Assembly (NCBI GenBank): GCA_963817765.1
Contig: CAWFPX010000010.1
Coordinates: 60,494 to 124,493, forward strand
Source: an uncultured Thermoleophilia bacterium
Lineage (GTDB): Bacteria; Actinomycetota; Thermoleophilia; Gaiellales; Gaiellaceae
Length of the DNA: 64,000 bases
Direction: 5' to 3'
In this document: positions 1 through 64,000 of the stretch, piece by piece
Layout of the letters: every line of letters begins with the position of its first letter
How positions within the stretch are numbered: position 1 is the stretch's first letter
Position numbers and translations under genes: made by a program
Notes under the pieces: model-generated
Told to the model about the DNA's origin: nothing
Databases searched by the model: none
What the model saw: the letters and a program-made list of their open reading frames with translations, nothing else

Positions 1-1248
1 TCGTGGCCGTCGACGAGGATCGCTCCTTCGTCGGGGTCGTAGAAGCGCCCGACGAGCTTCGCCGTCGTCGACTTGCCGCCGCCCGACTCGCCGACGAGAG
101 CGAGGCAGCCGCCGGGCGGCACGTGGATGTTGATCGAGTGCAGCACCGGCTCGCGCCCGTACGCAAACGTGACGTTCTGAATCCGCAGGTCTCCCTCGAT
201 CCGGTCGGGCTTGCGAGTCGCCGCGCCGTCATGGATCTCCGCCTCGGTGTCGAGCACCGTCGTGATCTTCTCCATCGCGGCGCCGGCCGACTGCACCTGC
301 CCGTAGAGGTCGGAGAGCTCCTGCAACGGCTGGAAGATGAGGTTCAGCAGGAAGACCGAGGAGATGAGCGTGCCGATCTGGAGCGAGCCGCCGGTCACCA
401 TCAGCCCGCCGACCCAGAGCACCGACGCCATCGCGACGATGCCGAGGAACTCGATCCCCGGGAAGAAGAGCGAGTTCAGCCACTGGGCATGGGTGTTCGT
501 CTGGCGGTTGAAGTCGTTTGCCTTGTCGAACTCGTCGAGGAAGGCACGCTCGCGGTTGAACGCCTGGATGACGGCCATGCCGGACACCGATTCGGCGATC
601 TGCGCGGTCAGCGACGAGATCGTCTCGCGTACACGTAGGAACGCGGCGTGTGATCGCACCTGGAACCAGCGGGTGAGAACGAGCGTCGGTGGCAGGATCA
701 CGAGCGCGACGAGGCCGAGCCGCCAGTCGAGGATGAAGAGGCCGATGACCGCCGCGATGAGTGTCAGCGTGTTGACGACGAGTGTCGTCAGCCCCTGCGA
801 GAGGACGTCGGACAGCGCATCGACATCCGACGTCAGCCGCGCGATGATCCAGCCCGCCTTCTGCTGGGAGAAGTAGCGCAGCGACAGAGGTCGTCAGGTG
901 ATCGAAGAGGTCTTCGCGCAGCCCCAGCACGACGTCCTGGCCGACGCTCGCAAGGCCCCGCACGAGGGTCGTCTGGAGCACCCACGCGAGCGCGTTGATG
1001 ATCAGGTACACCACGACATCGCGGTTGAGGCGGGCGTAGTCGCCGGCGCGCATGCCGTTGTCGATCGCGTCCTGCACGACGAACAGGGCCGCGACAGGAG
1101 CCGCAGCCGACAGGACGCCGACGATCGAGAGCAGCCCGACACGCAACCGCCGACCCTTGAGGTAGCGGGTGAGGCGGGTGAGCCCGACTCTCTCCTTACG
1201 CGGCAGCGGAGACCTCCTCACCGAAGAGCGCGGCGAAGACGCCGCCAC
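1..1248 (-). pseudogene. ABC exporter, fused permease/ATPase (MsbA/CydC-like); 3' end outside window; one frame break near 890 as assembled
   Basis: Reverse translation of 1-60 reads KLVGRFYDPDEGAILVDGH (ABC ATPase). ORF 229..1248 opens with an exporter TMD (LTRYLKGRRLRVGLLSIV..LGLREDLFDHL), then becomes Arg/Pro-rich nonsense, so the frame must change near 890. Confidence 0.8.
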
Positions 1249-2981
1249 GGGCGAGCAGCTCGACCGACGTGCCGGACTCGACGATCACGCCTTCGTCGAG
1301 GACGACCGCGCGGTCGGCGACCTCGACCGTCGAGAGACGCTGGGTTGCGATCAGCACGGTGCGGCCCGCCAGCGCGGGGCGGAGGTTCTCGACGAGGTGG
1401 CGCTCGGTCTGGGTGTCGACAGCCGACATCGGGTCGTCGAGTACGACGACGCGTGCGCCGGCGATGAGCGCGCGCGCGAGCGCGACCCGCTGGCGCTGCC
1501 CGCCCGAGAGGTTGACGCCTCGCTCGCCGATCAGCGTGTCGTAGCCCTCGGGGAGCTCGGCCGCGAAATGGGCGACGCCTGCAGCCTCGCAGGCGGCGAC
1601 GACTTCGTCCCAGGGCGCTCCTGGGCGCGCGGCGGTGAGGTTGTCGCGCAGCGGGATCGAGAAGAGAATCGGCTTCTGGGTGACGATCGCGACGGCGGCG
1701 CGCAACTCGGCGAGTGCGAACTCGCGGATGTCGATGCCGCCCACGAGCACACGACCCTCGGTCGGGTCGTAGAAGCGCGGCAGCAGGTTGAGGAGTGATG
1801 TCTTGCCGGCGCCGGTCGGGCCGCAGACTGCGATCACCTCGCCGGGCGCCAGCTCGAGGTCGACGCCCGAAAGCACCTCCGAGCCCGAGCCATAGCTGAA
1901 GTGGACGCCCTCGAAGCGCACGGCGAGCTCGCCGGCCGCCGGCAGCGCGACCGGTTTCGGCGGCCTCGGGGACCGGCTCGATTCCCTGGAGCCAAGCGAA
2001 GCTGCGCGATGCGGAAGCGGTCGCACGCTGGGCGAGCGAGAGGATCCAGCCGAGCGCCTCGAGCGGCCAGACGAGCTGGAGGAGCAGTTGGTAGAAGAGG
2101 AAGAACTCGCCGTAGGTGAGCGTGCCGCCGATCACCTGGCGGCCGCCGAACAGGAGAACGGCGGCGATCGAGAGCGTCGGCAGGAAGAGCAGCCCGGGCA
2201 GGAACGCCGCCTCGATGCGGGCCTGGCGCAGGACGCCGTCCCGCACCGCTTCCGCCTTGTGCGCGAAGCGTTGCTGCACGTCGTCCTCGCGCCCGAATGC
2301 CTGCACCATCTCGATCCCGACAACCGCCTCGTCCGCGGCCTCGGTGACGTTCGCCTTCAGCTGCTGGACCTGACGCGAGACCGGCATCACCTTGCGGGCG
2401 AACGAGAACGCCAGCAAGAACACCGCGGGCATTGCGATCAGCGCGACAAGGGCGAGCGTCGGGTTGACGAAGAAGAGGACGACCGCGATCCCGAAGATCA
2501 TCATCAGCGACTGCAGTCCCTGGGTCATGCCCCAGCCGATGAAGTAGCGCACGGGGTAGAGGTCGTTGGTCGCGCGTGACACGACCTGGCCGGTGGCGTG
2601 CTGGTCGTAGAAGGCGCGCGGGTAGCGGAGATACGCGTCGTAGAGCAGCTCGCGCATCCGCGCTTCGACGCGAATGCCGGTGCGCGCGGTCGCATAGCGC
2701 CGCGTGTAGTTGAATCCGAACCGCAGCAGCCCGAGCAGCACGACAACGACGAGGTAGGGCCAGAGGGGCTCGCGGTGCCCGTTCGTGGGCGCGATCGAGT
2801 TGTCGATCGCATGGCGAACGACGATCGGAATCGCCAGCGAGAGGCCGCTGTAGACGAAGGCGCAGGCGAGCCCGATCGAGACAAGGCGCCATTGCTCGCG
2901 CCAGAGATGGGCCAGCCCCTTCGCCGTCTGCCAGAGGCTCAGATCCGGAGGATCGACCGAGGGAAACCGGTTATTCACCAC
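1196..2981 (-). pseudogene. ABC exporter, fused permease/ATPase; one frame break near 1960-2020
   Basis: ORF 1218..2981 gives the 6-TM domain (..SRATNDLYPVRYF..). ORF 1196..2026 gives the NBD with Walker A GPTGAGKTS, signature LSGGQRQR and Walker B VVVLDD. Tandem with the previous gene, suggesting a heterodimeric exporter. Confidence 0.85.
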
Positions 2982-3075
2982 GGGAGGCTACCAGTCGCCG
3001 CTGCCGATGGTTAACGAGGTTAAGAGGTTGGCGGGGGAGCATCCGGGTCGCCGGCTGCTCCCCCGCAATTGCTCG

Positions 3076-5144
3076 CTACGGGATGAAGTCGAGATCCTCC
3101 GGCAGGAACGACGCCGGTGTCTCGAAGTACGGCCCGGCACCGTCCGGATCGATCGTCACCGCGCCGTTCGAGGCGAAGAACGTCGCGATCTGAGCCTGCG
3201 CTTCGATCGCGAACGGCGCCCCGGGCCCGGTGATGTTCGTCAGGAACGTGTGCGGGTTCTTGGACGTGCCGAATGCAGCGAATGCGAGGTCGTTGCGGAA
3301 CAACGTCGCGCGAGCGGCGAAGTTGCCCGCTCTGATCACCCGCGTCGCGGTCGGGTTCGGCACGGTCTGGTCGCCGCGTGCGAACTGGAAGATCAGCGGG
3401 ATCGAGATGTGCGGAGCCCAGCCCTCGGGGTTGCCCGGTTGCTGCACCCATTCGGAGTTGTCGAGGTAGTCCTGGATCGGCTCTGCGCCCGCCACGGTGT
3501 CGGTGACGAGCGGCTGGTCTCGAAGCGGCATGTTCTCGTTGAAGTTCGTGAGCGTCGCGTTCGGCACCGCGTTGTAGAGCGACGGCGTCCGGCTGATCAG
3601 CGAGATGCCGACCAGCGGCCGGAAGCTCGGCGAGAGCCGTGCGATCTCGACGATCGGGCCGCCCGCCACGTTCGTGACGCCGGCGCGGATGGTCGACTCG
3701 AGGCCGAGCAGCTCGACGCCGTAGATGCCGCCGAACGACTGGCCCGAGTAGTAGATCCTCGACGTGCTGAGGTCGGGAGTGCCGTTGCCGTCGACGTCAA
3801 CGCCGCTCTGGAGCATGTGCGTGAGCGTGACGAGGTCGAAGACGGTCTGACGCAGCCCGTCGCTGTCGAGACGATCGAGCCGTTGGCCGCGTTCACGCCC
3901 TCGGTCGAGTCGATCGTCCCGTTGCCGTCCTGGTCGATGCCGCGACCGCCGGCCGGGAACGTCACCGCGGTGCCGCCCGGCGGCGTGACGGTGTACGTGC
4001 TCGCGGCGCCGAAGCCGTGCCCGACGACGTTGATCGCGATCGTGGCGATTCCGGCGTGTGCGAACGACGAGGCGACCGTCCACGGCGCACCGTTCATCGA
4101 GTCGGTGAACCCGTGGCCGAAGATCGCGACCGGCCAACCGCCCGGCGGGCTCGGTTCCCGACGGGATGAAGAGCGTGAACACGAGGTGGTTGACGCTCTG
4201 CACCGCCGGAACGCCGGTGAGCGTGCCGACCGGTGGGATCAGCTGCGAAGCTGTTCTCGTAGTCGGGCGCCGCGAACGAGCCGTAGGCGATCTTGGCGAT
4301 CGAGCCCGGGAAGACCTGCGTCGCAAGCACCGGCACAGCCGTGGTCGAGAGCGGCCCCGCCACCGTCGTCTGCCGGTTCCAGTTGATCGAGAGCGCCGGC
4401 GAGTTCGCGAAGACGGTCCGCGAGCCGTTGGGACCGAGGTTGAAGGTGCGGCGTCGGAGCGGGCGCCGAGCGGATCTGATCGCGGATCTTCTCCGAGATC
4501 GCGGTGATGCTCTGGGTCGTGAAGAGGCTCGCGTCGGCGATGTCGTCCGGGTTCGCTCCGCCTGCGAACGCCGAGTGCAGCGAGTCGAGCAGCTCCTTGC
4601 GGTACGCCTTCACCGCCTTGTCCTTCGTCTGGCCGAAGTTGAGGTCGTGACGGAACGACGTTGCGTCGATGGGATCGCCGTTCGCGTCGTGGACGCCGCT
4701 CGTCACGACGAGCAGGTACGTGGAGTCCTGGTCGAGCTGATCGTTGCTCTCGACGTAGAGGGTGTTCGTGAGCGGCTCCCACACGGGCTGGTTGATGCCG
4801 ACGACGTGGTCGCCAGGCCCGACGAGGAAGATGTTCGAGCTCGTCACCGTGCTCAGGTCGATCGGGCCCGAGAACGGGATGGTGATGCGCGGCTGGATGT
4901 TGAAACCGTCGAGTGAGTTGATCACCGCGTCGTCGGCACAGTCGGACGGACGCGCGGTGCAGGACGGCAGCGGCAGGTTGACGCGCAGACCGGTTAGCTG
5001 GGTGCTGTCCGGGACCGTGTCGAGGTTCGTCGGGAACGGCTGGAGCGCGGAGGTTGTTCCAGGTTTGTTGCCTCCTGCGAGCGCGGTGGCCGGAAGCATG
5101 AGCACGACCGCCATGACGGCGAGCGCGCGGAGTAGGATGGGCAT
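3076..5144 (-). pseudogene. secreted alpha/beta-hydrolase-like protein with Ig-like N-domain; at least 4 frame breaks
   Basis: ORF 4239..5144 has a signal peptide (MPILLRALAVMAVVLMLPATALA). The protein continues through ORFs 4094..4363, 3597..4097 and the 3' part of 3076..4782, which carries a GxSxG elbow (YYSGQSFGGIYG). Confidence 0.6.
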
Positions 5145-5249
5145 TGCAGCTACCCCCTTCGTTTACTCCGATTTCGTCAGGACAATCGAGCTACGGATAT
5201 TGACGCTACTCCGGTTTTGACGCGCCGGTCAACCGGCGCCTCCGCCTCT

Positions 5250-6304
5250 CTACCGCGGGACGAAGCAGCCGGCTGTCGCGGCCGGGCGGAGCGGTAGTGC
5301 CCTCAGAATCTCGGACGGTGCGACCGGAGCGCAGAACGGAGCGCGTCCGAGCGTGCGCCAACGTCGCGAGCCCTGGCGCGCTTGCAGCGTGCGGTTGTGC
5401 AGGCGGAACGACCAGTCGGCGAGCGACACGACTGCGCCGCGCCGGACGACCGTGGCCGGCGCGTGCACGAGCACCTGGACGCTCGTGAACCCGCGGCGGC
5501 AATCGATCTTCACGATGTCGCTCGAGGGCGAGCAGAACCAGTCGCCGACCTCGTTGGACTCGATCCCGACGACGGCCGCATCTGCGTCAGAGCACGGGAG
5601 CCCTGCGGCCTGAACGGGATCGAACCCGTGGCTCGTGAGTGCGAGCCCACAGAAGTGCGGCGGCGGAGTGGCGCACGCCGGCCCGCACGCGGCGATCAGG
5701 AACGGGCGGAGGAAGGCCGCGAGCGCCGTGCCGCCTACCCAGTCGAGGTGCGCTTCGTCCACGAACCAGTTCTGTCCGGCAGAGGCCGTGGCCCAGTCGG
5801 CGACCGTGAGTTGCGGCCAGCGCGCCGTCGCCGCCCAGATCTGCTTGTTGATCTCCGCCCAGACACCCTCGCGTTCCTCGAGCGTCAGCCAGATCACGTG
5901 CTGCGCACCGGCAGCGACCGCTGCCTGCATGATCTCGTCGAGCCCGGCGGCGTAGGTGTCGGCGCGGTCGTTGTAGCCGACGTCGATAACGACGATCGGT
6001 GCGAGCTGAGATCCGAGTGCATGAATGGTGTCGAGCGCACTCTCGCGGTGCAGGATCGCCGACGCGCCCCGCACCCGGGCTCGACGAGCTTGCGGCAGGT
6101 CTTCGTCTCGAGATCGAAGTCGAACCCGCTGGCCAGCGACTCGCGAGCATCGTTCAGCCAGTAGAGGGCGCCGCCGACCGAGTCGGTGATCATCGTGACG
6201 CGCGGGCTCGGCGACGGTGTGGCTGCGGCGCCTGAGGTTGCAGACACAAGCGCGATCGCCGCGAGCGCGAGAGTGGTTGCGAGTCGCAGCGTCAGATGCG
6301 GCAT
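5250..6304 (-). pseudogene. secreted SGNH/GDSL-type hydrolase; one frame break near 6060
   Basis: ORF 5894..6304 has a signal peptide plus ITDSVGG (block I). ORF 5250..6074 continues with VIDVGYNDR (block III). Confidence 0.6.
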
Positions 6305-6456
6305 CTCCGGATCTCAGGTTAGGGCATCGCTGCGCTCACGGGTCTCTCCGTCCCGAATCCGCGAACACGCTGAGCGTCGTCCGTGGAAACCCGGCTGCGC
6401 TCCTGCGCTCTGCGAGCGAGGCTTCGAGTGAACAAGAAGGACCTGAAGGAGGAGCA

Positions 6457-7476
6457 ATGAGCACTCGTGTCGGCATCAATGGATTCGGCCGGGTTGGACG
6501 CTGTGCGTTCCGCTCGGCCTACGAAAGCGGAGCTCCGATCGAGTGGGCGGCGATCAACGACGTGGCGGATGTGGCCACGCTCGCCCACCTGCTGCGCCAT
6601 GACACGGTCTATGGCCCGTTTCCGGGCGACATTCGGGTCGAGGGGGCCGAGCTCGTCGTGGACGGGGTCGCGATCCCCGTCTTCGCCGAGAGCCTGCCCG
6701 CCGCGATTCCGTGGGACGGTGTCTCTGCCGAGGTCGTCCTCGACTGCACCGGCAGGTTCCGTACGCGCGAAGAGGCCGCAGGGCATCTCGCCGCGGGGGC
6801 CGAGAAGGTGATCATCTCTGCGCCGGGGAAGGGCGTCGACGCGACGATCGTGCTCGGCGTGAACTTCGACACGTACGACCCGCTTGCGCACGCGGTCGTA
6901 TCGAACGCGTCGTGCACGACGAACTGCCTGGCGCCGGTCGCGAAGGTGCTCCACGAGACCGTCGGCATCCGGCACGGCGTGATGACGACGATCCATGCCT
7001 ACACCGGCGACCAGCGGCTCGTCGACCTGCCGCACAAGGATCTCCGGCGGGCGCGGGCAGCTGCCGCGAACATCGTCCCGACATCGACCGGAGCGGCGAA
7101 GGCGATCGGCCTCGTCATTCCGGAGCTCGAGGGAAAGCTGCAGGGCTTCGCCGCACGCATCCCGGTTCTCACGGGCTCGCTGGTCGATCTGACTGTCGAG
7201 GTCGACCGCCCGACCACCGTCGCCCAGGTGAACGCGCTCTTCGCGGAGGCGGCCGCCGACGAGCTTGCCGGCATCCTCTGCTACAGCGAGGAGCCGCTCG
7301 TCTCGTCGGACGTGATCAAATCGCCGTTCTCGTCGGTCTTCGACTCGGGTCTGACGATCGTCGCGGGGGGCACCCAGGTGAAGGTCGTCGCCTGGTACGA
7401 CAACGAGTGGGGCTACTCGACCCGGCTCGTCGAGCTCGCCCAGCGGGTGCTCGTGCCGCTTGCTGTGGCCGTCTGA
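6457..7476 (+). CDS. gap: glyceraldehyde-3-phosphate dehydrogenase
   Basis: INGFGRVGR, SNASCTTNCLAP (catalytic Cys) and WYDNEWGYS. ATG at 6457 is in frame with ORF 6217..7476 and preceded by GAAGGAGGAG. Intact. Confidence 0.95.
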   Translation: MSTRVGINGFGRVGRCAFRSAYESGAPIEWAAINDVADVATLAHLLRHDTVYGPFPGDIRVEGAELVVDGVAIPVFAESLPAAIPWDGVSAEVVLDCTGRFRTREEAAGHLAAGAEKVIISAPGKGVDATIVLGVNFDTYDPLAHAVVSNASCTTNCLAPVAKVLHETVGIRHGVMTTIHAYTGDQRLVDLPHKDLRRARAAAANIVPTSTGAAKAIGLVIPELEGKLQGFAARIPVLTGSLVDLTVEVDRPTTVAQVNALFAEAAADELAGILCYSEEPLVSSDVIKSPFSSVFDSGLTIVAGGTQVKVVAWYDNEWGYSTRLVELAQRVLVPLAVAV

Positions 7477-7493
7477 CCGCAGGGCATCCACGA

Positions 7494-7535
7494 GCGGCCG
7501 GCAGTGCGGGCGAAAGCGCCCACACTGCCGGCCGC
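7494..7535 (+). terminator. 19-bp GC hairpin after gap
   Basis: gcggccggcagtgcgggcg-aaag-cgcccacactgccggccgc, with one C/A mismatch, starting 18 nt after the gap stop. Confidence 0.6.
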
Positions 7536-7558
7536 TTCGGCGTCCGCGAAACCGCGCG

Positions 7559-7575
7559 TTGTGGAAATACCACAA
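7559..7575. promoter_or_regulatory. operator-like palindrome TTGTGG-AAATA-CCACAA upstream of the gltD-like/por/ppdK operon
   Basis: Perfect 6-5-6 inverted repeat in a locally AT-richer patch, 57 nt upstream of the ATG at 7632. Confidence 0.4.
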
Positions 7576-7631
7576 GGCGATCCGCGGTCCCGCTGATGCC
7601 GGGGCCGACCGGCGGCAGGAGACTCGGACCG

Positions 7632-8950
7632 ATGAGTTTCGACGTCGTGTCACCGGTCGCACTGTCTACCGAGCTTCGACCGCCCCTTCGCTATGAGGAG
7701 GCGCTGCTCGAGGCCGACCGATGTCTCGCCTGTGGCGGCCTCTACGCCGAAGCGCCGTGCACCGCCGCATGCCCCGCCCGGGTCGACGTCTCGTCCTTCG
7801 TCGAGGCGATCGCCGACGGCGACGTGCTCGCGGCCGCGGAGACGATCTTCGCCGAGAACATCCTCGGCGGGACGTGCGCGCGGGTGTGCCCGGCCGAGGT
7901 TCTCTGCGAAGGGCGCCTGCGTGCTCGCTCACGAGGGCCGGCGACCGATCGCAGATCGCCGCCTTGCAACGCTTCGCAACGGACCAGGCGCTCGAATGCG
8001 AGCTGCCGATCCGGCGGCCCGCTCCGCCAACCGGGCGGAGGGTCGCAGTCGTCGGCGCGGGACCGGCAGGGCTCGCCTGCGCCGGGGAGCTCGCGGCGCG
8101 CGGCCACTCGGTCACTGTCTTCGAAGCGCGCGACGAGATCGGCGGCCTTGTTCGGTTCGCAATCGCGCCGTACCGGATCGAGCGGGAGCCGCTCTCCGCC
8201 GAGCAGCGGGCTCTCGAGGCGCTCGGCGTACGGTTCGAGCTCGGCGCGTCCGTGACCTGCCTCGATCGTCTCGCCGGCTACGACGCTGTGTTTCTCGGCG
8301 TCGGTCTGGGCGCCGACGTCGAGCTCGAGCTCCCCGGCAGCGACCTTCCGGGTGTGTGGGAGTCACTGCCGTTCATCGAGGCGTTGAAGACCGGCACCCC
8401 GCCCGCGGTTGGGCGGAATGTGGTCGTGATCGGGGGCGGAAACACCGCGATCGACGTCGCTCGCGAATCGCTCCGTCTCGGCGCCGCGAGCGTCACGATC
8501 GCGTACCGCCGCACAGCGCTCCGACATGCCGGCCTACGCGTTCGAGGTCGAGGAGGCGGAACAGGAAGGCGTGCAGTTCGCCTGGCATGCCTTGCCGGTC
8601 AGGCTGCTGGGGTCGGGTCACGTCACCGCCGTCGAATGCATCTCGATGCGGGCTCGGCGCACCTGATGCGAGCGGCCGCCGCCGCCCCGAACCGGTTCCC
8701 GGGACCGAGTTCGTCTCCCGGCCGACACCGTCGTCAAGGCGATCGGCCAGCAGCCCCGGCGCGAGCTCTCGAGCGGTTCGGCGGCTTCGAGCTCGCCCGA
8801 GGGCTGATCGAGGTCGACGAGTCCGGCCGCACCTCGAACCGCCGTGTCTACGCCGGCGGCGACGCGGTCGAACGGCGGCGCGAGCGTCGTCGAGGCCGTG
8901 CGGCGAGGGCAAGCGCGCCGCCGCGGCGATCGACGGAGAGCTTCCGGTGA
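7632..8950 (+). pseudogene. GltD/PreT/SudA-like NAD(P)H oxidoreductase (Fe-S + FAD/NAD folds); at least 3 frame breaks
   Basis: [14 protein letters not shown] and CARVCP cysteine motifs, then [35 protein letters not shown] and [14 protein letters not shown]. The pieces lie in ORFs 6711.., 7721.., 7693.. and 8844... Confidence 0.7.
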
Positions 8951-9486
8951 GCGAGCTGACCGAGATTCGCTGGCACGCGCGCGCCGGGCAGGGCGCGAAG
9001 ACCGCGTCGCAGGTGCTCGCGCTCGCGCTGCTGCGCAGCGGCAAGAGCGTGCAGGCCTTCCCGGAATACGGGCCCGAGCGCCGCGGTGCACCTCTGCGCG
9101 CGTTCACCCGCATCGTCGACCGCCCGATTCGGCGCCACGACTCCGATCACCGAGCCCGATCTCGTCGTCGTCCTCGAGCCGTCGCTCGTGCACGAGTTCG
9201 ACGTCGCGGACGGGCTCGAGCACGACGGCGTCGTGCTCGTGAACGCCGAGGATGTGCCGCGCGAGCTCGCCGGGCTCGACGTTCGCTGCGTGCCGGCGAC
9301 GCGGCTCGCGGCCACCGGCGGCTCGAGCTTCGCGAACCTGGTCATGCTCGGCGCGGTCGCGGCCGCGCTCGGCGAGCCGCCGCTCGAGGTCCTCGCAGGA
9401 CGCCGCCGCCGATCTGCTCGGCCGCAAGGCCGACGCGGACGCGGTTCGCGCGGCGGTCGCGGAAGGGCTACGCATGCCCGATCTGA
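8947..9486 (+). pseudogene. porG: pyruvate/2-oxoacid:ferredoxin oxidoreductase gamma subunit; about 2 frame breaks; 3' end approximate
   Basis: [56 protein letters not shown]. The GTG at 8947 overlaps the upstream stop (GTGA). Confidence 0.7.
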
Positions 9487-9760
9487 GCACCTGGCGCGAG
9501 CTGCCGGCCGGCGGACGTCGTGACCCCGGCACGACGCCGAGCAGCCGCGCACCGGTGGCTGGCGCACGGGCGTCCGGCCCGAGGTCGACCTCTCGAGCGC
9601 TGCGTCGAACTGCCTGCTCTGCTGGCTCTACTGCCCCGACTCGGCGATCACGCTCGACGGCACGACGTTCGCCGGCTTCGACTACGACGTTCTGCAAGGG
9701 CTGCGAGATCTGCGCCGAGGTCTGCCCGGTCGCAGGCGATCGCGATGGTCGAGCCGAGTC
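9474..9760 (+). pseudogene. porD: oxidoreductase delta (2x[4Fe-4S]) subunit; frame breaks; boundaries approximate
   Basis: [14 protein letters not shown].., then CVNCLLCWLYCPDSAI and FCKGCEICAEVCPV recovered from two other frames. Confidence 0.55.
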
Positions 9761-10920
9761 GACGCTCGAGGCAGCTTCTCACCGGCGGCGAGGCGGTCGC
9801 GCACGCGATGCGCCAGATCGACCCGGACGTCGTCCCGGTCTACCCGATCACGCCGCAGACGCCGATCATCCAGGGCTTCGCGAAGTTCGTCGCGGACGGT
9901 CGCGCGCACGCCGAGCTCGTCAACGTCGAGTCCGAGCACTCGGCGATGAGCGCCGCGATCGGCTCGGCGCTCGCCGGCGCGCGCACGATCACGGCGACGT
10001 CGTCGCAGGGGCTCGCGCTGATGGCGGAGGTCGTCTACATCGCCGCGTCGATGCGCGCGCCGATCGTCATGGCGCTCGGCAACCGGGCGCTTTCCGGGCC
10101 GATCAACATCCACTGCGACCACTCCGACTCGATGCTGATCCGCGACTCCGGCGTCGTGCAGCTCTTCGCCGAGAACGCGCAGGAGGCCTACGACCTGATG
10201 GTCGTGGCGCCGCGGATCGCCGAGCATCCCGGCGTGCTGCTGCCGGTGCTCGTCTGCCAGGACGGCTTCACGATCACGCACGCCGCCGAGCCGGTCGAGC
10301 TGCTCGACGACGAGGACGCGCGCGACGTTCGTCGGGACGTACGACCTCGCGCAGCCGCTGCTCGACGTCGCACGTCCCGGCGACGCAGGGCCCGTTCGCG
10401 ATGCCCGACTACTACTTCGAGCTGCGCCGCCAGCAGGCGGCCGCGCTCGACGACGCGCAGGTCGCGTCTCGACGAGTCGTCGGAAGCCTTCGAGGCACTG
10501 GCCGGACGCGCCTATCGGGCGCTCGAGGCGTACAGCGCTCGACGACGCCGAGCGCGTGATCGTCGCTCTCGGCTCGACCGCCGGGACCGTCAAGGACGTC
10601 GTCGACGACCTGCGCGCCGAAGGCGAGCAGGTCGGCGCTGCTGCGAGATCCGCTCGTTCCGGCCGTTCCCTGCTACGACGCTCACCGCTGCGCTCGCGGC
10701 CGTGGACGACCGTGATCGTGCTCGACCGCGCCGACTCGCCCGGCGGCGCGCCGCCGCTCCACGCCGAGGTCGCGACCGCGCTCTACGGCAGCGGCTGCGC
10801 GCGCTGCGCGGCCACGTGTACGGGCTCGGCGGCCGCGATCTGCATCCCGCAGGACGTGCGGGACGATCTTCGCCGGCGGGCCAACCGGCCTACGTCGGCG
10901 TGCGAGGTGAGCGAATGTCC
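9745..10920 (+). pseudogene. porA: oxidoreductase alpha subunit; about 3-4 frame breaks; 3' end approximate
   Basis: LLTGGEAVAHAMRQIDPDVVPVYPITPQTPII, ESEHSAMSAAIGSALAGARTITATSSQGLALM. Later parts (AERVIVALGSTAGTVKDVVDDLRAEGEQVG; YGLGGRD) lie in other frames. Confidence 0.75.
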
Positions 10921-11865
10921 CGTCTGAAGACTCTCGTCCGCAACCAGCACGGCGTGCCGCCGCTGCGGGGCGGTCACTCGCTCTGCCAGGGCTGCGGGAT
11001 CCCGATCGTCGTCCGCACGGTGCTCGAGCACGATCGACAGGCCGGTTGTCGTCGTCAACGCGACCGGCTGCCTCGAGGTCGCGACGACGCGCTACCCGAC
11101 AACGGCGTGGAACGTGCCGTGGATGCACGTCGCGTTCGAGAACGCCGCCGCGGTCGCGAGCGGCGTCGAGAGCGCGCAACGCGCGCTGCGCGCGCCGTCA
11201 TGCGCTCCGCCGGCGGGCGAGGTCGCGGTCGTCGTGTTCGCCGGCGACGGCGGCACCTACGACATCGGCCTGCAGGCGCTCTCGGGCGCGCTCGAGCGCG
11301 GCCATCGCTTCCTCTTCGTCTGTTACGACAACGAGGCGTACATGAACACGGGCGTCCAGCGCTCCGGCGCGACGCCGTTCGGCGCGAGCACGACGACGAG
11401 CCCCGCCGGCATCGAGAGCTTCGGCAAGGCGCAGCAGCGCAAGGACATGACGGCGATCGCCGTCGCGCACCACGTGCCGTACGTCGCGCCAGGCCGTCGC
11501 CACGCACTGGCACGACCTGAGCCGCAAGGTCGAGCGCGCTGCGATCGCGGTCGACGGGCCGGCGTTCCTCAACGTGCTGACCGACTGCCCGCGTCGGCTG
11601 GGGACACGAGCCGCGTCTGATGCCGCGCGTTGCTCGACGCCGCCGTCGAACGCTGCTTCTGGCCGCTGTACGAGGTCGTCGACGGCCGGTACCGGCTGAC
11701 GCTACGAGCCCGAGCGGCCGATCCCGGTCGAGCACTGGCTCCGGCGCAGAAGCGCTTCGCCCACCTGCTCGACCCGGACGCGCAAGCAACCGGTCGACCG
11801 GATCCAGCAACAGGTCGAGGCGGACTGGACGACCTCATCGAACTGTGCGCCGGGAGGAGCTCACC

Positions 11866-11869
<4 letters not shown>
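10915..11869 (+). pseudogene. porB: oxidoreductase beta (TPP-binding) subunit; about 3-4 frame breaks
   Basis: [24 protein letters not shown], then [43 protein letters not shown] (ORF 11114..). The stop TGA at 11867-11869 overlaps the ppdK ATG. Confidence 0.75.
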
Positions 11870-14450
<2,581 letters not shown>

Positions 14451-14517
14451 GCGACGTGCGGCCGACAATTCTCGCACCGGCTTTCCCGGTGCATGCACAC
14501 AACCCAAGGGAGGCGCT

Positions 14518-15615
14518 ATGAAAGCCCTCGTCTATCACGGCCCCGGCGAACGAGCCTGGGAAGAAGTCCCGGATCCGAAGATCCTGGATCCGACCGACGC
14601 GATCGTCCGGATCGACGCAGCGACGATCTGCGGCACGGATCTGCACATCCTGAAGGGCGACGTCCCGGAGACGACCCCGGGAACGATCCTCGGCCACGAG
14701 GCCGTCGGCACGATCATCGAGGTCGGCGCCGCAGTGACCACGGTGGTGCCCGGCGATCGTGTGCTGGTCTCGTGCATCACGTCGTGCGGCCGCTGTCAGT
14801 TCTGCAAGGACGGTCGTTACGGGCTCTGCACCGGCGGCGGCGGCTGGATCTTCGGCCACACGATCGACGGCCTGCAGGCCGAGTTCGCGCGAGTGCCGTT
14901 CGCCGACACCTCGGTGTACAAGGTCCCGGAGGACCTCTCCGACGAGGACGTGCTCTTCCTCGCGGACATCCTCCCGACCGCGTTCGAGGTCGGCGTCATG
15001 AACGGCGGCATCCAGCCGGGCGACACCGTCGCAATCGTCGGTGCCGGGCCGATCGGGCTCGCCACGATCATGACGGCGAAGCTGTTCACGCCGGGTCACA
15101 TCGTCGCGATCGATCTGGCTGACACGCGGCTCGAGAAGGCGCTCGAGTTCGGTGCCGACTCGACGATCAACAACAGCCGCGAGGACGCAATTGCCCGCAT
15201 CATGGAGTTGACCGAAGGCCTGGGCGTCGATGTCGCCGTCGAGGCGGTCGGCGTGCCCGACACCTTCGAGCTCTGCGCGGCGATCGTCCGCCCAGGCGGG
15301 CACGTGGCGAACGTCGGAGTCCACGGGCACCCCGTCACGCTGCATCTCGAGACGCTGTGGATCAAAGGCGTCACGATCACGACTGGGCTCGTCGACACCA
15401 AGACGACGCCCCAGCTGCTGAGGCTGATCCAGGAGCGGAGGCTCGATCCGTCGCTCTTTGCGACGCATCGGTTCTCGCTGGCCGACACGGAGCTCGCGTA
15501 CGACACGTTCGCGGCCGCCGCGGAGACCCACGCGCTCAAGGTCGTCCTGACCGCCGAGCCGGTGCCGGCACTGCCGGCGCACGAAGAGGCGCCGGAGGTC
15601 GTCGGCGCTCGCTGA
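14518..15615 (+). CDS. Zn-dependent alcohol dehydrogenase (MDR family)
   Basis: GHEAVG, structural-zinc cysteines CITSCGRCQFCKDGRYGLC and GAGPIGL. ATG at 14518 is in frame with ORF 14065.., RBS AAGGGAGG. Intact. Confidence 0.85.
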   Translation: MKALVYHGPGERAWEEVPDPKILDPTDAIVRIDAATICGTDLHILKGDVPETTPGTILGHEAVGTIIEVGAAVTTVVPGDRVLVSCITSCGRCQFCKDGRYGLCTGGGGWIFGHTIDGLQAEFARVPFADTSVYKVPEDLSDEDVLFLADILPTAFEVGVMNGGIQPGDTVAIVGAGPIGLATIMTAKLFTPGHIVAIDLADTRLEKALEFGADSTINNSREDAIARIMELTEGLGVDVAVEAVGVPDTFELCAAIVRPGGHVANVGVHGHPVTLHLETLWIKGVTITTGLVDTKTTPQLLRLIQERRLDPSLFATHRFSLADTELAYDTFAAAAETHALKVVLTAEPVPALPAHEEAPEVVGAR

Positions 15616-15636
15616 ACGGCGGCGACGCTGCGATTG

Positions 15637-15666
15637 GGGTTGGGGGCGCCGCGGCGCCCCCAACCC
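15637..15666. terminator. bidirectional GC hairpin between convergent adh and HAD genes
   Basis: gggttgggggcgcc/ggcgcccccaaccc inverted repeat (14 bp arms). Confidence 0.55.
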
Positions 15667-15765
15667 GTTGTCGTTCGATCCGTGGATTCTCCGGTCGGCT
15701 CATCGGCGAAAGCCCCGATGTCACCGCGAGCGGATGCCGCGACACTCGTCTCTGGCGAGGTGCCT

Positions 15766-16890
15766 TCAGCGAGCGGTTGTGCGTCGAAGATCGAGCAGGT
15801 CCTGCAAGCTCGAAGCGGCGATCTCGGCGCCCTGCCGGCGAAGTACCCCGTGCGCCGACGGCGGCGCGATCGCGACCACGAACGCGAAACCCGCGGATTG
15901 TGCTGCCGTGACGCCTGCGGCGGTCGTCTCGAACGCGGCCGACCGGGCGGGCTCGACCTCGAGGTGCCGGCAGGCGGCGAGGAGCACGTCGGGCGCGGGC
16001 TTGCTCCGCAGCCGTTCCCTCACCATCACGTTGCCGTCGATCGACTCGTCGACGAGCTCGGCGATGCCCGAGCGGGCGAGCATGATGCCGTTGCTGGCGC
16101 TGGCCGAGACCACTCCGATGCCGAGCCCGGCGGTGCGCGCGAGGCGCAGATAACGGCGCGAGCCCGCGAACGCTTTGATGTGTCGCTCGCGCAGCAGCCG
16201 CTCGAGCACCTCGCGCTTGCGGTTCGCGAGGCCGTTCACCGTTTCGCTTCCGGCGAGGTCGCGGCGATCGCCTTCGGGCAGACGGATCCCGCGGCTCGCG
16301 AGAAACGCTCGCACGCCCTCGAGGCGCAGCTTGCCGTCGATGAGCTCCGAGTAGTCGCCGCGGGGATCGAACTGGGCGAACCGGCCACCAGCGCGCTCGC
16401 TGCGCCGCCTCAGGAGCTCGTCGAACGTCTCCTTCCAGGCTTCGACGTGGACCGCGGCGCTCTCGTCGAGGACGCCTTCGGAGTCGAAGATGCAGGCGCG
16501 GACACCCGGCGGCAACCCGAGGAGGCGGGGAATGTTCGACGTCGGCACCTGCAGGTCGGAGAACCAGCCGTCGATCCCGCGGTCTCGGGCGAGCGACTCG
16601 AGTGCGAGCCCTGCCGAGGTGCGCTCGCTGCTGAGAGCCGCGGCGCGTCCCCGCAGCGCCTCCGTGGATAGGAACGAGGCCGTCGCGTGAAGCGCCGTCT
16701 CCGCCTGATCCAGCGCTGTGCGCCACGTCGCACTAAGGTGGTCGAGGTCGTCCTCGCCCACAGACGTACTCACGCCGGACGCGCCGGCCGGCTCAGGCCG
16801 AAACGTCGAAGGCGCTGCTGCGTGCGTCTGCTTTCGGCTGCGCGCGGCGATTGTGCGCCCGGGACGGGAGGGGCGAGCTCGCGTGGTCAT
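15766..16890 (-). CDS. HAD-superfamily hydrolase (beta-phosphoglucomutase-like) with ~130-aa N-terminal extension
   Basis: CIFDSEGVLDES (motif I), later GVVSASASN and KPAPD. Start taken at the third Met of ORF 15766..17124, so that it lies downstream of ackA. Confidence 0.6.
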   Translation of the reverse strand: MTTRARPSRPGRTIAARSRKQTHAAAPSTFRPEPAGASGVSTSVGEDDLDHLSATWRTALDQAETALHATASFLSTEALRGRAAALSSERTSAGLALESLARDRGIDGWFSDLQVPTSNIPRLLGLPPGVRACIFDSEGVLDESAAVHVEAWKETFDELLRRRSERAGGRFAQFDPRGDYSELIDGKLRLEGVRAFLASRGIRLPEGDRRDLAGSETVNGLANRKREVLERLLRERHIKAFAGSRRYLRLARTAGLGIGVVSASASNGIMLARSGIAELVDESIDGNVMVRERLRSKPAPDVLLAACRHLEVEPARSAAFETTAAGVTAAQSAGFAFVVAIAPPSAHGVLRRQGAEIAASSLQDLLDLRRTTAR

Positions 16891-16972
16891 CGCCCACTGA
16901 GTCTCGGTGCCGGCCAAGCCTGTGGCGTCGGGGAAGACCGTGGTCGTTCGCTGTGGGAAACCCGCAACGCGC

Positions 16973-17989
16973 TCAGATGAGGCTGCGGACGGCCCGCGCG
17001 ACGACGGCATCCTCGCGCGCCGGGACGACGTGGACGGCGATGGGCGAGGTCGCCGCCGAGATCTCGGCCTGGCCGTGCGCACCCTCGTTCGCCGCTTCGT
17101 CGAGCGCGACACCGAGAAAGGCAAGACGCTCGCAGACGTCGGCGCGTACGTGAGCGGCGTGCTCGCCTATGCCGGCCGTAAAGACGAGCGCGTCGAGACC
17201 GCCGAGGGCGGTCGCCATGCTCGCGACCGCCTGGGCGACGCGGTAGGCGTAGAGCTCGAGTGCGAGCCGCGCTGCGGGAGAGCCGCTCGCCTCGAGTGCT
17301 GCCACATCGGCGGTGCCTGCGAGCGCAAGCAGGCCGGACTCGTGCTCGAGTGCCCGATCGACCTCCTCCACTGAGACGCCGTGCCGGAGCAGGTAGAGCA
17401 GGGCGCCTGGGTCGATCGACCCGGCCCGCGTCGCCATCGGGACACCTTCCAGCGGCGTGAAGCCCATCGTGGTGTCGATCGACGAGCCCGCCTTGACCGC
17501 GGTGACCGACGAGCCGCCGCCGAGATGGCAGACAACGAGTCGCTCGACCTGGACGCGCTCGGAGGCCCACTGGACAGACAGCCCGTGGAAGCCGAACCGG
17601 TGGATGCCGCGGGCGCGGAACCGCTCCGGTAAGGCGTACGTCCTCGCGACCTCGGGCAGAGTCCGATGGAACGCCGTGTCGAAGACCGCAACATGCGACG
17701 TGTCCGGGTAGAGATCGCGTGCCTCCCTGATCGCGTCGAGCGAAGCGCGGTTGTGGATCGGGGCAAGCTCGACCAGGGTCTCGAGACCTGCGACCACTGA
17801 TTCGTCGATCACGACCGGGTCGCCGAACCGGTCGCCGCCGTGGACGACTCGGTGTCCGATCGCGGCAACAGCGGGAACGCCCTCAAGCGAGGCGACCGGC
17901 CGGGATTCGTCGTCCGGGCCGACCACGCTCAGCTTGAGGCTCGTCGATCCCGCGTTGACGACGAGCACGTCGTCAGTCAGTAGGGCCAC
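16973..17989 (-). CDS. ackA: acetate kinase
   Basis: [34 protein letters not shown] and [11 protein letters not shown] at 17989 overlaps the xfp stop; an alternative GTG is at 17968. Confidence 0.85.
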
Positions 17990-20349
17990 GACCAGTCGCG
18001 GATCTCTGGATCGTCGTCGCCGCGCTCGCGTGTGTACGCGCGTGCCGCGAGTCGCCGCTCGACCATGTGCTGACGCAGATGCGCCGCCCGGTCGGCGAGG
18101 TGGGGGACCCGATCGACGACATCAATGACCAGGTGGAAGCGGTCGAGGTCGTTCAGCATCACCATGTCGAACGGTGTCGTCGTCGTTCCCTCTTCCTTGA
18201 ACCCGCGCACGTGCAGGTTGTGGTGATTCGTCCTGCGGTAGGTGAGCCGGTGAATCAGCCACGGGTAGCCGTGGTAGGCGAACACGATGGGTCTTGATGC
18301 GGTGAACAGCGAGTCGAACTCGGCGTCGGACATTCCATGTGGATGCTCGGTGTCCGGCTGGAGCCGCATCAGGTCGACGACGTTCACGACGCGAACCTTC
18401 AATTCCGGGAGGTGCTCGCGGAGCAGCGCCACGGCGGCGAGCGTCTCGAGTGTCGGGACGTCGCCGCAACAGCCCATGACGACGTCCGGTTCACCGCCCT
18501 CGTCCGACGAAGCCCAGTCCCAAATGCCCAGGCCGCGCGTGCAGTGGATGATCGCCTCGTCGATCGTGAGGTAGTCGAGCGCCGGCTGCTTGCCGGCGAC
18601 GATGACGTTGACGTAGTTGCGTGAGCGGAGGCAGTGGTCGGCAACCGATAGCAGTGTGTTCGCATCCGGAGGCAGATAGACGCGGATCACCTCAGCCTTC
18701 TTGTTCACGACGTGGTCGATGAAGCCGGGATCCTGGTGGGAGAAGCCGTTGTGGTCCTGCCGCCAGACGTGCGACGAGAGGACATAGTTGAGTGAGGCGA
18801 CGGGCCTGCGCCACGGAATCTGCCGGGTCACCTTCAGCCACTTGGCGTGCTGGTTGAACATCGAGTCGACGATGTGGATGAACGCCTCGTAGCAGTTGAA
18901 GAGCCCGTGGCGGCCGGTGAGCAGGTAGCCCTCCAGCCAGCCCTGGCATTGGTGCTCGGAGAGCACTTCCATGACGCGCCCGTCGGCTGCGAGACCTTCG
19001 TCGGTCGGCTCGCGCTGGGCGTCCCACGCGCGGCCTGTCACCTCGAAGACGTCACCGAGGCGGTTCGACGCCGTCTCGTCGGGACCGAACAAACGGAAGT
19101 TCGTGCGGTTGGCCGCGATCACATCGCGGAGAAACGCGCCGAGCACGCGGGTTGCCTCGCTCGAGCTCACTCCGGGCCGCTCGACCGTCGTCGCGTAGTC
19201 GCGGAAGTCGGGCAGCACGAGGTCGTGGAGCAACGCGCCGCCGTTTGCATGCGGGTTTGCGCTCATTCGGCGATCGCCCGACGGCGCCAGCGCCTGCAGC
19301 GCGGGGAGGAGCCGACCCTGCTCGTCGAAGAGCTCGTCGGGCCGGTAGCTGCGCAGCCATTTCTCGAGGATCGCGCGGTGGCCGGGGTTCTCGCGCGCTG
19401 CTCCCACGGGCACCTGATGCGACCGCCATGTCCCTTCGACCTGCACTCCGTCGACCTCTCGCGGCCCGGTCCAGCCCTTCGGGGTCTCGAGGATCAGCAT
19501 CGGCCACGTCGGGCGCTCGGTGCTCTCGCCGCTGCGCGCCGCCGCCTGGATGGCGCGGATCTCGTCGAGCGACTCGTCGAGCGCGCCCGCGAAGCGCTGA
19601 TGCGCGTGAGTGGGCGGCTCACCCAGCTCGCTCCGCACGATCCGCGGTCGCCAGCCATACCCTTCGAACAGCGAGATCAACTCGTGCTCCGGGATTCGCG
19701 CCAACACGGTCGGGTTCGCGATCTTGTACCCGTTCAGGTGCAGGATCGGCATGACAGCTCCGTCGGTTACGGGATTCAGGAACTTGTTCGAGTGCCAGCT
19801 CGTCGCCAGCGGCCCGGTCTCGGCTTCGCCGTCCCCGACAACGCACGCGACGAGCAGGTCGGGGTTGTCGAAGGCTGCGCCGAACGCATGCGAGAGCGCG
19901 TAGCCGAGCTCTCCGCCCTCGTGAATCGAGCCCGGCGTCTCGGGCGCGACGTGGGACGGGATCCCGCCGGGGAAGGAGAACTGGCGGAAGAGCTCACGCA
20001 GCCCCGCCTCGTCCTCGGAGATGTGCGGGTAGAGCTCGGAGTAGGTGCCTTCGAGGTAGGCGTTCGCGACCAGCCCCGGCCCACCGTGCCCCGGGCCGGT
20101 GATGTAGATCGCGGAGAGAGCCCGTGCCCTGATCGCGCGGTTCAAGTGCGCGTAGACGAAGTTCAGCCCCGGAGTGGTGCCGAAGTGGCCGAGCAGTCGC
20201 GGCTTCACGTCCTCTGCCTCGAGCGGTCGTCGGAGCAAGGGGTTGTCCAGGAGGTAGATCTGCCCGACCGAGAGGTAATTCGCGGCCCGCCAGTACGCGT
20301 CGATCAGCCCGAGCTCGTCGGGCGGGAGCGGCTGCTCCGCTGTGGTCAG
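17977..20349 (-). CDS. xfp: xylulose-5-P/fructose-6-P phosphoketolase (start codon unresolved)
   Basis: [11 protein letters not shown] and EGGELGY. The conserved N-terminus ([21 protein letters not shown]) lies 37 codons upstream of the track's TTG at 20238, with no ATG/GTG/TTG available there. Confidence 0.9.
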
Positions 20350-20702
20350 CGTCGTGCCTTCTCGAAGATCACGAGCACGCTCAGTTGCTCGTAGCCGACG
20401 AAGCCGTGCTGTGCGCCGGCCGGCACGAAGGTCGCTTCCCCCTCATGCAACTCCACGACCTTGCCCTCGACCTCGAGCGCGCCCTGCCCCTCGAGCACGA
20501 TGTAGACCTCGTCGTCGACATGGGGTTGCTGGTGGTCCGGTTCGGGAGCGACGAGGACGTAGACGCCGATCTCGAGCCCGGGCGAGGAGTGCACGATCTC
20601 ATAGCCGCCCTTCTCGGCCAGCCGGTTCTTGGCGCCGGCGATGTCGAAGGCGTGCGCTACTTGCAGCATCGCGCCCCGCGCCTGCTCACCTGGAGCGTCC
20701 AT
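20346..20702 (-). CDS. cupin-domain protein
   Basis: 118 aa, [27 protein letters not shown] beta-barrel pattern. RBS AAGGAGGTG. First gene of the xfp operon. Confidence 0.65.
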
Positions 20703-20725
20703 TCGGCCCGCACCTCCTTGCTCGA

Positions 20726-20744
20726 CGATCGACTTAGTCGATCG
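20726..20744. promoter_or_regulatory. perfect 9-1-9 palindrome CGATCGACT-T-AGTCGATCG upstream of cupin-xfp-ackA-HAD
   Basis: Read directly from the sequence. Lies 24-42 nt upstream of the cupin start at 20702. Confidence 0.45.
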
Positions 20745-20767
20745 ATACTTGCAGGTCGGCGCAGAAA

Positions 20768-20797
20768 GGTGTGCGGCCGCCTGCGCGGCCGCACACC
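20768..20797 (-). terminator. 13-bp GC hairpin after the cupredoxin-like gene
   Basis: ggtgtgcggccgc-ctgc-gcggccgcacacc, 13 nt beyond the stop at 20810. Confidence 0.55.
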
Positions 20798-20809
20798 GTG
20801 AACGAGGTT

Positions 20810-21229
20810 TCAGCGGACAGTGACGGTCAGCGTGAGGACGTTGTCCTCACCCATCGTCTTGACGCCCTTCATGTAGTCCTCACCGGGCTTCGTCGTGAAG
20901 TGATACGTGCCGGCGTGGGGGAAGGTCACCTTGAGGGTCGCGCCCATGTGGCTCATCGTGTGCGAGCCGGAGAACACGACGGCGGAGCCACTCTTCTTGA
21001 TCAACTGGTGCGACATCACGTCGTTGTCGGTGAAGGTGATCGAGCCGCCGGTAGACAGCTTCAGAGCGGCATGCGGCGTGTAGGGGCCACTGCCGACCGA
21101 CCAGGCGTGACAGCCCATCATCTGGTGGCGGATCGTGACCGACGCGTGCCGCGGCGAGGCCGCGAGCGCACTGGTGGCGACGACAGCGCCAACGGCAAGT
21201 AGTGCGATGAGTGCGGCAACCGACTTCAT
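20810..21229 (-). CDS. secreted Met/His-rich cupredoxin-fold-like protein
   Basis: Signal peptide MKSVAALIALLAVGAVVATSALA, then MMGCHAW, VMSHQL, GSHTMSHMG and GTYHFTTKPGEDYMKG. Fold assignment is tentative. Confidence 0.4.
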   Translation of the reverse strand: MKSVAALIALLAVGAVVATSALAASPRHASVTIRHQMMGCHAWSVGSGPYTPHAALKLSTGGSITFTDNDVMSHQLIKKSGSAVVFSGSHTMSHMGATLKVTFPHAGTYHFTTKPGEDYMKGVKTMGEDNVLTLTVTVR

Positions 21230-21438
21230 GAGAGCTCCGTTTCGTCGAGAATCAATGTCAACTCGCAACCTGACACCGAACGGGCGCGGATGAATGGGCG
21301 GATTCGCTGAACCGATGGCCGTAGTTCGCCGCAGGTCGCCGGTGAGCGGGAGTGAGCCGCAAGAACTCGTAGAAACTCGCGGCCGGGGTCGGGGAACTCT
21401 CGGATGCGTCCGGTTCGCTTCCTGACGAAGCTCCGACC

Positions 21439-21645
21439 ATGCTCGACGAGGTACAGCTGACGGAACGGGAGCGGGTGGCAGCGGTGATGCTTGCGTACGG
21501 GCACACCAATCGCGAGGTCGCGCGCCAGTTGCGGGTGTCCGTCCGCACGGTTGAGTCGGAACGTGCTCGGGTCATGCGGAAGCTCGGTTTCCAGCAGCGG
21601 GCGCAGCTTGTGCGTTGGGCGCTCGAGCGCGGTCTTTTGCGCTAG
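21439..21645 (+). CDS. 68-aa GerE/LuxR-type HTH-only protein (copy 1)
   Basis: Whole length is one HTH domain (LTERERVAAVMLAYGHTNREVARQLRVSVRTVESERARVMRKLG). Its paralogue at 27994 differs by one residue. Confidence 0.75.
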   Translation: MLDEVQLTERERVAAVMLAYGHTNREVARQLRVSVRTVESERARVMRKLGFQQRAQLVRWALERGLLR

Positions 21646-21785
21646 ATGGCCGTCCCGACAAATGTGGGAAACCCGAAATGCGGTTCCGCACGCGCCACGA
21701 TGGCGCGGCGCAGCGCTGAGCCGAGACTCCTCGAAACGGTCGAAGGCGATGAGAGCGTCGGCCCTGAAGAGAAGGAGTAGGGAAC

Positions 21786-22454
21786 ATGCGTAAGTTTTTC
21801 GAAATCGGTGGGCTCGTCGCAGCCGTCGTCCTGATCGCCTTCGGTGTCGTGACGATCGCGATGGGCGTCAATGGACGTGACACGGTGGCTTCGTCGCTGA
21901 AGACCGAGCAGATCACCGGGACGCCTGACATGACGCCGGCCGGGATCACCGCCGCGGCGCAGAAGGCGAAGCTCGATCTGAGCAAGATCTCCATTCCGTC
22001 TTGCTCGGTGGCCAACGAGGCGGTCAACACCGGGGCGAAGGCACGTTGCTTCGCGCAGTACATGCAGATTCATGCGCTGGAGGCGACCGGCGGGTTCGTC
22101 TATGCGCAGATGGGTCAGTTCCAGGCGAAGCCCGGAACGCCGAAGGCCGAGTTGACGCCTGACGGTGCCACCTCGAACAAGGAGTTCGCGGTCCTTGATC
22201 CGAAGACGCAGCAGCCCGTCGCCAACGGCGCCCGCAACGTCTGGGTGACGGAGACGGCGCTGACGACGGCCCTGAACACCTCGTTCATGGCCTCGCAGCT
22301 CGGGCTCTTCGCGATCGTCGTCGGGTTCGCGCTTCTGCTCAGCGGGTTCGGCTTCGCGATCCTCGCGATCGGCGGAGCACTCCGCAACCCCGAGACCGCC
22401 CTGACCTGGTTCTCCCACAAGCCGGCGACACCGACCGCGATCAACCCGGCCTAA
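21786..22454 (+). CDS. bitopic membrane protein of unknown function (copy 1)
   Basis: N-terminal TM (IGGLVAAVVLIAFGVVTIAMGV), ~140-aa ectodomain with 2 Cys, C-terminal TM (LGLFAIVVGFALLLSGFGFAILAIGGAL). RBS AAGGAG 8 nt upstream. Confidence 0.7.
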   Translation: MRKFFEIGGLVAAVVLIAFGVVTIAMGVNGRDTVASSLKTEQITGTPDMTPAGITAAAQKAKLDLSKISIPSCSVANEAVNTGAKARCFAQYMQIHALEATGGFVYAQMGQFQAKPGTPKAELTPDGATSNKEFAVLDPKTQQPVANGARNVWVTETALTTALNTSFMASQLGLFAIVVGFALLLSGFGFAILAIGGALRNPETALTWFSHKPATPTAINPA

Positions 22455-22474
22455 ACCGCCAACCCCCAACCACC

Positions 22475-22510
22475 GCACGAAGAAGGCCGCTTGCGCGGCC
22501 TTCTTCGTGC
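22475..22510 (+). terminator. 16-bp perfect hairpin after the membrane-protein gene (copy 1)
   Basis: gcacgaagaaggccgc-ttgc-gcggccttcttcgtgc. Confidence 0.65.
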
Positions 22511-22564
22511 GTCAGCGTTGTCTCACCCGCCGTGCTCCCGTGGGCCCGGCGCGTTTGCTCACAC

Positions 22565-22745
22565 GGACATGGCCGGTGTCAGACACTGTTCGCTCGCCCT
22601 TCCAGCCACGTCCCGGGCCGCCACGTCCGGTGTCAGACACGCGCACGAAACGGTGACGACTCATCCAGAGGTGGCCACTCACGCGCTACGGAACGGCTTT
22701 GGGGCTGGGTTCAGCGCGCGGACATGGCCGGTGTCAGACACGCGC
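22565..22745. repeat. tandem non-coding repeat array (copy 1; one truncated unit)
   Basis: Core ggacatggccggtgtcagacac(gcgc) at 22565 and 22720, partial core at 22627-22644. The units are homologous to those at 29120-29349. Confidence 0.8.
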
Positions 22746-22897
22746 ACGAAACCGTGACCACACGCCCACGAACCACTGCCACTCGTCGACGGGTCAGCCA
22801 CCCGGCCAGCGCGGTGTTGCTTCGCCCCGGTCGGGCGGTGCCGAAACGGTCGGAGACCGGGCCAGCGGCGCGCGGGCCGGCTGTTCCTCCAGCAGGG

Positions 22898-23150
22898 CTA
22901 TTCCTCCAGCAAGCCCTGGGCGATCGCGTAGCGGACGAGCGCCGCACGGCTCGAGAGGTGGAGCTTCGTCATGATGTGGGCGCGGTGCAGGACGACCCGC
23001 GTTACGTGCGTGAGGTTCGCGGCCGGTGCGACGGGCTACGTCCTGAAGGAGGCGGCTGATGTGGAGGTCGTCGCTGCGGTGCGCGAGGTTGCGCGTGGCG
23101 GCCGCTACGTCCATCGGGAGCTCGGCGCGCGGCTGATCGCGGCCGAGGCT
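22898..23150. pseudogene. rearranged remnant of a NarL-type response regulator
   Basis: 22898-22988 encodes, on the minus strand, ..HRAHIMTKLHLSSRAALVRYAIAQGLLEE*. 22989-23150 encodes, on the plus strand, QDDPRYV..GATGYVLKEAADVEVVAAVREVARGGRYVH.ELGARLIAAEA. Both match the intact regulator at 29500-30157. Confidence 0.8.
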
Positions 23151-23201
23151 CCGTGCTGCCCAAGCCGAAGCTGCGGAAACTATGGTTAGGCCCGGCGGGG
23201 G

Positions 23202-23576
23202 TCAGATCGCGGCAGCGTCTGGATGGCAGGCGAAGATGCTCGGCCGCACCTCCACAAGGGTGCCCGCGAGTGCTGCCGTGCCGGCGCCGATCGGCGCCGA
23301 GACCGTGAGAACGCCGTCACGGACGCGGGCGTGGAGGTTCCGCATGTCCGCCTCGTCGGGAAGCTCGAACGAGCGCTTGAACACCTTGCTTCGCTCCATC
23401 AGCAGGTAGTGGCCGCTGTGCGCCACCGGGCGGCGGCCGCTGACCGTGACCGTGTGCCCCGATGCCTCGACATCGAGGACAGCGTGCTCGAGACCGGGCA
23501 CCTCGACTTCGAGGTGGATGCTCTCGCCGTCATCGATCACGTCGGCTAGCAGGTGGTCTGTCTCGTCGATCAGCAT
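23202..23576 (-). CDS. Hsp20/alpha-crystallin small heat-shock protein
   Basis: HLEVEVPG..VTVSG.R....HYLLMERSKVFKRSFELP...DGVLTVSAP pattern. Starts 9 nt after the USP stop. Confidence 0.8.
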   Translation of the reverse strand: MLIDETDHLLADVIDDGESIHLEVEVPGLEHAVLDVEASGHTVTVSGRRPVAHSGHYLLMERSKVFKRSFELPDEADMRNLHARVRDGVLTVSAPIGAGTAALAGTLVEVRPSIFACHPDAAAI

Positions 23577-23585
23577 GGCCGGTCC

Positions 23586-24056
23586 TCAGCCGACGAAATT
23601 GGCGTTGAGGGAAGGGACAGGCTCCTCGACGTACTCGGCCGCGACCGGAACGACGATCACCGGGACGTGCGCGTCGTGGACGACCTCGGCCGAGACGCTC
23701 CCGGCCATCGCGCGGCGGAGCCTGCCGAAACCGTGGGTGCCGCAGACAATCGCGTCGGCCCCGATCTCATCGGCGACGTGAGCGATCGTGCGAGGAGTCG
23801 CGTGATGCGTCGTCTCGACCAGCAGTTCGACATCGACGCCTTCGGCGTTCAACTCATTGACCTGGGAGCGAATCTTCGCCTTCCGGTCGGTCTCGTCAGC
23901 AAGCAGGGGTGCTCCTCCGACGCGACCACCCCCGAAGCGCTGGTCGCAGAAGAAGGCCACGATGCGTCCACCGGGCTGGAGCAGGCTCCGCGCCTCGGCG
24001 AGCGCCACATCAGCTTCAGCCGATGCGTCCGTCGCCCAGAGAAGTGTCGCGTACAT
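23586..24056 (-). CDS. universal stress protein
   Basis: MYATLLWATDAS.. and C-terminal GTHGFGRLRRAMAGSVSAEVVHDAHVPVIVV. Start is Met98 of ORF 23586..24347. Confidence 0.85.
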   Translation of the reverse strand: MYATLLWATDASAEADVALAEARSLLQPGGRIVAFFCDQRFGGGRVGGAPLLADETDRKAKIRSQVNELNAEGVDVELLVETTHHATPRTIAHVADEIGADAIVCGTHGFGRLRRAMAGSVSAEVVHDAHVPVIVVPVAAEYVEEPVPSLNANFVG

Positions 24057-24384
24057 GACGACTCCTTTCGATCGACACCATCGTCCCGCACGGTGGTCCG
24101 CTCGGAATCGGCTAGAACCCCGATCGGCATGTGGTGAACTACGGGATCCCTGAGGACCGTCGACGATCTTCGCTTCGCGGAGTCGCAGAGTACGCGACGG
24201 TGCGTCGCAAGGATCGGATGACCCCGAATCCGCCCACCGATTCTCTGAGCACCGTCTCGACAGTTGCGATTGGCCCGAACGGTACGATCGGTAGTTCCCC
24301 ACACCTTCGATTTCGTGCCGGCACGGATGCCTCCGGGGGCGTCGCACAGAACCATTGCGGCTAACGACCGGAAAGGAGCTCCAG

Positions 24385-25449
24385 ATGACCTCAATGCTCG
24401 AACAGCCGAAGACGCTGACCGGTGCCGACGCGAAGACCTACCGCGCCGCCGTTGTCCATGACTTCGAAAAACCGCTCACAATCGACGAGATCGACAGGCC
24501 CGAGCTCGCGCACGGCCAAATCCTCGTGAAGGTCGAGGCCTCGGGTCTCTGCCATACCGACATCCACGCGGCTCACGGCGACTGGCCGGTCAAGCCGAGC
24601 CTGCCGTTCATTCCCGGGCACGAGGGCGTCGGGATCGTGGTCGCGCTCGGCCCCGAAGTGACCGAGGTCGAGCTCGGAGACCGCGTCGCGATGCCGTGGC
24701 TCGGCTATGCCTGCGGTGTTTGTGACTACTGCGTCTCCGGGCGCGAGACGCTCTGCCTCGAGCAGAAGAACACGGGTTACTCGATCGACGGCGGCTTCGG
24801 TGAGTACGCGCGGGCATATGCACGTTACGTCGTGAAGGTCCCGGCGAACGTCGACCCATTCGACGCTGCCCCGCTCACTTGTGCGGGCGTCACGACCTAC
24901 AAGGCCGTCAAGGTCGCCGGAACGAGGTCATCGGATCTCGTCGCCGTATTCGGGGTCGGCGGACTCGGCCACATGGCGATCCAGTACGCGCAGATTGCGG
25001 GTGGCCGGGTGATCGCGGTCGACCTCGTCGACGAGAAGCTCGACCTGGCCCGCGAGCTCGGCGCCGAGTTCACGGTGAACGCCGCCAAGGAGGATCCTGT
25101 CGCGGCGATCCAACGTCTCGGAGGTGCAGATCAGGCAATCGCCCTGGCAGTATCGCCACGGTCGTTCGAGCAGGCGTACGGATCGCTCCGGCGCGGAGGC
25201 ACGCTGGTCTTCGTTGCGCTTCCGGCGGACAACGAGATGATCTTGCCGATCTTCGAGACGGTGCTCCAGGGGATCACGGTCGTCGGCTCGATCGTCGGCA
25301 CCCGCACCGACCTGCGTGAGGTGTTCGAGCTTCACGCCGCAGGCAAGACCACGGTGACGCGCGAGATCAGGCCGCTCGACCAGGTGAACGAATCAATCGC
25401 CGATGTCGAGGCAGGTCGCGTGCCCGCGAGAATCGTGTTCTCGATGTGA
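24385..25449 (+). CDS. Zn-dependent alcohol dehydrogenase (AdhA-like)
   Basis: GLCHTDIHAAHGDWP, PGHEGVG, CGVCDYCVSGRETLC and GVGGLGH. RBS GAAAGGAG. Confidence 0.85.
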   Translation: MTSMLEQPKTLTGADAKTYRAAVVHDFEKPLTIDEIDRPELAHGQILVKVEASGLCHTDIHAAHGDWPVKPSLPFIPGHEGVGIVVALGPEVTEVELGDRVAMPWLGYACGVCDYCVSGRETLCLEQKNTGYSIDGGFGEYARAYARYVVKVPANVDPFDAAPLTCAGVTTYKAVKVAGTRSSDLVAVFGVGGLGHMAIQYAQIAGGRVIAVDLVDEKLDLARELGAEFTVNAAKEDPVAAIQRLGGADQAIALAVSPRSFEQAYGSLRRGGTLVFVALPADNEMILPIFETVLQGITVVGSIVGTRTDLREVFELHAAGKTTVTREIRPLDQVNESIADVEAGRVPARIVFSM

Positions 25450-25486
25450 GACGCGACTGCTCGCGGAAAACGCGGGAGACCAGAAG

Positions 25487-25517
25487 GCGGGGTGGCTTCG
25501 ATCCGAGGCCACCCCGC
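25487..25517 (+). terminator. hairpin after adh
   Basis: gcggggtggc ... gccaccccgc (10-bp stem). Confidence 0.45.
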
Positions 25518-25558
25518 GAAGGACGGGATACGGATCTCACCAAGGAGATGCAGCAACG

Positions 25559-26104
25559 ATGATTAGTCCGCTGCTTGTGACCTACGCTTCGAAGCGGGGC
25601 TCGACCAAGGAGGTCGCGGAGGCAATCGCTGAGACGCTCCGCGAGCACAATCCCGACGTCGAGCTCCGACCAGCGACTGACGTCGTGCGCCTGGAGGACT
25701 ACAGCGGTGTCGTTCTCGGTGGGGCCCTCTACACCGGGCGGCTGCACAGAGACGCGCGCACCTTTCTCAGGAGAAATCGCGCTGAGCTTGTTTCGTTGCC
25801 GTTTGCGGTGTTCGCGATGGGACCAAAGACGATCGGGACGACCGAGCTCGCCGGATCGCGAGCACAGCTCGATCGAGCACTCGCCGCCGTGTCGGAGGTC
25901 GAGCCGATCTCCGTCGCGATCTTCGGCGGCGTTGTCGACCCGGCGAGGCTGCGTTTTCCGTTCAACCGCATGCCTGCAACCGATGCCCGGGACTGGACGG
26001 CGATCCGAACCTGGGCGGATGAGCTCTCGAGACTCCTTGCGCGACCCGCCGAGGAAACGCTTCCGCCCGGCGAGGTATCGACCGCAGCCGCTCTCACGGA
26101 CTGA
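25559..26104 (+). CDS. flavodoxin-domain protein
   Basis: LVTYASKRGSTKEVAEAIAETL.. flavodoxin-like N-terminus. Met53 of ORF 25403.., RBS AAGGAG. Confidence 0.6.
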   Translation: MISPLLVTYASKRGSTKEVAEAIAETLREHNPDVELRPATDVVRLEDYSGVVLGGALYTGRLHRDARTFLRRNRAELVSLPFAVFAMGPKTIGTTELAGSRAQLDRALAAVSEVEPISVAIFGGVVDPARLRFPFNRMPATDARDWTAIRTWADELSRLLARPAEETLPPGEVSTAAALTD

Positions 26105-26183
26105 CCTGGTGGCTGAGCAACTGACTGCCGTAGCGCGGGGACGTGAGCAGACGCCTGGTCGTCCCAGAGCCTCGCCCTTGCTG

Positions 26184-26549
26184 ATGATCGAGCTCGTGGT
26201 GGCGGTGAACGCACTCGGCGGAGGGATCTACGGGCTCATGGGCGCGAAGGGTGTACCGCGAGAGTGGCTTGAAGGCACACCATTTCGCAGCTACCTGATC
26301 CCGAGCCTCGTCCTGCTCGTTGCGGTCGCAGGTAGCGCCGCCGTCGCCGCGGCCGCACTCATCGCCGCTCACGAGCGCGCTTCGGAAGCCGGCATCGTCG
26401 CCGGCGTGACTTTGATCGGCTGGATCGTTGTGGAGACCGTGGTCATTCCCTTCAGCTGGCTTCAACCGACCTTTTTCGCGATCGGCATCGCGATCGTTGG
26501 GCTCGGCCTGCGCCGCCGTGCACAGTTGCAACGAGATATCCGGTCGTAG
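26184..26549 (+). CDS. small integral membrane protein
   Basis: Four predicted hydrophobic helices (LVVAVNALGGGIYGL, LIPSLVLLVAVAGSAAVAAAALI, IVAGVTLIGWIVV, FFAIGIAIVGLGL). Confidence 0.5.
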   Translation: MIELVVAVNALGGGIYGLMGAKGVPREWLEGTPFRSYLIPSLVLLVAVAGSAAVAAAALIAAHERASEAGIVAGVTLIGWIVVETVVIPFSWLQPTFFAIGIAIVGLGLRRRAQLQRDIRS

Positions 26550-26620
26550 CAGCACGGGGAGGAGAGCCAAGCGAGACCCTCTCAAGTTGCAGTAGCCGCT
26601 GGCCTCCAGCGGGTGCAGGC

Positions 26621-26911
26621 TCAGACGGTTTCCGCCCGCGAAGCCCAGTCTCGCTTGGCCTCCTCCTCCATTTGTTCCAGCCGCGTGTAGTAGTCCGCGA
26701 ACTCGTTCAGGTGTGCGCGCGCGATCTTGCCGGTGACGTGCGGGTCGTCGCCGGTGACGTTCGTGGCAAGGTCGTGCAGGCCGTGCTCCAGTTCGACGTT
26801 CATTCCGACACGGAACTCCTCGACGTCGAACGGTGAGCTCTCCCAGTCGATGCCGATCTCTTCGCCGACTCGTCTTGCTTCCTCAGTTGTGAAGCTCTGC
26901 CCCTTAAACAT
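26621..26911 (-). CDS. conserved hypothetical protein (NVELEHG motif; DUF5661-like from memory)
   Basis: 96-aa acidic ORF with good RBS (GAAGGAGG). Family name is recalled, not verified. Confidence 0.45.
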   Translation of the reverse strand: MFKGQSFTTEEARRVGEEIGIDWESSPFDVEEFRVGMNVELEHGLHDLATNVTGDDPHVTGKIARAHLNEFADYYTRLEQMEEEAKRDWASRAETV

Positions 26912-27055
26912 CTGAAGCCTCCTTCGTGATCAGCTTGTGACGGGCAGCGACTCCCACCCGCATCTGGCCCGCCAGAACCGCCGTGCCAAGATCACCTCGA
27001 CGGGCTGAGGCCTGATCTTGCTTCGTACCTTTGCGCAGCTCCGGTCCTTTCGGAA

Positions 27056-27313
27056 TCAGTCGTGTTCGGGCTTGCGGAGCCCGTACTTCGCCACGGCCCA
27101 GGTGCCGATAGTCGCGAAGAGCGCCACGGCGACTGCTGACGGGACGCTCGAGCTCGTGCCACCGGGTGTGATAGAGGTGATGTTCGGCCCGAACATTGCG
27201 TCGAACAGCACCGCGAGCCACATCACTGTGATCGCCAGCGACGCCCACATCTCCGTGATCCGAAGCCAAGCGAAACGGCTGTCGACCGAGGACGCGTGCG
27301 AAGTCACACTCAT
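27056..27313 (-). CDS. small membrane protein
   Basis: ATG at 27313 preceded by GGAAGGAGG. Two hydrophobic helices (MWASLAITVMWLAVLF; AVAVALFATIGTWAVA). Confidence 0.5.
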   Translation of the reverse strand: MSVTSHASSVDSRFAWLRITEMWASLAITVMWLAVLFDAMFGPNITSITPGGTSSSVPSAVAVALFATIGTWAVAKYGLRKPEHD

Positions 27314-27642
27314 TTTTTCGGCCTCCTTCCTTCGAGGCCAGCGTGGCACGCGGTGGCCCGGAGGGCATCCGCGAAAATGCTGAACCTGGCTCGGTAGATC
27401 ATCCAGCCACTTGCTCTTCAGCACGCCAAACGGCGTACGCACTGAGTTCTGATACGGGGATCTACGGTTTCGAAGCTGGGAGTTCCCCGGATGCGGACGG
27501 AGCTTCTTGCCGGCAATCTGGGCGGTGCAACAGATCGGAGTCGTCGGTAGGACAAACGCCGAGCCCGACCACCGGAGGCAGAACCCATCCAAACGCGGTG
27601 GCTCGACGCAACGAAATCGAACCGGTCTGGCGAAGGTCACCT

Positions 27643-27670
27643 GGGCCCGCGAAGAGCGGGCCCTTTTTCT
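27643..27670 (+). terminator. canonical intrinsic terminator with no ORF upstream
   Basis: gggcccgc-gaaga-gcgggccc followed by TTTTTCT. The only clear T-tract terminator I saw in the window. Confidence 0.65.
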
Positions 27671-27993
27671 GCGGGTCCGCACGGAGCGCGGGACCGCGAA
27701 TCGACCGATGCCCTGCTGCCGACCCGGGCGGACGATGCTTCCGGCCGCGTCTGCCATCATCCGCGCAGTTCCTGCACCTGCCGGTGGGCTTTGAACGCCA
27801 GGCCCCTTTGTGGTGACCGTCGATCTCGCAAGCGTTCGCAAGAGGAAGAGCGAGTAAACGATGGTCCACGCCCGCGTTCCTCGACTTGCAGCGAGCATCA
27901 ATCATCGACATTGCTCCAGAACCCGTAGAAGTGCGCGCTGCACCGGGGAGAATCTCGGACTGCGTGCGGTTTGTTTGGTGACGATGCTTCGGC

Positions 27994-28200
27994 ATGCTTG
28001 ATGAGGTGGAGCTGACGGAACGGGAGCGGGTGGCAGCGGTGATGCTTGCGTACGGGCACACCAATCGCGAGGTCGCGCGCCAGTTGCGGGTGTCCGTCCG
28101 CACGGTTGAGTCGGAACGTGCTCGGGTCATGCGGAAGCTCGGTTTCCAGCAGCGGGCGCAGCTCGTGCGTTGGGCGCTCGAGCGCGGTCTTTTGCGCTAG
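27994..28200 (+). CDS. 68-aa GerE/LuxR-type HTH-only protein (copy 2)
   Basis: Differs from copy 1 by Q6E. Four of the five nucleotide differences are synonymous. Confidence 0.75.
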   Translation: MLDEVELTERERVAAVMLAYGHTNREVARQLRVSVRTVESERARVMRKLGFQQRAQLVRWALERGLLR

Positions 28201-28340
28201 ATGGCCGTCCCGACAAATGTGGGAAACCCGAAATGCGGTTCCGCACGCGCCACGATGGCGCGGAGCAGCGCTGAGCCGAGACTCCTCGAAACGGTCGAAG
28301 GCGATGAGAGCGTCGGCCCTGAAGAGAAGGAGTAGGGAAC

Positions 28341-29009
28341 ATGCGTAAGTTTTTCGAAATCGGTGGGCTCGTCGCAGCCGTCGTCCTGATCGCCTTCGGT
28401 GTCGTGACGATCGCGATGGGCGTCAATGGCCGTGACACGGTGGCTTCGTCGCTGAAGACCGAGCAGATCACCGGGACGCCTGACATGACGCCGGCCGGGA
28501 TCACCGCCGCGGCGCAGAAGGCGAAGCTCGATCTGAGCACGATCTCGATTCCGTCTTGCTCGGTGGCCAACGAGGCGGTCAACACCGGGGCGAAGGCACG
28601 TTGCTTCGCGCAGTACATGCAGATTCATGCGCTGGAGGCGACCGGCGGGTTCGTCTATGCGCAGATGGGTCAGTTCCAGGCGAAGCCCGGAACGCCGAAG
28701 GCCGAGTTGACGCCTGACGGTGCCACCTCGAACAAGGAGTTCGCGGTCCTTGATCCGAAGACGCAGCAGCCCGTCGCCAACGGCGCCCGCAACGTCTGGG
28801 TGACGGAGACGGCGCTGACGACGGCCCTGAACACCTCGTTCATGGCCTCGCAGCTCGGGCTCTTCGCGATCGTCGTCGGGTTCGCGCTTCTGCTCAGCGG
28901 GTTCGGCTTCGCGATCCTCGCGATCGGCGGAGCACTCCGCAACCCCGAGACCGCCCTGACCTGGTTCTCCCACAAGCCGGCCACACCGACCGCGATCAAC
29001 CCGGCCTAA
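28341..29009 (+). CDS. bitopic membrane protein of unknown function (copy 2)
   Basis: Differs from copy 1 by K66T plus three synonymous changes. Confidence 0.7.
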   Translation: MRKFFEIGGLVAAVVLIAFGVVTIAMGVNGRDTVASSLKTEQITGTPDMTPAGITAAAQKAKLDLSTISIPSCSVANEAVNTGAKARCFAQYMQIHALEATGGFVYAQMGQFQAKPGTPKAELTPDGATSNKEFAVLDPKTQQPVANGARNVWVTETALTTALNTSFMASQLGLFAIVVGFALLLSGFGFAILAIGGALRNPETALTWFSHKPATPTAINPA

Positions 29010-29033
29010 ACCGCCAACCCCCAACCACCGCAA

Positions 29034-29061
29034 CGAGAAGGCCGCGCAAGCGGCCTTCTCG
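29034..29061 (+). terminator. 12-bp perfect hairpin after the membrane-protein gene (copy 2)
   Basis: cgagaaggccgc-gcaa-gcggccttctcg. Confidence 0.6.
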
Positions 29062-29119
29062 CCGTTCTCACGTGTTGACTCACCCGCCGTGGTTCCTGAG
29101 ACCGCGGCGTTGCGCGGAC

Positions 29120-29349
29120 GGACATGGCCGGTGTCAGACACGCGCACAAAACGGTGACGACTCGCCCACAGATGTGGCACCTACCCGCGACGAAACAGCT
29201 TCGGGGCTGGGTGCCGCGCGCGGACATGGCCGGTGTCAGACACGCGCGCGAAACCGTGACCAAACGTCCACTGGGGGGCGCTGCACTCGCGACGAAGCGG
29301 CTTGGGGGCTGGGCTCCGCGGCCGGACATGGCCGGTGTCAGACACGCGC
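29120..29349. repeat. tandem non-coding repeat array, 102-bp period (copy 2)
   Basis: Identical 26-nt core ggacatggccggtgtcagacacgcgc at 29120, 29222 and 29324. The inter-core 76 nt align without gaps at 52/76 identity. Confidence 0.85.
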
Positions 29350-29499
29350 ACGGGACAGTGACCGCACGCGCACGAAACAGTGACGACTCGTCGACGGGTG
29401 AGTCACCTGACAAGCGCGGTGCTGCCTCGCACGGGCGGCCGGCGCCGACGGTCGGACACCGGCCCGCGGCGCGCCGGCCGGACAATTCCTCCAGCAGGG

Positions 29500-30157
29500 C
29501 TATTCCTCCAGCAGAGCCCTGGGCGATCGCGTAGCGGACGAGCGCCGCGCGGCTCGAGAGGTGGAGCTTCGTCATGATGTGGGCGCGGTGCGTCTCGGCG
29601 GTGCGAACGGAGATGAAGAGCTGCTTCGCGATCTCCGAGTTCGTATAGCCGAGAGCAAGCAGCCGCAACACTTCGCGTTCGCGGTCGGACAGCGGGTCCT
29701 CGTCGGCCTTGCGCGCCGCCTCGGCCTCGGCGGCGATGAGCCTCGCGCCGAGCTCCGGATGGACGTAGCGCCCGCCACGCGCGACCTCGCGCACCGCAGC
29801 GACGACCTCGACGTCTGCCGCTTCCTTCAGGACGTAGCCGGTCGCACCGGCGGCGAACGCCTCGCGGACGTAGCGCGGGTCGTCCTGCATGGAGAGCACC
29901 AGCACCTTGGTGTCCGGATGCTCCTTCAGGAGCGTCGGAATCACATCGAGACCGCTGCCGCCTGGCATCACGACGTCCATGAGGATCACGTCCGGCTTGA
30001 GGCTGCGGGCTTCGAAGATCGCCTCGCGGCCGGAGTTGGCCTCGCCGACCGGTTCGATCCCGTCCTCCTGGTCGAGCAGCAGGCGGATGCCCGTGCGTAC
30101 GACAGCGTGGTCGTCGACGATCAGCACACGGACGGCCGGCTCCACGTTCGTGACCAT
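29500..30157 (-). pseudogene. NarL/DevR-type response regulator; 1-nt insertion near 29514 removes the stop
   Basis: VLIVDDHAVVRTG, DVILMDVVMPG, and HTH LSDREREVLRLLALGYTNSEIAKQLFISVRTAETHRAHIMTKL. The copy-1 remnant shows the native end AIAQGLLEE*; here the frame runs on to 29006. Confidence 0.85.
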
Positions 30158-30296
30158 AGCGCGAGCATTCGGGCGCTTGATCCGTGAAAACCCGCAGAAC
30201 GAGGTGGGCTGCCTCCTGATGGCGGCGGGCTCCGGCCGCTCTAGCCTGCGTGCATGACGGGGAGCTCTCGCGATCCTGTGGACGATCGGCACCGAG

Positions 30297-32192
<1,896 letters not shown>

Positions 32193-32234
32193 GTGACAGG
32201 GAGGCTAGTCGGCCCGAGGCGTAGGCGTCTATGC

Positions 32235-32270
32235 GGCGGCCTCCACGTCCGCGAGGACGCGGAGGCCGCC
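32235..32270 (-). terminator. 16-bp hairpin after the tandem-USP gene
   Basis: ggcggcctccacgtcc-gcga-ggacgcggaggccgcc (one mismatch). Confidence 0.6.
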
Positions 32271-32287
32271 GCCCCTTTGGGGAGGGA

Positions 32288-33247
32288 TCAGTGAGCGAGC
32301 GCTGCTTCGCGCTCGCGCGGAGGCTCCACTGCCGTCGCGCGGCCGTGCACAACGAGCACCGGGCATGGTGCGTCGTGCAGGACGGCGGTCGAGACGCTGC
32401 CGTGGATCATCCGGCCAAGGCGGCCCCAGCCGTGAGCCCCGATGACGACCAGGCGCGCCTGGGTCCTGGCGGCGGCGCCGCAGATCTCATCGGCGGGTTG
32501 GCCGTCGAGTGCCAGCGTCTCGCAGGTCACTCCCGCTTCCTCGATGCGCGATTTCACCGCGGCGAGCAGTTCGGCGACGTGAGCTGTCTCCACCTTGTGT
32601 AGGTCGGCCGCGATCTCCCCATAGCCGTAGTAGTTCCCGTAGGCCGGCAGGGTGAGGTGCGCGACGGATGCGACGACGAGCGTCGTCTCGAACGCTCGCG
32701 CAAGCGTGATCGCCTCGAGCGTTGCGTCCTCCGCCGACGGCGAGCCGTCCGTCGCGAGCAGGATTGGTTTCATGGCTTCTCCTTCGGTCGTTGGCGCCTG
32801 GCTGTGACCGGCCACGAGCACCGGGCAGGGCGCGTTCTCGGCGAGATCCTGCGAAACGCTGCCGTGGAAAGCACGACGGATCGGTCCCCAGCCGTGGGCA
32901 CCGACGACGATCACTCGAGCATCGTGCGCTCGCGCGAGCTCGCGAATCGCGTCTGCGACGGGTCCAGACCCCTGCACGGTCTCACAGGTGATGCCCGCGT
33001 CTGAGGCTGCAGCGCCAACCTCGGCGAGCGTCGCCGCGACCCGGTCGTGCTCGACCTGGACGAGCGTTGCAATTGCCTCGGGATTGCCGGCGAGAGCGTA
33101 CGGCGGGACGGAAACATTTGCCACCGAGATCGTGAGCAGCGGCACGGCGAGCTCCCGAGCGAGGCGGAACGCCTCGAAGGTCGCCTCAGCTGCATACGGA
33201 CTGCCGTCGGTGGCGAGCACGATCGGTCTCATGACGACTCCTTTCAT
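32288..33247 (-). CDS. tandem-domain universal stress protein
   Basis: Two USP domains, each ending G.HGWG......GSVS......PCPVLVV. Confidence 0.85.
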   Translation of the reverse strand: MKGVVMRPIVLATDGSPYAAEATFEAFRLARELAVPLLTISVANVSVPPYALAGNPEAIATLVQVEHDRVAATLAEVGAAASDAGITCETVQGSGPVADAIRELARAHDARVIVVGAHGWGPIRRAFHGSVSQDLAENAPCPVLVAGHSQAPTTEGEAMKPILLATDGSPSAEDATLEAITLARAFETTLVVASVAHLTLPAYGNYYGYGEIAADLHKVETAHVAELLAAVKSRIEEAGVTCETLALDGQPADEICGAAARTQARLVVIGAHGWGRLGRMIHGSVSTAVLHDAPCPVLVVHGRATAVEPPREREAALAH

Positions 33248-33372
33248 CTACGAGCTCAGTCTCGCGACAGGCCCTCGCGGTGGAATCGGGGGGCGCGCGG
33301 GAGCGAAACGCGTAGTTCTCCGCAACCATGCGGCGGCACGCTCCGATTCCGGAGGTCGACTGAAGGAGGACG

Positions 33373-36038
33373 ATGCAGCGGATGACCCCAACGGTTGCCT
33401 CTCAGCTCCCGGTCGCTCCGGCTGAAGATGTTCTGCTGAAGGACGGCTCGACCCTGCGCCTGCGTCCGCCGCATCCCGGCGATGAAGCCGCGCTGATCGC
33501 CTTCTTCGAAGCCCTCTCGCCGGACAGCCGGTACCTGCGCTTCCACGGGACCCGCCTGATCGACCGCAACACGGTCGAGGGCGCGCTCGAGACCGACTGG
33601 CATTCCCGGGGCTCACTGCTCGCGGAGCTGGTCGGCCCGGATGGGGAGCTTCGCCCGGTCGCGCTCGCGACCTACGTCCGCCTGCGCGATCCGGCGCGCG
33701 CCGAGGTTGCGTTCGCCGTCGCCGACGATCTGCACGGCCGCGGGATCGCGACGCGGCTGCTCGAGCGCCTGGCGGTCCACGCGTCGGCGGCTGGCGATCC
33801 AGAAATTCGTCGCCGAGGTGCTTCCGCAGAACACTGCGATGCTGCGCGTGTTCGACGACGCCGGGTTCGCGACGTCGCGGGTGCTCCAGGACGGCGTCAT
33901 CGAGGTGCTGCTCTCGCTCGGCGGCGGCCGCGACTTCGAGCGCCGGCGCGACGAGCGCGACCACCTCGGGGTCACCGCGTCGCTGAGGCCGTTCTTCAGT
34001 CCGGCCTCGGTCGCCGTGATCGGAGCCTCAGCCCGGCGCGGCACGATCGGTGGCGAGCTCTTCCGGAACGTGCTCCAGGCGGACTTCACCGGCGCCGCGT
34101 ATCCCGTGAACCGCGGAGCCGAACCGGTCGGCGGCGTCGGCGGCTACGCCTCGATCGCCGACGTTCCGGCGCCCGTCGACCTCGCGGTGATCTGTGTTCC
34201 GGGCGAGCGCGTGCTCGACGCGGTGCAGGGCGCGCTCACGGCCGGCGTGAAGGCGATCTGCGTGATCTCCGCGGGCTTCGCCGAGATCGGGTGCGGAGGG
34301 AGCGCGTGCGCCAGGACGAGTTGCTGGCACTCGTGCGCGCCCACGGCGCGCGCCTGATCGGGCCGAACTGCCTCGGGATCGCCGCCACCGGCCCGCGTCT
34401 GAACGCGACGTTCGCGCGGCGCGCGGTTCCGCCGGGACGTGCCGCGTTTTCCTCGCAGAGCGGCGCGCTCGGCCTCGCGCTCCTCGAGGCTGCCGACGGA
34501 CGTGGCCTCGGCCTCTCCTCCTTCGTCTCGATCGGCAACAAGGCCGACGTCTCGTCCAACGACCTGCTCGAGTACTGGGAGGACGACGAGGCGACCGACG
34601 TGATCCTGCTCTATCTCGAGTCGTTCGGGAACCCGCGCAAGTTCGCGCGCGTCGCCGGACGGGTCGCGCGCTCCAAGCCGATCCTCGCCATGCGCAGCGG
34701 CACGAGCCGCGCCGGCGCGCGGGCGGCGAGCTCGCACACGGCGGCTCTCGCCGGCTCCGACGGCGCCGTCGAAGCGCTCTTCTGGCAGGCGGGCGTCATC
34801 CGCGCCCGCACGCTCGAGGAGCTGCTCGACACCGCAGTGCTCCTCTCGTCGCAGCCGCTGCCGGCCGGCAACCGCGTCGCCGTGCTCACGAACGCCGGCG
34901 GGCTCGGCATTCTCTGCGCGGATGCCTGCGACGCTGCCGGGCTCGAGTTGCCGCCACTGGCCGCGGAGACCCAGGAGAAGCTGCGGCTCTCGACACCGGT
35001 CGAGGCCAGCCTTTCGAATCCGGTCGATCTGCTCGGCTCGGCGACCGCGGCAGCCTACGAGGCGGCGCTGCCGGCGTTGCTCGCCGACCCCGGCATCGAC
35101 GCGGTGATCGCGCTCTTCGTCCCGCCGGTCGTCGCGACCGCGGACGATGTCTCGGCTGCGATCGCGCGCGCGTCCGTCGGCTCGGACAAGCCGGTGCTCC
35201 CCGTTGTGATGAGTGCGGACGGAACCTCGGGCGGCGGCTACGCCTATCCGGAGTCGGCGGCGCGTGCGCTCGGGCTCGTCGCGCGCCGCGCCGCGTGGCT
35301 GCGCCGGCCCGCGGGCGAGATCCCGCAGCTCGACGACATCGATCGCGACGCGGCGCGCGGCTGTCGTCAACGGCTCGCTTGCCACGTCGGACGACTGCTG
35401 GCTCGAGCCGGCCGCCGCGCGTGAGCTTCTGAGTGCCTACGGGCTCCCGATCGTCGAGGAGCGCTACGCGGAGACCGTGCCGCGAGGCGGTCGCTGCAGC
35501 CGACGAGCTCGGCTACCCGGTCGTCGTGAAGACAGCCGTTGCCGGCGCGCACAAGACCGAATCGGGCGGCGTGGTCGTCGACCTGCGCGACGCCCAGAGC
35601 GTGACGGCAGCGGTCGAGCGGATCGGCGGTCCGGTGATCGTCCAACCGCACGTTCAGGGCGGCGTCGAGCTGCTCGCGGGCGTGATCCAGGACCCTGTCT
35701 TTGGGCCGCTCGTCGCGTTCGGAGCGGGCGGAGTCCTGGCCGAGCTGATCGGCTCTGCGCGCCTCGCCCTCGCACCCCTCACAGACATCGATGCCGACGA
35801 GCTCGTCTCCAGCGGAAAGGCCGGCCGCCTCGTCGCAGGCTGGCGCGGAGCCGCTCCGGCAGACAAGGTCGCGCTGACCGACGTCGTGCACCGGCTCGCA
35901 CGCCTCGCCGAGGATCATCCCGAGATCGCCGAGCTCGACCTGAACCCGGTGATCGCCGACGAGCACGGGTGCGTGGCGGTCGACGCCAGGGTTCGCGTGC
36001 GCAGGCCGGACGGCCTGCAGCAGCCGAAGACCTGGTAG
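33373..36038 (+). pseudogene. GNAT acetyltransferase fused to ADP-forming acyl-CoA synthetase; at least 4 frame breaks
   Basis: GNAT (AFAVADDLHGRGIATRLLERL), CoA-binding domain (VAVIGASARRGTIGG; GPNCLGI), ATP-grasp C-terminus (GYPVVVKTAVAGAHKTESGGV). RBS GAAGGAGGA. Confidence 0.75.
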
Positions 36039-36083
36039 CCAAAACTTCGTTACCCGCGCGACGCCGATCGTGTGTTTTCAGGC

Positions 36084-37499
36084 TCAGGACGCGTCGGTTG
36101 TGACGCGGGCGACGCCCGCGGCACGTGCCGCGTCGGCGACCGCGGCGGCGACGTTTGGCGCGACGCTCCGGTCGAAGACACTCGGAACGACGTAGTCGGG
36201 GGCAAGATCTGCCGGCGCGATCGTGCTTGCGAGGGCGTGCGCGGCGGCGATCTCCATCTCAGCCGTGATCTCGCGCGCCCCTGCGTCGAGGGCGCCGCGG
36301 AAGACACCGGGGAACGCGAGCAGGTTGTTGATCTGATTCGGGTAGTCGGAGCGGCCCGTTGCGATCACCGTCGCGAGAGGCTCGATCTCCTCCGGGTCGA
36401 CCTCCGAACGCGGGTTGGCGAGAGTGAAGACGATCGCTCCGGGTGCCATCCGTGCGATGCCCGCGGCCGTCACGGCGCCGGGCACGGACAGCCCGATGAA
36501 GACGTCGGCGCCTGCGAGCAGCGCGTCGGCGGTCCCCTGCTCGTTCGCCGGGTTCGTCAGCGCCGCATACTCGCGCTTGGCGTCGGTGAGCCCATCACGG
36601 CCGCGATAGATCGCGCCGTCCTCGTCGCAGCCGATGATCTGGCGCGCGCCCGCGCCGAGCAGGATCTTCGTGACAGCGGTTCCGGCAGCGCCGCAGCCGG
36701 TCGTGACGATGCGGGCATCGGCGAGCGACTTGCCGACGACGCGAAGGGCGTTCAGCGCTGCGGCAAGGACGACGATCGCGGTGCCGTGCTGATCGTCGTG
36801 GAAGACCGGGATGTCCAGCTCCTCGCGCAGGCGCGCTTCGATCTCGAAACAGCGCGGTGCCGAGATGTCTTCCAGGTTGATTCCGCCGAAGCCGGGCGCG
36901 ATCGCGCGGACCGCGGCGACGATCTCGTTCACGTCCTGGGTTGCGAGGCAGATCGGGAAGGCATCGACGCCGCCGAATTCCTTGAAGAGCATTGCCTTGC
37001 CCTCCATCACCGGGAGGGCCGCCTCGGGGCCGATGTTGCCGAGCCCGAGGACCGCCGACCCGTCGGTGACCACGGCCACCATGTGCTGCTTCGTGGTCAG
37101 CGTCCAGACCTTGGCGGGGTCGTCGGCGATTGCCTGGCAGATGCGCGCGACGCCGGGCGTGTATGCCATCGAGAGATCGTCGCGGGTCTTGAGCGGCACC
37201 TTGGGCACCACCTCGATCTTGCCGCGGAGGTGCATGAGAAAGGTCCGGTCGGAGGCGTGGACTACATCGATCCCGTCGACCTGGCGGATCGCGCCGACGA
37301 TGCGATCGAGCTCGGCGATGTCGGTGGCAAGGATGGTGATGTCTCGCACCTTGGTCGTTCGCTCGACGCGTACGAGGTCGATCGCCCCGAGCGATCCGCC
37401 GTTGTCGCCGATCGCAGCGGCCAGCCGGGCGAAGGATCCGGGCTGGTCTGCGAGGCGCACGCGCACGGTCGCGCTGAACGAGGCCGAAGGATGAGCCAT
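36084..37499 (-). CDS. NAD(P)-dependent malic enzyme with N-terminal ACT-like domain
   Basis: DLSMAYTPGVA, TDGSAVLGLGNIGP, FHDDQHGTA and GCGAAG. Intact 471 aa. Confidence 0.85.
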   Translation of the reverse strand: MAHPSASFSATVRVRLADQPGSFARLAAAIGDNGGSLGAIDLVRVERTTKVRDITILATDIAELDRIVGAIRQVDGIDVVHASDRTFLMHLRGKIEVVPKVPLKTRDDLSMAYTPGVARICQAIADDPAKVWTLTTKQHMVAVVTDGSAVLGLGNIGPEAALPVMEGKAMLFKEFGGVDAFPICLATQDVNEIVAAVRAIAPGFGGINLEDISAPRCFEIEARLREELDIPVFHDDQHGTAIVVLAAALNALRVVGKSLADARIVTTGCGAAGTAVTKILLGAGARQIIGCDEDGAIYRGRDGLTDAKREYAALTNPANEQGTADALLAGADVFIGLSVPGAVTAAGIARMAPGAIVFTLANPRSEVDPEEIEPLATVIATGRSDYPNQINNLLAFPGVFRGALDAGAREITAEMEIAAAHALASTIAPADLAPDYVVPSVFDRSVAPNVAAAVADAARAAGVARVTTDAS

Positions 37500-37524
37500 G
37501 AACCAACGGTAGGCGCGACTCGTC

Positions 37525-37546
37525 CGGCCGGCATCCGTGCCGGCCG
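37525..37546 (-). terminator. 9-bp hairpin after USP
   Basis: cggccggca-tccg-tgccggccg. Confidence 0.45.
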
Positions 37547-37574
37547 AGCGGCACGTGCGGAAAACTACGCTGCG

Positions 37575-38045
37575 CTAGCCGATGAAGCTCGCGTTCAGCG
37601 CTCCCACCGGCTCGAAGACGTGCTCGGGAGCGGCCGGCACGATGATTACAGGGACGTGCGAGTAGTGGATGAGCTCGGCGGAGACGCTGCCGGCAATCGC
37701 CCGCTGGAGACCGCCGAAGCCGCGCGTACCACAGACGATCGCGTCGACGCGAAGCTCGTCGGCCGTCCGAACGATCGTACGCGGCGTCGCGCGCTGTGTC
37801 GTCTCGACGAGCAATTCGGCGTCGACCCCTTCGGCGTTCAATTCCTCGACCTGGGTGCGGATCTTTGCCGTCCGCTCGGCCTCGTCGGCGAGCAGAGGTG
37901 CCCCGCCGACACAGGCGCCGCTGGAGCGCTGGTCGCAATGGAAGGCCACGATCCGTCCGCCGGGCTGGAGGAGCCTCTTGGCCTCGGCGAGTGCGAGATC
38001 GGCGGTCGCCGATCCATCGGTCGCCCACAGAAGTGTCGCGTACAT
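37575..38045 (-). CDS. universal stress protein (paralogue of 23586..24056)
   Basis: MYATLLWATDGS..GTRGFGGLQRAIAGSVSAELIHYSHVPVIIV. Start is Met68 of ORF 37575..38246. Confidence 0.85.
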   Translation of the reverse strand: MYATLLWATDGSATADLALAEAKRLLQPGGRIVAFHCDQRSSGACVGGAPLLADEAERTAKIRTQVEELNAEGVDAELLVETTQRATPRTIVRTADELRVDAIVCGTRGFGGLQRAIAGSVSAELIHYSHVPVIIVPAAPEHVFEPVGALNASFIG

Positions 38046-38160
38046 GGCGACTCCTTTCGGTTGCCTCCATTGTTGCGCGCCGAGGAGCCGGCCGCGTCCG
38101 TACGAACCCGGATCGCCCTGCCTCGATCTACGGCGCCCTCGAAGTGCCTGGCGGACCGGT

Positions 38161-38661
38161 CTAACGCACGCGCAGAGCGGAGGCCGCGATCGTGCCGAGA
38201 CCGACCCCGGAGAACTGGGTCGCCGGGAGCGTGCTCGACGCAGCAAGTCTCACTTGGCGGCCGCCCGGGCCGGTGACGCAGCGCCAGGCCATCTGGGTGT
38301 TGTCGAGCTGCGCGTAGTACACCTTGTTGCCTGACAGCTGGTAGCTCCGTTGTTTGCCGTCGGCGCAGGGAGCCGCGTACCTGATCGCGGTGAAGACGAT
38401 CTTCCGCTTCGGAGTCTGCGCGAAAGTGATCGAGACTCTGGTCGGCGAGGCCTGGTAGCCGACGTATCTGAAGCTCGGCGCGGCGATCCGCGTTGGCACG
38501 TAGGCAAGGAGAGGGGAGCGCTTGGCGATCAGGTGCTGCACGAACGTCGGCACCAGCGAGGTCTTCGCAGAGGTGGTGGCAGCCGTGGCTGTCCCGGCGA
38601 GGGTGAGCACGGCGGCGGCGACCGTGCCGATCAGGGCTCCAGTGACGGGTCCAGTGCGCAT
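38161..38661 (-). CDS. secreted hypothetical protein
   Basis: Signal peptide (GALIGTVAAAVLTLAGTATA). No recognisable domain. Confidence 0.5.
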   Translation of the reverse strand: MRTGPVTGALIGTVAAAVLTLAGTATAATTSAKTSLVPTFVQHLIAKRSPLLAYVPTRIAAPSFRYVGYQASPTRVSITFAQTPKRKIVFTAIRYAAPCADGKQRSYQLSGNKVYYAQLDNTQMAWRCVTGPGGRQVRLAASSTLPATQFSGVGLGTIAASALRVR

Positions 38662-38864
38662 CTGAGATCAGATTCAGCCCGACACGGATGTGGGGGCCGT
38701 GTTGCAGGCGTAAACATTTCGTGGAAGCGGCGCCGGCCGGCGTACGCGTCGCGACCCGACCGGTGAACAGGCTGAGGGCGGGGGACTCTGCGAAGATTCA
38801 AGAACTGTTTGGAGTCCAGCGGCAAACTGTCTCTCGACGCTGGGGGCCTGACGAGGAGGTACGA

Positions 38865-39497
38865 GTGAAGATTGGAATCATCGGGGCAGGCAACATCGGC
38901 GCCACCCTCACACGACGGCTTACGGCTCTCGGTCATCAGGTCGCAGTCGCAAACTCTCGCGGCCCAGAGACGCTGCGCGAACTGGCGACGCAGACCGGCG
39001 CGACTGCGGTAGCCGCCGGCGAGGTAGCCAACGGAGCGGACCTCGTGATCGTTACCGTCCCGCAGAAAGCAATACCGCTCCTTCCCGAGGGGATCTTCGA
39101 CAGCGCTGCCGCGGCAGCGCCAATCGTCGATACCGGAAATTACTACCCGGCGCGCGATGGGCGCATCGAGCCGATCGAGAGTGGCATGGCTGAGAGCCGC
39201 TGGGTGAGCGAACAACTCGGGCGCCCGGTGGTGAAGGCGTTCAACAATATCCGTGCCCAACACCTCCTCGAACGCGGAAAGCCTGTCGGCTCGCCTGGTC
39301 GGATTGCCCTGCCCGTTGCGGGCGACGACCCGCTCGCCAAGCGCGCCGTCATGGAACTCGTCGACGCGCTCGGGTTCGATCCGATCGACGCCGGGACGAT
39401 CGATGAGTCCTGGCGTCAACAGCCGGGCAAGCCTGTGTACGCGGCCGATCTCGACGCAGCAGGCGTACGGCGAGCGCTTGACGAAGCAGAGCCATGA
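38865..39497 (+). CDS. NADP oxidoreductase, coenzyme-F420-dependent family
   Basis: VKIGIIGAGNIGATL Rossmann start. GTG at 38865 preceded by GAGGAGG. Confidence 0.6.
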   Translation: MKIGIIGAGNIGATLTRRLTALGHQVAVANSRGPETLRELATQTGATAVAAGEVANGADLVIVTVPQKAIPLLPEGIFDSAAAAAPIVDTGNYYPARDGRIEPIESGMAESRWVSEQLGRPVVKAFNNIRAQHLLERGKPVGSPGRIALPVAGDDPLAKRAVMELVDALGFDPIDAGTIDESWRQQPGKPVYAADLDAAGVRRALDEAEP

Positions 39498-39553
39498 ACG
39501 GCCAGAGAACTTCCGGGCCTGAACCAGGAGGCCGGACGGCGGCGGCATGTGGG

Positions 39554-40267
39554 CTAGCGTGCCGTCCAGCCGAGATCAATCGGCACCGGTACGCCGGTGA
39601 TGCCGCGTCCGGCTGGGCTGAGAAGGAACGACACCACCTCCGCGACCTCTGAAGGCTCGAGCAGTCGTTTCACCGCCTGACGTTCGAGTAAGACATCCTC
39701 GAGAACTTTGGCTTCGTCCAGTCCGTGTGCGTGCGCTTGTGCTGAGATCTGTGCCTGGACGAGGGGCGTCCGGACATACGCGGGGCAGACCGCCGTCGCG
39801 CTGATACCCACTTCAGCTCCTTCGAGCGCAAGTGTCTTCACGAGCCCGAGGACTCCGTGTTTCGCTGAGACATAGCCGGCCTTGAACGGTGAGGCGGAAA
39901 GCGCATGTGCGGACGCGATCACGCAGATGCGACCATCACCCGTCGCCGCGAGAGCATCCCAGGCGTAGCGTGCGAGCAGGAACGGTGACGTCAGGAGCAA
40001 CGCGATGAGCTTGTCCCATTGCTCTTCTGGGAAGTCGCGAACCGGCGCGACGTGCTGGAAACCGGCGTTGGGCACCACCGCGTCCAGCCGTCCAAAACGA
40101 TCGATCGCGTCTGCGACGACGCGTCTGTTTCCTTCGCGCGTCGTCAGGTCGCCTTCGTCGAGATCGACAGCGTGAACTACCCAGCCTTCGGTTTCGAGGC
40201 GCGCGACGATCGCCGCGCCGATGCCGCCTGTTGCGCCTGTGACGAGCGCGGCGCGCTGCACGGTCAT
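39554..40267 (-). CDS. short-chain dehydrogenase/reductase
   Basis: TGATGGIGAAI, NAG and YVSAKHG. Confidence 0.8.
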   Translation of the reverse strand: MTVQRAALVTGATGGIGAAIVARLETEGWVVHAVDLDEGDLTTREGNRRVVADAIDRFGRLDAVVPNAGFQHVAPVRDFPEEQWDKLIALLLTSPFLLARYAWDALAATGDGRICVIASAHALSASPFKAGYVSAKHGVLGLVKTLALEGAEVGISATAVCPAYVRTPLVQAQISAQAHAHGLDEAKVLEDVLLERQAVKRLLEPSEVAEVVSFLLSPAGRGITGVPVPIDLGWTAR

Positions 40268-40331
40268 GTGGGTTGATGGATGGGGACGTCTCTCGCTTGC
40301 ACCGACTCGTTGCCCGCGAAGTCGTGGTTCT

Positions 40332-41327
40332 TCATGCGATCATCCCCCACCGCATGATGGTGGCCGCCCACGTGTAACCGGTTCCCGCCGAGAGCAGAAG
40401 CACAGCGTCTCCGTCGCTGATGCGGCCGGTGCGGACTGCCCGGTCGAGGCCGAGCAGTGGATCGACGCCGCTCATGTGGCCCGTATCGTCGAGGTACACG
40501 GCTTGATCTTCCCGCATTCCGAGTTCGGCGAGGAGTGCCTCGAACATCGAGCGCTTGGTGTGCAAGGGGCAGACGAAGGCGACGTCGGCCAGAGTGAGGC
40601 CGGAGCGCTCGGCGGCGCCCCGCGCTGCGCCGACGAAGTTCGGGAGGGATTCCTGGTCGAGTTCGCCCTTCATCTCCGCGGGGTCCTGCACGTCGAGGAA
40701 TCGGTAACCGTCTGGATCGACCGAGCCACCGCTGGCGATCTTCACCTGCAGAGAGTATGCGCCGTTCGTGATCGCGTGTGAGCCGAGCACCTCGTTGCGC
40801 GTGGCGTCGCCGACGAGCAGTCCAGCGATGGCCCCGTCCCCGAAGTTGAACATGAATCGTGAGTTCTCGTTCGTGTAGTCGAGCAGGTAGGACTCGCGAC
40901 ATGCAGCCACGACGAGGACCGTGTCGAGTTCCTGCTTCTGCGCGCAGGAGGTCGCGCGCGACCGCAGCGCAATCGGCGTGCCGTGCGAGACGTTGTCGTA
41001 CTCGACCGCGAACGCGTTCGTCGCACCGACGCGGTAGGCGACGTGAGGGGCCGCCTGCCAGACGGCGTGGTCGCGCCACATCGAGCCGTAGTACATGACG
41101 ACGTCGATGTCCTTCGGATCGAAGCCGGTCTCGTCGAGCAGTCGTTCGACGGCGCGCACCGAGAGGTCGCTCACGTGCTCGTCGGCGGCGGCGATGTGTT
41201 TGCCGCGCAGTCCGAACTTCTCGATGATCACGTGCTCCGGAATGCCGGAGCGATCCGCGACCTCCGCAGCGGTCATCCACCGCTCCGGCAGATACGAAGC
41301 GGTCGCAACCAGGCCGACCCGCCTCAC
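40332..41327 (-). CDS. KASIII (FabH)-like protein lacking the catalytic Cys
   Basis: FabH-like length and layout, but YDNVSHGTP sits where A-C-S-G-F is expected. CPLHTKRS and DDTGHMSG occupy the His and Asn positions. Confidence 0.55.
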   Translation of the reverse strand: MRRVGLVATASYLPERWMTAAEVADRSGIPEHVIIEKFGLRGKHIAAADEHVSDLSVRAVERLLDETGFDPKDIDVVMYYGSMWRDHAVWQAAPHVAYRVGATNAFAVEYDNVSHGTPIALRSRATSCAQKQELDTVLVVAACRESYLLDYTNENSRFMFNFGDGAIAGLLVGDATRNEVLGSHAITNGAYSLQVKIASGGSVDPDGYRFLDVQDPAEMKGELDQESLPNFVGAARGAAERSGLTLADVAFVCPLHTKRSMFEALLAELGMREDQAVYLDDTGHMSGVDPLLGLDRAVRTGRISDGDAVLLLSAGTGYTWAATIMRWGMIA

Positions 41328-41936
41328 TCCTTGGCCTCGAGGATGCAGCGAACGATTCGCGCGAGCTCATCGGACACGCGACCCGGCATTGGGGCACCGT
41401 CGCCCCAGAGGATCCAGCGCATGCCGACCAGCTCGCCGAGCCCCATGAGGGCATAGGCGGTGACCTCGGCGTCGATCTGACCGATCTCGCCGGACTCCAT
41501 CGCCTTCTCGAGAGCAGTCACGTATCCCTCGGCGACGCGGTCGTAGTGGTAGCGGAGCATCTCGGGTGCGACGAACTCGGATTGCCGGATGATCCGGTAG
41601 AGCGCCGGGTGCTCCGCGGTGAACCGGAAGTACGCCTGGAAGCCGAGCAGCTCCGACTCGATCCGAGTCGTCCCACTGCGGCTCCTTCACTCATCGCATG
41701 ACGGATGCGACGGTTCAGGTCACGCATCAGCGCGACGAAGATCGCCTTCTTCGAATCGAAGTAGAGGTAAAAGGTGCCGGTTGCGACGCCCGCGGCCTCG
41801 GCCACTTTGACGATCGAGGCGTCCGGATATCCAAGCTCTCCGAACACAGCTTCGGCTGCGTCGAGCAACCGGCGCCGGGTGTCGAGACCCCGCGCGAGAG
41901 TGGGCGGCCATCGACGGTCGTCACGACATCTGTCAC
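41324..41936 (-). pseudogene. TetR-family regulator; 2 frame breaks
   Basis: HTH ASIVKVAEAAGVATGTFYLYFDSKKAIF (ORF 41518..41868). C-terminal ligand domain in ORF 41324..41560. The GTG at 41936 overlaps the upstream stop (GTGA). Confidence 0.75.
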
Positions 41937-43355
41937 GCGAGCACCCTCAGTTCGGACTTTTGGATTTTGCCCATCGAGTTGCGTGGAAGCTCGTCGACGA
42001 ACCTGAACGACTTCGGCACTTTGAATCGCGCGAGCTGCTCGAGCAGTGTCCGCGCAGCTCGCGCTCGGACACCGGGGCGTCGACGACCACGAACGCAGCG
42101 CAGACCTCGCCCCAGCTCTCGTCGGCGACTCCGATCACGGCAGCGTCTGTTACCGCAGGATGCTCGTGTAGCACCGCTTCAATCTCGGCCGGGTAGACGT
42201 TCTCGCCGCCGGAGACGACCATGTCCTTGAGCCGGCCGCGGATGCGGTAGTTGCCTTCGTCGTCGCGCTCGGCCATGTCGCCGGTGAGCAGCCAGCCGTC
42301 GCGAAAGGCGTTCGCAGTGGCTTCGTCGTCGCGCCAGTATCCTGGGAACACGTTCGGGCCGCGCACAAGTAGCTCACCGTCGGCCGACAGATCACAAGCG
42401 ACATACGGGATAGGGCTTGCCCGCGTAACCCGCCTTACGCCGCGCATCCTCTGGCGGCAGGCAGAGCACGTTCGGCGCCGCCTCAGTGAGCCCGTAGCCC
42501 TGCACGATCTCGACGCCCCGTCCGGCCCACACGTCGAGCAGTGCGACCGGCATCGGTGCTCCGCCGACGACGGCGAGTCGCAAAGAGCTGAGGTCTGCGT
42601 CTGCGAATCGCGGCTCCTGCGACATGAAGAGGTAGTTCGCCGGAACGCCCATCAGCGAGGTGATTCGCTCGCGTTCGATTCGCTCGAGCGCCCGCGCCGG
42701 GTCGAAGCCGCGCTCGAGCACGAGCTTGTGCGCCCTTCCACCACGCAAGGATCGACTGCACGTTCCAGCCCGCCGCAGTGAAACTGCGGGAGCACCTGCA
42801 GGACGACGTCCTCGGGCCTGATCCCGGTCGCGAGGTCGAAGGAGAGACTGGTCCAGAAGCAGTTCGCATGCGTGAGCAGCGCGCCCTTCGGCTTCCCGGT
42901 CGTGCCTGAGGTGTAGATCAGGAGCAAGGGATCTTCGTCGAAGGCACCTGTGCCTGGGTCGCTCCGCGAGCCGGTCTCCACGGCCAAGGCGGGCTGCACC
43001 TGCGCGAGCTCGAGCGCAGCCTCTCCGAGCTCGCGGTATTCGTCTTCGATCAGGAAGAGCGGCGGGCTCGGCGTCGTCGAACTGGAAGGCGATCTCGGCC
43101 GGGGCGAGCCGCCACGAGATCGGGTGCAGGATCGCACCCGCCTTCGCGCACGCGAACATGAGCGCAACGTGCTCGCCGGAGTTGCCGGTGAGCGTCGAGA
43201 CGCGATCCCCGTGCGAGAGGCCACGCGCCAGCTCGTCAGATCGCGCGTCGAGCTCGGCGTAGCGTCCAGGTGCGCCCGGGCTCGTCGATCGCGATCCGGT
43301 CGGGCGTGATCCGGGCGCGGTCGCGGATGATCTTGTCGATGGTGTGCTGGTTCAT
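41933..43355 (-). pseudogene. acyl-CoA synthetase (AMP-forming, FadD-like); about 4-5 frame breaks
   Basis: LLLIYTSGTTGKPKGALLTH, GYGLTE, LLTGDMAERDDEGNYRIRGRLKD and PRNSMGKIQK, recovered across ORFs 42652.., 42392.., 41947.. and an unlisted frame. Confidence 0.75.
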
Positions 43356-44103
43356 GGAGGAACTCGGTGATGATCCTGACGCACTCGTCCGGCTCCTCCC
43401 AGAAGAACAGGTGACCGCGCCTTCGAGCAGCTCGACGCGAGCAGCCCGGGATTCGGGCCGCGAGCACCTCCGCGTTGCGGTAGTCGACGACGTTGTCGGC
43501 GGTGCCGCCGAGGATCAGGGTCGGGGCGGCGATCTCGGCGTCGACCCCCTCGAAGCCCATTCCCGCGGCGGCCTGCGCTTGCCAGCCCGCCGGATCGGGC
43601 GGGTTCGCGACCCTCAACGCGAAGAGCTCGTCGACGAGCGCCACCGGTGGATCCTCGCCAAGCGCGTTCTCGACGAATCGCCGCAGCGCGACTTCCGGTG
43701 CGAGCGACGGCGCCTCCGCGAACAACCGCACGGTGACCTCGGGCATCGGCACCGTCGTCGGCCCCCCGCGCGTCGTGCAGGCGAGGACGAGCCTTTCGAC
43801 CCGCTCCGGCGCGGCAACGGCGAGCTCCTGCGCGATCATTCCACCGAGACTCGCCCCGAGCACGTGTGCGCGGTCGATGCCCGCCTCGTCCAGCACCTGG
43901 AGCGCATCGCCGGCCATCTGCGCGGCCGTGTACGGCCCTGCCGGCTTGTCGGACTCGCCGATACCCCGGTTGTCGAAACAGACGACCCGGTGGCTCGCTG
44001 CCAGGCCAGCCAGGATCGGCTCCCAGCCCCAACGCCCGTACCCGAGCCCCTGGATCAGAAGCAGCGGCGGGCCTTCCCCCGCGATTCCCACGCGATGCTT
44101 CAC
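43352..44103 (-). pseudogene. alpha/beta hydrolase; compensating frame breaks near 43400-43450; 3' end uncertain
   Basis: GTG at 44103 after GGAGGAGG. LLLIQGLGYG, GASLGGMIAQELA, GGTADNVV and GHLFFWEEPDE. Confidence 0.7.
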
Positions 44104-45155
44104 GTGACCTCCTCCTGAATTGCCGGCTTGCGCAGGATCCGGTCCAGCCGTACTCCGACCTCGTCCGATGCGTGTCAGTCCGCCCGGGACGAAGAAAACG
44201 ACGAGGATGAACAACACACCGAGGATGAAGAGCGGCTGCTGCAGCGGGGTGCGGACGACCGAGGGGAGGCGTCGAGACGGCGTGCGACGACGAGAGGTCG
44301 CCGAGCCGGTGGTCAGCGTAGGTGTAGAGGATGCCGCCGATCATCGCGCCCCAGCGCGACCCGGTCCCGCCGAGACGACCATCAGGAGCAGCGTGAGTGT
44401 GAAGCTCGCGGTCGTCACCTCGGGGTTCGCGCCGCCGAGCAGTAGCAGGTAGACGATGCCGCCCGCGGTCGCAAGCATCGATGCGAGCACGAACGACATC
44501 AGCTTGTACGTGTACGGCTTCAGTCCCAGCACCTGGACTCGAAGCTCGTTCTCGCGGATCGCCTGCCAGACATGGCCCGGCGACGAGTTGACGGCCCAAC
44601 GCACGACCGCGAACACGGCCGCCGCGTAGCCGAGCGCGATCCAGTACAGATGCTTCGTGTTGAGGATGCCGACCGTCCACGCCGGAAGCTGGTGGTAGTC
44701 GACGCCGAATCCCTCCTCGCCGCCGGTCCAGCCGTACGGGATTCTTCAACACCAGGATCGAGCCCGGCCTGCGCGAAGGCGAGTGTCACCATGGCGAAGG
44801 CGATGCCGGCGACGCGTAGCGACACCGCCCCGAGGATGGCCGCGACGACGAACCCGACGATCGCAGTGAACGCGATCGAGACCCAAAAATCCCAGTGCCA
44901 GCGGGTCATGGCGATCGCCGAGATGTACACGCCGATGGCGAAGTAGAGCGCGTGACCGAACGACAGGAGGCCGGTGAAGCCGAAGAGCAGGTCGTAGCTC
45001 AACGCCAGCCCACCGAAGAGGAGGCAGAGCGCCAGCAACTCGAGTGTTCCGGGTGTATTCAGCCCACTCTCGAACAGGTAGGGGATGTCGATCGACAGCT
45101 TCGGCAGGAACGCGAGCGCGAGAAGGATCGCCGCCGGGACCAGGAACCGCTTCAT
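44104..45155 (-). pseudogene. livM: branched-chain amino acid ABC permease; about 3 frame breaks; 3' end uncertain
   Basis: MKRFLVPAAILLALAFL.., GLLSFGHALYFAIGVY, later SSPGHVWQAIRENELRVQVLGLKPYTYKL (ORF 44341..). The ATG at 45155 overlaps the livH stop (ATGA). Confidence 0.75.
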
Positions 45156-46033
45156 GCGAAGCTCCCGGACAGGCCGCGCGGCCGGATAATCAGCACGATC
45201 CCGAGTAGCAGCACAACGCTCAGATCGCCCAGCCCCGATGACGCGTAGTAGTTCGCGTACTGCTGAACGAGGCCGACGATCACCGCAGCCCAGGCTGTGC
45301 CCCGGATCGAGCCGAGACCGCCGATCACGACGACGATGAACGCGAAGATCACGAGTGATGTCCCTTGCTGCGGGTCGACCGTCGTCGAATAGAGGGTGTA
45401 GAGAACCGCTGCGATGCCCGCTGCGAGCCCCCCGATGCCGAAGACCAACGTGAACGACTTGCGGACGTCGATGCCGAGCGCGGTCACCATTGCGCGGTTC
45501 TCGACGCCGGCGCGGACGATGAGCCCGTAACGCGTCCGGCGCAGGAACGCCTCGAGCGCAAAGAGCACCACGACCGCAGCGGCGATCTCGAGCCAGCGGT
45601 CGTTCGGAATGTGCGCGCCGAAGACGGTCGTTGTCTGACTGACCCAGGCGGGAGCGGCTACGACGCGTGCGTCGCTCCCCCAGATCGCAGTCACGAGGGC
45701 GGTAACCGCGAGAGCGAGTCCGACGGTGACGAGCACCTGTTCGATGTGCCGGCCATACAGAGGGCGGATCAGAATGAGCTCCGTGAGAGCGGCGAAGACC
45801 GTCCCGACGATCAGGCCGACGAACGCGGCGATGAGAAAGCGGGGGAGTACCGGAAGGCCGCCGAGCTTCGATTCGGTGAACCACAGTGCGTACGCCGTCA
45901 CGGTGAGGAAGACGCCGTGCGCGAAGTTGAGAACGCCCATCAGGCCGTAGATCAGCGACAGCCCCGAGGCGATCAGGAAGTACATCGCCCCAAGACCGAG
46001 ACCGGTGATCGTCAGCAGGATGAAGGTGCTCAT
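45152..46033 (-). CDS. livH: branched-chain amino acid ABC permease
   Basis: Intact 293 aa. LIYGLMGVLNFAHG. Confidence 0.85.
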   Translation of the reverse strand: MSTFILLTITGLGLGAMYFLIASGLSLIYGLMGVLNFAHGVFLTVTAYALWFTESKLGGLPVLPRFLIAAFVGLIVGTVFAALTELILIRPLYGRHIEQVLVTVGLALAVTALVTAIWGSDARVVAAPAWVSQTTTVFGAHIPNDRWLEIAAAVVVLFALEAFLRRTRYGLIVRAGVENRAMVTALGIDVRKSFTLVFGIGGLAAGIAAVLYTLYSTTVDPQQGTSLVIFAFIVVVIGGLGSIRGTAWAAVIVGLVQQYANYYASSGLGDLSVVLLLGIVLIIRPRGLSGSFA

Positions 46034-46037
46034 GGGA

Positions 46038-46729
46038 TCAGCCGACTCCGAGCATCCGATGGATCATCGGCTTGTCGTCGAGCAGTTCCCTGGCCGGCCC
46101 GATGTGGACAACGCGTCCGGTGTCGAGCACCACAGCGTCACGTGCGACACGCTGCACGACACCAAGGTTCTGCTCCACGAGCAGCACCGTCGTCAGCTCC
46201 GACACCCGCTCGAGCACCAGTGCGACCTCGGTGACAAGCAGAGGCGCGAGACCCTTGGTCGGCTCGTCGACGAGCAGGACGCGGTTCTCGTTCAAGAGGG
46301 CCCTGCCGATCGCAAGCATCTGCTGCTGCCCTCCAGAGAGCGTGCCTGCGGCCTGTTTGCCGCGCTCGCGGCAGCTCCGGAAACAGGTCATAGACGAGGT
46401 CGTACCGGGGCTGTGTGTCGCGCTCTGCGAGCCGAAGGTTCTCGTCGACCGTCAGCGCCGAAAAGACATCGCGATCCTCGGGGACGTATCCCGACTCCGC
46501 GCTGGACGATCTTGTGTGTCGGCACCTGTTGGATCTCGCGGCTCGCGAACTCGATCGTGCCTCGCCGATCGACGAGCCCCAGCAACGCCCGCAGCGTGGT
46601 CGTCTTGCCGACCCCGTTTCGGCCGAGCAGCGCGGTCACACCACCCTCCGCGACGTCGAACGAGATCCCCTGCAGCACATGGGACTCGCCGAGATAGACG
46701 TGCAGGTCCCGAATCGAGAGCAGTGGCAA
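46038..46729 (-). pseudogene. livF: branched-chain amino acid ABC ATPase; 2 frame breaks
   Basis: GRNGVGKTT (ORF 46388..) and LSGGQQQMLAIGRAL, LLVDEP (ORF 46038..). Confidence 0.8.
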
Positions 46730-47488
46730 CTACAGCTCTTCCCCGAGGTACGCTTTTCGAACGGTCTCGTTGCTCATGATCGCGGCGGGGGTGTCGATCG
46801 CGAGCAGCCTGCCGTGGTGCATCACCGCGATCCGCTGGGCGAGCCCGGTGACCACCTCCATGTGGTGCTCGACCATGAGCACCGTCTTGCCCTCGTCGGC
46901 ATGCACGGAGCGGATCAGTTCGACGAGCTCCGGCACGTCTTCCACCGACACGCCCGCCATCGGCTCGTCGAGCAGGAGCACCCGCGGTCGGCCGGCGAGC
47001 AGCATGGCGAGCTCGAGCTTGCGCTTGTCGCCATGCGAGAGGAGCCCGGCGGCGGAGAGATCCCGGCCGCCCAGGCCAACCCGGCCGATCGCCCACGTCG
47101 CCCGGTCGAGAGCCTCGCGAACGGCGGCTGCGCGCCGCCAGATTCGGGTTGTCCCACCGATCGCCGCCTCGGCAGCGAGCCGGACATTCTCGTGCACCGA
47201 GAGCAGCGGAAAGACATTCGACACCTGGAACGTCCTCCCGAGACCGGCCCGTGCACGCAGGAACGGCGGCTGGTCCGTGATGTCGACGCCGCCCAGTTCG
47301 ACGCTGCCGCTCGTCGGTCGGCGCAGGCCAGAGACGAGGTTGAAGAGCGTCGTCTTGCCTGCCCCGTTCGGGCCGATCACGGCGACCAGTTCACCCTCGC
47401 CGACCTCGAGCCCGACATCGGCGACGATTGTCGCGCCGCCGATGTCGAGTCCGAGGTTCCTGGTTGCGAGGATCGGAGATGCGCTCAC
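46730..47488 (-). CDS. livG: branched-chain amino acid ABC ATPase
   Basis: GPNGAGKTT, LSHGDKRKLELA and LLLDEP. Intact. Confidence 0.85.
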   Translation of the reverse strand: MSASPILATRNLGLDIGGATIVADVGLEVGEGELVAVIGPNGAGKTTLFNLVSGLRRPTSGSVELGGVDITDQPPFLRARAGLGRTFQVSNVFPLLSVHENVRLAAEAAIGGTTRIWRRAAAVREALDRATWAIGRVGLGGRDLSAAGLLSHGDKRKLELAMLLAGRPRVLLLDEPMAGVSVEDVPELVELIRSVHADEGKTVLMVEHHMEVVTGLAQRIAVMHHGRLLAIDTPAAIMSNETVRKAYLGEEL

Positions 47489-47511
47489 GCGCTGATGATG
47501 CCTTCGGCCCC

Positions 47512-48693
47512 TTAGCCCTTCATCGCCACGATAGGCGGCGCCGTGTCGTACGGCGACGCGGTGCCGAGCACCTTGGCGACGAGGTGGCCGTTCTTCATCA
47601 CAAGCGCGATCCGGAACATCGGCTGCAGCATCGCGTGATCCTGCGGCCGGATCGCCTGGAAGCCCTTGGGGGCGAGAAACTTCCAGCCCTCGAGTGCGCT
47701 GATCATCTTGTCGACGTTGTAGTCGCCCTTCTGCAAGGCGTGCACGAGCATCTGCGCCTGGACAAACCCGTCCGGCGTGAAGAGGTCCGGCACCTGACCG
47801 CGCTTGCGCATTTGCTGCACGAGCCAGTTGTTCACCTTGTTCTTCGGAGCGGTGTAGTCGTAGTGCGACAGGAAGTGGATCTTGGTCGCCTGGTCGCCGA
47901 ACGCGGCCCAGGTCGCCCGTTCAGCGAGACCCGTGACGACCTGGGTTCCCGCGTACACGCCTTGCTGGTCGAGCGTCTTGAACATCGCTCCGCCCGTCGT
48001 GCCCGCCCAGGCGACGAAGAGGAGATCGGGATTCGCGTTCTTCGCCTGCTGGGCAAACGGGGTGAAGTCGGTGGCCGTGAGCGGCACCGAAATCTCGGAC
48101 ACATTGTGACCGGTGAAGAATGCCTTCACCGCCGCGTAGTTGCCATGCCCGAAGACGCTGTCCTGGTCGAAGACGACAACCTTCTTCCCCGTGGTCTTGC
48201 CGAGGAACGACTTCGCATCGAGGACGTCCTGGATCGTCTGCCGTCCGGCACGAAACGTGTACTTGTTGATACCGGTGATCGCATCAGCGGCCGCGGGGCC
48301 GGAGATGTAGAGCACCTGGTTCTGAGCTGCCAGCGGGGCGACCTGCACTGCGACACCCGACGAACCAGTGCCCATGAGGATCTTGACGCCCTGCCCGATC
48401 AGGTTCTTCGCTTCGGTGACGCCGGTCGCGGCAACACCCTGGTCGTCCTGATAGGTGATGTTGAGCGTCTTGCCGTTCACCTTGCCCGTGCCGTTCGTGG
48501 CGTACTGAAGCCCGTACTTGAACCCTTCGAGCTCCTCGGCACCGTACGCGCCGAGGATTCCGGTGCGCGGATAGATGAACCCGATGTTGTAGGAAGCCGA
48601 CGTGTGCTGGGAGCGTGCGGCAACCGTGGCCGTCCCGGCGAGCAGCGTGAAGAGCGCAGCCCCAAGTAGAACCTTCATGAAGCGATGACGCAT
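47512..48693 (-). CDS. livJ: ABC substrate-binding protein (Leu/Ile/Val-binding family)
   Basis: Signal peptide, then a type-1 periplasmic-binding-fold pattern. Alternative start at Met6 (48678). Confidence 0.75.
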   Translation of the reverse strand: MRHRFMKVLLGAALFTLLAGTATVAARSQHTSASYNIGFIYPRTGILGAYGAEELEGFKYGLQYATNGTGKVNGKTLNITYQDDQGVAATGVTEAKNLIGQGVKILMGTGSSGVAVQVAPLAAQNQVLYISGPAAADAITGINKYTFRAGRQTIQDVLDAKSFLGKTTGKKVVVFDQDSVFGHGNYAAVKAFFTGHNVSEISVPLTATDFTPFAQQAKNANPDLLFVAWAGTTGGAMFKTLDQQGVYAGTQVVTGLAERATWAAFGDQATKIHFLSHYDYTAPKNKVNNWLVQQMRKRGQVPDLFTPDGFVQAQMLVHALQKGDYNVDKMISALEGWKFLAPKGFQAIRPQDHAMLQPMFRIALVMKNGHLVAKVLGTASPYDTAPPIVAMKG

Positions 48694-48727
48694 GAACGCA
48701 TCCTCCTGGTATGAGTGCCCGAACCTG

Positions 48728-48775
48728 ACACCTGATTCAGGTGTGAGTTATTGCCTTTCAGATAGGACCTGTCAA
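48728..48775 (-). promoter_or_regulatory. TTGACA -35-like box plus 8-1-8 palindrome ACACCTGA-T-TCAGGTGT upstream of the liv operon
   Basis: Palindrome at 48728-48744. TTGACA (minus strand) at 48770-48775. Local AT-richer patch 35-80 nt upstream of the livJ start. Confidence 0.45.
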
Positions 48776-48923
48776 GGGCCCCGAAGTTAGCCAGGCCGGG
48801 ACTCCACTCCTGCGGCGCTCCCTGCTGCCGGATCTGGCAGCCGGAGAAACGGCAGCATCGTCATCTCTCGGACGGGCCGAAACCAGAAGCTGCTGTGGTC
48901 GGGCACAAGCGGGCTACTGTCAG

Positions 48924-49749
48924 GTGCAGATGACCGTGTCACACACAACCGCCCCCTACCGGCTTGTGCTGCTCCGCCACGGCGAGAGCGTCTGGAACCA
49001 GCTTGGCCTTTTCACCGGCTGGGTCGACGTCGACCTGACCGACCGGGGCATCGACGAGGCCGCCGAGGCAGGCCGTCTGCTCGCGGCCGCCGGGCTGCTG
49101 CCCGACCTTGTCCACACTTCGCTTCTCGGCCCGGGCGATCGAGACAACCCAGGGTGCCCTTGCCGCCTGTGACCGCCGCTGGATTCCGGTTGAGCGTTCC
49201 TGGCGGCTGAACGAACGCCACTACGGAGGCCTGCAAGGCAAGTCGAAGGAGCAGATCCGGGCCGAGTTCGGCGAGGAGCAGTTCATGCTCTGGCGGCGCT
49301 CCTACGACGTGCCGCCGCCGCCGGTCGAACCGGGCTCCGAATGGGCTGCGACCGGCGATGCCCGTTACGCGAACCTTGCTCCCGAGCTTCTTCCTGCGAC
49401 CGAATGTCTGAAGGACGTGCTGGAACGGGCGCTCCCCTACTGGCAGGACCGGGTCGTGCCCGACCTGCGCTCCGGCAAGGTCGTACTTGTCTCCGCCCAC
49501 GGCAACTCGTTGCGCGCACTTGTCAAGCATCTGGACGGGATCGCCGACGAGAAAATCGCGAAAGTGAACCTGCCGACCGGGATCCCGCTGCTCTACGAGT
49601 TGGGCGCCGACCTGCGTCCGCTGCGTCCCGTCGATCCGGCCTTCGGCTGCTCCGGCGTCTTTCTTGACCCGCAGGCCGCGTCCGCTTCGATCGACCAGGT
49701 CAAGCAGCAGGGACAGACGGTGCGCGGCATGACCCCGACCGGCCCGTAG
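48924..49749 (+). pseudogene. gpmA: 2,3-bisphosphoglycerate-dependent phosphoglycerate mutase; one frame break near 49125
   Basis: [12 protein letters not shown] (ORF 48924..), then [15 protein letters not shown] and [14 protein letters not shown] (ORF 49108..). Confidence 0.85.
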
Positions 49750-49797
49750 CCTCCCTTTCGCACCGCAAGAGTGGAGGAGGGAACACGGAGCCGATGA

Positions 49798-49870
49798 TGG
49801 AGCGTGCCGGGATCGAACCGGCGACCTCCGCCTTGCAAAGGCGGCGCTCTCCCAGCTGAGCTAACGCCCC
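49798..49870 (-). tRNA. tRNA-Ala(UGC): tRNA-Ala (anticodon UGC)
   Basis: Reverse complement GGGGCGTTAGCTCAGCTGGGAGAGCGCCGCCTTTGCAAGGCGGAGGTCGCCGGTTCGATCCCGGCACGCTCCA. Has the G3:U70 Ala identity pair, anticodon loop CTTGCAA and T-loop GGTTCGATCC. CCA is not encoded. Confidence 0.95.
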
Positions 49871-49973
49871 GAGCGGGCGGATTGTATCTCGCAGCGAGAA
49901 ATGTCAACGAGACGCTCGAGGCGCCCCCGCCCCATCCGGGGGTCGCCTCGCTCGCTCGAGGATGCGCCGGCCT

Positions 49974-50216
49974 CTAGGCCGCGCGCGAGAGCCGCTCTTC
50001 TTGCCTGGCCCTCTGGATGATCAAGTCCCGGTCTCCGTTCCGGAGCAGGGCGCGTGCATTGCGCTGTTCATCCCAGAGCTGCGCGATGCGCTCTTCGAGC
50101 TCGAGATGCTCTGATTTGAGCGTCGAATCGAACCCCTGGGACAGCGCTCGCATGACGTCCGAGCGACGGTCGGAGAGGCGGTCGATCTCCTGTTTGATGT
50201 CGGTCAGCGTTCGCAT
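49974..50216 (-). CDS. small coiled-coil protein (DUF2630-like, recalled)
   Basis: 80 aa from Met78 of ORF 49974..50447 (MRTLTDIKQEIDRLSDRR...IAQLWDEQR). Confidence 0.4.
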   Translation of the reverse strand: MRTLTDIKQEIDRLSDRRSDVMRALSQGFDSTLKSEHLELEERIAQLWDEQRNARALLRNGDRDLIIQRARQEERLSRAA

Positions 50217-50250
50217 GTACGTAAAAACGCCTACCCGGCGCCGGGTATTC

Positions 50251-50552
50251 CTATGAATACCCGAGCTCGTCGAGCCGGTCCTCGTCGAGGCCGAATTCGT
50301 GGGCGAGCTCGTGCAGAACCGTGATCCGGATCTCCGCTTCGAGCTCGGCCGGGTCGGGAAACGACTCGACGAGCGGGTGCCGGTAGATGGTGATCTTCGT
50401 TGGCAGGAACTCGTGGGTCTCCCAGAGCCCAAAGAGGTCTGGATCATCCGGATGCTGCGTCCTCGACGACGACGGCGACGTTCTCGAGCGCCTGCGCAAG
50501 CTCAGCGCGGCAACTCGTCGAGGGCGCGCTGGACGTGCTCGTCGAAGGTCAC
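50251..50552 (-). pseudogene. small zinc-metallopeptidase-like protein (HExxH); about 2 frame breaks
   Basis: VLHELAHEFGLDE in ORF 50251..50499. The N-terminus VTFDEHVQRALDELP and ALENVAVVVED lie in other frames. Confidence 0.5.
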
Positions 50553-50570
50553 CGAGCGCCCCTCCCGGCC

Positions 50571-51126
50571 TCAGATCTCGTCCCCGAGCAGGTCGCGGAG
50601 CTTCGAGAGCGCGGCGAACATCCGGCTCTTCACCGTCCCGAGCGGCACGCCGAGGCGCTCCGCCAGCTCAGACTGCGAGAGCCCGCCGTAATAGGCGCAG
50701 CTCGAGGGCCTCGCGCTGCTCCGCCGGCAGCCGTGCGAGCGCGGCCTGGACGTTGCGCCGCTGCTCGCGTACAGCGGCCGTCTCGTCCGTGGCCTCGCCG
50801 GCCGCGGCGGGTGCGTCGTCGAGGGGCCGGCCACGCCGCCGGTCCTCGCGGCGCACGACGTCGACCGCCCGCCGGTGCACGAGGGTCAGGACCCAGGTGG
50901 ACGCCCTGCCGCGGTCGGAATCGAACGACACCGCCGTGCGCCACACGGCGAGAAACGCATCCTGGACGGCATCCTCGGCGAGCGCCGGGTCCCGCAGGAT
51001 CCGGTGAGCGAGCCCGTAGGCGACGCGGCCGAAGCGGTCGTAGAGCTCCGCCAGCGCGCCCTCGTCCGCACGCGCGACGCGCGCAAGGACGTCCTCGTCT
51101 GTGAGCTGTCCGAGCGGGGGCGACAT
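50571..51126 (-). pseudogene. ECF-type RNA polymerase sigma factor; one frame break near 50700
   Basis: Region 2 DAVQDAFLAVWR..WVLTLVHRRAVD (ORF 50668..). Region 4 LSQSELAERLGVPLGTVKSRM (ORF 50571..). Confidence 0.8.
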
Positions 51127-51163
51127 CGACGGCCTCGCAAGCCTACGGTGTGCGGCGGCGCGA

Positions 51164-51842
51164 TCAGAAGACGTACGGCACGAGCGCGAGTGCCCCGAGG
51201 GCGTACCAGGCGCCGAAGCAGACCCCGATCGCACCGAACGCCGGGACGATCCGGGCGAACGCGCGCTGCATGCGCGGGCGCCCGAGCACGTAGCCGAACC
51301 CGGTCGAGAGCATCGCCATCGAGATCGCGGTGCAGCCGGCGAAGAGGCCAAGTGCCACGAGCGCGAGCACATGGCTGTGGATCGCGGCGAGCAGGAGCAC
51401 TCCGACTCCGCCGCTGCCGCCGATCCCGTGGACGAGGCCGATGCCGTAGGCCTGCCAGGGCGTGCGCCGCGGTGGGACACGCAGATGTGCGTGGTCGTGG
51501 GCGAACGCACCCCGCCGCCAGCGGAGCAGCAACCAGAGCGCCAGCGCCATGATCACGAGCCCGATCGCCACCTCGGCGCTCTCCTCGACGCGTCGGCGGG
51601 AGATAGGACTTCCAGATCACGATCGGGACGCCGAGCACGAGGAGCGAGGATGCGTGGCCGAGCCCCCAGGTGAGGCCGAGCCGTGTCGCGCCACCGCGCC
51701 CGTTCGTCACGAGTGTCGTGACGGCGGCGAGGTGGTCGGGGTCGGTCGCGTGCCGTAGGCCGAGCAGGATCGCGATGCCGACGACGATGACGAGGGTCGT
51801 GCCGTCCGAGAAGTGGATGAGCCAGTGGTCGAGGCCGAACAT
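51164..51842 (-). pseudogene. NiCoT-like nickel/cobalt transporter-family membrane protein; one frame break near 51590
   Basis: LRHATDPDHLAAV (HX4DH-type signature), WGLGHASS and GLVHGIGGSGG. Confidence 0.6.
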
Positions 51843-53135
51843 CAGAGGTTCACTTTCGGGAGCGCGCGGAGGACCATCCCGATGCCGGCGACGACGATCA
51901 CGAACGCGCTGACCGCAGGGAGCACGCTCAGGAGGCGGCCGCCGCTGTCGAAGCGGGCGAACGCGCGCTTGGCGAGCACGGCGACGAGGCCGACGCAGGT
52001 GATCGCGAGCGCAAGGCCGACGCTGAAGGCGAGTACGAGCAGCATTCCGAAGGCGACGCGGTGCAGCGAGATCGCCGCCAGCAGGACGACGAGCGCCGAG
52101 GGGCATGGAAGGAGGCCGCCGGAGATGCCGACGGCGAGCAGCGAGCGGCGCTCGCCGTGGCCGTGGTTGTGGTCGTGATGGTGGTCGTGGCCGTGCGTAT
52201 GCGCGCGGGCGTGCCGGGCGCGGGCGGCGAGCACGAACGCGCCGACGCCCACGACGAGCACGCCCGCGCTCAGGTCGAGCCAGGGATAGAGCCGGTCGGG
52301 AACGATCCACTGCGAGAGCAGGAGGGTGACTCCGCCGAGCGCGAACACCCCCGCCGTGTGGGTGGCAGTCGTGATCAGTCCGAGCAGAGCGGCGTGCCAG
52401 GGTGTCCCGCGCGAGCCGACCATGTAGGCGGAGACGATCGTCTTCCCGTGGCCGGGCGAGAGCGCGTGTGCCGCACCCCAGAAGACGGCGAGCAGGAGCG
52501 ACACGAGCACGACCAGCGCGCTCAGGTGGCGACGGACGACGAGCGAGGCGAACCCGGAATCGGCGATCCGGTCGGGCGCGGCGAGCGCCTTCCCGGAGAG
52601 CAGCACCGGCGGCGCATCGTGGGTCGGGCCGAGGCTCGCGGAGGCCTGGGAGACGTTGAGCGGGCTCGAAAGCAGGTCCTTCGGATAGGCGCGCAACTCG
52701 CTCGAGGTCGAGTGGGTGTTCGCTCCGAAGACGATCTCCTTCCACCCGATGCGGTTCGCGTAGTTGCGATCGTTCACGGTGACCTTCATATCGCGTGCGA
52801 CGCGCGGGTCCGGCGAGGATCGCCTGGAAACGTGTTGTGCGCAGTCCCGCCGCCCCACGCGGGTGGGCGAGGACAGTGCGAAGCACTCGAAGCCTCACCG
52901 GTTGGCCGTTCGCGGTGATCGAGAGCGCGCCGATACGAATCGGAACGCGCTGCAGGGTCGGGATCTCGGCCATGTCGACGACGTAGCGCACGTACAGCCG
53001 GTCGCCGGCCACCTCGACGCGCGCGAAGCGATTGATGGTGAAGTTACCGAGCGGGTGCGCCGACGCGGTGGCGACCGGCACGAGCAGGTAGCAAAGCGTG
53101 GCGACGAGCAGCAGGCGCTTCGTCAGTCGCTTCAT
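51842..53135 (-). pseudogene. RcnA/NicO-like metal transporter fused to an N-terminal extracytoplasmic domain; one frame break near 52810
   Basis: Signal peptide MKRLTKRLLLVATLCYLLVPVATASA + HPLGNFTINRF.., then HALSPGHGKT, His-rich loop HARAHTHGHDHHHDHNHGHGE and GGLLPCPSAL. Confidence 0.65.
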
Positions 53136-54436
53136 GATGCGAGCCTCCTCAGGGTCGAGGTCCAGAGAACGGAGAAGTGAGGGTTGAGCGCCGAGGCGCG
53201 GCGCGCCCAGGGTCGGGGGTCGTGGCCGAGGCAGCGCTCGATCTCGGCGCGGTGGAAGAGCTTGGCGGAGTCATTCGTGCCGAGCCGCAGTGCCAGACGG
53301 GAGTAGTGCAGCGCCTCGCCACAGCGGCCGTTCCGTTCGAGCGCCCACGCAAGGACGTCGTCCCCGTCGATCGAGGGCCGCTCGCGCTGGGCCCGGCGGG
53401 CGAGCGCGAGCGAGGCGTGCAGGCGGATGCCGTGGTCGACGTCGAAGAGGGCGGTCTCGAGATCGGTGCGGACGCCGTTGGCGGCGAAGAGGCGCCGGAT
53501 CCCGTCCTCGGTCGCGTACTGAACCGCGGCCGCATGCGGATGGCCGGTGGCGTGCAGCAGGTCGGCGTACAGACCGACGAACTGCGGCAGCGGGATCGTG
53601 TCGACGGCGCGCCGCTCCAGCGCTGTTGCGTGCACGAGGCGCCCGCGGGCGAGCTCGAGCTGCGCCATCGCGTCGAGCGCATAGACGTAGTCGGGGAACG
53701 TGTGCAGCGACTCGTGGAGATAGGTCGAGGCGGACGTCAGCCGCCCGCGGGCGAGCTCGAGCTTCCCGAGCTGCCACTCGGTCCAGGCGAGCGGCTCCTT
53801 CTCGTCGGCCGCAGCGTCGCGGGCGAGCAGCAGCGCTTCATGGGCGCCGTCGTCGTTGCCGAGCAGCTCGCGTGCATAGGCGACCCGGGCATACGACGAC
53901 ACGCTCGGCTGCAGACGCGCCATCGTGTCGAAGGCGTGGAATGCTGCGCGGTAGCGTCCGAGCTCGACGAGCGCGTCGCCCACGGCCCCGTAGTTGCGTG
54001 CCGTCGTCGGTGAGATCTTCACGGCCTGCCGGCCGAGCGCAAGGGCGCTGCCGAACCGGTGCCGGGAGAGTGCGAGCGAGGCGAGGCCGCCGGTCGCGTC
54101 GAGGTCATGTGGGGCGAGTCGCCGTGCGCGGTGCAGGACGCCGGCGGACTTCGCGTAGTACGAGGGGTCGCCCGTCTCGCGGGCGCGCTGCTGGTAGGCG
54201 AGCCCGAGCAGGTCGAGCCCGCGCACGTTCGTCGGCCGGGCGCGCAGCCCGGCCTGCAGCTGGAGCACGAGCGCCTGCGTGTTGCCGGCGGCGAACCCGG
54301 CCGCCAACTGTCCCGAAGCGCCATGGCTTGGGGACAGTCCCCGGGACGTGCCCGTTTCGGCCAGGCCTCCGAAGAGGAGGGCGGTGGCGGCCGTGGCCGC
54401 CACCGCCCCTGCGACGAGAAGCCGCGTCCTCGTCAT
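53132..54436 (-). CDS. exported tetratricopeptide-repeat protein
   Basis: N-terminal hydrophobic segment, then repeated TPR-like A..Y..LG/A..A motifs. Intact 434 aa. Confidence 0.6.
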   Translation of the reverse strand: MTRTRLLVAGAVAATAATALLFGGLAETGTSRGLSPSHGASGQLAAGFAAGNTQALVLQLQAGLRARPTNVRGLDLLGLAYQQRARETGDPSYYAKSAGVLHRARRLAPHDLDATGGLASLALSRHRFGSALALGRQAVKISPTTARNYGAVGDALVELGRYRAAFHAFDTMARLQPSVSSYARVAYARELLGNDDGAHEALLLARDAAADEKEPLAWTEWQLGKLELARGRLTSASTYLHESLHTFPDYVYALDAMAQLELARGRLVHATALERRAVDTIPLPQFVGLYADLLHATGHPHAAAVQYATEDGIRRLFAANGVRTDLETALFDVDHGIRLHASLALARRAQRERPSIDGDDVLAWALERNGRCGEALHYSRLALRLGTNDSAKLFHRAEIERCLGHDPRPWARRASALNPHFSVLWTSTLRRLAS

Positions 54437-55741
54437 TACTTCTGCTGCCCGTGCGTGTCGTCGGCCCCGCTGAACGGGTCCGCGACGTAGGGGAACTGGC
54501 TCATCGCGGCCGTATCACCGCTGTCGACTCCATCGCCGAGCGGGAGCTTGTGGCCGAGGAGGAACCCTCCGACCGCCTGCTCCGCGATGTCGACGACGTC
54601 GTCGTTCAGACGGCGGCCGTTCGGCCAGCCCTGGAGGTCACCGCCGAGCACGCCGAGGCGCGACTGGCTCGCCGCGGGCGTGACCGGGCACCGACAGGTT
54701 GATCCGGAGCTCGTCGGCCGGCGTCGAGCCCGTGAACGTGACCTTCGGGATGCCGGTCAGCAGCACCTGGACGAGGTCATCGCGGTTGTCGGTCGGAACG
54801 CCGAGTGAGTACAGCTTGTTGATCACCGCGGCGAGGATCGGCGTCTTGTAGTACTTCACGAACTGCGCGTCCTTGTCCGGGCTCGAGCGGTTCCAGAGAT
54901 CCTTCAGCCCGGTGGGGATGACGACCTCGTTGATCAGCGGGTTGCCGAGCCGGGAGACCTGCACCCATGGCCCGTTGCCGCCGCGGCCGGCGACGGTCGT
55001 CCGGTGCCTGTCGGCGGCCGACCAGATGCCGATCGTGTGCGACGCGGTATCGACCTGCGAGATCGGGATCTGCAGAGCGATCGAATGCACGCCGTAGCCG
55101 GCGAGGAAGTCCTTGCCCCCACCGGTGCTGCCCGTGCCCTTGCGGATCGCGAGCAGGTCGAAGATGTCGCCGACGTCCGCGAAGAACGGATCGTCACGCT
55201 GGCCGGCGAACACCACGCCGCCACCGGCAAGCGGTGTCACCGCCTTGGCTGCGGTCGCGTGGTAGTCGGGCGTCGTGCGCGGACCGATGTTGTCGGGTGG
55301 CGTCGTGCCACGTGCGATCACCGTGCCCTTGCCCTTGCCGTCGACGCGCGTGACCGTGTACGGCTGCGACGTGTCGCCGAGGAAGAACGGCCCCGTCTTC
55401 CGCTGGAACTGGAAGTAGTACGAGACGTCGGGCTTCCCGTCGCCGTTGCGGTCGACGTAGATGTCGTAGCGCGCCGACGGCGAGAACGTGTAGTAGTTCG
55501 GCCCGGCGGCCGGATCCTCGCCGGGGATGAAGTTGCTGACGATCGTCAGCGTGTCAGGCTTGTCCGGCGAGCGGAACGCATACAGGTCGGTGTTGTCTGC
55601 CGACGGGTCCTCGGAGATCAACGGAGCTTCGCGGTGGCTCGACGCGCTTGCGGCGCCGGGACCGGATCCACGGAGCACCGCAGCCACGAGGGCGAGCGTC
55701 ACCAGCGCGGCCGCCCCGAGGGCGACTGCGAGCTTACGCAT
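54436..55741 (-). pseudogene. secreted DUF4331-family protein; one frame break near 54655
   Basis: Signal peptide, then SSHREAPLISEDPSADNTDLYAF. I recall this as the DUF4331 N-terminal signature, but it is not verified. Confidence 0.55.
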
Positions 55742-55858
55742 GTGGTTCTCCTAACTTGCGGCGGGTTTCCCGGCAGCTGACTGCCGGCATGACGCGCGTG
55801 ATTCGCCGCTACCCCGGGACCGGTTCGGACCGCGTTTCGTCAGGCGTGAACCCGACGA

Positions 55859-57335
55859 TCAGGACGCGATGTTCTCGCGCACGCGCTCGGCGACTGAGGC
55901 CATCTCGAGCTTCGCTCCGGTCACGTCGTGCAGGAGCGCATCCGCAGTCGGTCCCTGCCCGAGCGACCACAGCTCCCGCAAGAGGTCGCCTGCGTCGCGT
56001 CGGGCGAACCACTCGTTTCCGAACTCGCTGCGCAGGAACTCGCGCAGTTGCGCCTCGAACGCCCAGGAGCGCAGGTAGCCCGTCACGTAGAAGCTGCCGT
56101 CGATGTCGTCGAGATAGCTCTCCGGATTGACCGGCAGCTTCAGCGCGTCGCTCAGGATCTCGAAGTAGCGGCCGCGCATCGATATGAGGTCGGCGCTCTG
56201 GAAGTACTCGATCTCGTACAGGAGCTTCGCCGAGTAGCGGCGGACGAAGTAGAGGAGCGACACGGCGCCGTCGTGCGCGAGCTGGTCGACCCGTGGCACG
56301 TCGAGCCGCCGGTTCAACCATGCCGAGTCGGTGACGAGGTGCTGCAGCAGCATCGCCCAGCCTTCCGTGACGGCCATGTCACCGAGCCGGCGAGCTTCCA
56401 TCGGCAGGTCGGCGCTGGTATTCGCGTAGTGCTCGGTGTGGCCCGCCTCGTGGAAGAGCGCCTCCCAGTCGTCCTTGCCGCCGATCGGCTGGATCACGAG
56501 CATCACCTTGCCCGGCACCTCGATCGGCGCGCAGAACGCGCGCGGCGACTTCGACGGGCGCGAGTCGAGATCGAGATGCACGTTCTCCTGCGCGTGCAGA
56601 TCGATTCCGAGGTCGGTCAGCGTCGACTCGAGCGCGGGCAGCATGCGATCGGACGGATACAGCTCGTCGAGCTCGCTCGCGCGGAAGAGACGCGGCACAT
56701 CCCACGGTCGTGCCTCGGACAGTCCGATTCCGAGCCGCGCGCGGAAGAGCCGATCGCCCTCGCGCTCCCAGAGCTTCTCGGTGTCGTCGAGCAGCGCCCG
56801 GCACTCCTCGGCGACCGATGCGAGGTTGAACCCGAAGCGTTCGTAGAGCTCGTAGTAGTTCGGCGCGTCCAGCTGCGTGGACCGCGGCGCGGTCGATCTC
56901 CGCGGCTTCGAGGTAGACGGGGTTCAGATGCTCGTCGAGCAAGCGCAGGCGCGCCTCCTCGAGCCGCTGTCGCGTGTCGCGGTCGGCCTCGTTCGACATC
57001 GCGACGCGCAGCATCCGGTACGGAATCTGCTCGCCGTCGACCGTCGCCTCGAGCTCGGCCTCGGCGTGCGCAAGGGTCTCCTGGTGCCGACGCGTCAGGT
57101 TGCCGAGGAAGCCTTCGCAGGCGAAGCGCCACAACTCGGTTGGCGCGCCCTGCATCTTCTGCGCCGTCTCGAGCGTCGTCAGCTCCTCGTAGCGCTCGTA
57201 CACCTGCTCGACGTCGAGTGTGTCCTTCAGCCCGGCGAAGTGGAGGTAGTACTCCTCGTCGAGGTCGGCGATGAACCGGTCGCCGCGATCGCGGAAGCCG
57301 TCGAGCTCGCGGTTGGTGGGCGGGGGAACGGACAC
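55859..57335 (-). pseudogene. M3-like zinc metallopeptidase; one frame break near 56890
   Basis: FHEAGHTEH zinc motif in ORF 55859..56698. The N-terminal half is in ORF 56379..57335. Confidence 0.6.
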
Positions 57336-57356
57336 CGGTCCCTAGGATACGCAGCC

Positions 57357-57752
57357 GTGCACGAGCTGACGATCACAACAGAGCGGCACACGCAGCTGCT
57401 CGACATCACCGCTCAGGTGCGTGACGCCGTCTCCGGCGCCGACGGCGCGGCCGTGCTCGTCTACGTCCCGCACACGACGGCGGGGCTCACGATCAACGAG
57501 CACGCCGATCCGATGGTCGCCCGCGACTTCGAGATGGCGCTCGAGAAGATCGCTCCTGAAGGCTGGGGCTGGCAGCACATCGAGGAGGGCGAAGAGAACG
57601 CGCCCTCTCACATCAGAGCTGCCCTGATGGGGCCGCAGGTGCTGGTTCCGCTGCGCGCAGGCGAGCTCGCGCTCGGCACGTGGCAGGGCATCTTCTTCTG
57701 CGAGCTCGACGGGCCGAGGACGCGCAGCGTCTTCGTCTCGGTCCTCGCGTAG
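57357..57752 (+). CDS. YjbQ/UPF0047-family protein (secondary thiamine-phosphate synthase family)
   Basis: VPHTTAGLTINE and NAPSHIRAALMG. GTG at 57357 is in frame with ORF 56877... Confidence 0.7.
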   Translation: MHELTITTERHTQLLDITAQVRDAVSGADGAAVLVYVPHTTAGLTINEHADPMVARDFEMALEKIAPEGWGWQHIEEGEENAPSHIRAALMGPQVLVPLRAGELALGTWQGIFFCELDGPRTRSVFVSVLA

Positions 57753-57789
57753 CCGTCGCCACCGAGCGCGCCCGCTACCTTCCAGGCAC

Positions 57790-59178
57790 ATGGCTGCCCC
57801 CGTCCAGCGTGACCAGGAGCTCGAGCTCACAGTCGATTCGCTTGCCTACGGCGGCAACGGCGTCGCTCGACTCGACGGCTTTGTCGTCTTCGTTCGCCGC
57901 GGCCTGCCCGGCGACACGGTGCGCGCGCGCGTGACGAAAGTGCAGCGCCGTCACGCCGAGGCGCTCGCCACCGAGATACTGGCCTCGGGGCCGCAGCGCG
58001 TCGAGGCGCCGTGCGCCCACTACCCCGCCTGCGGCGGGTGCCGCTTCCAGGATCTCGCTTACGAATCGCAGGTGACGACCAAGGAGCAGTGGGTCCGCGA
58101 TTCGCTGCAACGGCTCGCCGGACTCGCGGAGATCCCGCTCGAGCCGATCCTGCCGGCCGCGTCGCAGTTCCACTACCGCAACAAGATGGAGTACTCGTTC
58201 GCGCCGACCGAAGACGGCCCGACGCTCGGGCTGCACCGGGCCGGTCGCTGGGACGAGGTGCTGCAGATCGACGAGTGCTGGCTCGCGAGCGACGCCGGCA
58301 ACGCGATCCGGAACCGTGTCCGCGAGTGGGCGCGCGAGGAGAAGCTCCAGGCCTACGACCAGGAGACGCACGAGGGCTACCTGCGTCATCTGGTGATCCG
58401 AGAGGGCCGCAACACGGGGCAGGCGCTCGTCCAGCTCGTGACCGCCCGCGGCGAGCGCTTCGACCGCGAGCGGCTGATCGAGGTGCTGACCGAGATCCCG
58501 GAGGTGCGCTCGATTCACTGGGCGGTCAACCGCGGGGTCGCCGAGGTGACCAATCTTCCGACCGAGCTCCTGTGGGGCGAGGATGCAATCGAGGAGGAGA
58601 TCGACGGTCTCCGGTTCCGCATCCGCCCGAACGCGTTCCTGCAGACGAACACCGAAATGGCGACGCAGCTGTATTCGCTCGCGCGCGAGTACGCAGGGCT
58701 GACCGGTGGGGAGACCGTGTACGACCTTTACTGCGGCATCGGCACGATCGGCCTCTCGCTGGCGGCGAAAGCGATGACGGTGTGGGGGATCGAGATCTCC
58801 GAGGAGTCGGTTGCCTGTGCGATCGAGAACTCGGAGCTGAACGGGATCGGCAACGCGGCGTTCTTCGCCGGCAACGTCGGTGAGGTGCTCGCCGACCTAC
58901 GGCAGCGCGCGGGCGACCCGGACGTGGTAGTGGTCGACCCGCCGCGGGCCGGGCTCGCCGGGAAGGCGTTGAAGCGCCTGGGCGAGATCGGCGCACCGCG
59001 CATCGTCTACGTCTCGTGCAACCCGACAACGCTTGCGGGCGACCTGAAGCGCCTGAGCGACGCCTACGGCTACCGCCTCGTGAAGGCGCGGCCCGTCGAC
59101 ATGTTCCCGCACACGCCGCACGTCGAGTGTGTCGCGCTCCTCGAACGGGACACGACGGCGGCGCCCGAGGGCGCGTGA
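57790..59178 (+). CDS. RumA/TrmA-family RNA (uracil-5-)-methyltransferase
   Basis: TRAM-like N-terminus, Fe-S cysteines (C..YPACGGC), SAM motif VYDLYCGIGTIGL, nucleophile VYVSCNP. Confidence 0.8.
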   Translation: MAAPVQRDQELELTVDSLAYGGNGVARLDGFVVFVRRGLPGDTVRARVTKVQRRHAEALATEILASGPQRVEAPCAHYPACGGCRFQDLAYESQVTTKEQWVRDSLQRLAGLAEIPLEPILPAASQFHYRNKMEYSFAPTEDGPTLGLHRAGRWDEVLQIDECWLASDAGNAIRNRVREWAREEKLQAYDQETHEGYLRHLVIREGRNTGQALVQLVTARGERFDRERLIEVLTEIPEVRSIHWAVNRGVAEVTNLPTELLWGEDAIEEEIDGLRFRIRPNAFLQTNTEMATQLYSLAREYAGLTGGETVYDLYCGIGTIGLSLAAKAMTVWGIEISEESVACAIENSELNGIGNAAFFAGNVGEVLADLRQRAGDPDVVVVDPPRAGLAGKALKRLGEIGAPRIVYVSCNPTTLAGDLKRLSDAYGYRLVKARPVDMFPHTPHVECVALLERDTTAAPEGA

Positions 59179-59984
59179 CGACGTTCGTCTGCAAGGCCTG
59201 CGGCACGCAGTATCCGCCGAGTGACGAGCCACCGGGCGCCTGCCCGATCTGCGAGGACCCGCGGCAGTACGTGCCGCATGACGAGGGCCAGGTCTGGCTC
59301 ACGTGGGACGACACGCGGGCGGGGCAGCGGGCAGACATCCGCGATGACCACGGCATTCTCGGCGTCGGCAGCGAGCCCGGATTTGCCATCGGCCAGCGGG
59401 CGCTGCTCGTGAAGAGCACAGCCGGCAACGTTCTGTGGGACTGCATCACCTATCTCGACGACGAGATCGTCGAGCGAGTCTTGGGCGAGGGAGGGCTTGC
59501 GGCGATCGCGATCTCGCACCCGCACTACTACACGGCGATGGTCGAGTGGGCTCACGCGTTCGGCTGTCCGATCTACCTGCACGAGGCGGAGCGGAAGTGG
59601 GTCATGCGGCCGGACCCATCCGTGCAGTTCTGGAGTGGCGAGACGAACGCACTCGGCGGCGGCGTCACCCTCATCAGGTGCGGCGGCCACTACGAGGGTG
59701 GGCAGGTCCTCCACTGGCAGGCAAAGCACGCGCTGCTTGCGGGCGACATCGTGCAGGTGATCCCCGACCGCCGATTCGTCTCGTTCATGTACTCGTACCC
59801 GAACCTGATCCCTCTGCCTGCATCCACGGTGCGGCGAATCGCCGCGGCACTCGAACCGTTCCCGTTCGACACGATCCACGGCGCCTGGTGGGACCGATTC
59901 ATCGAGCGCGACGGCTCGGCGGTCGTTCGCCGCTCAGCCGAGCGCTACGTGCGCGCCGTCACGGATCCGGGACTGCCCTCGTAA
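59175..59984 (+). CDS. MBL-fold hydrolase with N-terminal CxxC..CxxC knuckle
   Basis: CKACGTQY..CPICEDP, then ISHPHYYTAM. The GTG at 59175 overlaps the upstream stop (GTGA). Confidence 0.6.
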   Translation: MTTFVCKACGTQYPPSDEPPGACPICEDPRQYVPHDEGQVWLTWDDTRAGQRADIRDDHGILGVGSEPGFAIGQRALLVKSTAGNVLWDCITYLDDEIVERVLGEGGLAAIAISHPHYYTAMVEWAHAFGCPIYLHEAERKWVMRPDPSVQFWSGETNALGGGVTLIRCGGHYEGGQVLHWQAKHALLAGDIVQVIPDRRFVSFMYSYPNLIPLPASTVRRIAAALEPFPFDTIHGAWWDRFIERDGSAVVRRSAERYVRAVTDPGLPS

Positions 59985-60721
59985 GCGGCGCGCGGTCGCC
60001 GGGGCCTGGGCTGCCGCGGAGCCGACGCCAGATCAGGTCGGCGTTCGGGAGCGAGAAAGCCGATGGCGATCCCGGGGAGCGCCGGCAGGCCGTTCAGGTT
60101 CAGCCAGACCGTGATCGCGATCGTCGCACCGAGGGCGGCGACGAGGCAGAACCACGTCAAATAGACGCGCAGCCCGAATCGCGCCGCGGCACCGAGGAAG
60201 AGCGCGAAGAAGAGCAGGTCAGGCACCCCGAGGTTCGCAGCTGCGTACTCGCCTGGCACCGGGAAGGCGAACGACAGCACGGTGAAGACATGCTCGTGGT
60301 GAGAGACGATCGACTTCGTCGGGCCGCGCCAGACGGAGTACGCATCGACCCACGGGATGATCGCGGCGACGAGCACCACCCAGGAGAGCGTCTCGAAGAA
60401 TCCGAGAAACCACCAACCGAGGAACGTCGTCGCGCCAAGTCGCGCGAAGTTCGCGGCGATGTTGACGTGAACGGCCGTCATGAGCGCCGCCACTACGGCG
60501 AACATGAGCCCGACGGGCAGGAGCCAGCGCGCCTCCCGCAACGGGAGTGCCAGCAGCACCAAACCGAACACGGCGGGCATGAGCACGCACGCGATCCACG
60601 CGATGTCCCACCACGTTCCCGCCTGCCACAGGTGCGGCGAGACGACGTAGTAGACGATGAGCGGCCCTAGTAGGGCGGCAAGGCAGCCCACCAGGGGCCA
60701 ACGGATTTGAACGCGTTCCAA
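59945..60721 (-). CDS. polytopic membrane protein with presenilin/SPP-like motifs
   Basis: PWVDAYSVWRGP, LGVPDLLFFALFLG and NGLPALPGIAIGF, in the order expected for YD / GxGD / PAL. Start uncertain because it overlaps the upstream gene. Confidence 0.45.
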   Translation of the reverse strand: MERVQIRWPLVGCLAALLGPLIVYYVVSPHLWQAGTWWDIAWIACVLMPAVFGLVLLALPLREARWLLPVGLMFAVVAALMTAVHVNIAANFARLGATTFLGWWFLGFFETLSWVVLVAAIIPWVDAYSVWRGPTKSIVSHHEHVFTVLSFAFPVPGEYAAANLGVPDLLFFALFLGAAARFGLRVYLTWFCLVAALGATIAITVWLNLNGLPALPGIAIGFLAPERRPDLASAPRQPRPRRPRAAYEGSPGSVTART

Positions 60722-61311
60722 AATGCTGTTTTCGCCGGCGCCTCGTCGAGCGCCGAGTCGATGTCGGGGACGGCGAGCGCCTCGATCGTCGGTGTGAAGC
60801 GCTGCAACTCGCCCAGGGTCGCGACAACGGGCTGCGACAGGGGAAACGCGATCCCGTTCAGGAACTCGAGCGCGTCCTCGCCCATGATCACGACGAGCTT
60901 CGGCTCGACGATCCGCAGTTCGCGCGCGAGCCAGTCGCGCGCGAGCCCGAGATCGCAGCCGGCGAATTTGACCGCGTTCGTGCCGTAGACCTCCATCGGG
61001 TCGACGTGCAGGCGCTGTAGTGACTTGATGAGCGCGTTACCGGCACGACCGTGGAAGGCAACACCCTCCTGGAGCTCCTGCGCCTGCGCCCCGAACTTGA
61101 GCAGGAAGATGTTCGCGAGCGGGTGCCCTGTGGGCAGCGCGGTCGGAGCCCCATCCGCGGCTTGCGCAATCTCGTGCGACAGGCGATTGATCTCGGTGAT
61201 CGCCTTGCGGAGGTAGCGCTCGTAGATCTCATCTGTGGTCACGGCAGAGGCCACGGCGGCACGGGGACCTTTCGGCTTTAGCGGACCTTCTCCTTGACCT
61301 GAGCCACCCAC
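60667..61311 (-). CDS. uracil-DNA-glycosylase-superfamily protein (degenerate motif A)
   Basis: ELQEGVAFHGRAGNALIKSL..VYGTNAVKF..EPKLVVIMGEDA follows the family-4-type layout. Alternative GTG start at 61254. Confidence 0.5.
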   Translation of the reverse strand: MGGSGQGEGPLKPKGPRAAVASAVTTDEIYERYLRKAITEINRLSHEIAQAADGAPTALPTGHPLANIFLLKFGAQAQELQEGVAFHGRAGNALIKSLQRLHVDPMEVYGTNAVKFAGCDLGLARDWLARELRIVEPKLVVIMGEDALEFLNGIAFPLSQPVVATLGELQRFTPTIEALAVPDIDSALDEAPAKTAFWNAFKSVGPWWAALPPY

Positions 61312-63002
61312 TTCAGGGATTGAAGGTACGCGAGGGACTTTGGACGCCGAAGCACCTCGGCGCTGCGCAGGGAAATCATGAACTCCTCGGGATCGCGGAA
61401 GGCCCGCATTCGCAGGGCTCCGGTGCCGACGCCCTGCAGCACATGAGCGTCGGAGCCGGCGCCCATCGTCAGGTTGTACTTGCGGGCGAAGCGAAGGGCC
61501 TCGTCGTTGAAGGCCTCGAAGAGCAGCCGGGCGTTGTAGACCTCGAGCACGTCGATCTCGGCGATGTTTCGGTGCAGCGTGCGTGGATCCGGGATCGCGT
61601 GCAGACGATCGAAAGGATGCGGGACGTAGACGAGGCCGCCCTGCCGGCGGATCGCGGCCACCGTCTCGGCAAAGCTCATGCCCCGTGGGATCTCTTGCTC
61701 GAGGAACAGCCCGATCACCTCGCCCTGATCGGCAGTCTTGACCTCCTCGCCGCGGATGACGATGAGGTCGCGGCCGCGCGCGTAGTCGGCCGCCTCGAGG
61801 GCGCCGCCGAAGACGTTGTGATCGGTGACGGCGATCGCACCCAGGCCTTCGGCCTCGGCATGGTCGACGAGCTCGGTCGCATCGATGCTGCAGTCATGCG
61901 ACCACGACGTGTGCATGTGCAGATCGGCGACGATGAACGGGCGGTCGGATAGCGGCTCGGTCGGCTTTCGCTTCCGCCGCCGCTTGCCGAGGGTTGTGTA
62001 GATCGAGTCGAGCTTGGCCGCCACCGAGTCGAACGTATGCAACTCGGCATCGGCGCGCGCCGACGCACCCTCACGCTCGCGGTATTCGCGGTCCTCAGCC
62101 AGGCGGGCCGTCGCAGCTGCGGCGAGCTCGGGCTGTGCCTGCACGCCGCGCGGACGGGCGATCGCGCAGCCTGACGCCGCCGCCTCGAGCGTCACGCGAC
62201 GGAGCCCTTCGACACCGGGCACGAAGATCGCTGCCGCGTTGAGGATCGCCGCGCGAGCATCTGCGGCTCGGGCGGTGCGTAGGTGCACGCGCCCTGCAAG
62301 CGCGCGAGGGATCGCGGGTCGTCCGATCAGTGGGCGAGTGCGGAGGAGGACCACCTCCCAGCCGGGGAGATCGCGCACCGCGTACAGGATCCCGCGCGCT
62401 ACCTCCCGCTCGTTCGGGCGCAGCTCGACGACGATCGTTTGTTGCTTCGAGCCGGCGGCGAAGAGCGTTGTATCGACGCCGGGCGAGAGCACCTGATAGT
62501 CACCGGGGAACCGCTCCTCGGCGGCGTCGCGCACGGTGTCGGAGAGAGCGATGAGTGCGTCGAGCCGGCCGAGCAGCTTCTCGCGCTGCGAGCGGGCCGG
62601 CGGGTAGCCGAGCCGATCCGGGGAGGCGAACGTGGCGACCGCGAGCGCATCGGTATCTCGAAGCGCGAGGTACGAGAGCGACGGCAGCCCCGGCTCGAAG
62701 CCGTGCACGACGTCGTAGTTGCCCTGCGCGAGCGCCAGCTTCAGGTTCGCCTGCACGCCGACCGGCACGCCCATCTGCGACCGTCGCGAGATCGGGATCG
62801 CCGGCCCCACCGCGATCACCTCGGGCTGGTTCCCGCTTTGCAGCGCGCGGCGTCCCGCCAGCAGGTCGGCTGCGCGGGCCGACGGCGCGAGCACCGTCAC
62901 CTCGTGGCCGAGAAGCCGCAGGGCAGCTGCGACGCCGCCGACGTGGTCGTTCACGTCGTGCGGTTGCGACCACGCGAACGGTGTGACGAGACAGATCCGC
63001 AT
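61278..63002 (-). CDS. PimA-like GT4 glycosyltransferase fused to a C-terminal PHP phosphoesterase domain
   Basis: MRICLVTPF..HVGGVAAALRLLGHEVTVLAP, VVHGFEPGLPSLSYLAL and LEAAASG (GT4). ADLHMHTSWSHD, VTDHN and GSDAH (PHP). Intact 574 aa. Confidence 0.7.
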   Translation of the reverse strand: MRICLVTPFAWSQPHDVNDHVGGVAAALRLLGHEVTVLAPSARAADLLAGRRALQSGNQPEVIAVGPAIPISRRSQMGVPVGVQANLKLALAQGNYDVVHGFEPGLPSLSYLALRDTDALAVATFASPDRLGYPPARSQREKLLGRLDALIALSDTVRDAAEERFPGDYQVLSPGVDTTLFAAGSKQQTIVVELRPNEREVARGILYAVRDLPGWEVVLLRTRPLIGRPAIPRALAGRVHLRTARAADARAAILNAAAIFVPGVEGLRRVTLEAAASGCAIARPRGVQAQPELAAAATARLAEDREYREREGASARADAELHTFDSVAAKLDSIYTTLGKRRRKRKPTEPLSDRPFIVADLHMHTSWSHDCSIDATELVDHAEAEGLGAIAVTDHNVFGGALEAADYARGRDLIVIRGEEVKTADQGEVIGLFLEQEIPRGMSFAETVAAIRRQGGLVYVPHPFDRLHAIPDPRTLHRNIAEIDVLEVYNARLLFEAFNDEALRFARKYNLTMGAGSDAHVLQGVGTGALRMRAFRDPEEFMISLRSAEVLRRPKSLAYLQSLKWVAQVKEKVR

Positions 63003-63108
63003 CGGGCAAAGCGTAGCCGCGTCAAAATTACGCGTAGCCGCCTCGATTTCGGGACCTGGCTGAGTCGTTGGGGGCCGCCCGAGGCGGGCGACCCCCTACT
63101 GAAGGCGC

Positions 63109-64000
63109 TTAGACCTCGGCCGGTGCCGGCGCGGAGACTTCGCGGCGGTTGCGCTCGATGAACTCCTCGACGAGCTCTGCAGCGTCGTCGTCCTGGATCT
63201 GCCGCGGCGGCGACTTCATCAGGTAGGAGCTCGGGCCTTCGAGCGAGCCGGAGATCCCGTTGTTCAGGGCGAGCTTGGCGAGCCGGACCGCGTCGATCAC
63301 GATGCCGGCCGAGTTCGGCGAGTCCCACACCTCGAGCTTCAACTCGACGTTCAGCGGCACATCGCCGAAGCTCGAACCTTCGAGGCGGATGTATGCCCAT
63401 TTCCTGTCGGTCAGCCAGGGCACGTAGTCGGACGGGCCGACGTGCACGTTCTTTGCGCCCAGGTCGTAATCGAGCATCGACGTGACGGCGTTCGTCTTGG
63501 AGATCTTCTTCGACTCCAGCCGGTCGCGCTCGAGCATGTTCAGGAAGTCCGAGTTGCCGCCGACGTTCAGCTGCATCGTCTTGTCGAGATGGACGCCGCG
63601 CTCCCGGAAGAGCGAGGTAAGCACGCGATGCGTGATCGTCGCGCCGACCTGTGACTTGATGTCGTCGCCGATGATCGGTACGCCCGCTTCCTGGAAGCGC
63701 TTGTTCCAGTAGTCCTCGCGGGCGATGAAGACCGGCATGCAGTTCACCATCGCGCAACCCGCGGCCATGATCTGCTCTGCGTACCACTTGACTGCGTCCT
63801 CGGAGCCGACCGGGAGGTAGCAGACGACGACGTCGACCTTGCGCTCCTTGAGGATGCCGACGATGTCGTCCGTCGGCGAATCATCCTTCTCGACGATCTC
63901 CGACAGGTACTTGCCGATGCCGTCGAGCGTCATGCCGCGGTTCACGGTGACGCCGGTCTTCGCGACATCGGCGAACTTGATCGTGTCGTTCGGATGAGCC
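63109..64000 (-). CDS. ino1: myo-inositol-1-phosphate synthase (N-terminus outside window)
   Basis: [32 protein letters not shown] and [10 protein letters not shown]. Confidence 0.85.

Follow-up and report, generated by a model that had tools for sequence, protein, structure and literature searches.

Concerted evolution of bacterial paralogues is exemplified by tufA and tufB. Homogenisation of this kind by gene conversion has been described for rRNA operons (PMC8022953) and, in the account outlined in a second source, for prokaryotic paralogues (PMC6053082). For Streptomyces, amplifiable units of DNA (AUDs) bounded by direct repeats are treated in the Young and Cullum 1987 model, which PMC5869714 outlines. 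A third point of reference is the DosR/DevR-DosS dormancy regulon of mycobacteria. Here we analysed a window of 64,000 nucleotides from an uncultured soil actinobacterium of the order Gaiellales, in which two copies of a small operon flank a block of stress genes.

As in concerted evolution, the paralogues within this genome are closer to each other than orthologues are between lineages, and they share a sharp-edged identity tract in which synonymous sites are homogenised. The unit is, however, an operon of a small regulator and a membrane protein rather than a translation gene, and with two copies, known from one assembled locus, a single recent event would suffice. We regard it as a clean yet ordinary instance of gene conversion, a kind of event already known. 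The likeness to an AUD, as the model is outlined, lies in an actinobacterial segment of a few kb between direct repeats that are at least several hundred nt long and >90% identical and that are able to serve RecA-dependent deletion and amplification. On the other hand, the host is not a Streptomyces, and its assembled sequence showed no junction from an amplification or a deletion. In S. lividans, too, a DNA-binding protein is encoded by the 1-kb repeats of AUD1. With the DosR system, the locus shares the pairing of a NarL-type regulator with a GAF-GAF-HisKA_3 kinase, as well as Hsp20 (alpha-crystallin), universal stress proteins and redox enzymes close by. This likeness is one of architecture: against the window regulator, VraR and NarL reach scores no lower than that of DevR, so that orthology with DosRS is not established. 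To our knowledge, the proteins of the repeated operon, a helix-turn-helix (HTH) and a membrane protein, have no counterpart in the DosR regulon.

Organization of the locus

Between the operon copies lie a tandem-repeat array, two scrambled response-regulator fragments and seven stress-type genes (Table 1). We propose, with a probability of roughly 80%, that the locus goes back to an old segmental duplication in a DevR/DevS-type stress-gene neighbourhood, which left the operon twice as direct repeats that were later gene-converted. The assembly has many probable indel errors, with many frameshifts in window genes that are intact in relatives, and the two-copy structure is described here as assembled. 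Exact-protein look-ups, made for same-species genomes, gave no matches.

Table 1. Features of the duplicated operon, the enclosed cassette and the adjacent two-component system (window positions)
Feature	Position	Strand	Remarks
Upstream flank, copy A (native promoter region)	21362-21438	+	conserved box AGAACTCGTAGAA at 21362-21374
Copy A gene 1, 68-aa stand-alone GerE/LuxR-type HTH protein	21439-21645	+	Pfam GerE E = 9e-15
Homogenised (probably converted) tract, copy A side	21455-22477	.	6/1020 differences vs 28010-29032
Copy A gene 2, 222-aa membrane protein, unnamed family	21786-22454	+	
Terminator hairpin, copy A; 3' limit of tract	22476-22509	+	five-way alignment
Repeat array 3' of copy A	22555-22790	+	core ..CCGGTGTCAGACAC.. 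three times, one with ~54-nt internal insertion
Response-regulator fragment 1, last ~30 codons and stop	22898-22988	-	same orientation as intact gene
Response-regulator fragment 2	22986-23149	+	inverted vs intact gene; 90% to 29889-29724
Hsp20 / alpha-crystallin gene	23202-23576	-	Pfam HSP20 E = 4e-16
Universal stress protein gene	23586-24056	-	Pfam Usp E = 2.5e-19
Zn-dependent alcohol dehydrogenase (ADH), AdhP type	24385-25449	+	NCBIfam AdhP 350.7 bits, cutoff 344
Flavodoxin_5-family protein	25559-26104	+	Pfam E = 1.7e-19
121-aa membrane ORF	26184-26549	+	no family (Pfam, NCBIfam)
DUF5661 protein	26621-26911	-	Pfam E = 4e-21
85-aa membrane ORF	27056-27313	-	GGAGG ribosome-binding site; no family match
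Unannotated ~600-nt gap	27314-27917	.	27425-27743 conserved in L161 at 91.5%
Upstream flank, copy B	27918-27993	+	old diverged homologue of 21362-21438; box AGAACCCGTAGAA kept
Copy B gene 1, GerE-type HTH protein	27994-28200	+	
Copy B gene 2, 222-aa membrane protein	28341-29009	+	K67T relative to copy A
Repeat array 3' of copy B	29104-29385	+	three 102-nt units
NarL/DevR-type response regulator	29500-30157	-	Pfam Response_reg + GerE
Histidine kinase GAF-GAF-HisKA_3-HATPase_c	30546-32192	-	DevS/DosS-like architecture; four frames in assembly

The product of the first operon gene is a bare GerE/LuxR-type HTH and in this resembles GerE of Bacillus subtilis and other stand-alone GerE-type proteins. 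The GerE match takes up residues 6-61, with no other Pfam domain; the protein also aligned to the 74-residue PedR model, yet it scores under every NCBIfam family cutoff. A quorum-sensing "LuxR solo" was rejected because an autoinducer-binding domain is absent. The two HTH proteins differ by a single amino acid (Q6E). For the 222-aa membrane protein, searches of Pfam and NCBIfam gave no match, although it has >8000 homologues, the named ones all from Gaiellales/Gaiellaceae; its AlphaFold model (pLDDT 85) shows two long terminal helices and found no PDB fold match. As a conserved, unnamed family beside DevRS-like systems, it would merit functional study.

Identity tract and flanks

A gapped global alignment of 21439-22474 with 27994-29029 gave 10 mismatches in 1036 nt and no gaps (99.0%), exactly the number counted in the preliminary description, including four within the first 21 nt (21444, 21447, 21453 and 21454); the other six lie at 21609, 21709, 21875, 21985, 21992 and 22427. 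The repeats are direct, with a spacing of 6555 nt and 5519 nt between the near-identical cores. Total homology is wider than the core (21362-22988 versus 27918-29591 by self-BLAST), its outer limits lying 4768 nt (4.8 kb) apart at 23150-27917. The homogenised tract itself starts at codon 6 of the HTH gene and ends at the terminator hairpin.

The abrupt loss of identity reported earlier for both sides was recovered. Upstream, 56 of 76 nt agree between the copies (74%, against a previous estimate of roughly 75% over about 75 nt), and beyond these flanks no similarity between the copies was detectable. The step from the core (6/1020 differences) to this flank (20/76) is pronounced (Fisher p = 9e-20), i.e. 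divergence is not uniform across module and flanks; against the inverted regulator piece (17/166) the core differs with p = 7e-11. The downstream patchiness likewise held, at 38-85% identity per 50-nt block across 22486-22880, before identity returns to 97-99% at 22880-22988 (versus 29481-29591). While the divergence of this flank stands, reading all of it as age does not, because its low identity is partly structural: the ~102-nt tandem-repeat array turns over fast. The 97-99% patch is a piece of the response-regulator gene and does not point to a second conversion tract, because that gene is 98-99% conserved even between species here.

Probable gene conversion and the origin of the duplication

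Whereas copies A and B differ at 6 of 1020 core positions, either differs from the relatives L001 and L002 at 70-88. The cores group by genome, with 19 derived sites common to A and B, and four of the six differences look derived in copy B. For the membrane gene, dS is 0.018 between the copies versus 0.15-0.21 to orthologues. On these comparisons, the operon copies coalesce about 10 times more recently than the lineage split from its nearest relatives. The upstream flanks behave differently from the cores: that of copy A and the orthologous regions of L001 and L002 share 84%, while the flank of copy B is 72-74% identical to each of the three and branches outside this orthologue group. Collinearity with L001 holds for the left flank with copy A as far as 22586, and for copy B with the right flank from 27944; the alignments place the native left flank with copy A and the native right flank with copy B, and the non-native flanks are old. 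The position of the copy B flank, together with the grouping of cores by genome, bears out the earlier proposal of an older duplication homogenised by gene conversion. In a non-reciprocal homologous recombination event, ~1.02 kb of one operon would have overwritten the matching part of its partner, and the tract probably stops at its limits because the non-coding flanks were too diverged for strand exchange.

A contig of a sister lineage (L161, at about 92% nucleotide identity to the window lineage) shows the same layout: an operon stop codon and terminator, ADH, flavodoxin, the 121-aa ORF (2026-2391), DUF5661, the conserved gap segment, an operon and the regulator. Since only 67 nt of its left-hand operon copy are visible, a full second copy is something that we infer rather than see. 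Its cassette is 95-97.5% identical to that of the window (99% at the amino-acid level for AdhP, P0121 on L161). The L161 layout and the outside position of the copy B flank indicate that the duplication probably predates the lineage split. Cassette dS between the two lineages is, however, low (0.05-0.16 versus 0.20-0.26 in flanking genes); the cassette may therefore have crossed between the lineages after their split, which weakens the equation of shared layout with shared old duplication.

This bears on the alternative that survives best, namely an import of the second copy and of the cassette from the diverged locus of a related Gaiellales lineage by recombination through conserved operon and regulator sequences, after which the operon was homogenised. 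We consider this a real, though clearly less probable, origin of the duplication; it is compatible with the conversion step, which it still requires for the 99.4% identity of the copies. The copy B flank outside the A/L001/L002 group, which resembles L003 over 54 nt (83%), a cassette dS about half that of flanking genes and a single-copy layout as the usual one in relatives all fit an import. Set against this, none of 170 fetched loci has the donor order of cassette, diverged upstream flank and operon, and the GC content of the cassette (62-66%) matches the adjacent native region.

An assembly artefact is unlikely, in which the real genome has one operon copy and the contig places in series two strain haplotypes, or a repeat that was first collapsed and then expanded again. 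The path is continuous, with unique sequence at each junction, and neither substitutions between the copies nor different old flanks are expected from a duplicated assembly node; moreover, L161, an independent contig of another lineage, also runs from operon terminator through cassette to operon. An artefact would nevertheless agree with the frameshifts in genes intact in relatives, typical of unpolished long-read metagenome assembly, and with the cassette-bearing contigs beside cassette-less ones in the sister sample. Still less credible is a recent operon duplication without conversion, in which flank similarity reflects shared regulatory motifs only. It would account for the near-identity of the core and for the 13-nt conserved box, confined to the regions upstream of the two HTH genes, but homology extends through both flanks in the same order (76 nt upstream; ~500 nt of repeats and regulator fragments downstream), so that the flanks belonged to the duplicated unit, and yet they are 10-26% diverged; the same layout also occurs in the L161 lineage. 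Purifying selection alone, previously offered as an alternative, can practically be dismissed: strong conservation is seen in both proteins (dN of 0.002-0.007 between the copies), but the 140-nt spacer between the genes and the synonymous sites match just as closely, and the orthologues, with a dS of 0.15-0.21, are under the same constraint.

An old duplication followed by gene conversion is thus the reading that we retain. It makes the locus a well-resolved natural case of gene conversion from a slow-growing, uncultured order of soil actinobacteria, for which outgroups give separate dates for duplication and homogenisation.

Stability of the stress cassette

Pfam and NCBIfam searches confirmed the Hsp20, universal stress protein, ADH and flavodoxin genes proposed from the sequence and added DUF5661; the two small membrane ORFs had no family match. 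The 85-aa membrane ORF is absent from L161. A terminator-like hairpin with a T-rich tail to 27673 lies in the adjacent gap (27643-27663, + strand). A paralogue of the universal stress protein (77%) is encoded at 37577-38073. A composite transposon or mobile element was rejected: the repeats encode a GerE HTH and a membrane protein rather than a transposase, and Pfam and NCBIfam detected no transposase or integrase domain in cassette proteins. The sole insertion sequence seen was an IS481 element in L001, elsewhere in its locus.

With direct repeats of 1 kb and 99.4% identity on either side, the intervening 5.5 kb could be lost through RecA-type deletion and, in principle, undergo tandem amplification. 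Comparison with relatives for copy number gave seven single-copy, cassette-less loci (L001, L002, L003, L012, L029, L169 and probably L170), and two operon copies within 10 kb occurred in none of 80 species-representative loci. The cassette-less relatives have the exact structure expected after repeat-by-repeat deletion and may include products of it, but the ancestor, too, probably had one copy. Contig numbering and sequence identity lead us to infer that L161 and the cassette-less L001 come from one sample, and their membrane genes are 100% identical. Because of these seven relatives and this identity, the deletion of the cassette suggested in the preliminary description is plausible, though the fit is not proof. 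A stress-gene block could by this route become a recombination-prone unit. For metagenome-assembled genomes, near-identical 1-kb repeats are contig break points and strain-variant sites (L001 versus L161), and presence or absence of the cassette therefore needs reads before it is called gene gain. One may speculate, although we think it improbable, that the repeat-bracketed cassette switches DevRS-type stress genes at the population level, by presence/absence or by dosage, with conversion keeping the repeats recombination-competent and the operon serving the soluble GAF kinase system as a membrane-linked accessory not described before.

Two-component system, regulator fragments and repeat arrays

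The operon adjoins the DevR/DevS-like two-component system. The response regulator is its native right-hand neighbour in many relatives; 32 of the 73 loci with room for one have a convergent regulator no more than 2.5 kb away. Its closest solved structures are VraR, NarL and DevR, and an additional base at ~29515 shifts its last codons. Frameshifts at ~31863-31871, 31841, 31006 and 30686 interrupt the histidine kinase, the orthologues of which are intact (575 aa) in L002 and L003.

The regulator fragment in the orientation of the intact gene is 99% identical to 29515-29591 and keeps the ancestral ending ...AQGLLEE*. The inverted one matches the regulator genes of L001, L002 and L003 at 92%, 91% and 82% and, being ~10% diverged from every intact copy, is judged old from these alignments. 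The 102-nt repeats are restricted to the two intergenic regions. A structured RNA or REP-like element was rejected for them (z-scores of -0.02 to +0.80 versus shuffled sequences on both strands), and they had no Rfam match at the gathering threshold. The copy A terminator is a perfect palindrome (self-complementary BLAST match at 22474-22511), and its loop is inverted, TTGC versus GCAA in copy B and L001-L003.

Two operon copies in the window

When 21200-23000 and 27755-29600 are aligned globally with gaps allowed, copy A (21439-22474) and copy B (27994-29029) of the direct repeat differ by exactly 10 mismatches and zero gaps. Four of these fall within the initial 21 nt (21444, 21447, 21453 and 21454) and six in the remainder (21609, 21709, 21875, 21985, 21992 and 22427), as counted in the preliminary description. 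Its estimate of about 75% identity over some 75 nt upstream agrees with our measurement (74% over 76 nt), and further upstream the two flanks have no similarity; the patchy downstream identity it mentioned amounts to 38-85% per 50-nt block over 22486-22880, returning to 97-99% at 22880-22988. According to self-BLAST, the full homologous unit comprises 21362-22988 and 27918-29591, with an additional inverted homologous piece (22986-23149 versus 29889-29724, 90%). The step in divergence from the 1020-nt core to the upstream flank has a Fisher p of 9e-20, that to the inverted piece of 7e-11.

Each repeat is an operon of two genes. The first codes for 68 amino acids containing nothing but a GerE/LuxR-type HTH domain (Pfam GerE, E = 9e-15), the second for a 222-aa membrane protein (Memb222) without significant matches in Pfam, NCBIfam or Foldseek/PDB (best Foldseek E-value 0.9). 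Its AlphaFold model (pLDDT 85) consists of a small helical domain flanked by two long terminal helices. Databases hold more than 8000 Memb222 homologues, the named ones being from Gaiellales or Gaiellaceae metagenome-assembled genomes; some sources wrongly label the protein ATP synthase subunit c/K. A response regulator of the NarL/DevR type, followed by a kinase, is convergent to copy B on its far side. The kinase has the domain order GAF-GAF-HisKA_3-HATPase_c in intact orthologues, and a convergent NarL-type regulator lies at most 2.5 kb from the Memb222 gene in 32 of the 73 loci with room for it.

Features of the window and of the relative loci L001, L002 and L161 (L161 is a cassette-bearing contig of a sister lineage)
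Sequence	Positions	Feature	Strand or orientation	Remark
Window	21786-22454	Memb222 gene		copy A
Window	28341-29009	Memb222 gene		copy B
Window	22555-22790	~102-nt repeat array		
Window	29104-29385	~102-nt repeat array		
L001	10778-10990	~102-nt repeat array		
L002	~10780	~102-nt repeat array		
L161	~5971	~102-nt repeat array		
Window	22898-22988	regulator fragment, last ~30 codons	direct	3' of copy A
Window	22986-23149	regulator fragment, internal piece	inverted	3' of copy A
Window	23202-23576	Hsp20	-	
Window	23586-24056	Usp	-	
Window	24385-25449	AdhP-type ADH	+	
Window	25559-26104	Flavodoxin_5	+	
Window	26184-26549	121-aa membrane ORF	+	
Window	26621-26911	DUF5661	-	
Window	27056-27313	85-aa membrane ORF	-	
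Window	27314-27917	unannotated stretch, ~600 nt		follows 85-aa ORF; no convincing ORF
Window	~30686, 31006, 31841, 31863-31871	kinase breaks		four frames
Window	33364-36035	889-aa gene		five frames
Window	33795, 34288-34305, 35360, 51160-51590	further extra-base sites		
L161	1-67	operon-copy stop codon and terminator		100% to L001
L161	72-2411	ADH, flavodoxin, 121-aa ORF		95.0% to window
L161	2677-3160	DUF5661		97.5% to window
L161	3214-3531	conserved gap segment		91.5% to window
L161	3741-4538	His_Phos_1 gene		not in window cassette
L161	4985-6014	last 70 nt of HTH gene, membrane gene		91.9% to window
L161	6036-7076	intact regulator		98.3% to L001 over CDS

Single-copy relatives

Used as query against species-representative genomes, the 222-aa protein gave 80 loci, none of which (0/80) has two operon copies within 10 kb. 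The closest are L001 and L002, with ~91-92% nucleotide identity to the window, followed by L003 (~82%). In these three, one operon lies directly between a cupredoxin-like gene and the regulator, and the cassette is absent; L012, L029 and L169 have the same single-copy order, as probably does L170. The window is collinear with L001 over 11786-22586 (left flank plus copy A) and again from 27944 on (copy B plus right flank), so that the native left side belongs to copy A and the native right side to copy B. No exact-protein matches to either membrane-protein copy, the HTH protein of copy B, Hsp20 or DUF5661 are on record.

L001 and L002 are two contigs of one Thermoleophilia bin, MFD04967.bin.3.124. 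Their versions of the locus are ~92% identical to each other, on separate contigs of a single metagenome-assembled genome, and the bin is probably a mixture of two related populations. L001 carries an IS481-family insertion of ~1.03 kb (12086-13115; Pfam LZ_Tnp_IS481) between the 3' end of the kinase gene and the regulator gene. The insertion point corresponds to ~30541-30546 of the window, and contig L161 stops at the identical point.

Upstream of both HTH genes (~65-75 nt) we noted a box, AGAAC[T/C]CGTAGAA (21362-21374 and 27918-27930), that is retained in L001-L003 although the flanks have diverged, and of which no further exact copies occur within the 64-kb window. We regard this box as a candidate promoter or operator element.

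Probable gene conversion of the operon core

Flanks and core give conflicting phylogenies. Upstream, the flank of copy A shares 84% identity with its L001 and L002 counterparts; that of copy B reaches only 72-74% with any of the three, and therefore lies outside the group they form. The inverted regulator fragment is 8-10% diverged from the regulator genes of the window, L001 and L002, which are ~2-9% apart in the columns covering it. In the core, 6 sites separate A from B and 70-88 separate either copy from L001/L002, and A and B have 19 derived states in common. Such a conflict is the mark that gene conversion leaves behind, and this reading is well supported by the comparison. The preliminary description had proposed gene conversion, or strong selection, acting on an older duplication. 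Selection alone fails as an explanation, because homogenisation has reached neutral sites just as much as constrained ones: dS of the membrane gene is 0.018 between A and B versus 0.15-0.21 to the L001 and L002 orthologues. For the HTH gene, the values are 0.08 (nearly all in codons 1-6) and 0.24-0.55.

The 5' limit of the tract falls between 21454 and 21455. The first 21 nt have four variable sites, at which copy B agrees with L001 (4/4) and copy A mostly with L002 (3/4). The 3' limit is the terminator hairpin, immediately beyond which A resembles L001 and L002 and B is divergent; the tract thus spans the operon almost exactly. Its limits would likely be set by non-coding flanks too diverged for strand exchange. 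A second conversion tract at 22880-22988 was rejected because this part of the regulator gene has 98-99% identity even in comparisons across species.

Gene conversion has been described as a cause of concerted evolution for rRNA operons (PMC8022953) and for prokaryotic paralogues (PMC6053082); copies A and B behave like both.

Terminator hairpin and repeat arrays

A terminator hairpin closes each operon copy, and tandem repeats of ~102 nt are arrayed behind it. In copy A, the hairpin (22476-22509; counterpart 29031-29064) has become a perfect palindrome and its loop is inverted, reading TTGC instead of the GCAA of copy B, L001, L002 and L003. Such a change at a quasipalindrome is a classic product of a template-switch mutation; here a single event accounts for seven clustered differences.

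The repeat units share the core GGACATGGCCGGTGTCAGACACGCGCACGAAAC.GTGAC, and a conserved stretch of ~39 nt includes the palindrome GTGTC-A-GACAC. Within the 64-kb window, a 16-nt core segment, GGCCGGTGTCAGACAC, occurs six times, only in the two intergenic regions between membrane gene and regulator gene. Number and order of units vary by lineage. The first unit of the copy B array pairs with the first units of L001, L002 and L161 (75-79%); the first unit of the copy A array has a ~54-nt insertion that is elsewhere present in the second unit of L001 (72%), and its last unit pairs with the second and third units of the copy B array (82%). The units have been shuffled among arrays, and because of this the low identity of the downstream flank is partly structural. 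The repeat-core palindrome may be a protein-binding site. Related palindromes, CCGGTGTCAGACACCGG, were found in L004 and L124. A reading of the repeats as structured RNA was rejected, given folding z-scores from -0.02 to +0.80 and zero Rfam matches.

Assembly quality

Several genes intact in L002 and L003 are broken in the window by single extra bases (see table), with 94-100% amino-acid identity flanking each break. One extra base at ~29515 replaces the regulator end ...AQGLLEE* by a 165-aa run-on through the repeats. All these breaks are probably indel errors of long-read assembly. That the kinase and regulator genes have truly decayed, which would make the two-component system a pseudogene pair, is less likely, since other genes are broken alike with the same identity on both sides. 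Both operon copies and every cassette gene are intact, and A differs from B by substitutions. The main result stands despite the indel errors, with the two-copy structure taken as it is in the assembly.

The cassette and its history

All the gene types that the preliminary description named between the repeats (Hsp20, USP, ADH, flavodoxin and small membrane proteins) are present, together with DUF5661. Both regulator fragments after copy A stem from the response-regulator gene adjoining copy B. As no cassette protein has a transposase or integrase domain, a mobile element or transposon was discarded. The likeness to a DosR/DevR-type stress neighbourhood is one of gene content. In its geometry, the cassette with its two repeats matches Streptomyces amplifiable units bounded by direct repeats, for which recombination between the repeats is the proposed first step (PMC5869714, citing Young and Cullum 1987). 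Deletion or amplification of the cassette is plausible but unproven.

P0121, a protein 99% identical to the cassette ADH, lies on the 7-kb ENA contig L161, whose layout places the order operon terminator, cassette, operon, regulator in the sister lineage as well. Its membrane CDS has 0/666 differences to L001. If this layout has a single origin, the duplication is older than the lineage split, and the window copies (0.6% apart) would have been homogenised after it, since the orthologues are 7-8% apart. A later exchange of the cassette between lineages is possible because its dS (ADH 0.156, flavodoxin 0.08, 121-aa ORF 0.086, DUF5661 0.049) is below that of flanking genes (phosphoketolase 0.26, cupin 0.20, cupredoxin 0.23). 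Cassette-less L001 and cassette-bearing L161 are near-identical and their adjacent contig numbers (64462 and 64459) suggest a single sample; a presence/absence polymorphism would look like such a pair, and so would an unresolved repeat.

A metagenome scan for a donor locus with DUF5661 yielded 80 loci (best 85%), none with an assembled cassette beside the operon. With the unannotated stretch following the 85-aa ORF, tblastx searches of the window and of all loci produced nothing above noise. Its segment 27425-27743 is conserved in L161 (91.5%), and a strong terminator-like hairpin with T-rich tail lies at 27643-27673 (+ strand); the stretch could encode a small RNA or be what is left of a gene.

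A second USP gene (37577-38073) is 77% identical to the cassette USP and has no Hsp20 beside it in the window; at the corresponding downstream position, L003 has an Hsp20-USP pair (19765-20663) that matches the cassette pair at 80% identity. This neighbourhood may be the source of the left part of the cassette. Further downstream, ~11 kb of the window (38750-49792) are missing from L002 between otherwise collinear blocks and may represent a genomic island. The segment ends beside a tRNA gene (49798-49870) and contains a His_Phos_1 gene (48956-49693) that is 70% identical to that of L161.

Follow-up and report, generated by a model that had tools for sequence, protein, structure and literature searches.

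The window, the whole 64,000-nt stretch of DNA analysed here, comes from an uncultured Thermoleophilia bacterium and contains a 1-kb unit in two copies, at 21439-22454 and 27994-29009 (offset 6555). Each copy is composed of a gene for a 68-aa stand-alone GerE/LuxR-type helix-turn-helix protein (HTH68; 21439..21645 and 27994..28200, both on the + strand), a 140-nt stretch originally described as a spacer, and a gene for a 222-aa protein with two transmembrane helices (MEM; 21786..22454 and 28341..29009, both +). Sequence comparison confirms that the duplication is real, with 10 differences in 1016 nt: five in the 68-aa gene (four synonymous plus Q6E), one in the 140-nt stretch (at 21709; all but one of its bases are thus conserved between the copies, as first reported) and four in the 222-aa gene (three synonymous plus K67T).

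The substitutions between the copies are indeed mostly synonymous (7 of the 9 coding changes; binomial P ~0.002, or ~0.017 without four changes clustered in the first 16 nt). Because there are just nine coding changes, four of them at the edge of the tract, we downgraded this excess as the main evidence for selection. On sequence grounds, the comparison of orthologues is stronger evidence: dN/dS is low for each gene (HTH68, 0.04-0.21; MEM, 0.10-0.32), which upholds the earlier view that both genes are real and under purifying selection.

The genes and repeats around the unit

The near-identical part of the two copies extends from the HTH68 start codon (ATG) to a point just 5′ of a terminator-like hairpin located between convergent genes (22477..22508; a perfect 14-bp inverted repeat with a 4-nt loop), which a simple terminator scan missed because it has no T-tract. 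The upstream promoter flanks of the two copies are homologous and only ~70% alike. In single-copy relatives (L001, L003 and L081), the gene order is cupin-cupredoxin-HTH68-MEM-regulator-kinase, and compared with these the window holds 6.55 kb extra. The near-identical stretch has the appearance of a 1.06-kb gene-conversion tract, formed between two paralogous loci that are themselves older; in one of these (copy 1) the regulator has been lost.

Beyond the hairpin lie copies of a ~102-nt repeat with the core GGCCGGTGTCAGACACGCGC (22564..22770, + strand), of which L001 and L002 carry one copy each. Copy 1 is then followed by the remnant of a convergent NarL-type regulator (22913..23149), in which the 3′ end of a helix-turn-helix (~22913-22990, -) abuts an inverted receiver fragment (22983-23149, +). 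In copy 2, the convergent NarL-type response regulator (29006..30157, -) has an intact receiver and GerE domain at ~29504-30157 (-), and its frame runs on through three tandem 102-nt repeats to 29006; orthologues are 218 aa long. These domains and fragments bear out the description of the regulator as intact in copy 2 and a remnant in copy 1. The best PDB match of the regulator is VraR (E 1.2e-39), with DevR (3C3W) at E 2.4e-32.

Next to the copy 2 regulator lies a DosT/DevS-like GAF-GAF-HisKA_3-HATPase kinase (30490..32192, -), which in the window is split over at least three frames. Intact orthologues are 542-548 aa long, and the same architecture is seen in the kinases of L081, L083 and L085. 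The first GAF domain of the L083 kinase matches DosT (2VZW, E 2.4e-44) and DevS (to E 6e-40), with the GHPPM stretch aligned. The proposed link of the unit to a DevS/DevR-like system is strong across other genomes: a regulator and a GAF kinase are present in 38 of 80 membrane-gene loci, and 32 of those 38 have the regulator in convergent orientation no more than 700 nt away. Universal-stress-protein (USP) genes are found in 30/80 loci and alcohol dehydrogenase genes in 16/80.

The HTH68 and MEM protein families

HTH68 is a GerE-type helix-turn-helix and no more, as first described. PF00196 (GerE) matches residues 6-61 with 54.5 bits against a cut-off of 23.5, the Pfam search found no other domain, and the PF00072 receiver was not matched, the protein beginning at the helix-turn-helix. 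The family comprises 119 clusters, nearly all of 67-68 aa; these uniform lengths, together with a -10-like hexamer just before the ATG, indicate that the short length is genuine and not a mis-called start. All NCBIfam scores are far under their cut-offs, a weak match to PedR included (43 bits against a cut-off of 120). In the tree, HTH68 proteins form a monophyletic clade apart from the DNA-binding domains of the neighbouring regulators. An origin by recent truncation of the adjacent regulator was rejected, since HTH68 is a separate, old clade.

The topology first assigned to MEM, with one transmembrane helix per end and two outward-facing cysteines, is supported by structure prediction. The AlphaFold2 model (pLDDT 91) has two long helices (residues 2-41 and 148-199), which fits a transmembrane helix at either end. 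The extracytoplasmic domain of ~120-140 aa carries Cys72 and Cys87, which are conserved across the family and jointly absent in two members. In the model, the cytoplasmic parts amount to ~5 N-terminal and ~25 C-terminal residues, and the C-terminal tail is variable, poorly conserved and lowest in model confidence (pLDDT 65-72).

The MEM family is large and confined to Thermoleophilia (>8000 clusters at 90% identity; 985 representatives at 50%). The preliminary description knew of no described function for the pairing, and profile and structure searches connect MEM with no known family or fold: Pfam and NCBIfam hold no matching family, a sequence profile search of the PDB found no relative (best E 3.1), and Foldseek found no relative in fold (best E 0.39 in the PDB and 0.07 in BFVD, TM-score <0.33 in both). 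An exact-sequence look-up of the window's 222-aa protein returned no record. A defence-system reading was rejected because PADLOC gave HTH-level noise only and no match to MEM.

Co-occurrence of the two genes across genomes holds in one direction. In every close relative of HTH68 examined (9 genome loci, the 6 loci L081-L086 and 12 metagenome loci), the palindrome described below and a membrane gene follow downstream, whereas MEM occurs without HTH68 in 71/80 genome loci. With HTH68 upstream of the membrane gene in only 9/80, the exact two-protein pair is not an obligate module. The HTH68-linked membrane proteins belong to at least three clades of the MEM family tree, and the two proteins broadly co-diverge within clades. 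A motif in the short cytoplasmic tail, LTWF, was seen in HTH68-linked MEM proteins only, a correlation that ignores phylogeny, and an operator variant, CCCGAA/CCCGTA, is found mostly or only in HTH68-linked loci. Strict adjacency, the operator variant and LTWF hint at a relationship more specific than mere co-regulation.

A predicted composite promoter and its candidate regulon

The 140-nt stretch between the two genes, initially called a spacer, is predicted to be the membrane gene's own promoter and no passive linker; this regulon-type promoter and operator is there with or without the small gene. The operator, a palindrome of 15 bp with the consensus TGCGG-N5-CCGCA, has the sequence TGTGGGAAACCCGAA (21663..21677, centre 21670) and starts 17 nt past the HTH68 stop codon; in every HTH68 locus it begins 10-25 nt past that codon. 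It is followed on the + strand by a TTCCGC box (21684-21689), by the box CCACGATGGCG (21696-21706), in which GATGG starts at centre +29, and by a -10-like hexamer, GAGACT (21723..21728, centre +53..+58). Transcription is predicted to begin near 21735. The promoter of copy 2 (28218..28283, +) differs by one base and has its palindrome at 28218-28232, GATGG at 28254-28258 and the -10-like hexamer at 28278-28283. Across 60 oriented sites, the second base of the hexamer (A) and the sixth (T) are conserved, and in 63/107 sites GAT[GT][GC] lies 28-29 nt from the centre of the palindrome, a geometry that is independent of the scoring matrix. A scan for the sigma-70 consensus gave no match; an empty sigma-70/terminator consensus scan is expected for a GC-rich lineage.

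Four operator sites of at least 16 bits are found in the window, against 0.06 expected. Among 80 membrane-gene loci, 48 carry the operator at -200..-60 of the membrane gene, and of 85 matches scoring 14 bits or more in 884 kb, 48 fall in the 140-nt zone upstream of it; these upstream regions, in which part of the enrichment is counted, also served to train the matrix. All loci outside the training set (L081-L099) carry the operator.

The 5′ untranslated region of the membrane gene (21738..21777, +) contains a possible hairpin, GGTCGA...TCGGCC (21738-21763), and a ribosome-binding site, AAGGAG (21772-21777, +), and its sequence blocks are conserved in ~20 loci. A riboswitch or attenuator was considered here and dropped: the GGUCGA/UCGGCC hairpin has an unexceptional folding energy (z ~ -0.2 to -1.5 in single-sequence folds), RNAalifold on 18 untranslated regions gave no consensus structure (the alignment register being partly to blame), and Rfam, searched with 21200-23300 at E up to 1, gave no match.

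The HTH68 gene is predicted to carry a weaker form of the same promoter. In copy 1 (21367..21432, +), the spacing is that of the regulon promoters: a weak or variant operator, TCGTAGAAACTCGCG (21367-21381, centre 21374), is followed by a GATGC box at 21403 (centre +29) and a -10-like GAAGCT (21427-21432). The latter ends 6 nt 5′ of the ATG, which implies a leaderless mRNA, and a NANNNT hexamer stands 6-7 nt 5′ of the ATG in all inspected HTH68 loci. A separate class of operator for this promoter, CCGTAG-AAA-CTACGG, was not adopted; its half-site variant also occurs in hybrid sites before other genes, and it is therefore treated as a weak variant of the same operator.

The window has two further operator sites of note. 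The operator TGTGGAAATACCACA (7560..7574, +), with GATGC at +29 and GAGACT at +52, lies upstream of an operon which, from translations read by eye, we take to resemble GltD and a 2-oxoacid:ferredoxin oxidoreductase. The best-scoring operator of the window, TGTGGGAAACCCGCA (16952..16966, -; 21.4 bits), is located between ackA and a HAD-hydrolase gene and is followed on the minus strand by GAGACT at +54 and, ~10 nt further, an ATG. In the window and related genomes, this composite promoter is also found ahead of genes for USPs, alcohol dehydrogenase, cupredoxin/cupin, HAD hydrolase and oxidoreductases, and its recurrence across these genes is what defines the regulon; the sites before alcohol dehydrogenase, USP and cupredoxin genes are oriented. 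Hsp20 and dehydrogenase genes also lie nearby, besides the USP-rich target set.

Autoregulation of the kinase and regulator genes is suggested by an oriented site in L077 only, where the site points into a USP-kinase-regulator operon; L080 has an unoriented site at the equivalent position. The intergenic site between kinase and alcohol dehydrogenase points to the dehydrogenase in most loci. About 40% of membrane-gene loci have neither a two-component system nearby nor a strong site.

Interpretation and comparison with known systems

With modest confidence, we favour the reading that the 1-kb unit consists of two adjacent, separately promoted members of an oxygen/redox-sensing stress regulon of soil Thermoleophilia, encoded next door in this Gaiellales-like bacterium. 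The controllers of this regulon would be the neighbouring soluble DosT/DevS-like heme-GAF kinase, triggered by low O2, NO, CO or a redox change, and the NarL-type regulator, which once phosphorylated would bind the palindrome as a dimer and turn the regulon on. That the regulator is the palindrome binder is suggested by its adjacency and by the general habit of GerE-family dimers. MEM would be a cell-envelope effector of this response and no sensor, probably a two-transmembrane helical hairpin with a disulfide-stabilized outer cap, and its glycine-rich transmembrane helices may self-associate. HTH68 may be a receiver-less GerE-type factor induced along with the regulon. It would bind the operator that starts just past its own stop codon and in this way modulate the membrane gene, and perhaps other operators as well, without depending on phosphorylation, acting there as a competitor or a co-activator.

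Thermoleophilia, Gaiellales included, rank with the most abundant Actinomycetota of soils and are largely uncultured. For these bacteria, the locus offers a concrete, testable outline of a DosR-like dormancy/hypoxia regulon outside Mycobacteriales. It combines a heme-GAF kinase and a NarL-type regulator with a composite promoter not described before, the fixed geometry of which could be used for genome-wide prediction of regulon members. MEM represents a very widespread, lineage-specific envelope family whose fold is confidently predicted yet unmatched, and HTH68, leaderless and receiver-less, may show how regulons gain phosphorylation-independent modulators. Known principles are not overturned; a known kind of system is extended, and experimental targets are supplied.

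The palindrome could instead be bound by another regulator, of the Crp/Fnr or Rex type or encoded elsewhere, with both genes being mere targets and HTH68 regulating unrelated genes. We consider this unlikely. Alcohol dehydrogenase, an ackA/xfp neighbourhood, an oxidoreductase and USP are among the targets, as is typical of Rex- and Fnr-type regulons, the site TTGTGGAAATACCACAA at 7557 superficially resembles TGTGA-type boxes, and many site-bearing loci have no two-component system within 5 kb. However, the 5-5-5 spacing and the GCGG core misfit the Crp, Fnr and Rex consensus sequences, whereas NarL/NreC/DosR-type dimers typically use GC-rich palindromes with a short A/T centre; furthermore, about half of the loci have the site together with kinase-regulator genes, and the L077 site points into their operon.

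The preliminary description had suggested a membrane sensor or anti-activator controlling a minimal DNA-binding partner. In such a dedicated signalling pair, MEM would sense a cue outside the cytoplasm, such as the Cys72-Cys87 redox state, and hold or release HTH68 as an anti-activator or tether. The membrane gene following every close HTH68 relative, the broad co-divergence of the two proteins within clades, the occurrence of LTWF, as far as seen, in HTH68-linked proteins only and the conservation of the outward-facing cysteines all accord with this proposal. The predicted structure, however, offers no plausible interface: cytoplasmic domains of anti-sigma factors and anti-activators are typically at least 60 aa long, whereas the ~5 + ~25 cytoplasmic residues of MEM, low in conservation and modelled at pLDDT 65-72, present a surface too small for a sequestering sensor. 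In addition, HTH68 is absent from 71/80 membrane-gene loci, the membrane gene has its own regulon-type promoter with or without HTH68, and the LTWF correlation is counted without phylogenetic correction. We thus judge a dedicated signalling pair improbable, and a sensor less likely than an envelope effector.

Its more specific form, in which MEM is a novel type of extracytoplasmic redox sensor that uses a Cys72-Cys87 disulfide and signals through the hairpin and LTWF tail to HTH68, seems to us slightly more doubtful again. If true, MEM and HTH68 would amount to a minimal transmembrane switch of two proteins, through which a signal from the envelope reaches a DosR-like regulon, the main kinase of which senses cytoplasmic gases only, and the CCCGAA/CCCGTA half-site of the linked loci would be an HTH68-specific site. 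Finally, that HTH68 is a decaying receiver-less leftover of a response regulator, accidental in position and without present function, is very improbable: in L070 and L076, a full-length regulator does stand in the place of HTH68, 118-141 nt upstream of the membrane gene and in the same direction, and copy 1 of the window shows that regulators of this region do break, but conservation already contradicts it, with 119 clusters of uniform 67-68 aa, dN/dS of 0.04-0.21, monophyly apart from the DNA-binding domains of the neighbouring regulators and a predicted leaderless promoter conserved in all lineages.

The known systems closest to the locus include the DosS/DosT-DosR (DevS/DevR) dormancy regulon of M. 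tuberculosis. The window-type kinase is likewise soluble, with tandem GAF, HisKA_3 and HATPase domains and a first GAF ~50-55% identical to that of DosT/DevS, the HPPM histidine stretch included; both systems have a NarL-type regulator, a palindromic operator and USP-rich targets, and in some loci here a USP gene heads the kinase-regulator operon. The DosR box is a 20-bp palindrome with GGGAC/GTCCC half-sites. The operator here, TGCGG-N5-CCGCA, is unlike it, and the recognition helix of the regulator, SVRTAETHRAHIM, is unlike that of DosR, VraR being the best PDB match. The promoters described here also have additional fixed boxes, TTCCG and GATGG, and the regulon also contains a membrane protein restricted to Thermoleophilia and, in one clade, an HTH protein that lacks a receiver. 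Literature searches on DosR in Gaiellales and on DosR-like proteins without a receiver found no specific account.

MgrB is a membrane feedback regulator of two-component systems, ~47 aa long and with an outward cysteine pair, and its gene belongs to a response-regulator regulon. MEM resembles it in its conserved outward-facing cysteine pair and its probable membership of such a regulon, but is 222 aa long and not homologous; the kinase here is soluble, with no transmembrane segment, and thus provides no membrane partner for MgrB-like inhibition. The DosR regulon of M. tuberculosis itself includes a membrane protein with two transmembrane helices and unknown function, Rv1733c (PMC5715279). Both proteins are ~210-220 aa long with a transmembrane helix near each end, and MEM would share membership of a hypoxia regulon. 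No homology between the two was detected: a provisional profile comparison, to be treated as a lead only, gave a probability of 0.1%, and the NCBIfam scan likewise gave no match.

Single-domain LuxR proteins are a recognized major subfamily in Actinobacteria (PMC3466318). HTH68 is similar to GerE of Bacillus subtilis and cyanobacterial PedR in being ~70 aa long and consisting of the PF00196 helix-turn-helix alone. Its NCBIfam scores indicate that it is orthologous to neither, and it has no cysteine for a PedR-like redox control. It also differs from both in its setting, within a candidate two-component regulon and, in every locus examined, directly upstream of one particular membrane gene.

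The duplicated unit and its two proteins

The pair formed by HTH68, a 68-aa stand-alone GerE/LuxR-type helix-turn-helix protein, and MEM, a 222-aa protein with two transmembrane helices, is a real and recurrent feature. In the window (68% G+C) it forms a direct repeat, 21439–22454 and 27994–29009 (offset 6,555 nt), the copies of which differ at 10 of 1,016 positions: five in the 68-aa gene (four synonymous changes and Q6E), one in the 140-nt spacer (at 21709) and four in the 222-aa gene (three synonymous changes and K67T). The preliminary description of this unit therefore holds, as does its remark that the substitutions are mostly synonymous: seven of nine coding changes are, against about 26% of sites (P ~0.002; ~0.017 without the four changes in the first 16 nt). 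Both genes are functional, as judged by low dN/dS among orthologues (0.04–0.21 for HTH68 and 0.10–0.32 for MEM).

HTH68 matches PF00196 (GerE) and no other Pfam domain, and so is indeed nothing but a GerE-type HTH. Its family comprises 119 clusters, almost all exactly 67–68 aa long. On a tree of HTH domains, the 28 stand-alone proteins group in a single clade, well apart from the tight clade of DNA-binding domains of the NarL-type response regulators encoded nearby. This separation points to an old, independent lineage and rules out a recent truncation of the adjacent regulator. The two proteins share the recognition-helix framework SVRT.E..RA..M.KL, but where the regulator has two invariant histidines, HTH68 has E and R, making an overlapping but non-identical DNA specificity plausible.

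MEM (copy 1, 21786–22454; copy 2, 28341–29009) could be tied to no characterised family or fold: no Pfam or NCBIfam model matched, its profile found no relative among PDB sequences, Foldseek found none in the PDB or BFVD (best E 0.39 and 0.07, respectively; TM-scores <0.33) and PADLOC gave no match. The family is nevertheless large, with more than 8,000 clusters at 90% identity, all significant and none carrying any annotation, and 985 representatives at 50%. A confident AlphaFold2 model based on 33 family members (pLDDT 91, pTM 0.73) predicts very long helices at 2–41 and 148–199, separated by two short helices and irregular structure, in agreement with the proposed topology of one transmembrane segment at each end. 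The two cysteines noted in the outward-facing domain, Cys72 and Cys87, are kept throughout the family and lost together in two members, a pattern that fits an outer-face disulfide. Glycines conserved in both transmembrane helices (G9, G20, G180 and G187) suggest tight helix packing or self-association.

A composite promoter upstream of both genes

When the 170 nt upstream of MEM are aligned across loci, a palindrome with an A/T-rich middle, TGCGG-N5-CCGCA, stands out some 95 to 160 nt before the MEM ATG. A weight matrix for this element scores 14 bits or more at 85 positions in the 884 kb of loci, 48 of them in the 140-nt zone upstream of MEM. Because the matrix was trained on this same zone, three independent checks matter. 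In the window, where 0.06 sites scoring 16 bits or more are expected, there are four, two of them (7567 and 16959) far from the unit; the loci added afterwards, outside the training set, all have a site; and in 63 of 107 sites GAT[GT][GC], which is no part of the matrix, lies exactly 28–29 nt from the centre of the palindrome. Oriented by GATG, the composite consensus reads TGCGGgaAacCCGCA, 4 bases, ggtTCcG, a short gap, CcCcGATGgC, ~17 bases and cgAnacT. This final element shows the A (position 2) and T (position 6) typical of actinobacterial −10 hexamers. In copy 1, the palindrome (21663–21677) is followed by a TTCCGC box (21684–21689), a GATGG box (21699–21703), a GAGACT hexamer (21723–21728), a predicted transcription start near 21735, the MEM ribosome-binding site (21772–21777) and the ATG at 21786.

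Correctly oriented composite promoters also precede alcohol dehydrogenase, universal stress protein (USP) and cupredoxin/cupin genes. Two further complete examples are found in the window: one (7560–7640) before an operon resembling GltD plus a 2-oxoacid:ferredoxin oxidoreductase system, the genes of which appear frameshifted, and one (16880–16970, minus strand) ahead of a HAD-hydrolase gene whose start is almost leaderless. In one related locus (L077), the site is oriented into the USP–kinase–regulator operon itself; in another (L080), a site occupies the equivalent position in ambiguous orientation. Since the same promoter precedes these other genes, the sequence comparison identifies the 140-nt stretch as a regulon promoter conserved far beyond the source genome. 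Its near-perfect conservation had been recognized, but the label of spacer does not stand, as this is a regulon-type promoter with an operator.

The small gene falls in the same promoter class. HTH68 copy 1 (21439–21645) is preceded by a weaker element that resembles the palindrome and has its centre at 21374, with GATG at +29 from that centre (21403) and GAAGCT at +53 to +58 (21427–21432), ending 6 nt before the ATG. In every lineage inspected, a NANNNT hexamer lies 6–7 nt before the HTH68 ATG and no Shine–Dalgarno sequence precedes it, which together point to a leaderless mRNA. Such a start confirms the HTH as the true beginning of the protein, and it backs the +53 element as the −10 hexamer. 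This would put the palindrome centre near −65 and the GATGG box in the −35 region; in a less favoured alternative, GATGG would itself be the −10 hexamer and the palindrome would lie at −41.

MEM promoters linked to HTH68 usually carry CCCGAA or CCCGTA as the promoter-proximal half-site (Fisher P ~1e-3 on unique sequences, kinship ignored). In unlinked promoters this half-site stays CCGCA and it is the distal half that varies; the HTH68-linked variant is rare among them (CCCGTA in L015, L021 and L071). An LTWF motif in the cytoplasmic tail of MEM is likewise present in most linked proteins and in no unlinked one, kinship again being ignored. Both features hint at a specific relationship of HTH68 with the adjacent promoter.

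Just upstream of the MEM ribosome-binding site, at 21738–21763 and in ~20 related loci, a conserved GGTCGA...TCGGCC pair surrounds a variable loop of 13–20 nt, with U·G to U-A changes in some loci. The predicted stability of this hairpin is unremarkable and it has no Rfam match.

Regulator, kinase and the pair as proposed regulon members

The NarL-type regulator convergent to MEM is, as described, intact after copy 2 and a remnant after copy 1, where a 3′ fragment is joined to an inverted receiver fragment. Its top PDB match is VraR, followed by DevR. The neighbouring kinase has a GAF-GAF-HisKA_3-HATPase architecture, and its first GAF domain matches DosT (2VZW; E 2.4e-44) and DevS (E ~1e-40), including the GHPPM stretch that holds the heme-ligating histidine in mycobacterial DosT/DevS. 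By this homology the kinase is a true DosT/DevS relative. Its gene (29403–32192, minus strand) is split over at least three frames, with one break at the heme-pocket stretch; orthologues are intact (542–548 aa). Comparable breaks occur in several related MAG contigs, so they could reflect assembly indels and not a pseudogene.

The co-occurrence of the two genes is asymmetric. Surveyed from the MEM side, 9 of 80 genome loci have HTH68 directly upstream, and two (L070 and L076) have a full-length regulator in its place. From the HTH68 side (these 9 loci, six more, L081–L086, reached through homologues P0008, P0056, P0282 and P0340, and 12 metagenome loci), the palindrome and then MEM follow every close relative (at least ~70% identity). 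Thus, the expectation that the genes travel together holds from HTH68 to MEM and fails at most loci in reverse. Linked MEM proteins are spread over at least three clades of the MEM tree; the pairing is therefore old, but lost or never present in most paralogues. The suggested link to a DevS/DevR-like system is borne out: a NarL-type regulator and GAF kinase occur in 38 of the 80 loci, with the regulator convergent within 700 nt of MEM in 32. USP genes lie near MEM in 30 and alcohol dehydrogenase in 16.

Palindromes that are GC-rich and broadly of this form are bound by dimers of the NarL, NreC and DosR type. On the grounds of adjacency, target content and the L077 site, the NarL-type regulator is the best candidate, and a fairly probable one, for the operator's binder. 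Since the operator is distinct from the mycobacterial DosR box, and the recognition helix from that of DosR, the data support a regulator that works like DosR, not one that is DosR.

The best-supported reading is that HTH68 and MEM are two adjacent members of a DosT/DevS-type regulon defined by the composite promoter. What the sequence analysis establishes is the reality of the genes, the size of their families, the make-up of their neighbourhoods, the architecture and spread of the promoter and the homology of the kinase. We infer the binder and inducing signal of this regulon and the parts played in it by the pair: MEM, from a large family of Thermoleophilia proteins that is uncharacterised, would act as an effector in the envelope, and HTH68 would be a leaderless, receiver-less GerE-type modulator of the adjacent operator. 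The earlier proposal that MEM is a membrane sensor or anti-activator of HTH68 is less likely. In the model MEM exposes to the cytoplasm only ~5 N-terminal residues and a variable C-terminal tail of ~25 residues, modelled with the lowest confidence; it occurs without HTH68 in ~90% of loci; and its promoter is of the regulon type, as for USP and dehydrogenase effector genes. MgrB-like feedback on a membrane kinase is no option either, the kinase here being soluble. As a proposed regulon member, MEM resembles, by analogy only, Rv1733c of M. tuberculosis, which belongs to the DosR regulon, has two transmembrane helices and is of unknown function (PMC5715279); a provisional comparison detected no homology between the two. 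The locus opens to experiment the dormancy biology of a soil lineage that is abundant but poorly known.

Genomic neighbourhood and origin of the two copies

An uncultured Thermoleophilia MAG supplies the nearest public sequences, contigs L001 and L002 (~91–92% DNA identity). The remaining relatives belong to MAGs of Gaiellaceae, Gaiellales, Solirubrobacterales and Miltoncostaeaceae, and a few short contigs were probably assigned to the wrong bin. Pfam-checked genes around the unit (phosphoketolase, acetate kinase, HAD hydrolase, cupin, cupredoxin-like protein, Hsp20, single and tandem USPs, zinc alcohol dehydrogenase, flavodoxin-like protein, DUF5661 and the GAF/HisKA_3 kinase) look like a fermentation and dormancy island. 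Single-copy loci (L001, L003 and L081) share the order cupin, cupredoxin-like, HTH68, MEM, convergent regulator, kinase, USP. The cupredoxin-like gene (20810–21268, minus strand) encodes a protein of 152 aa, secreted or anchored, whose match to cupredoxin (plastocyanin/amicyanin) is below threshold. The gene keeps its place beside the cupin gene and immediately 5′ of HTH68, and the regulon operator precedes it in L059 and L068. Between regulator and kinase, on the opposite strand, a conserved ORF of 96–100 aa (30258–30545, plus strand; L081, 11485–11781; L083, 5786–6088) is present in 16 loci at 39–75% identity, with a third-position G+C of 0.85 and no Pfam family.

Near-identity of the copies extends from the small-gene ATG to just short of a perfect 14-bp hairpin (22477–22508); the 5′ flanks of the two HTH68 copies are homologous but only ~70% alike. 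Given this divergence of the promoter flanks, the 1.06-kb identical tract would be better explained by gene conversion between two paralogous loci of greater age than by a fresh duplication of a self-contained module. Relative to L001, the window has 6.55 kb of extra DNA between membrane gene and regulator (22586–29141), holding the broken regulator, Hsp20, USP, alcohol dehydrogenase, a flavodoxin-like protein, a small membrane protein, DUF5661 and the second HTH68–MEM copy. The upstream flank of copy 2 is closer to L003 than to L001, suggesting recombination or gene conversion between paralogous loci.

Between the membrane-gene terminator and the convergent regulator's 3′ end sit tandem repeats of ~102 nt (22564–22770 and 29081–29410; core GGCCGGTGTCAGACACGCGC), absent elsewhere in the window, with two to three copies here and one each in L001 and L002. 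The copy 2 regulator frame lacks its usual stop and stays open through these repeats to 29006, and the L002 frame is likewise extended (339 aa). A second direct repeat (23588–23887 and 37577–37876; 76% identity over 300 nt) has its first copy within the USP gene beside Hsp20 and presumably represents USP paralogues.
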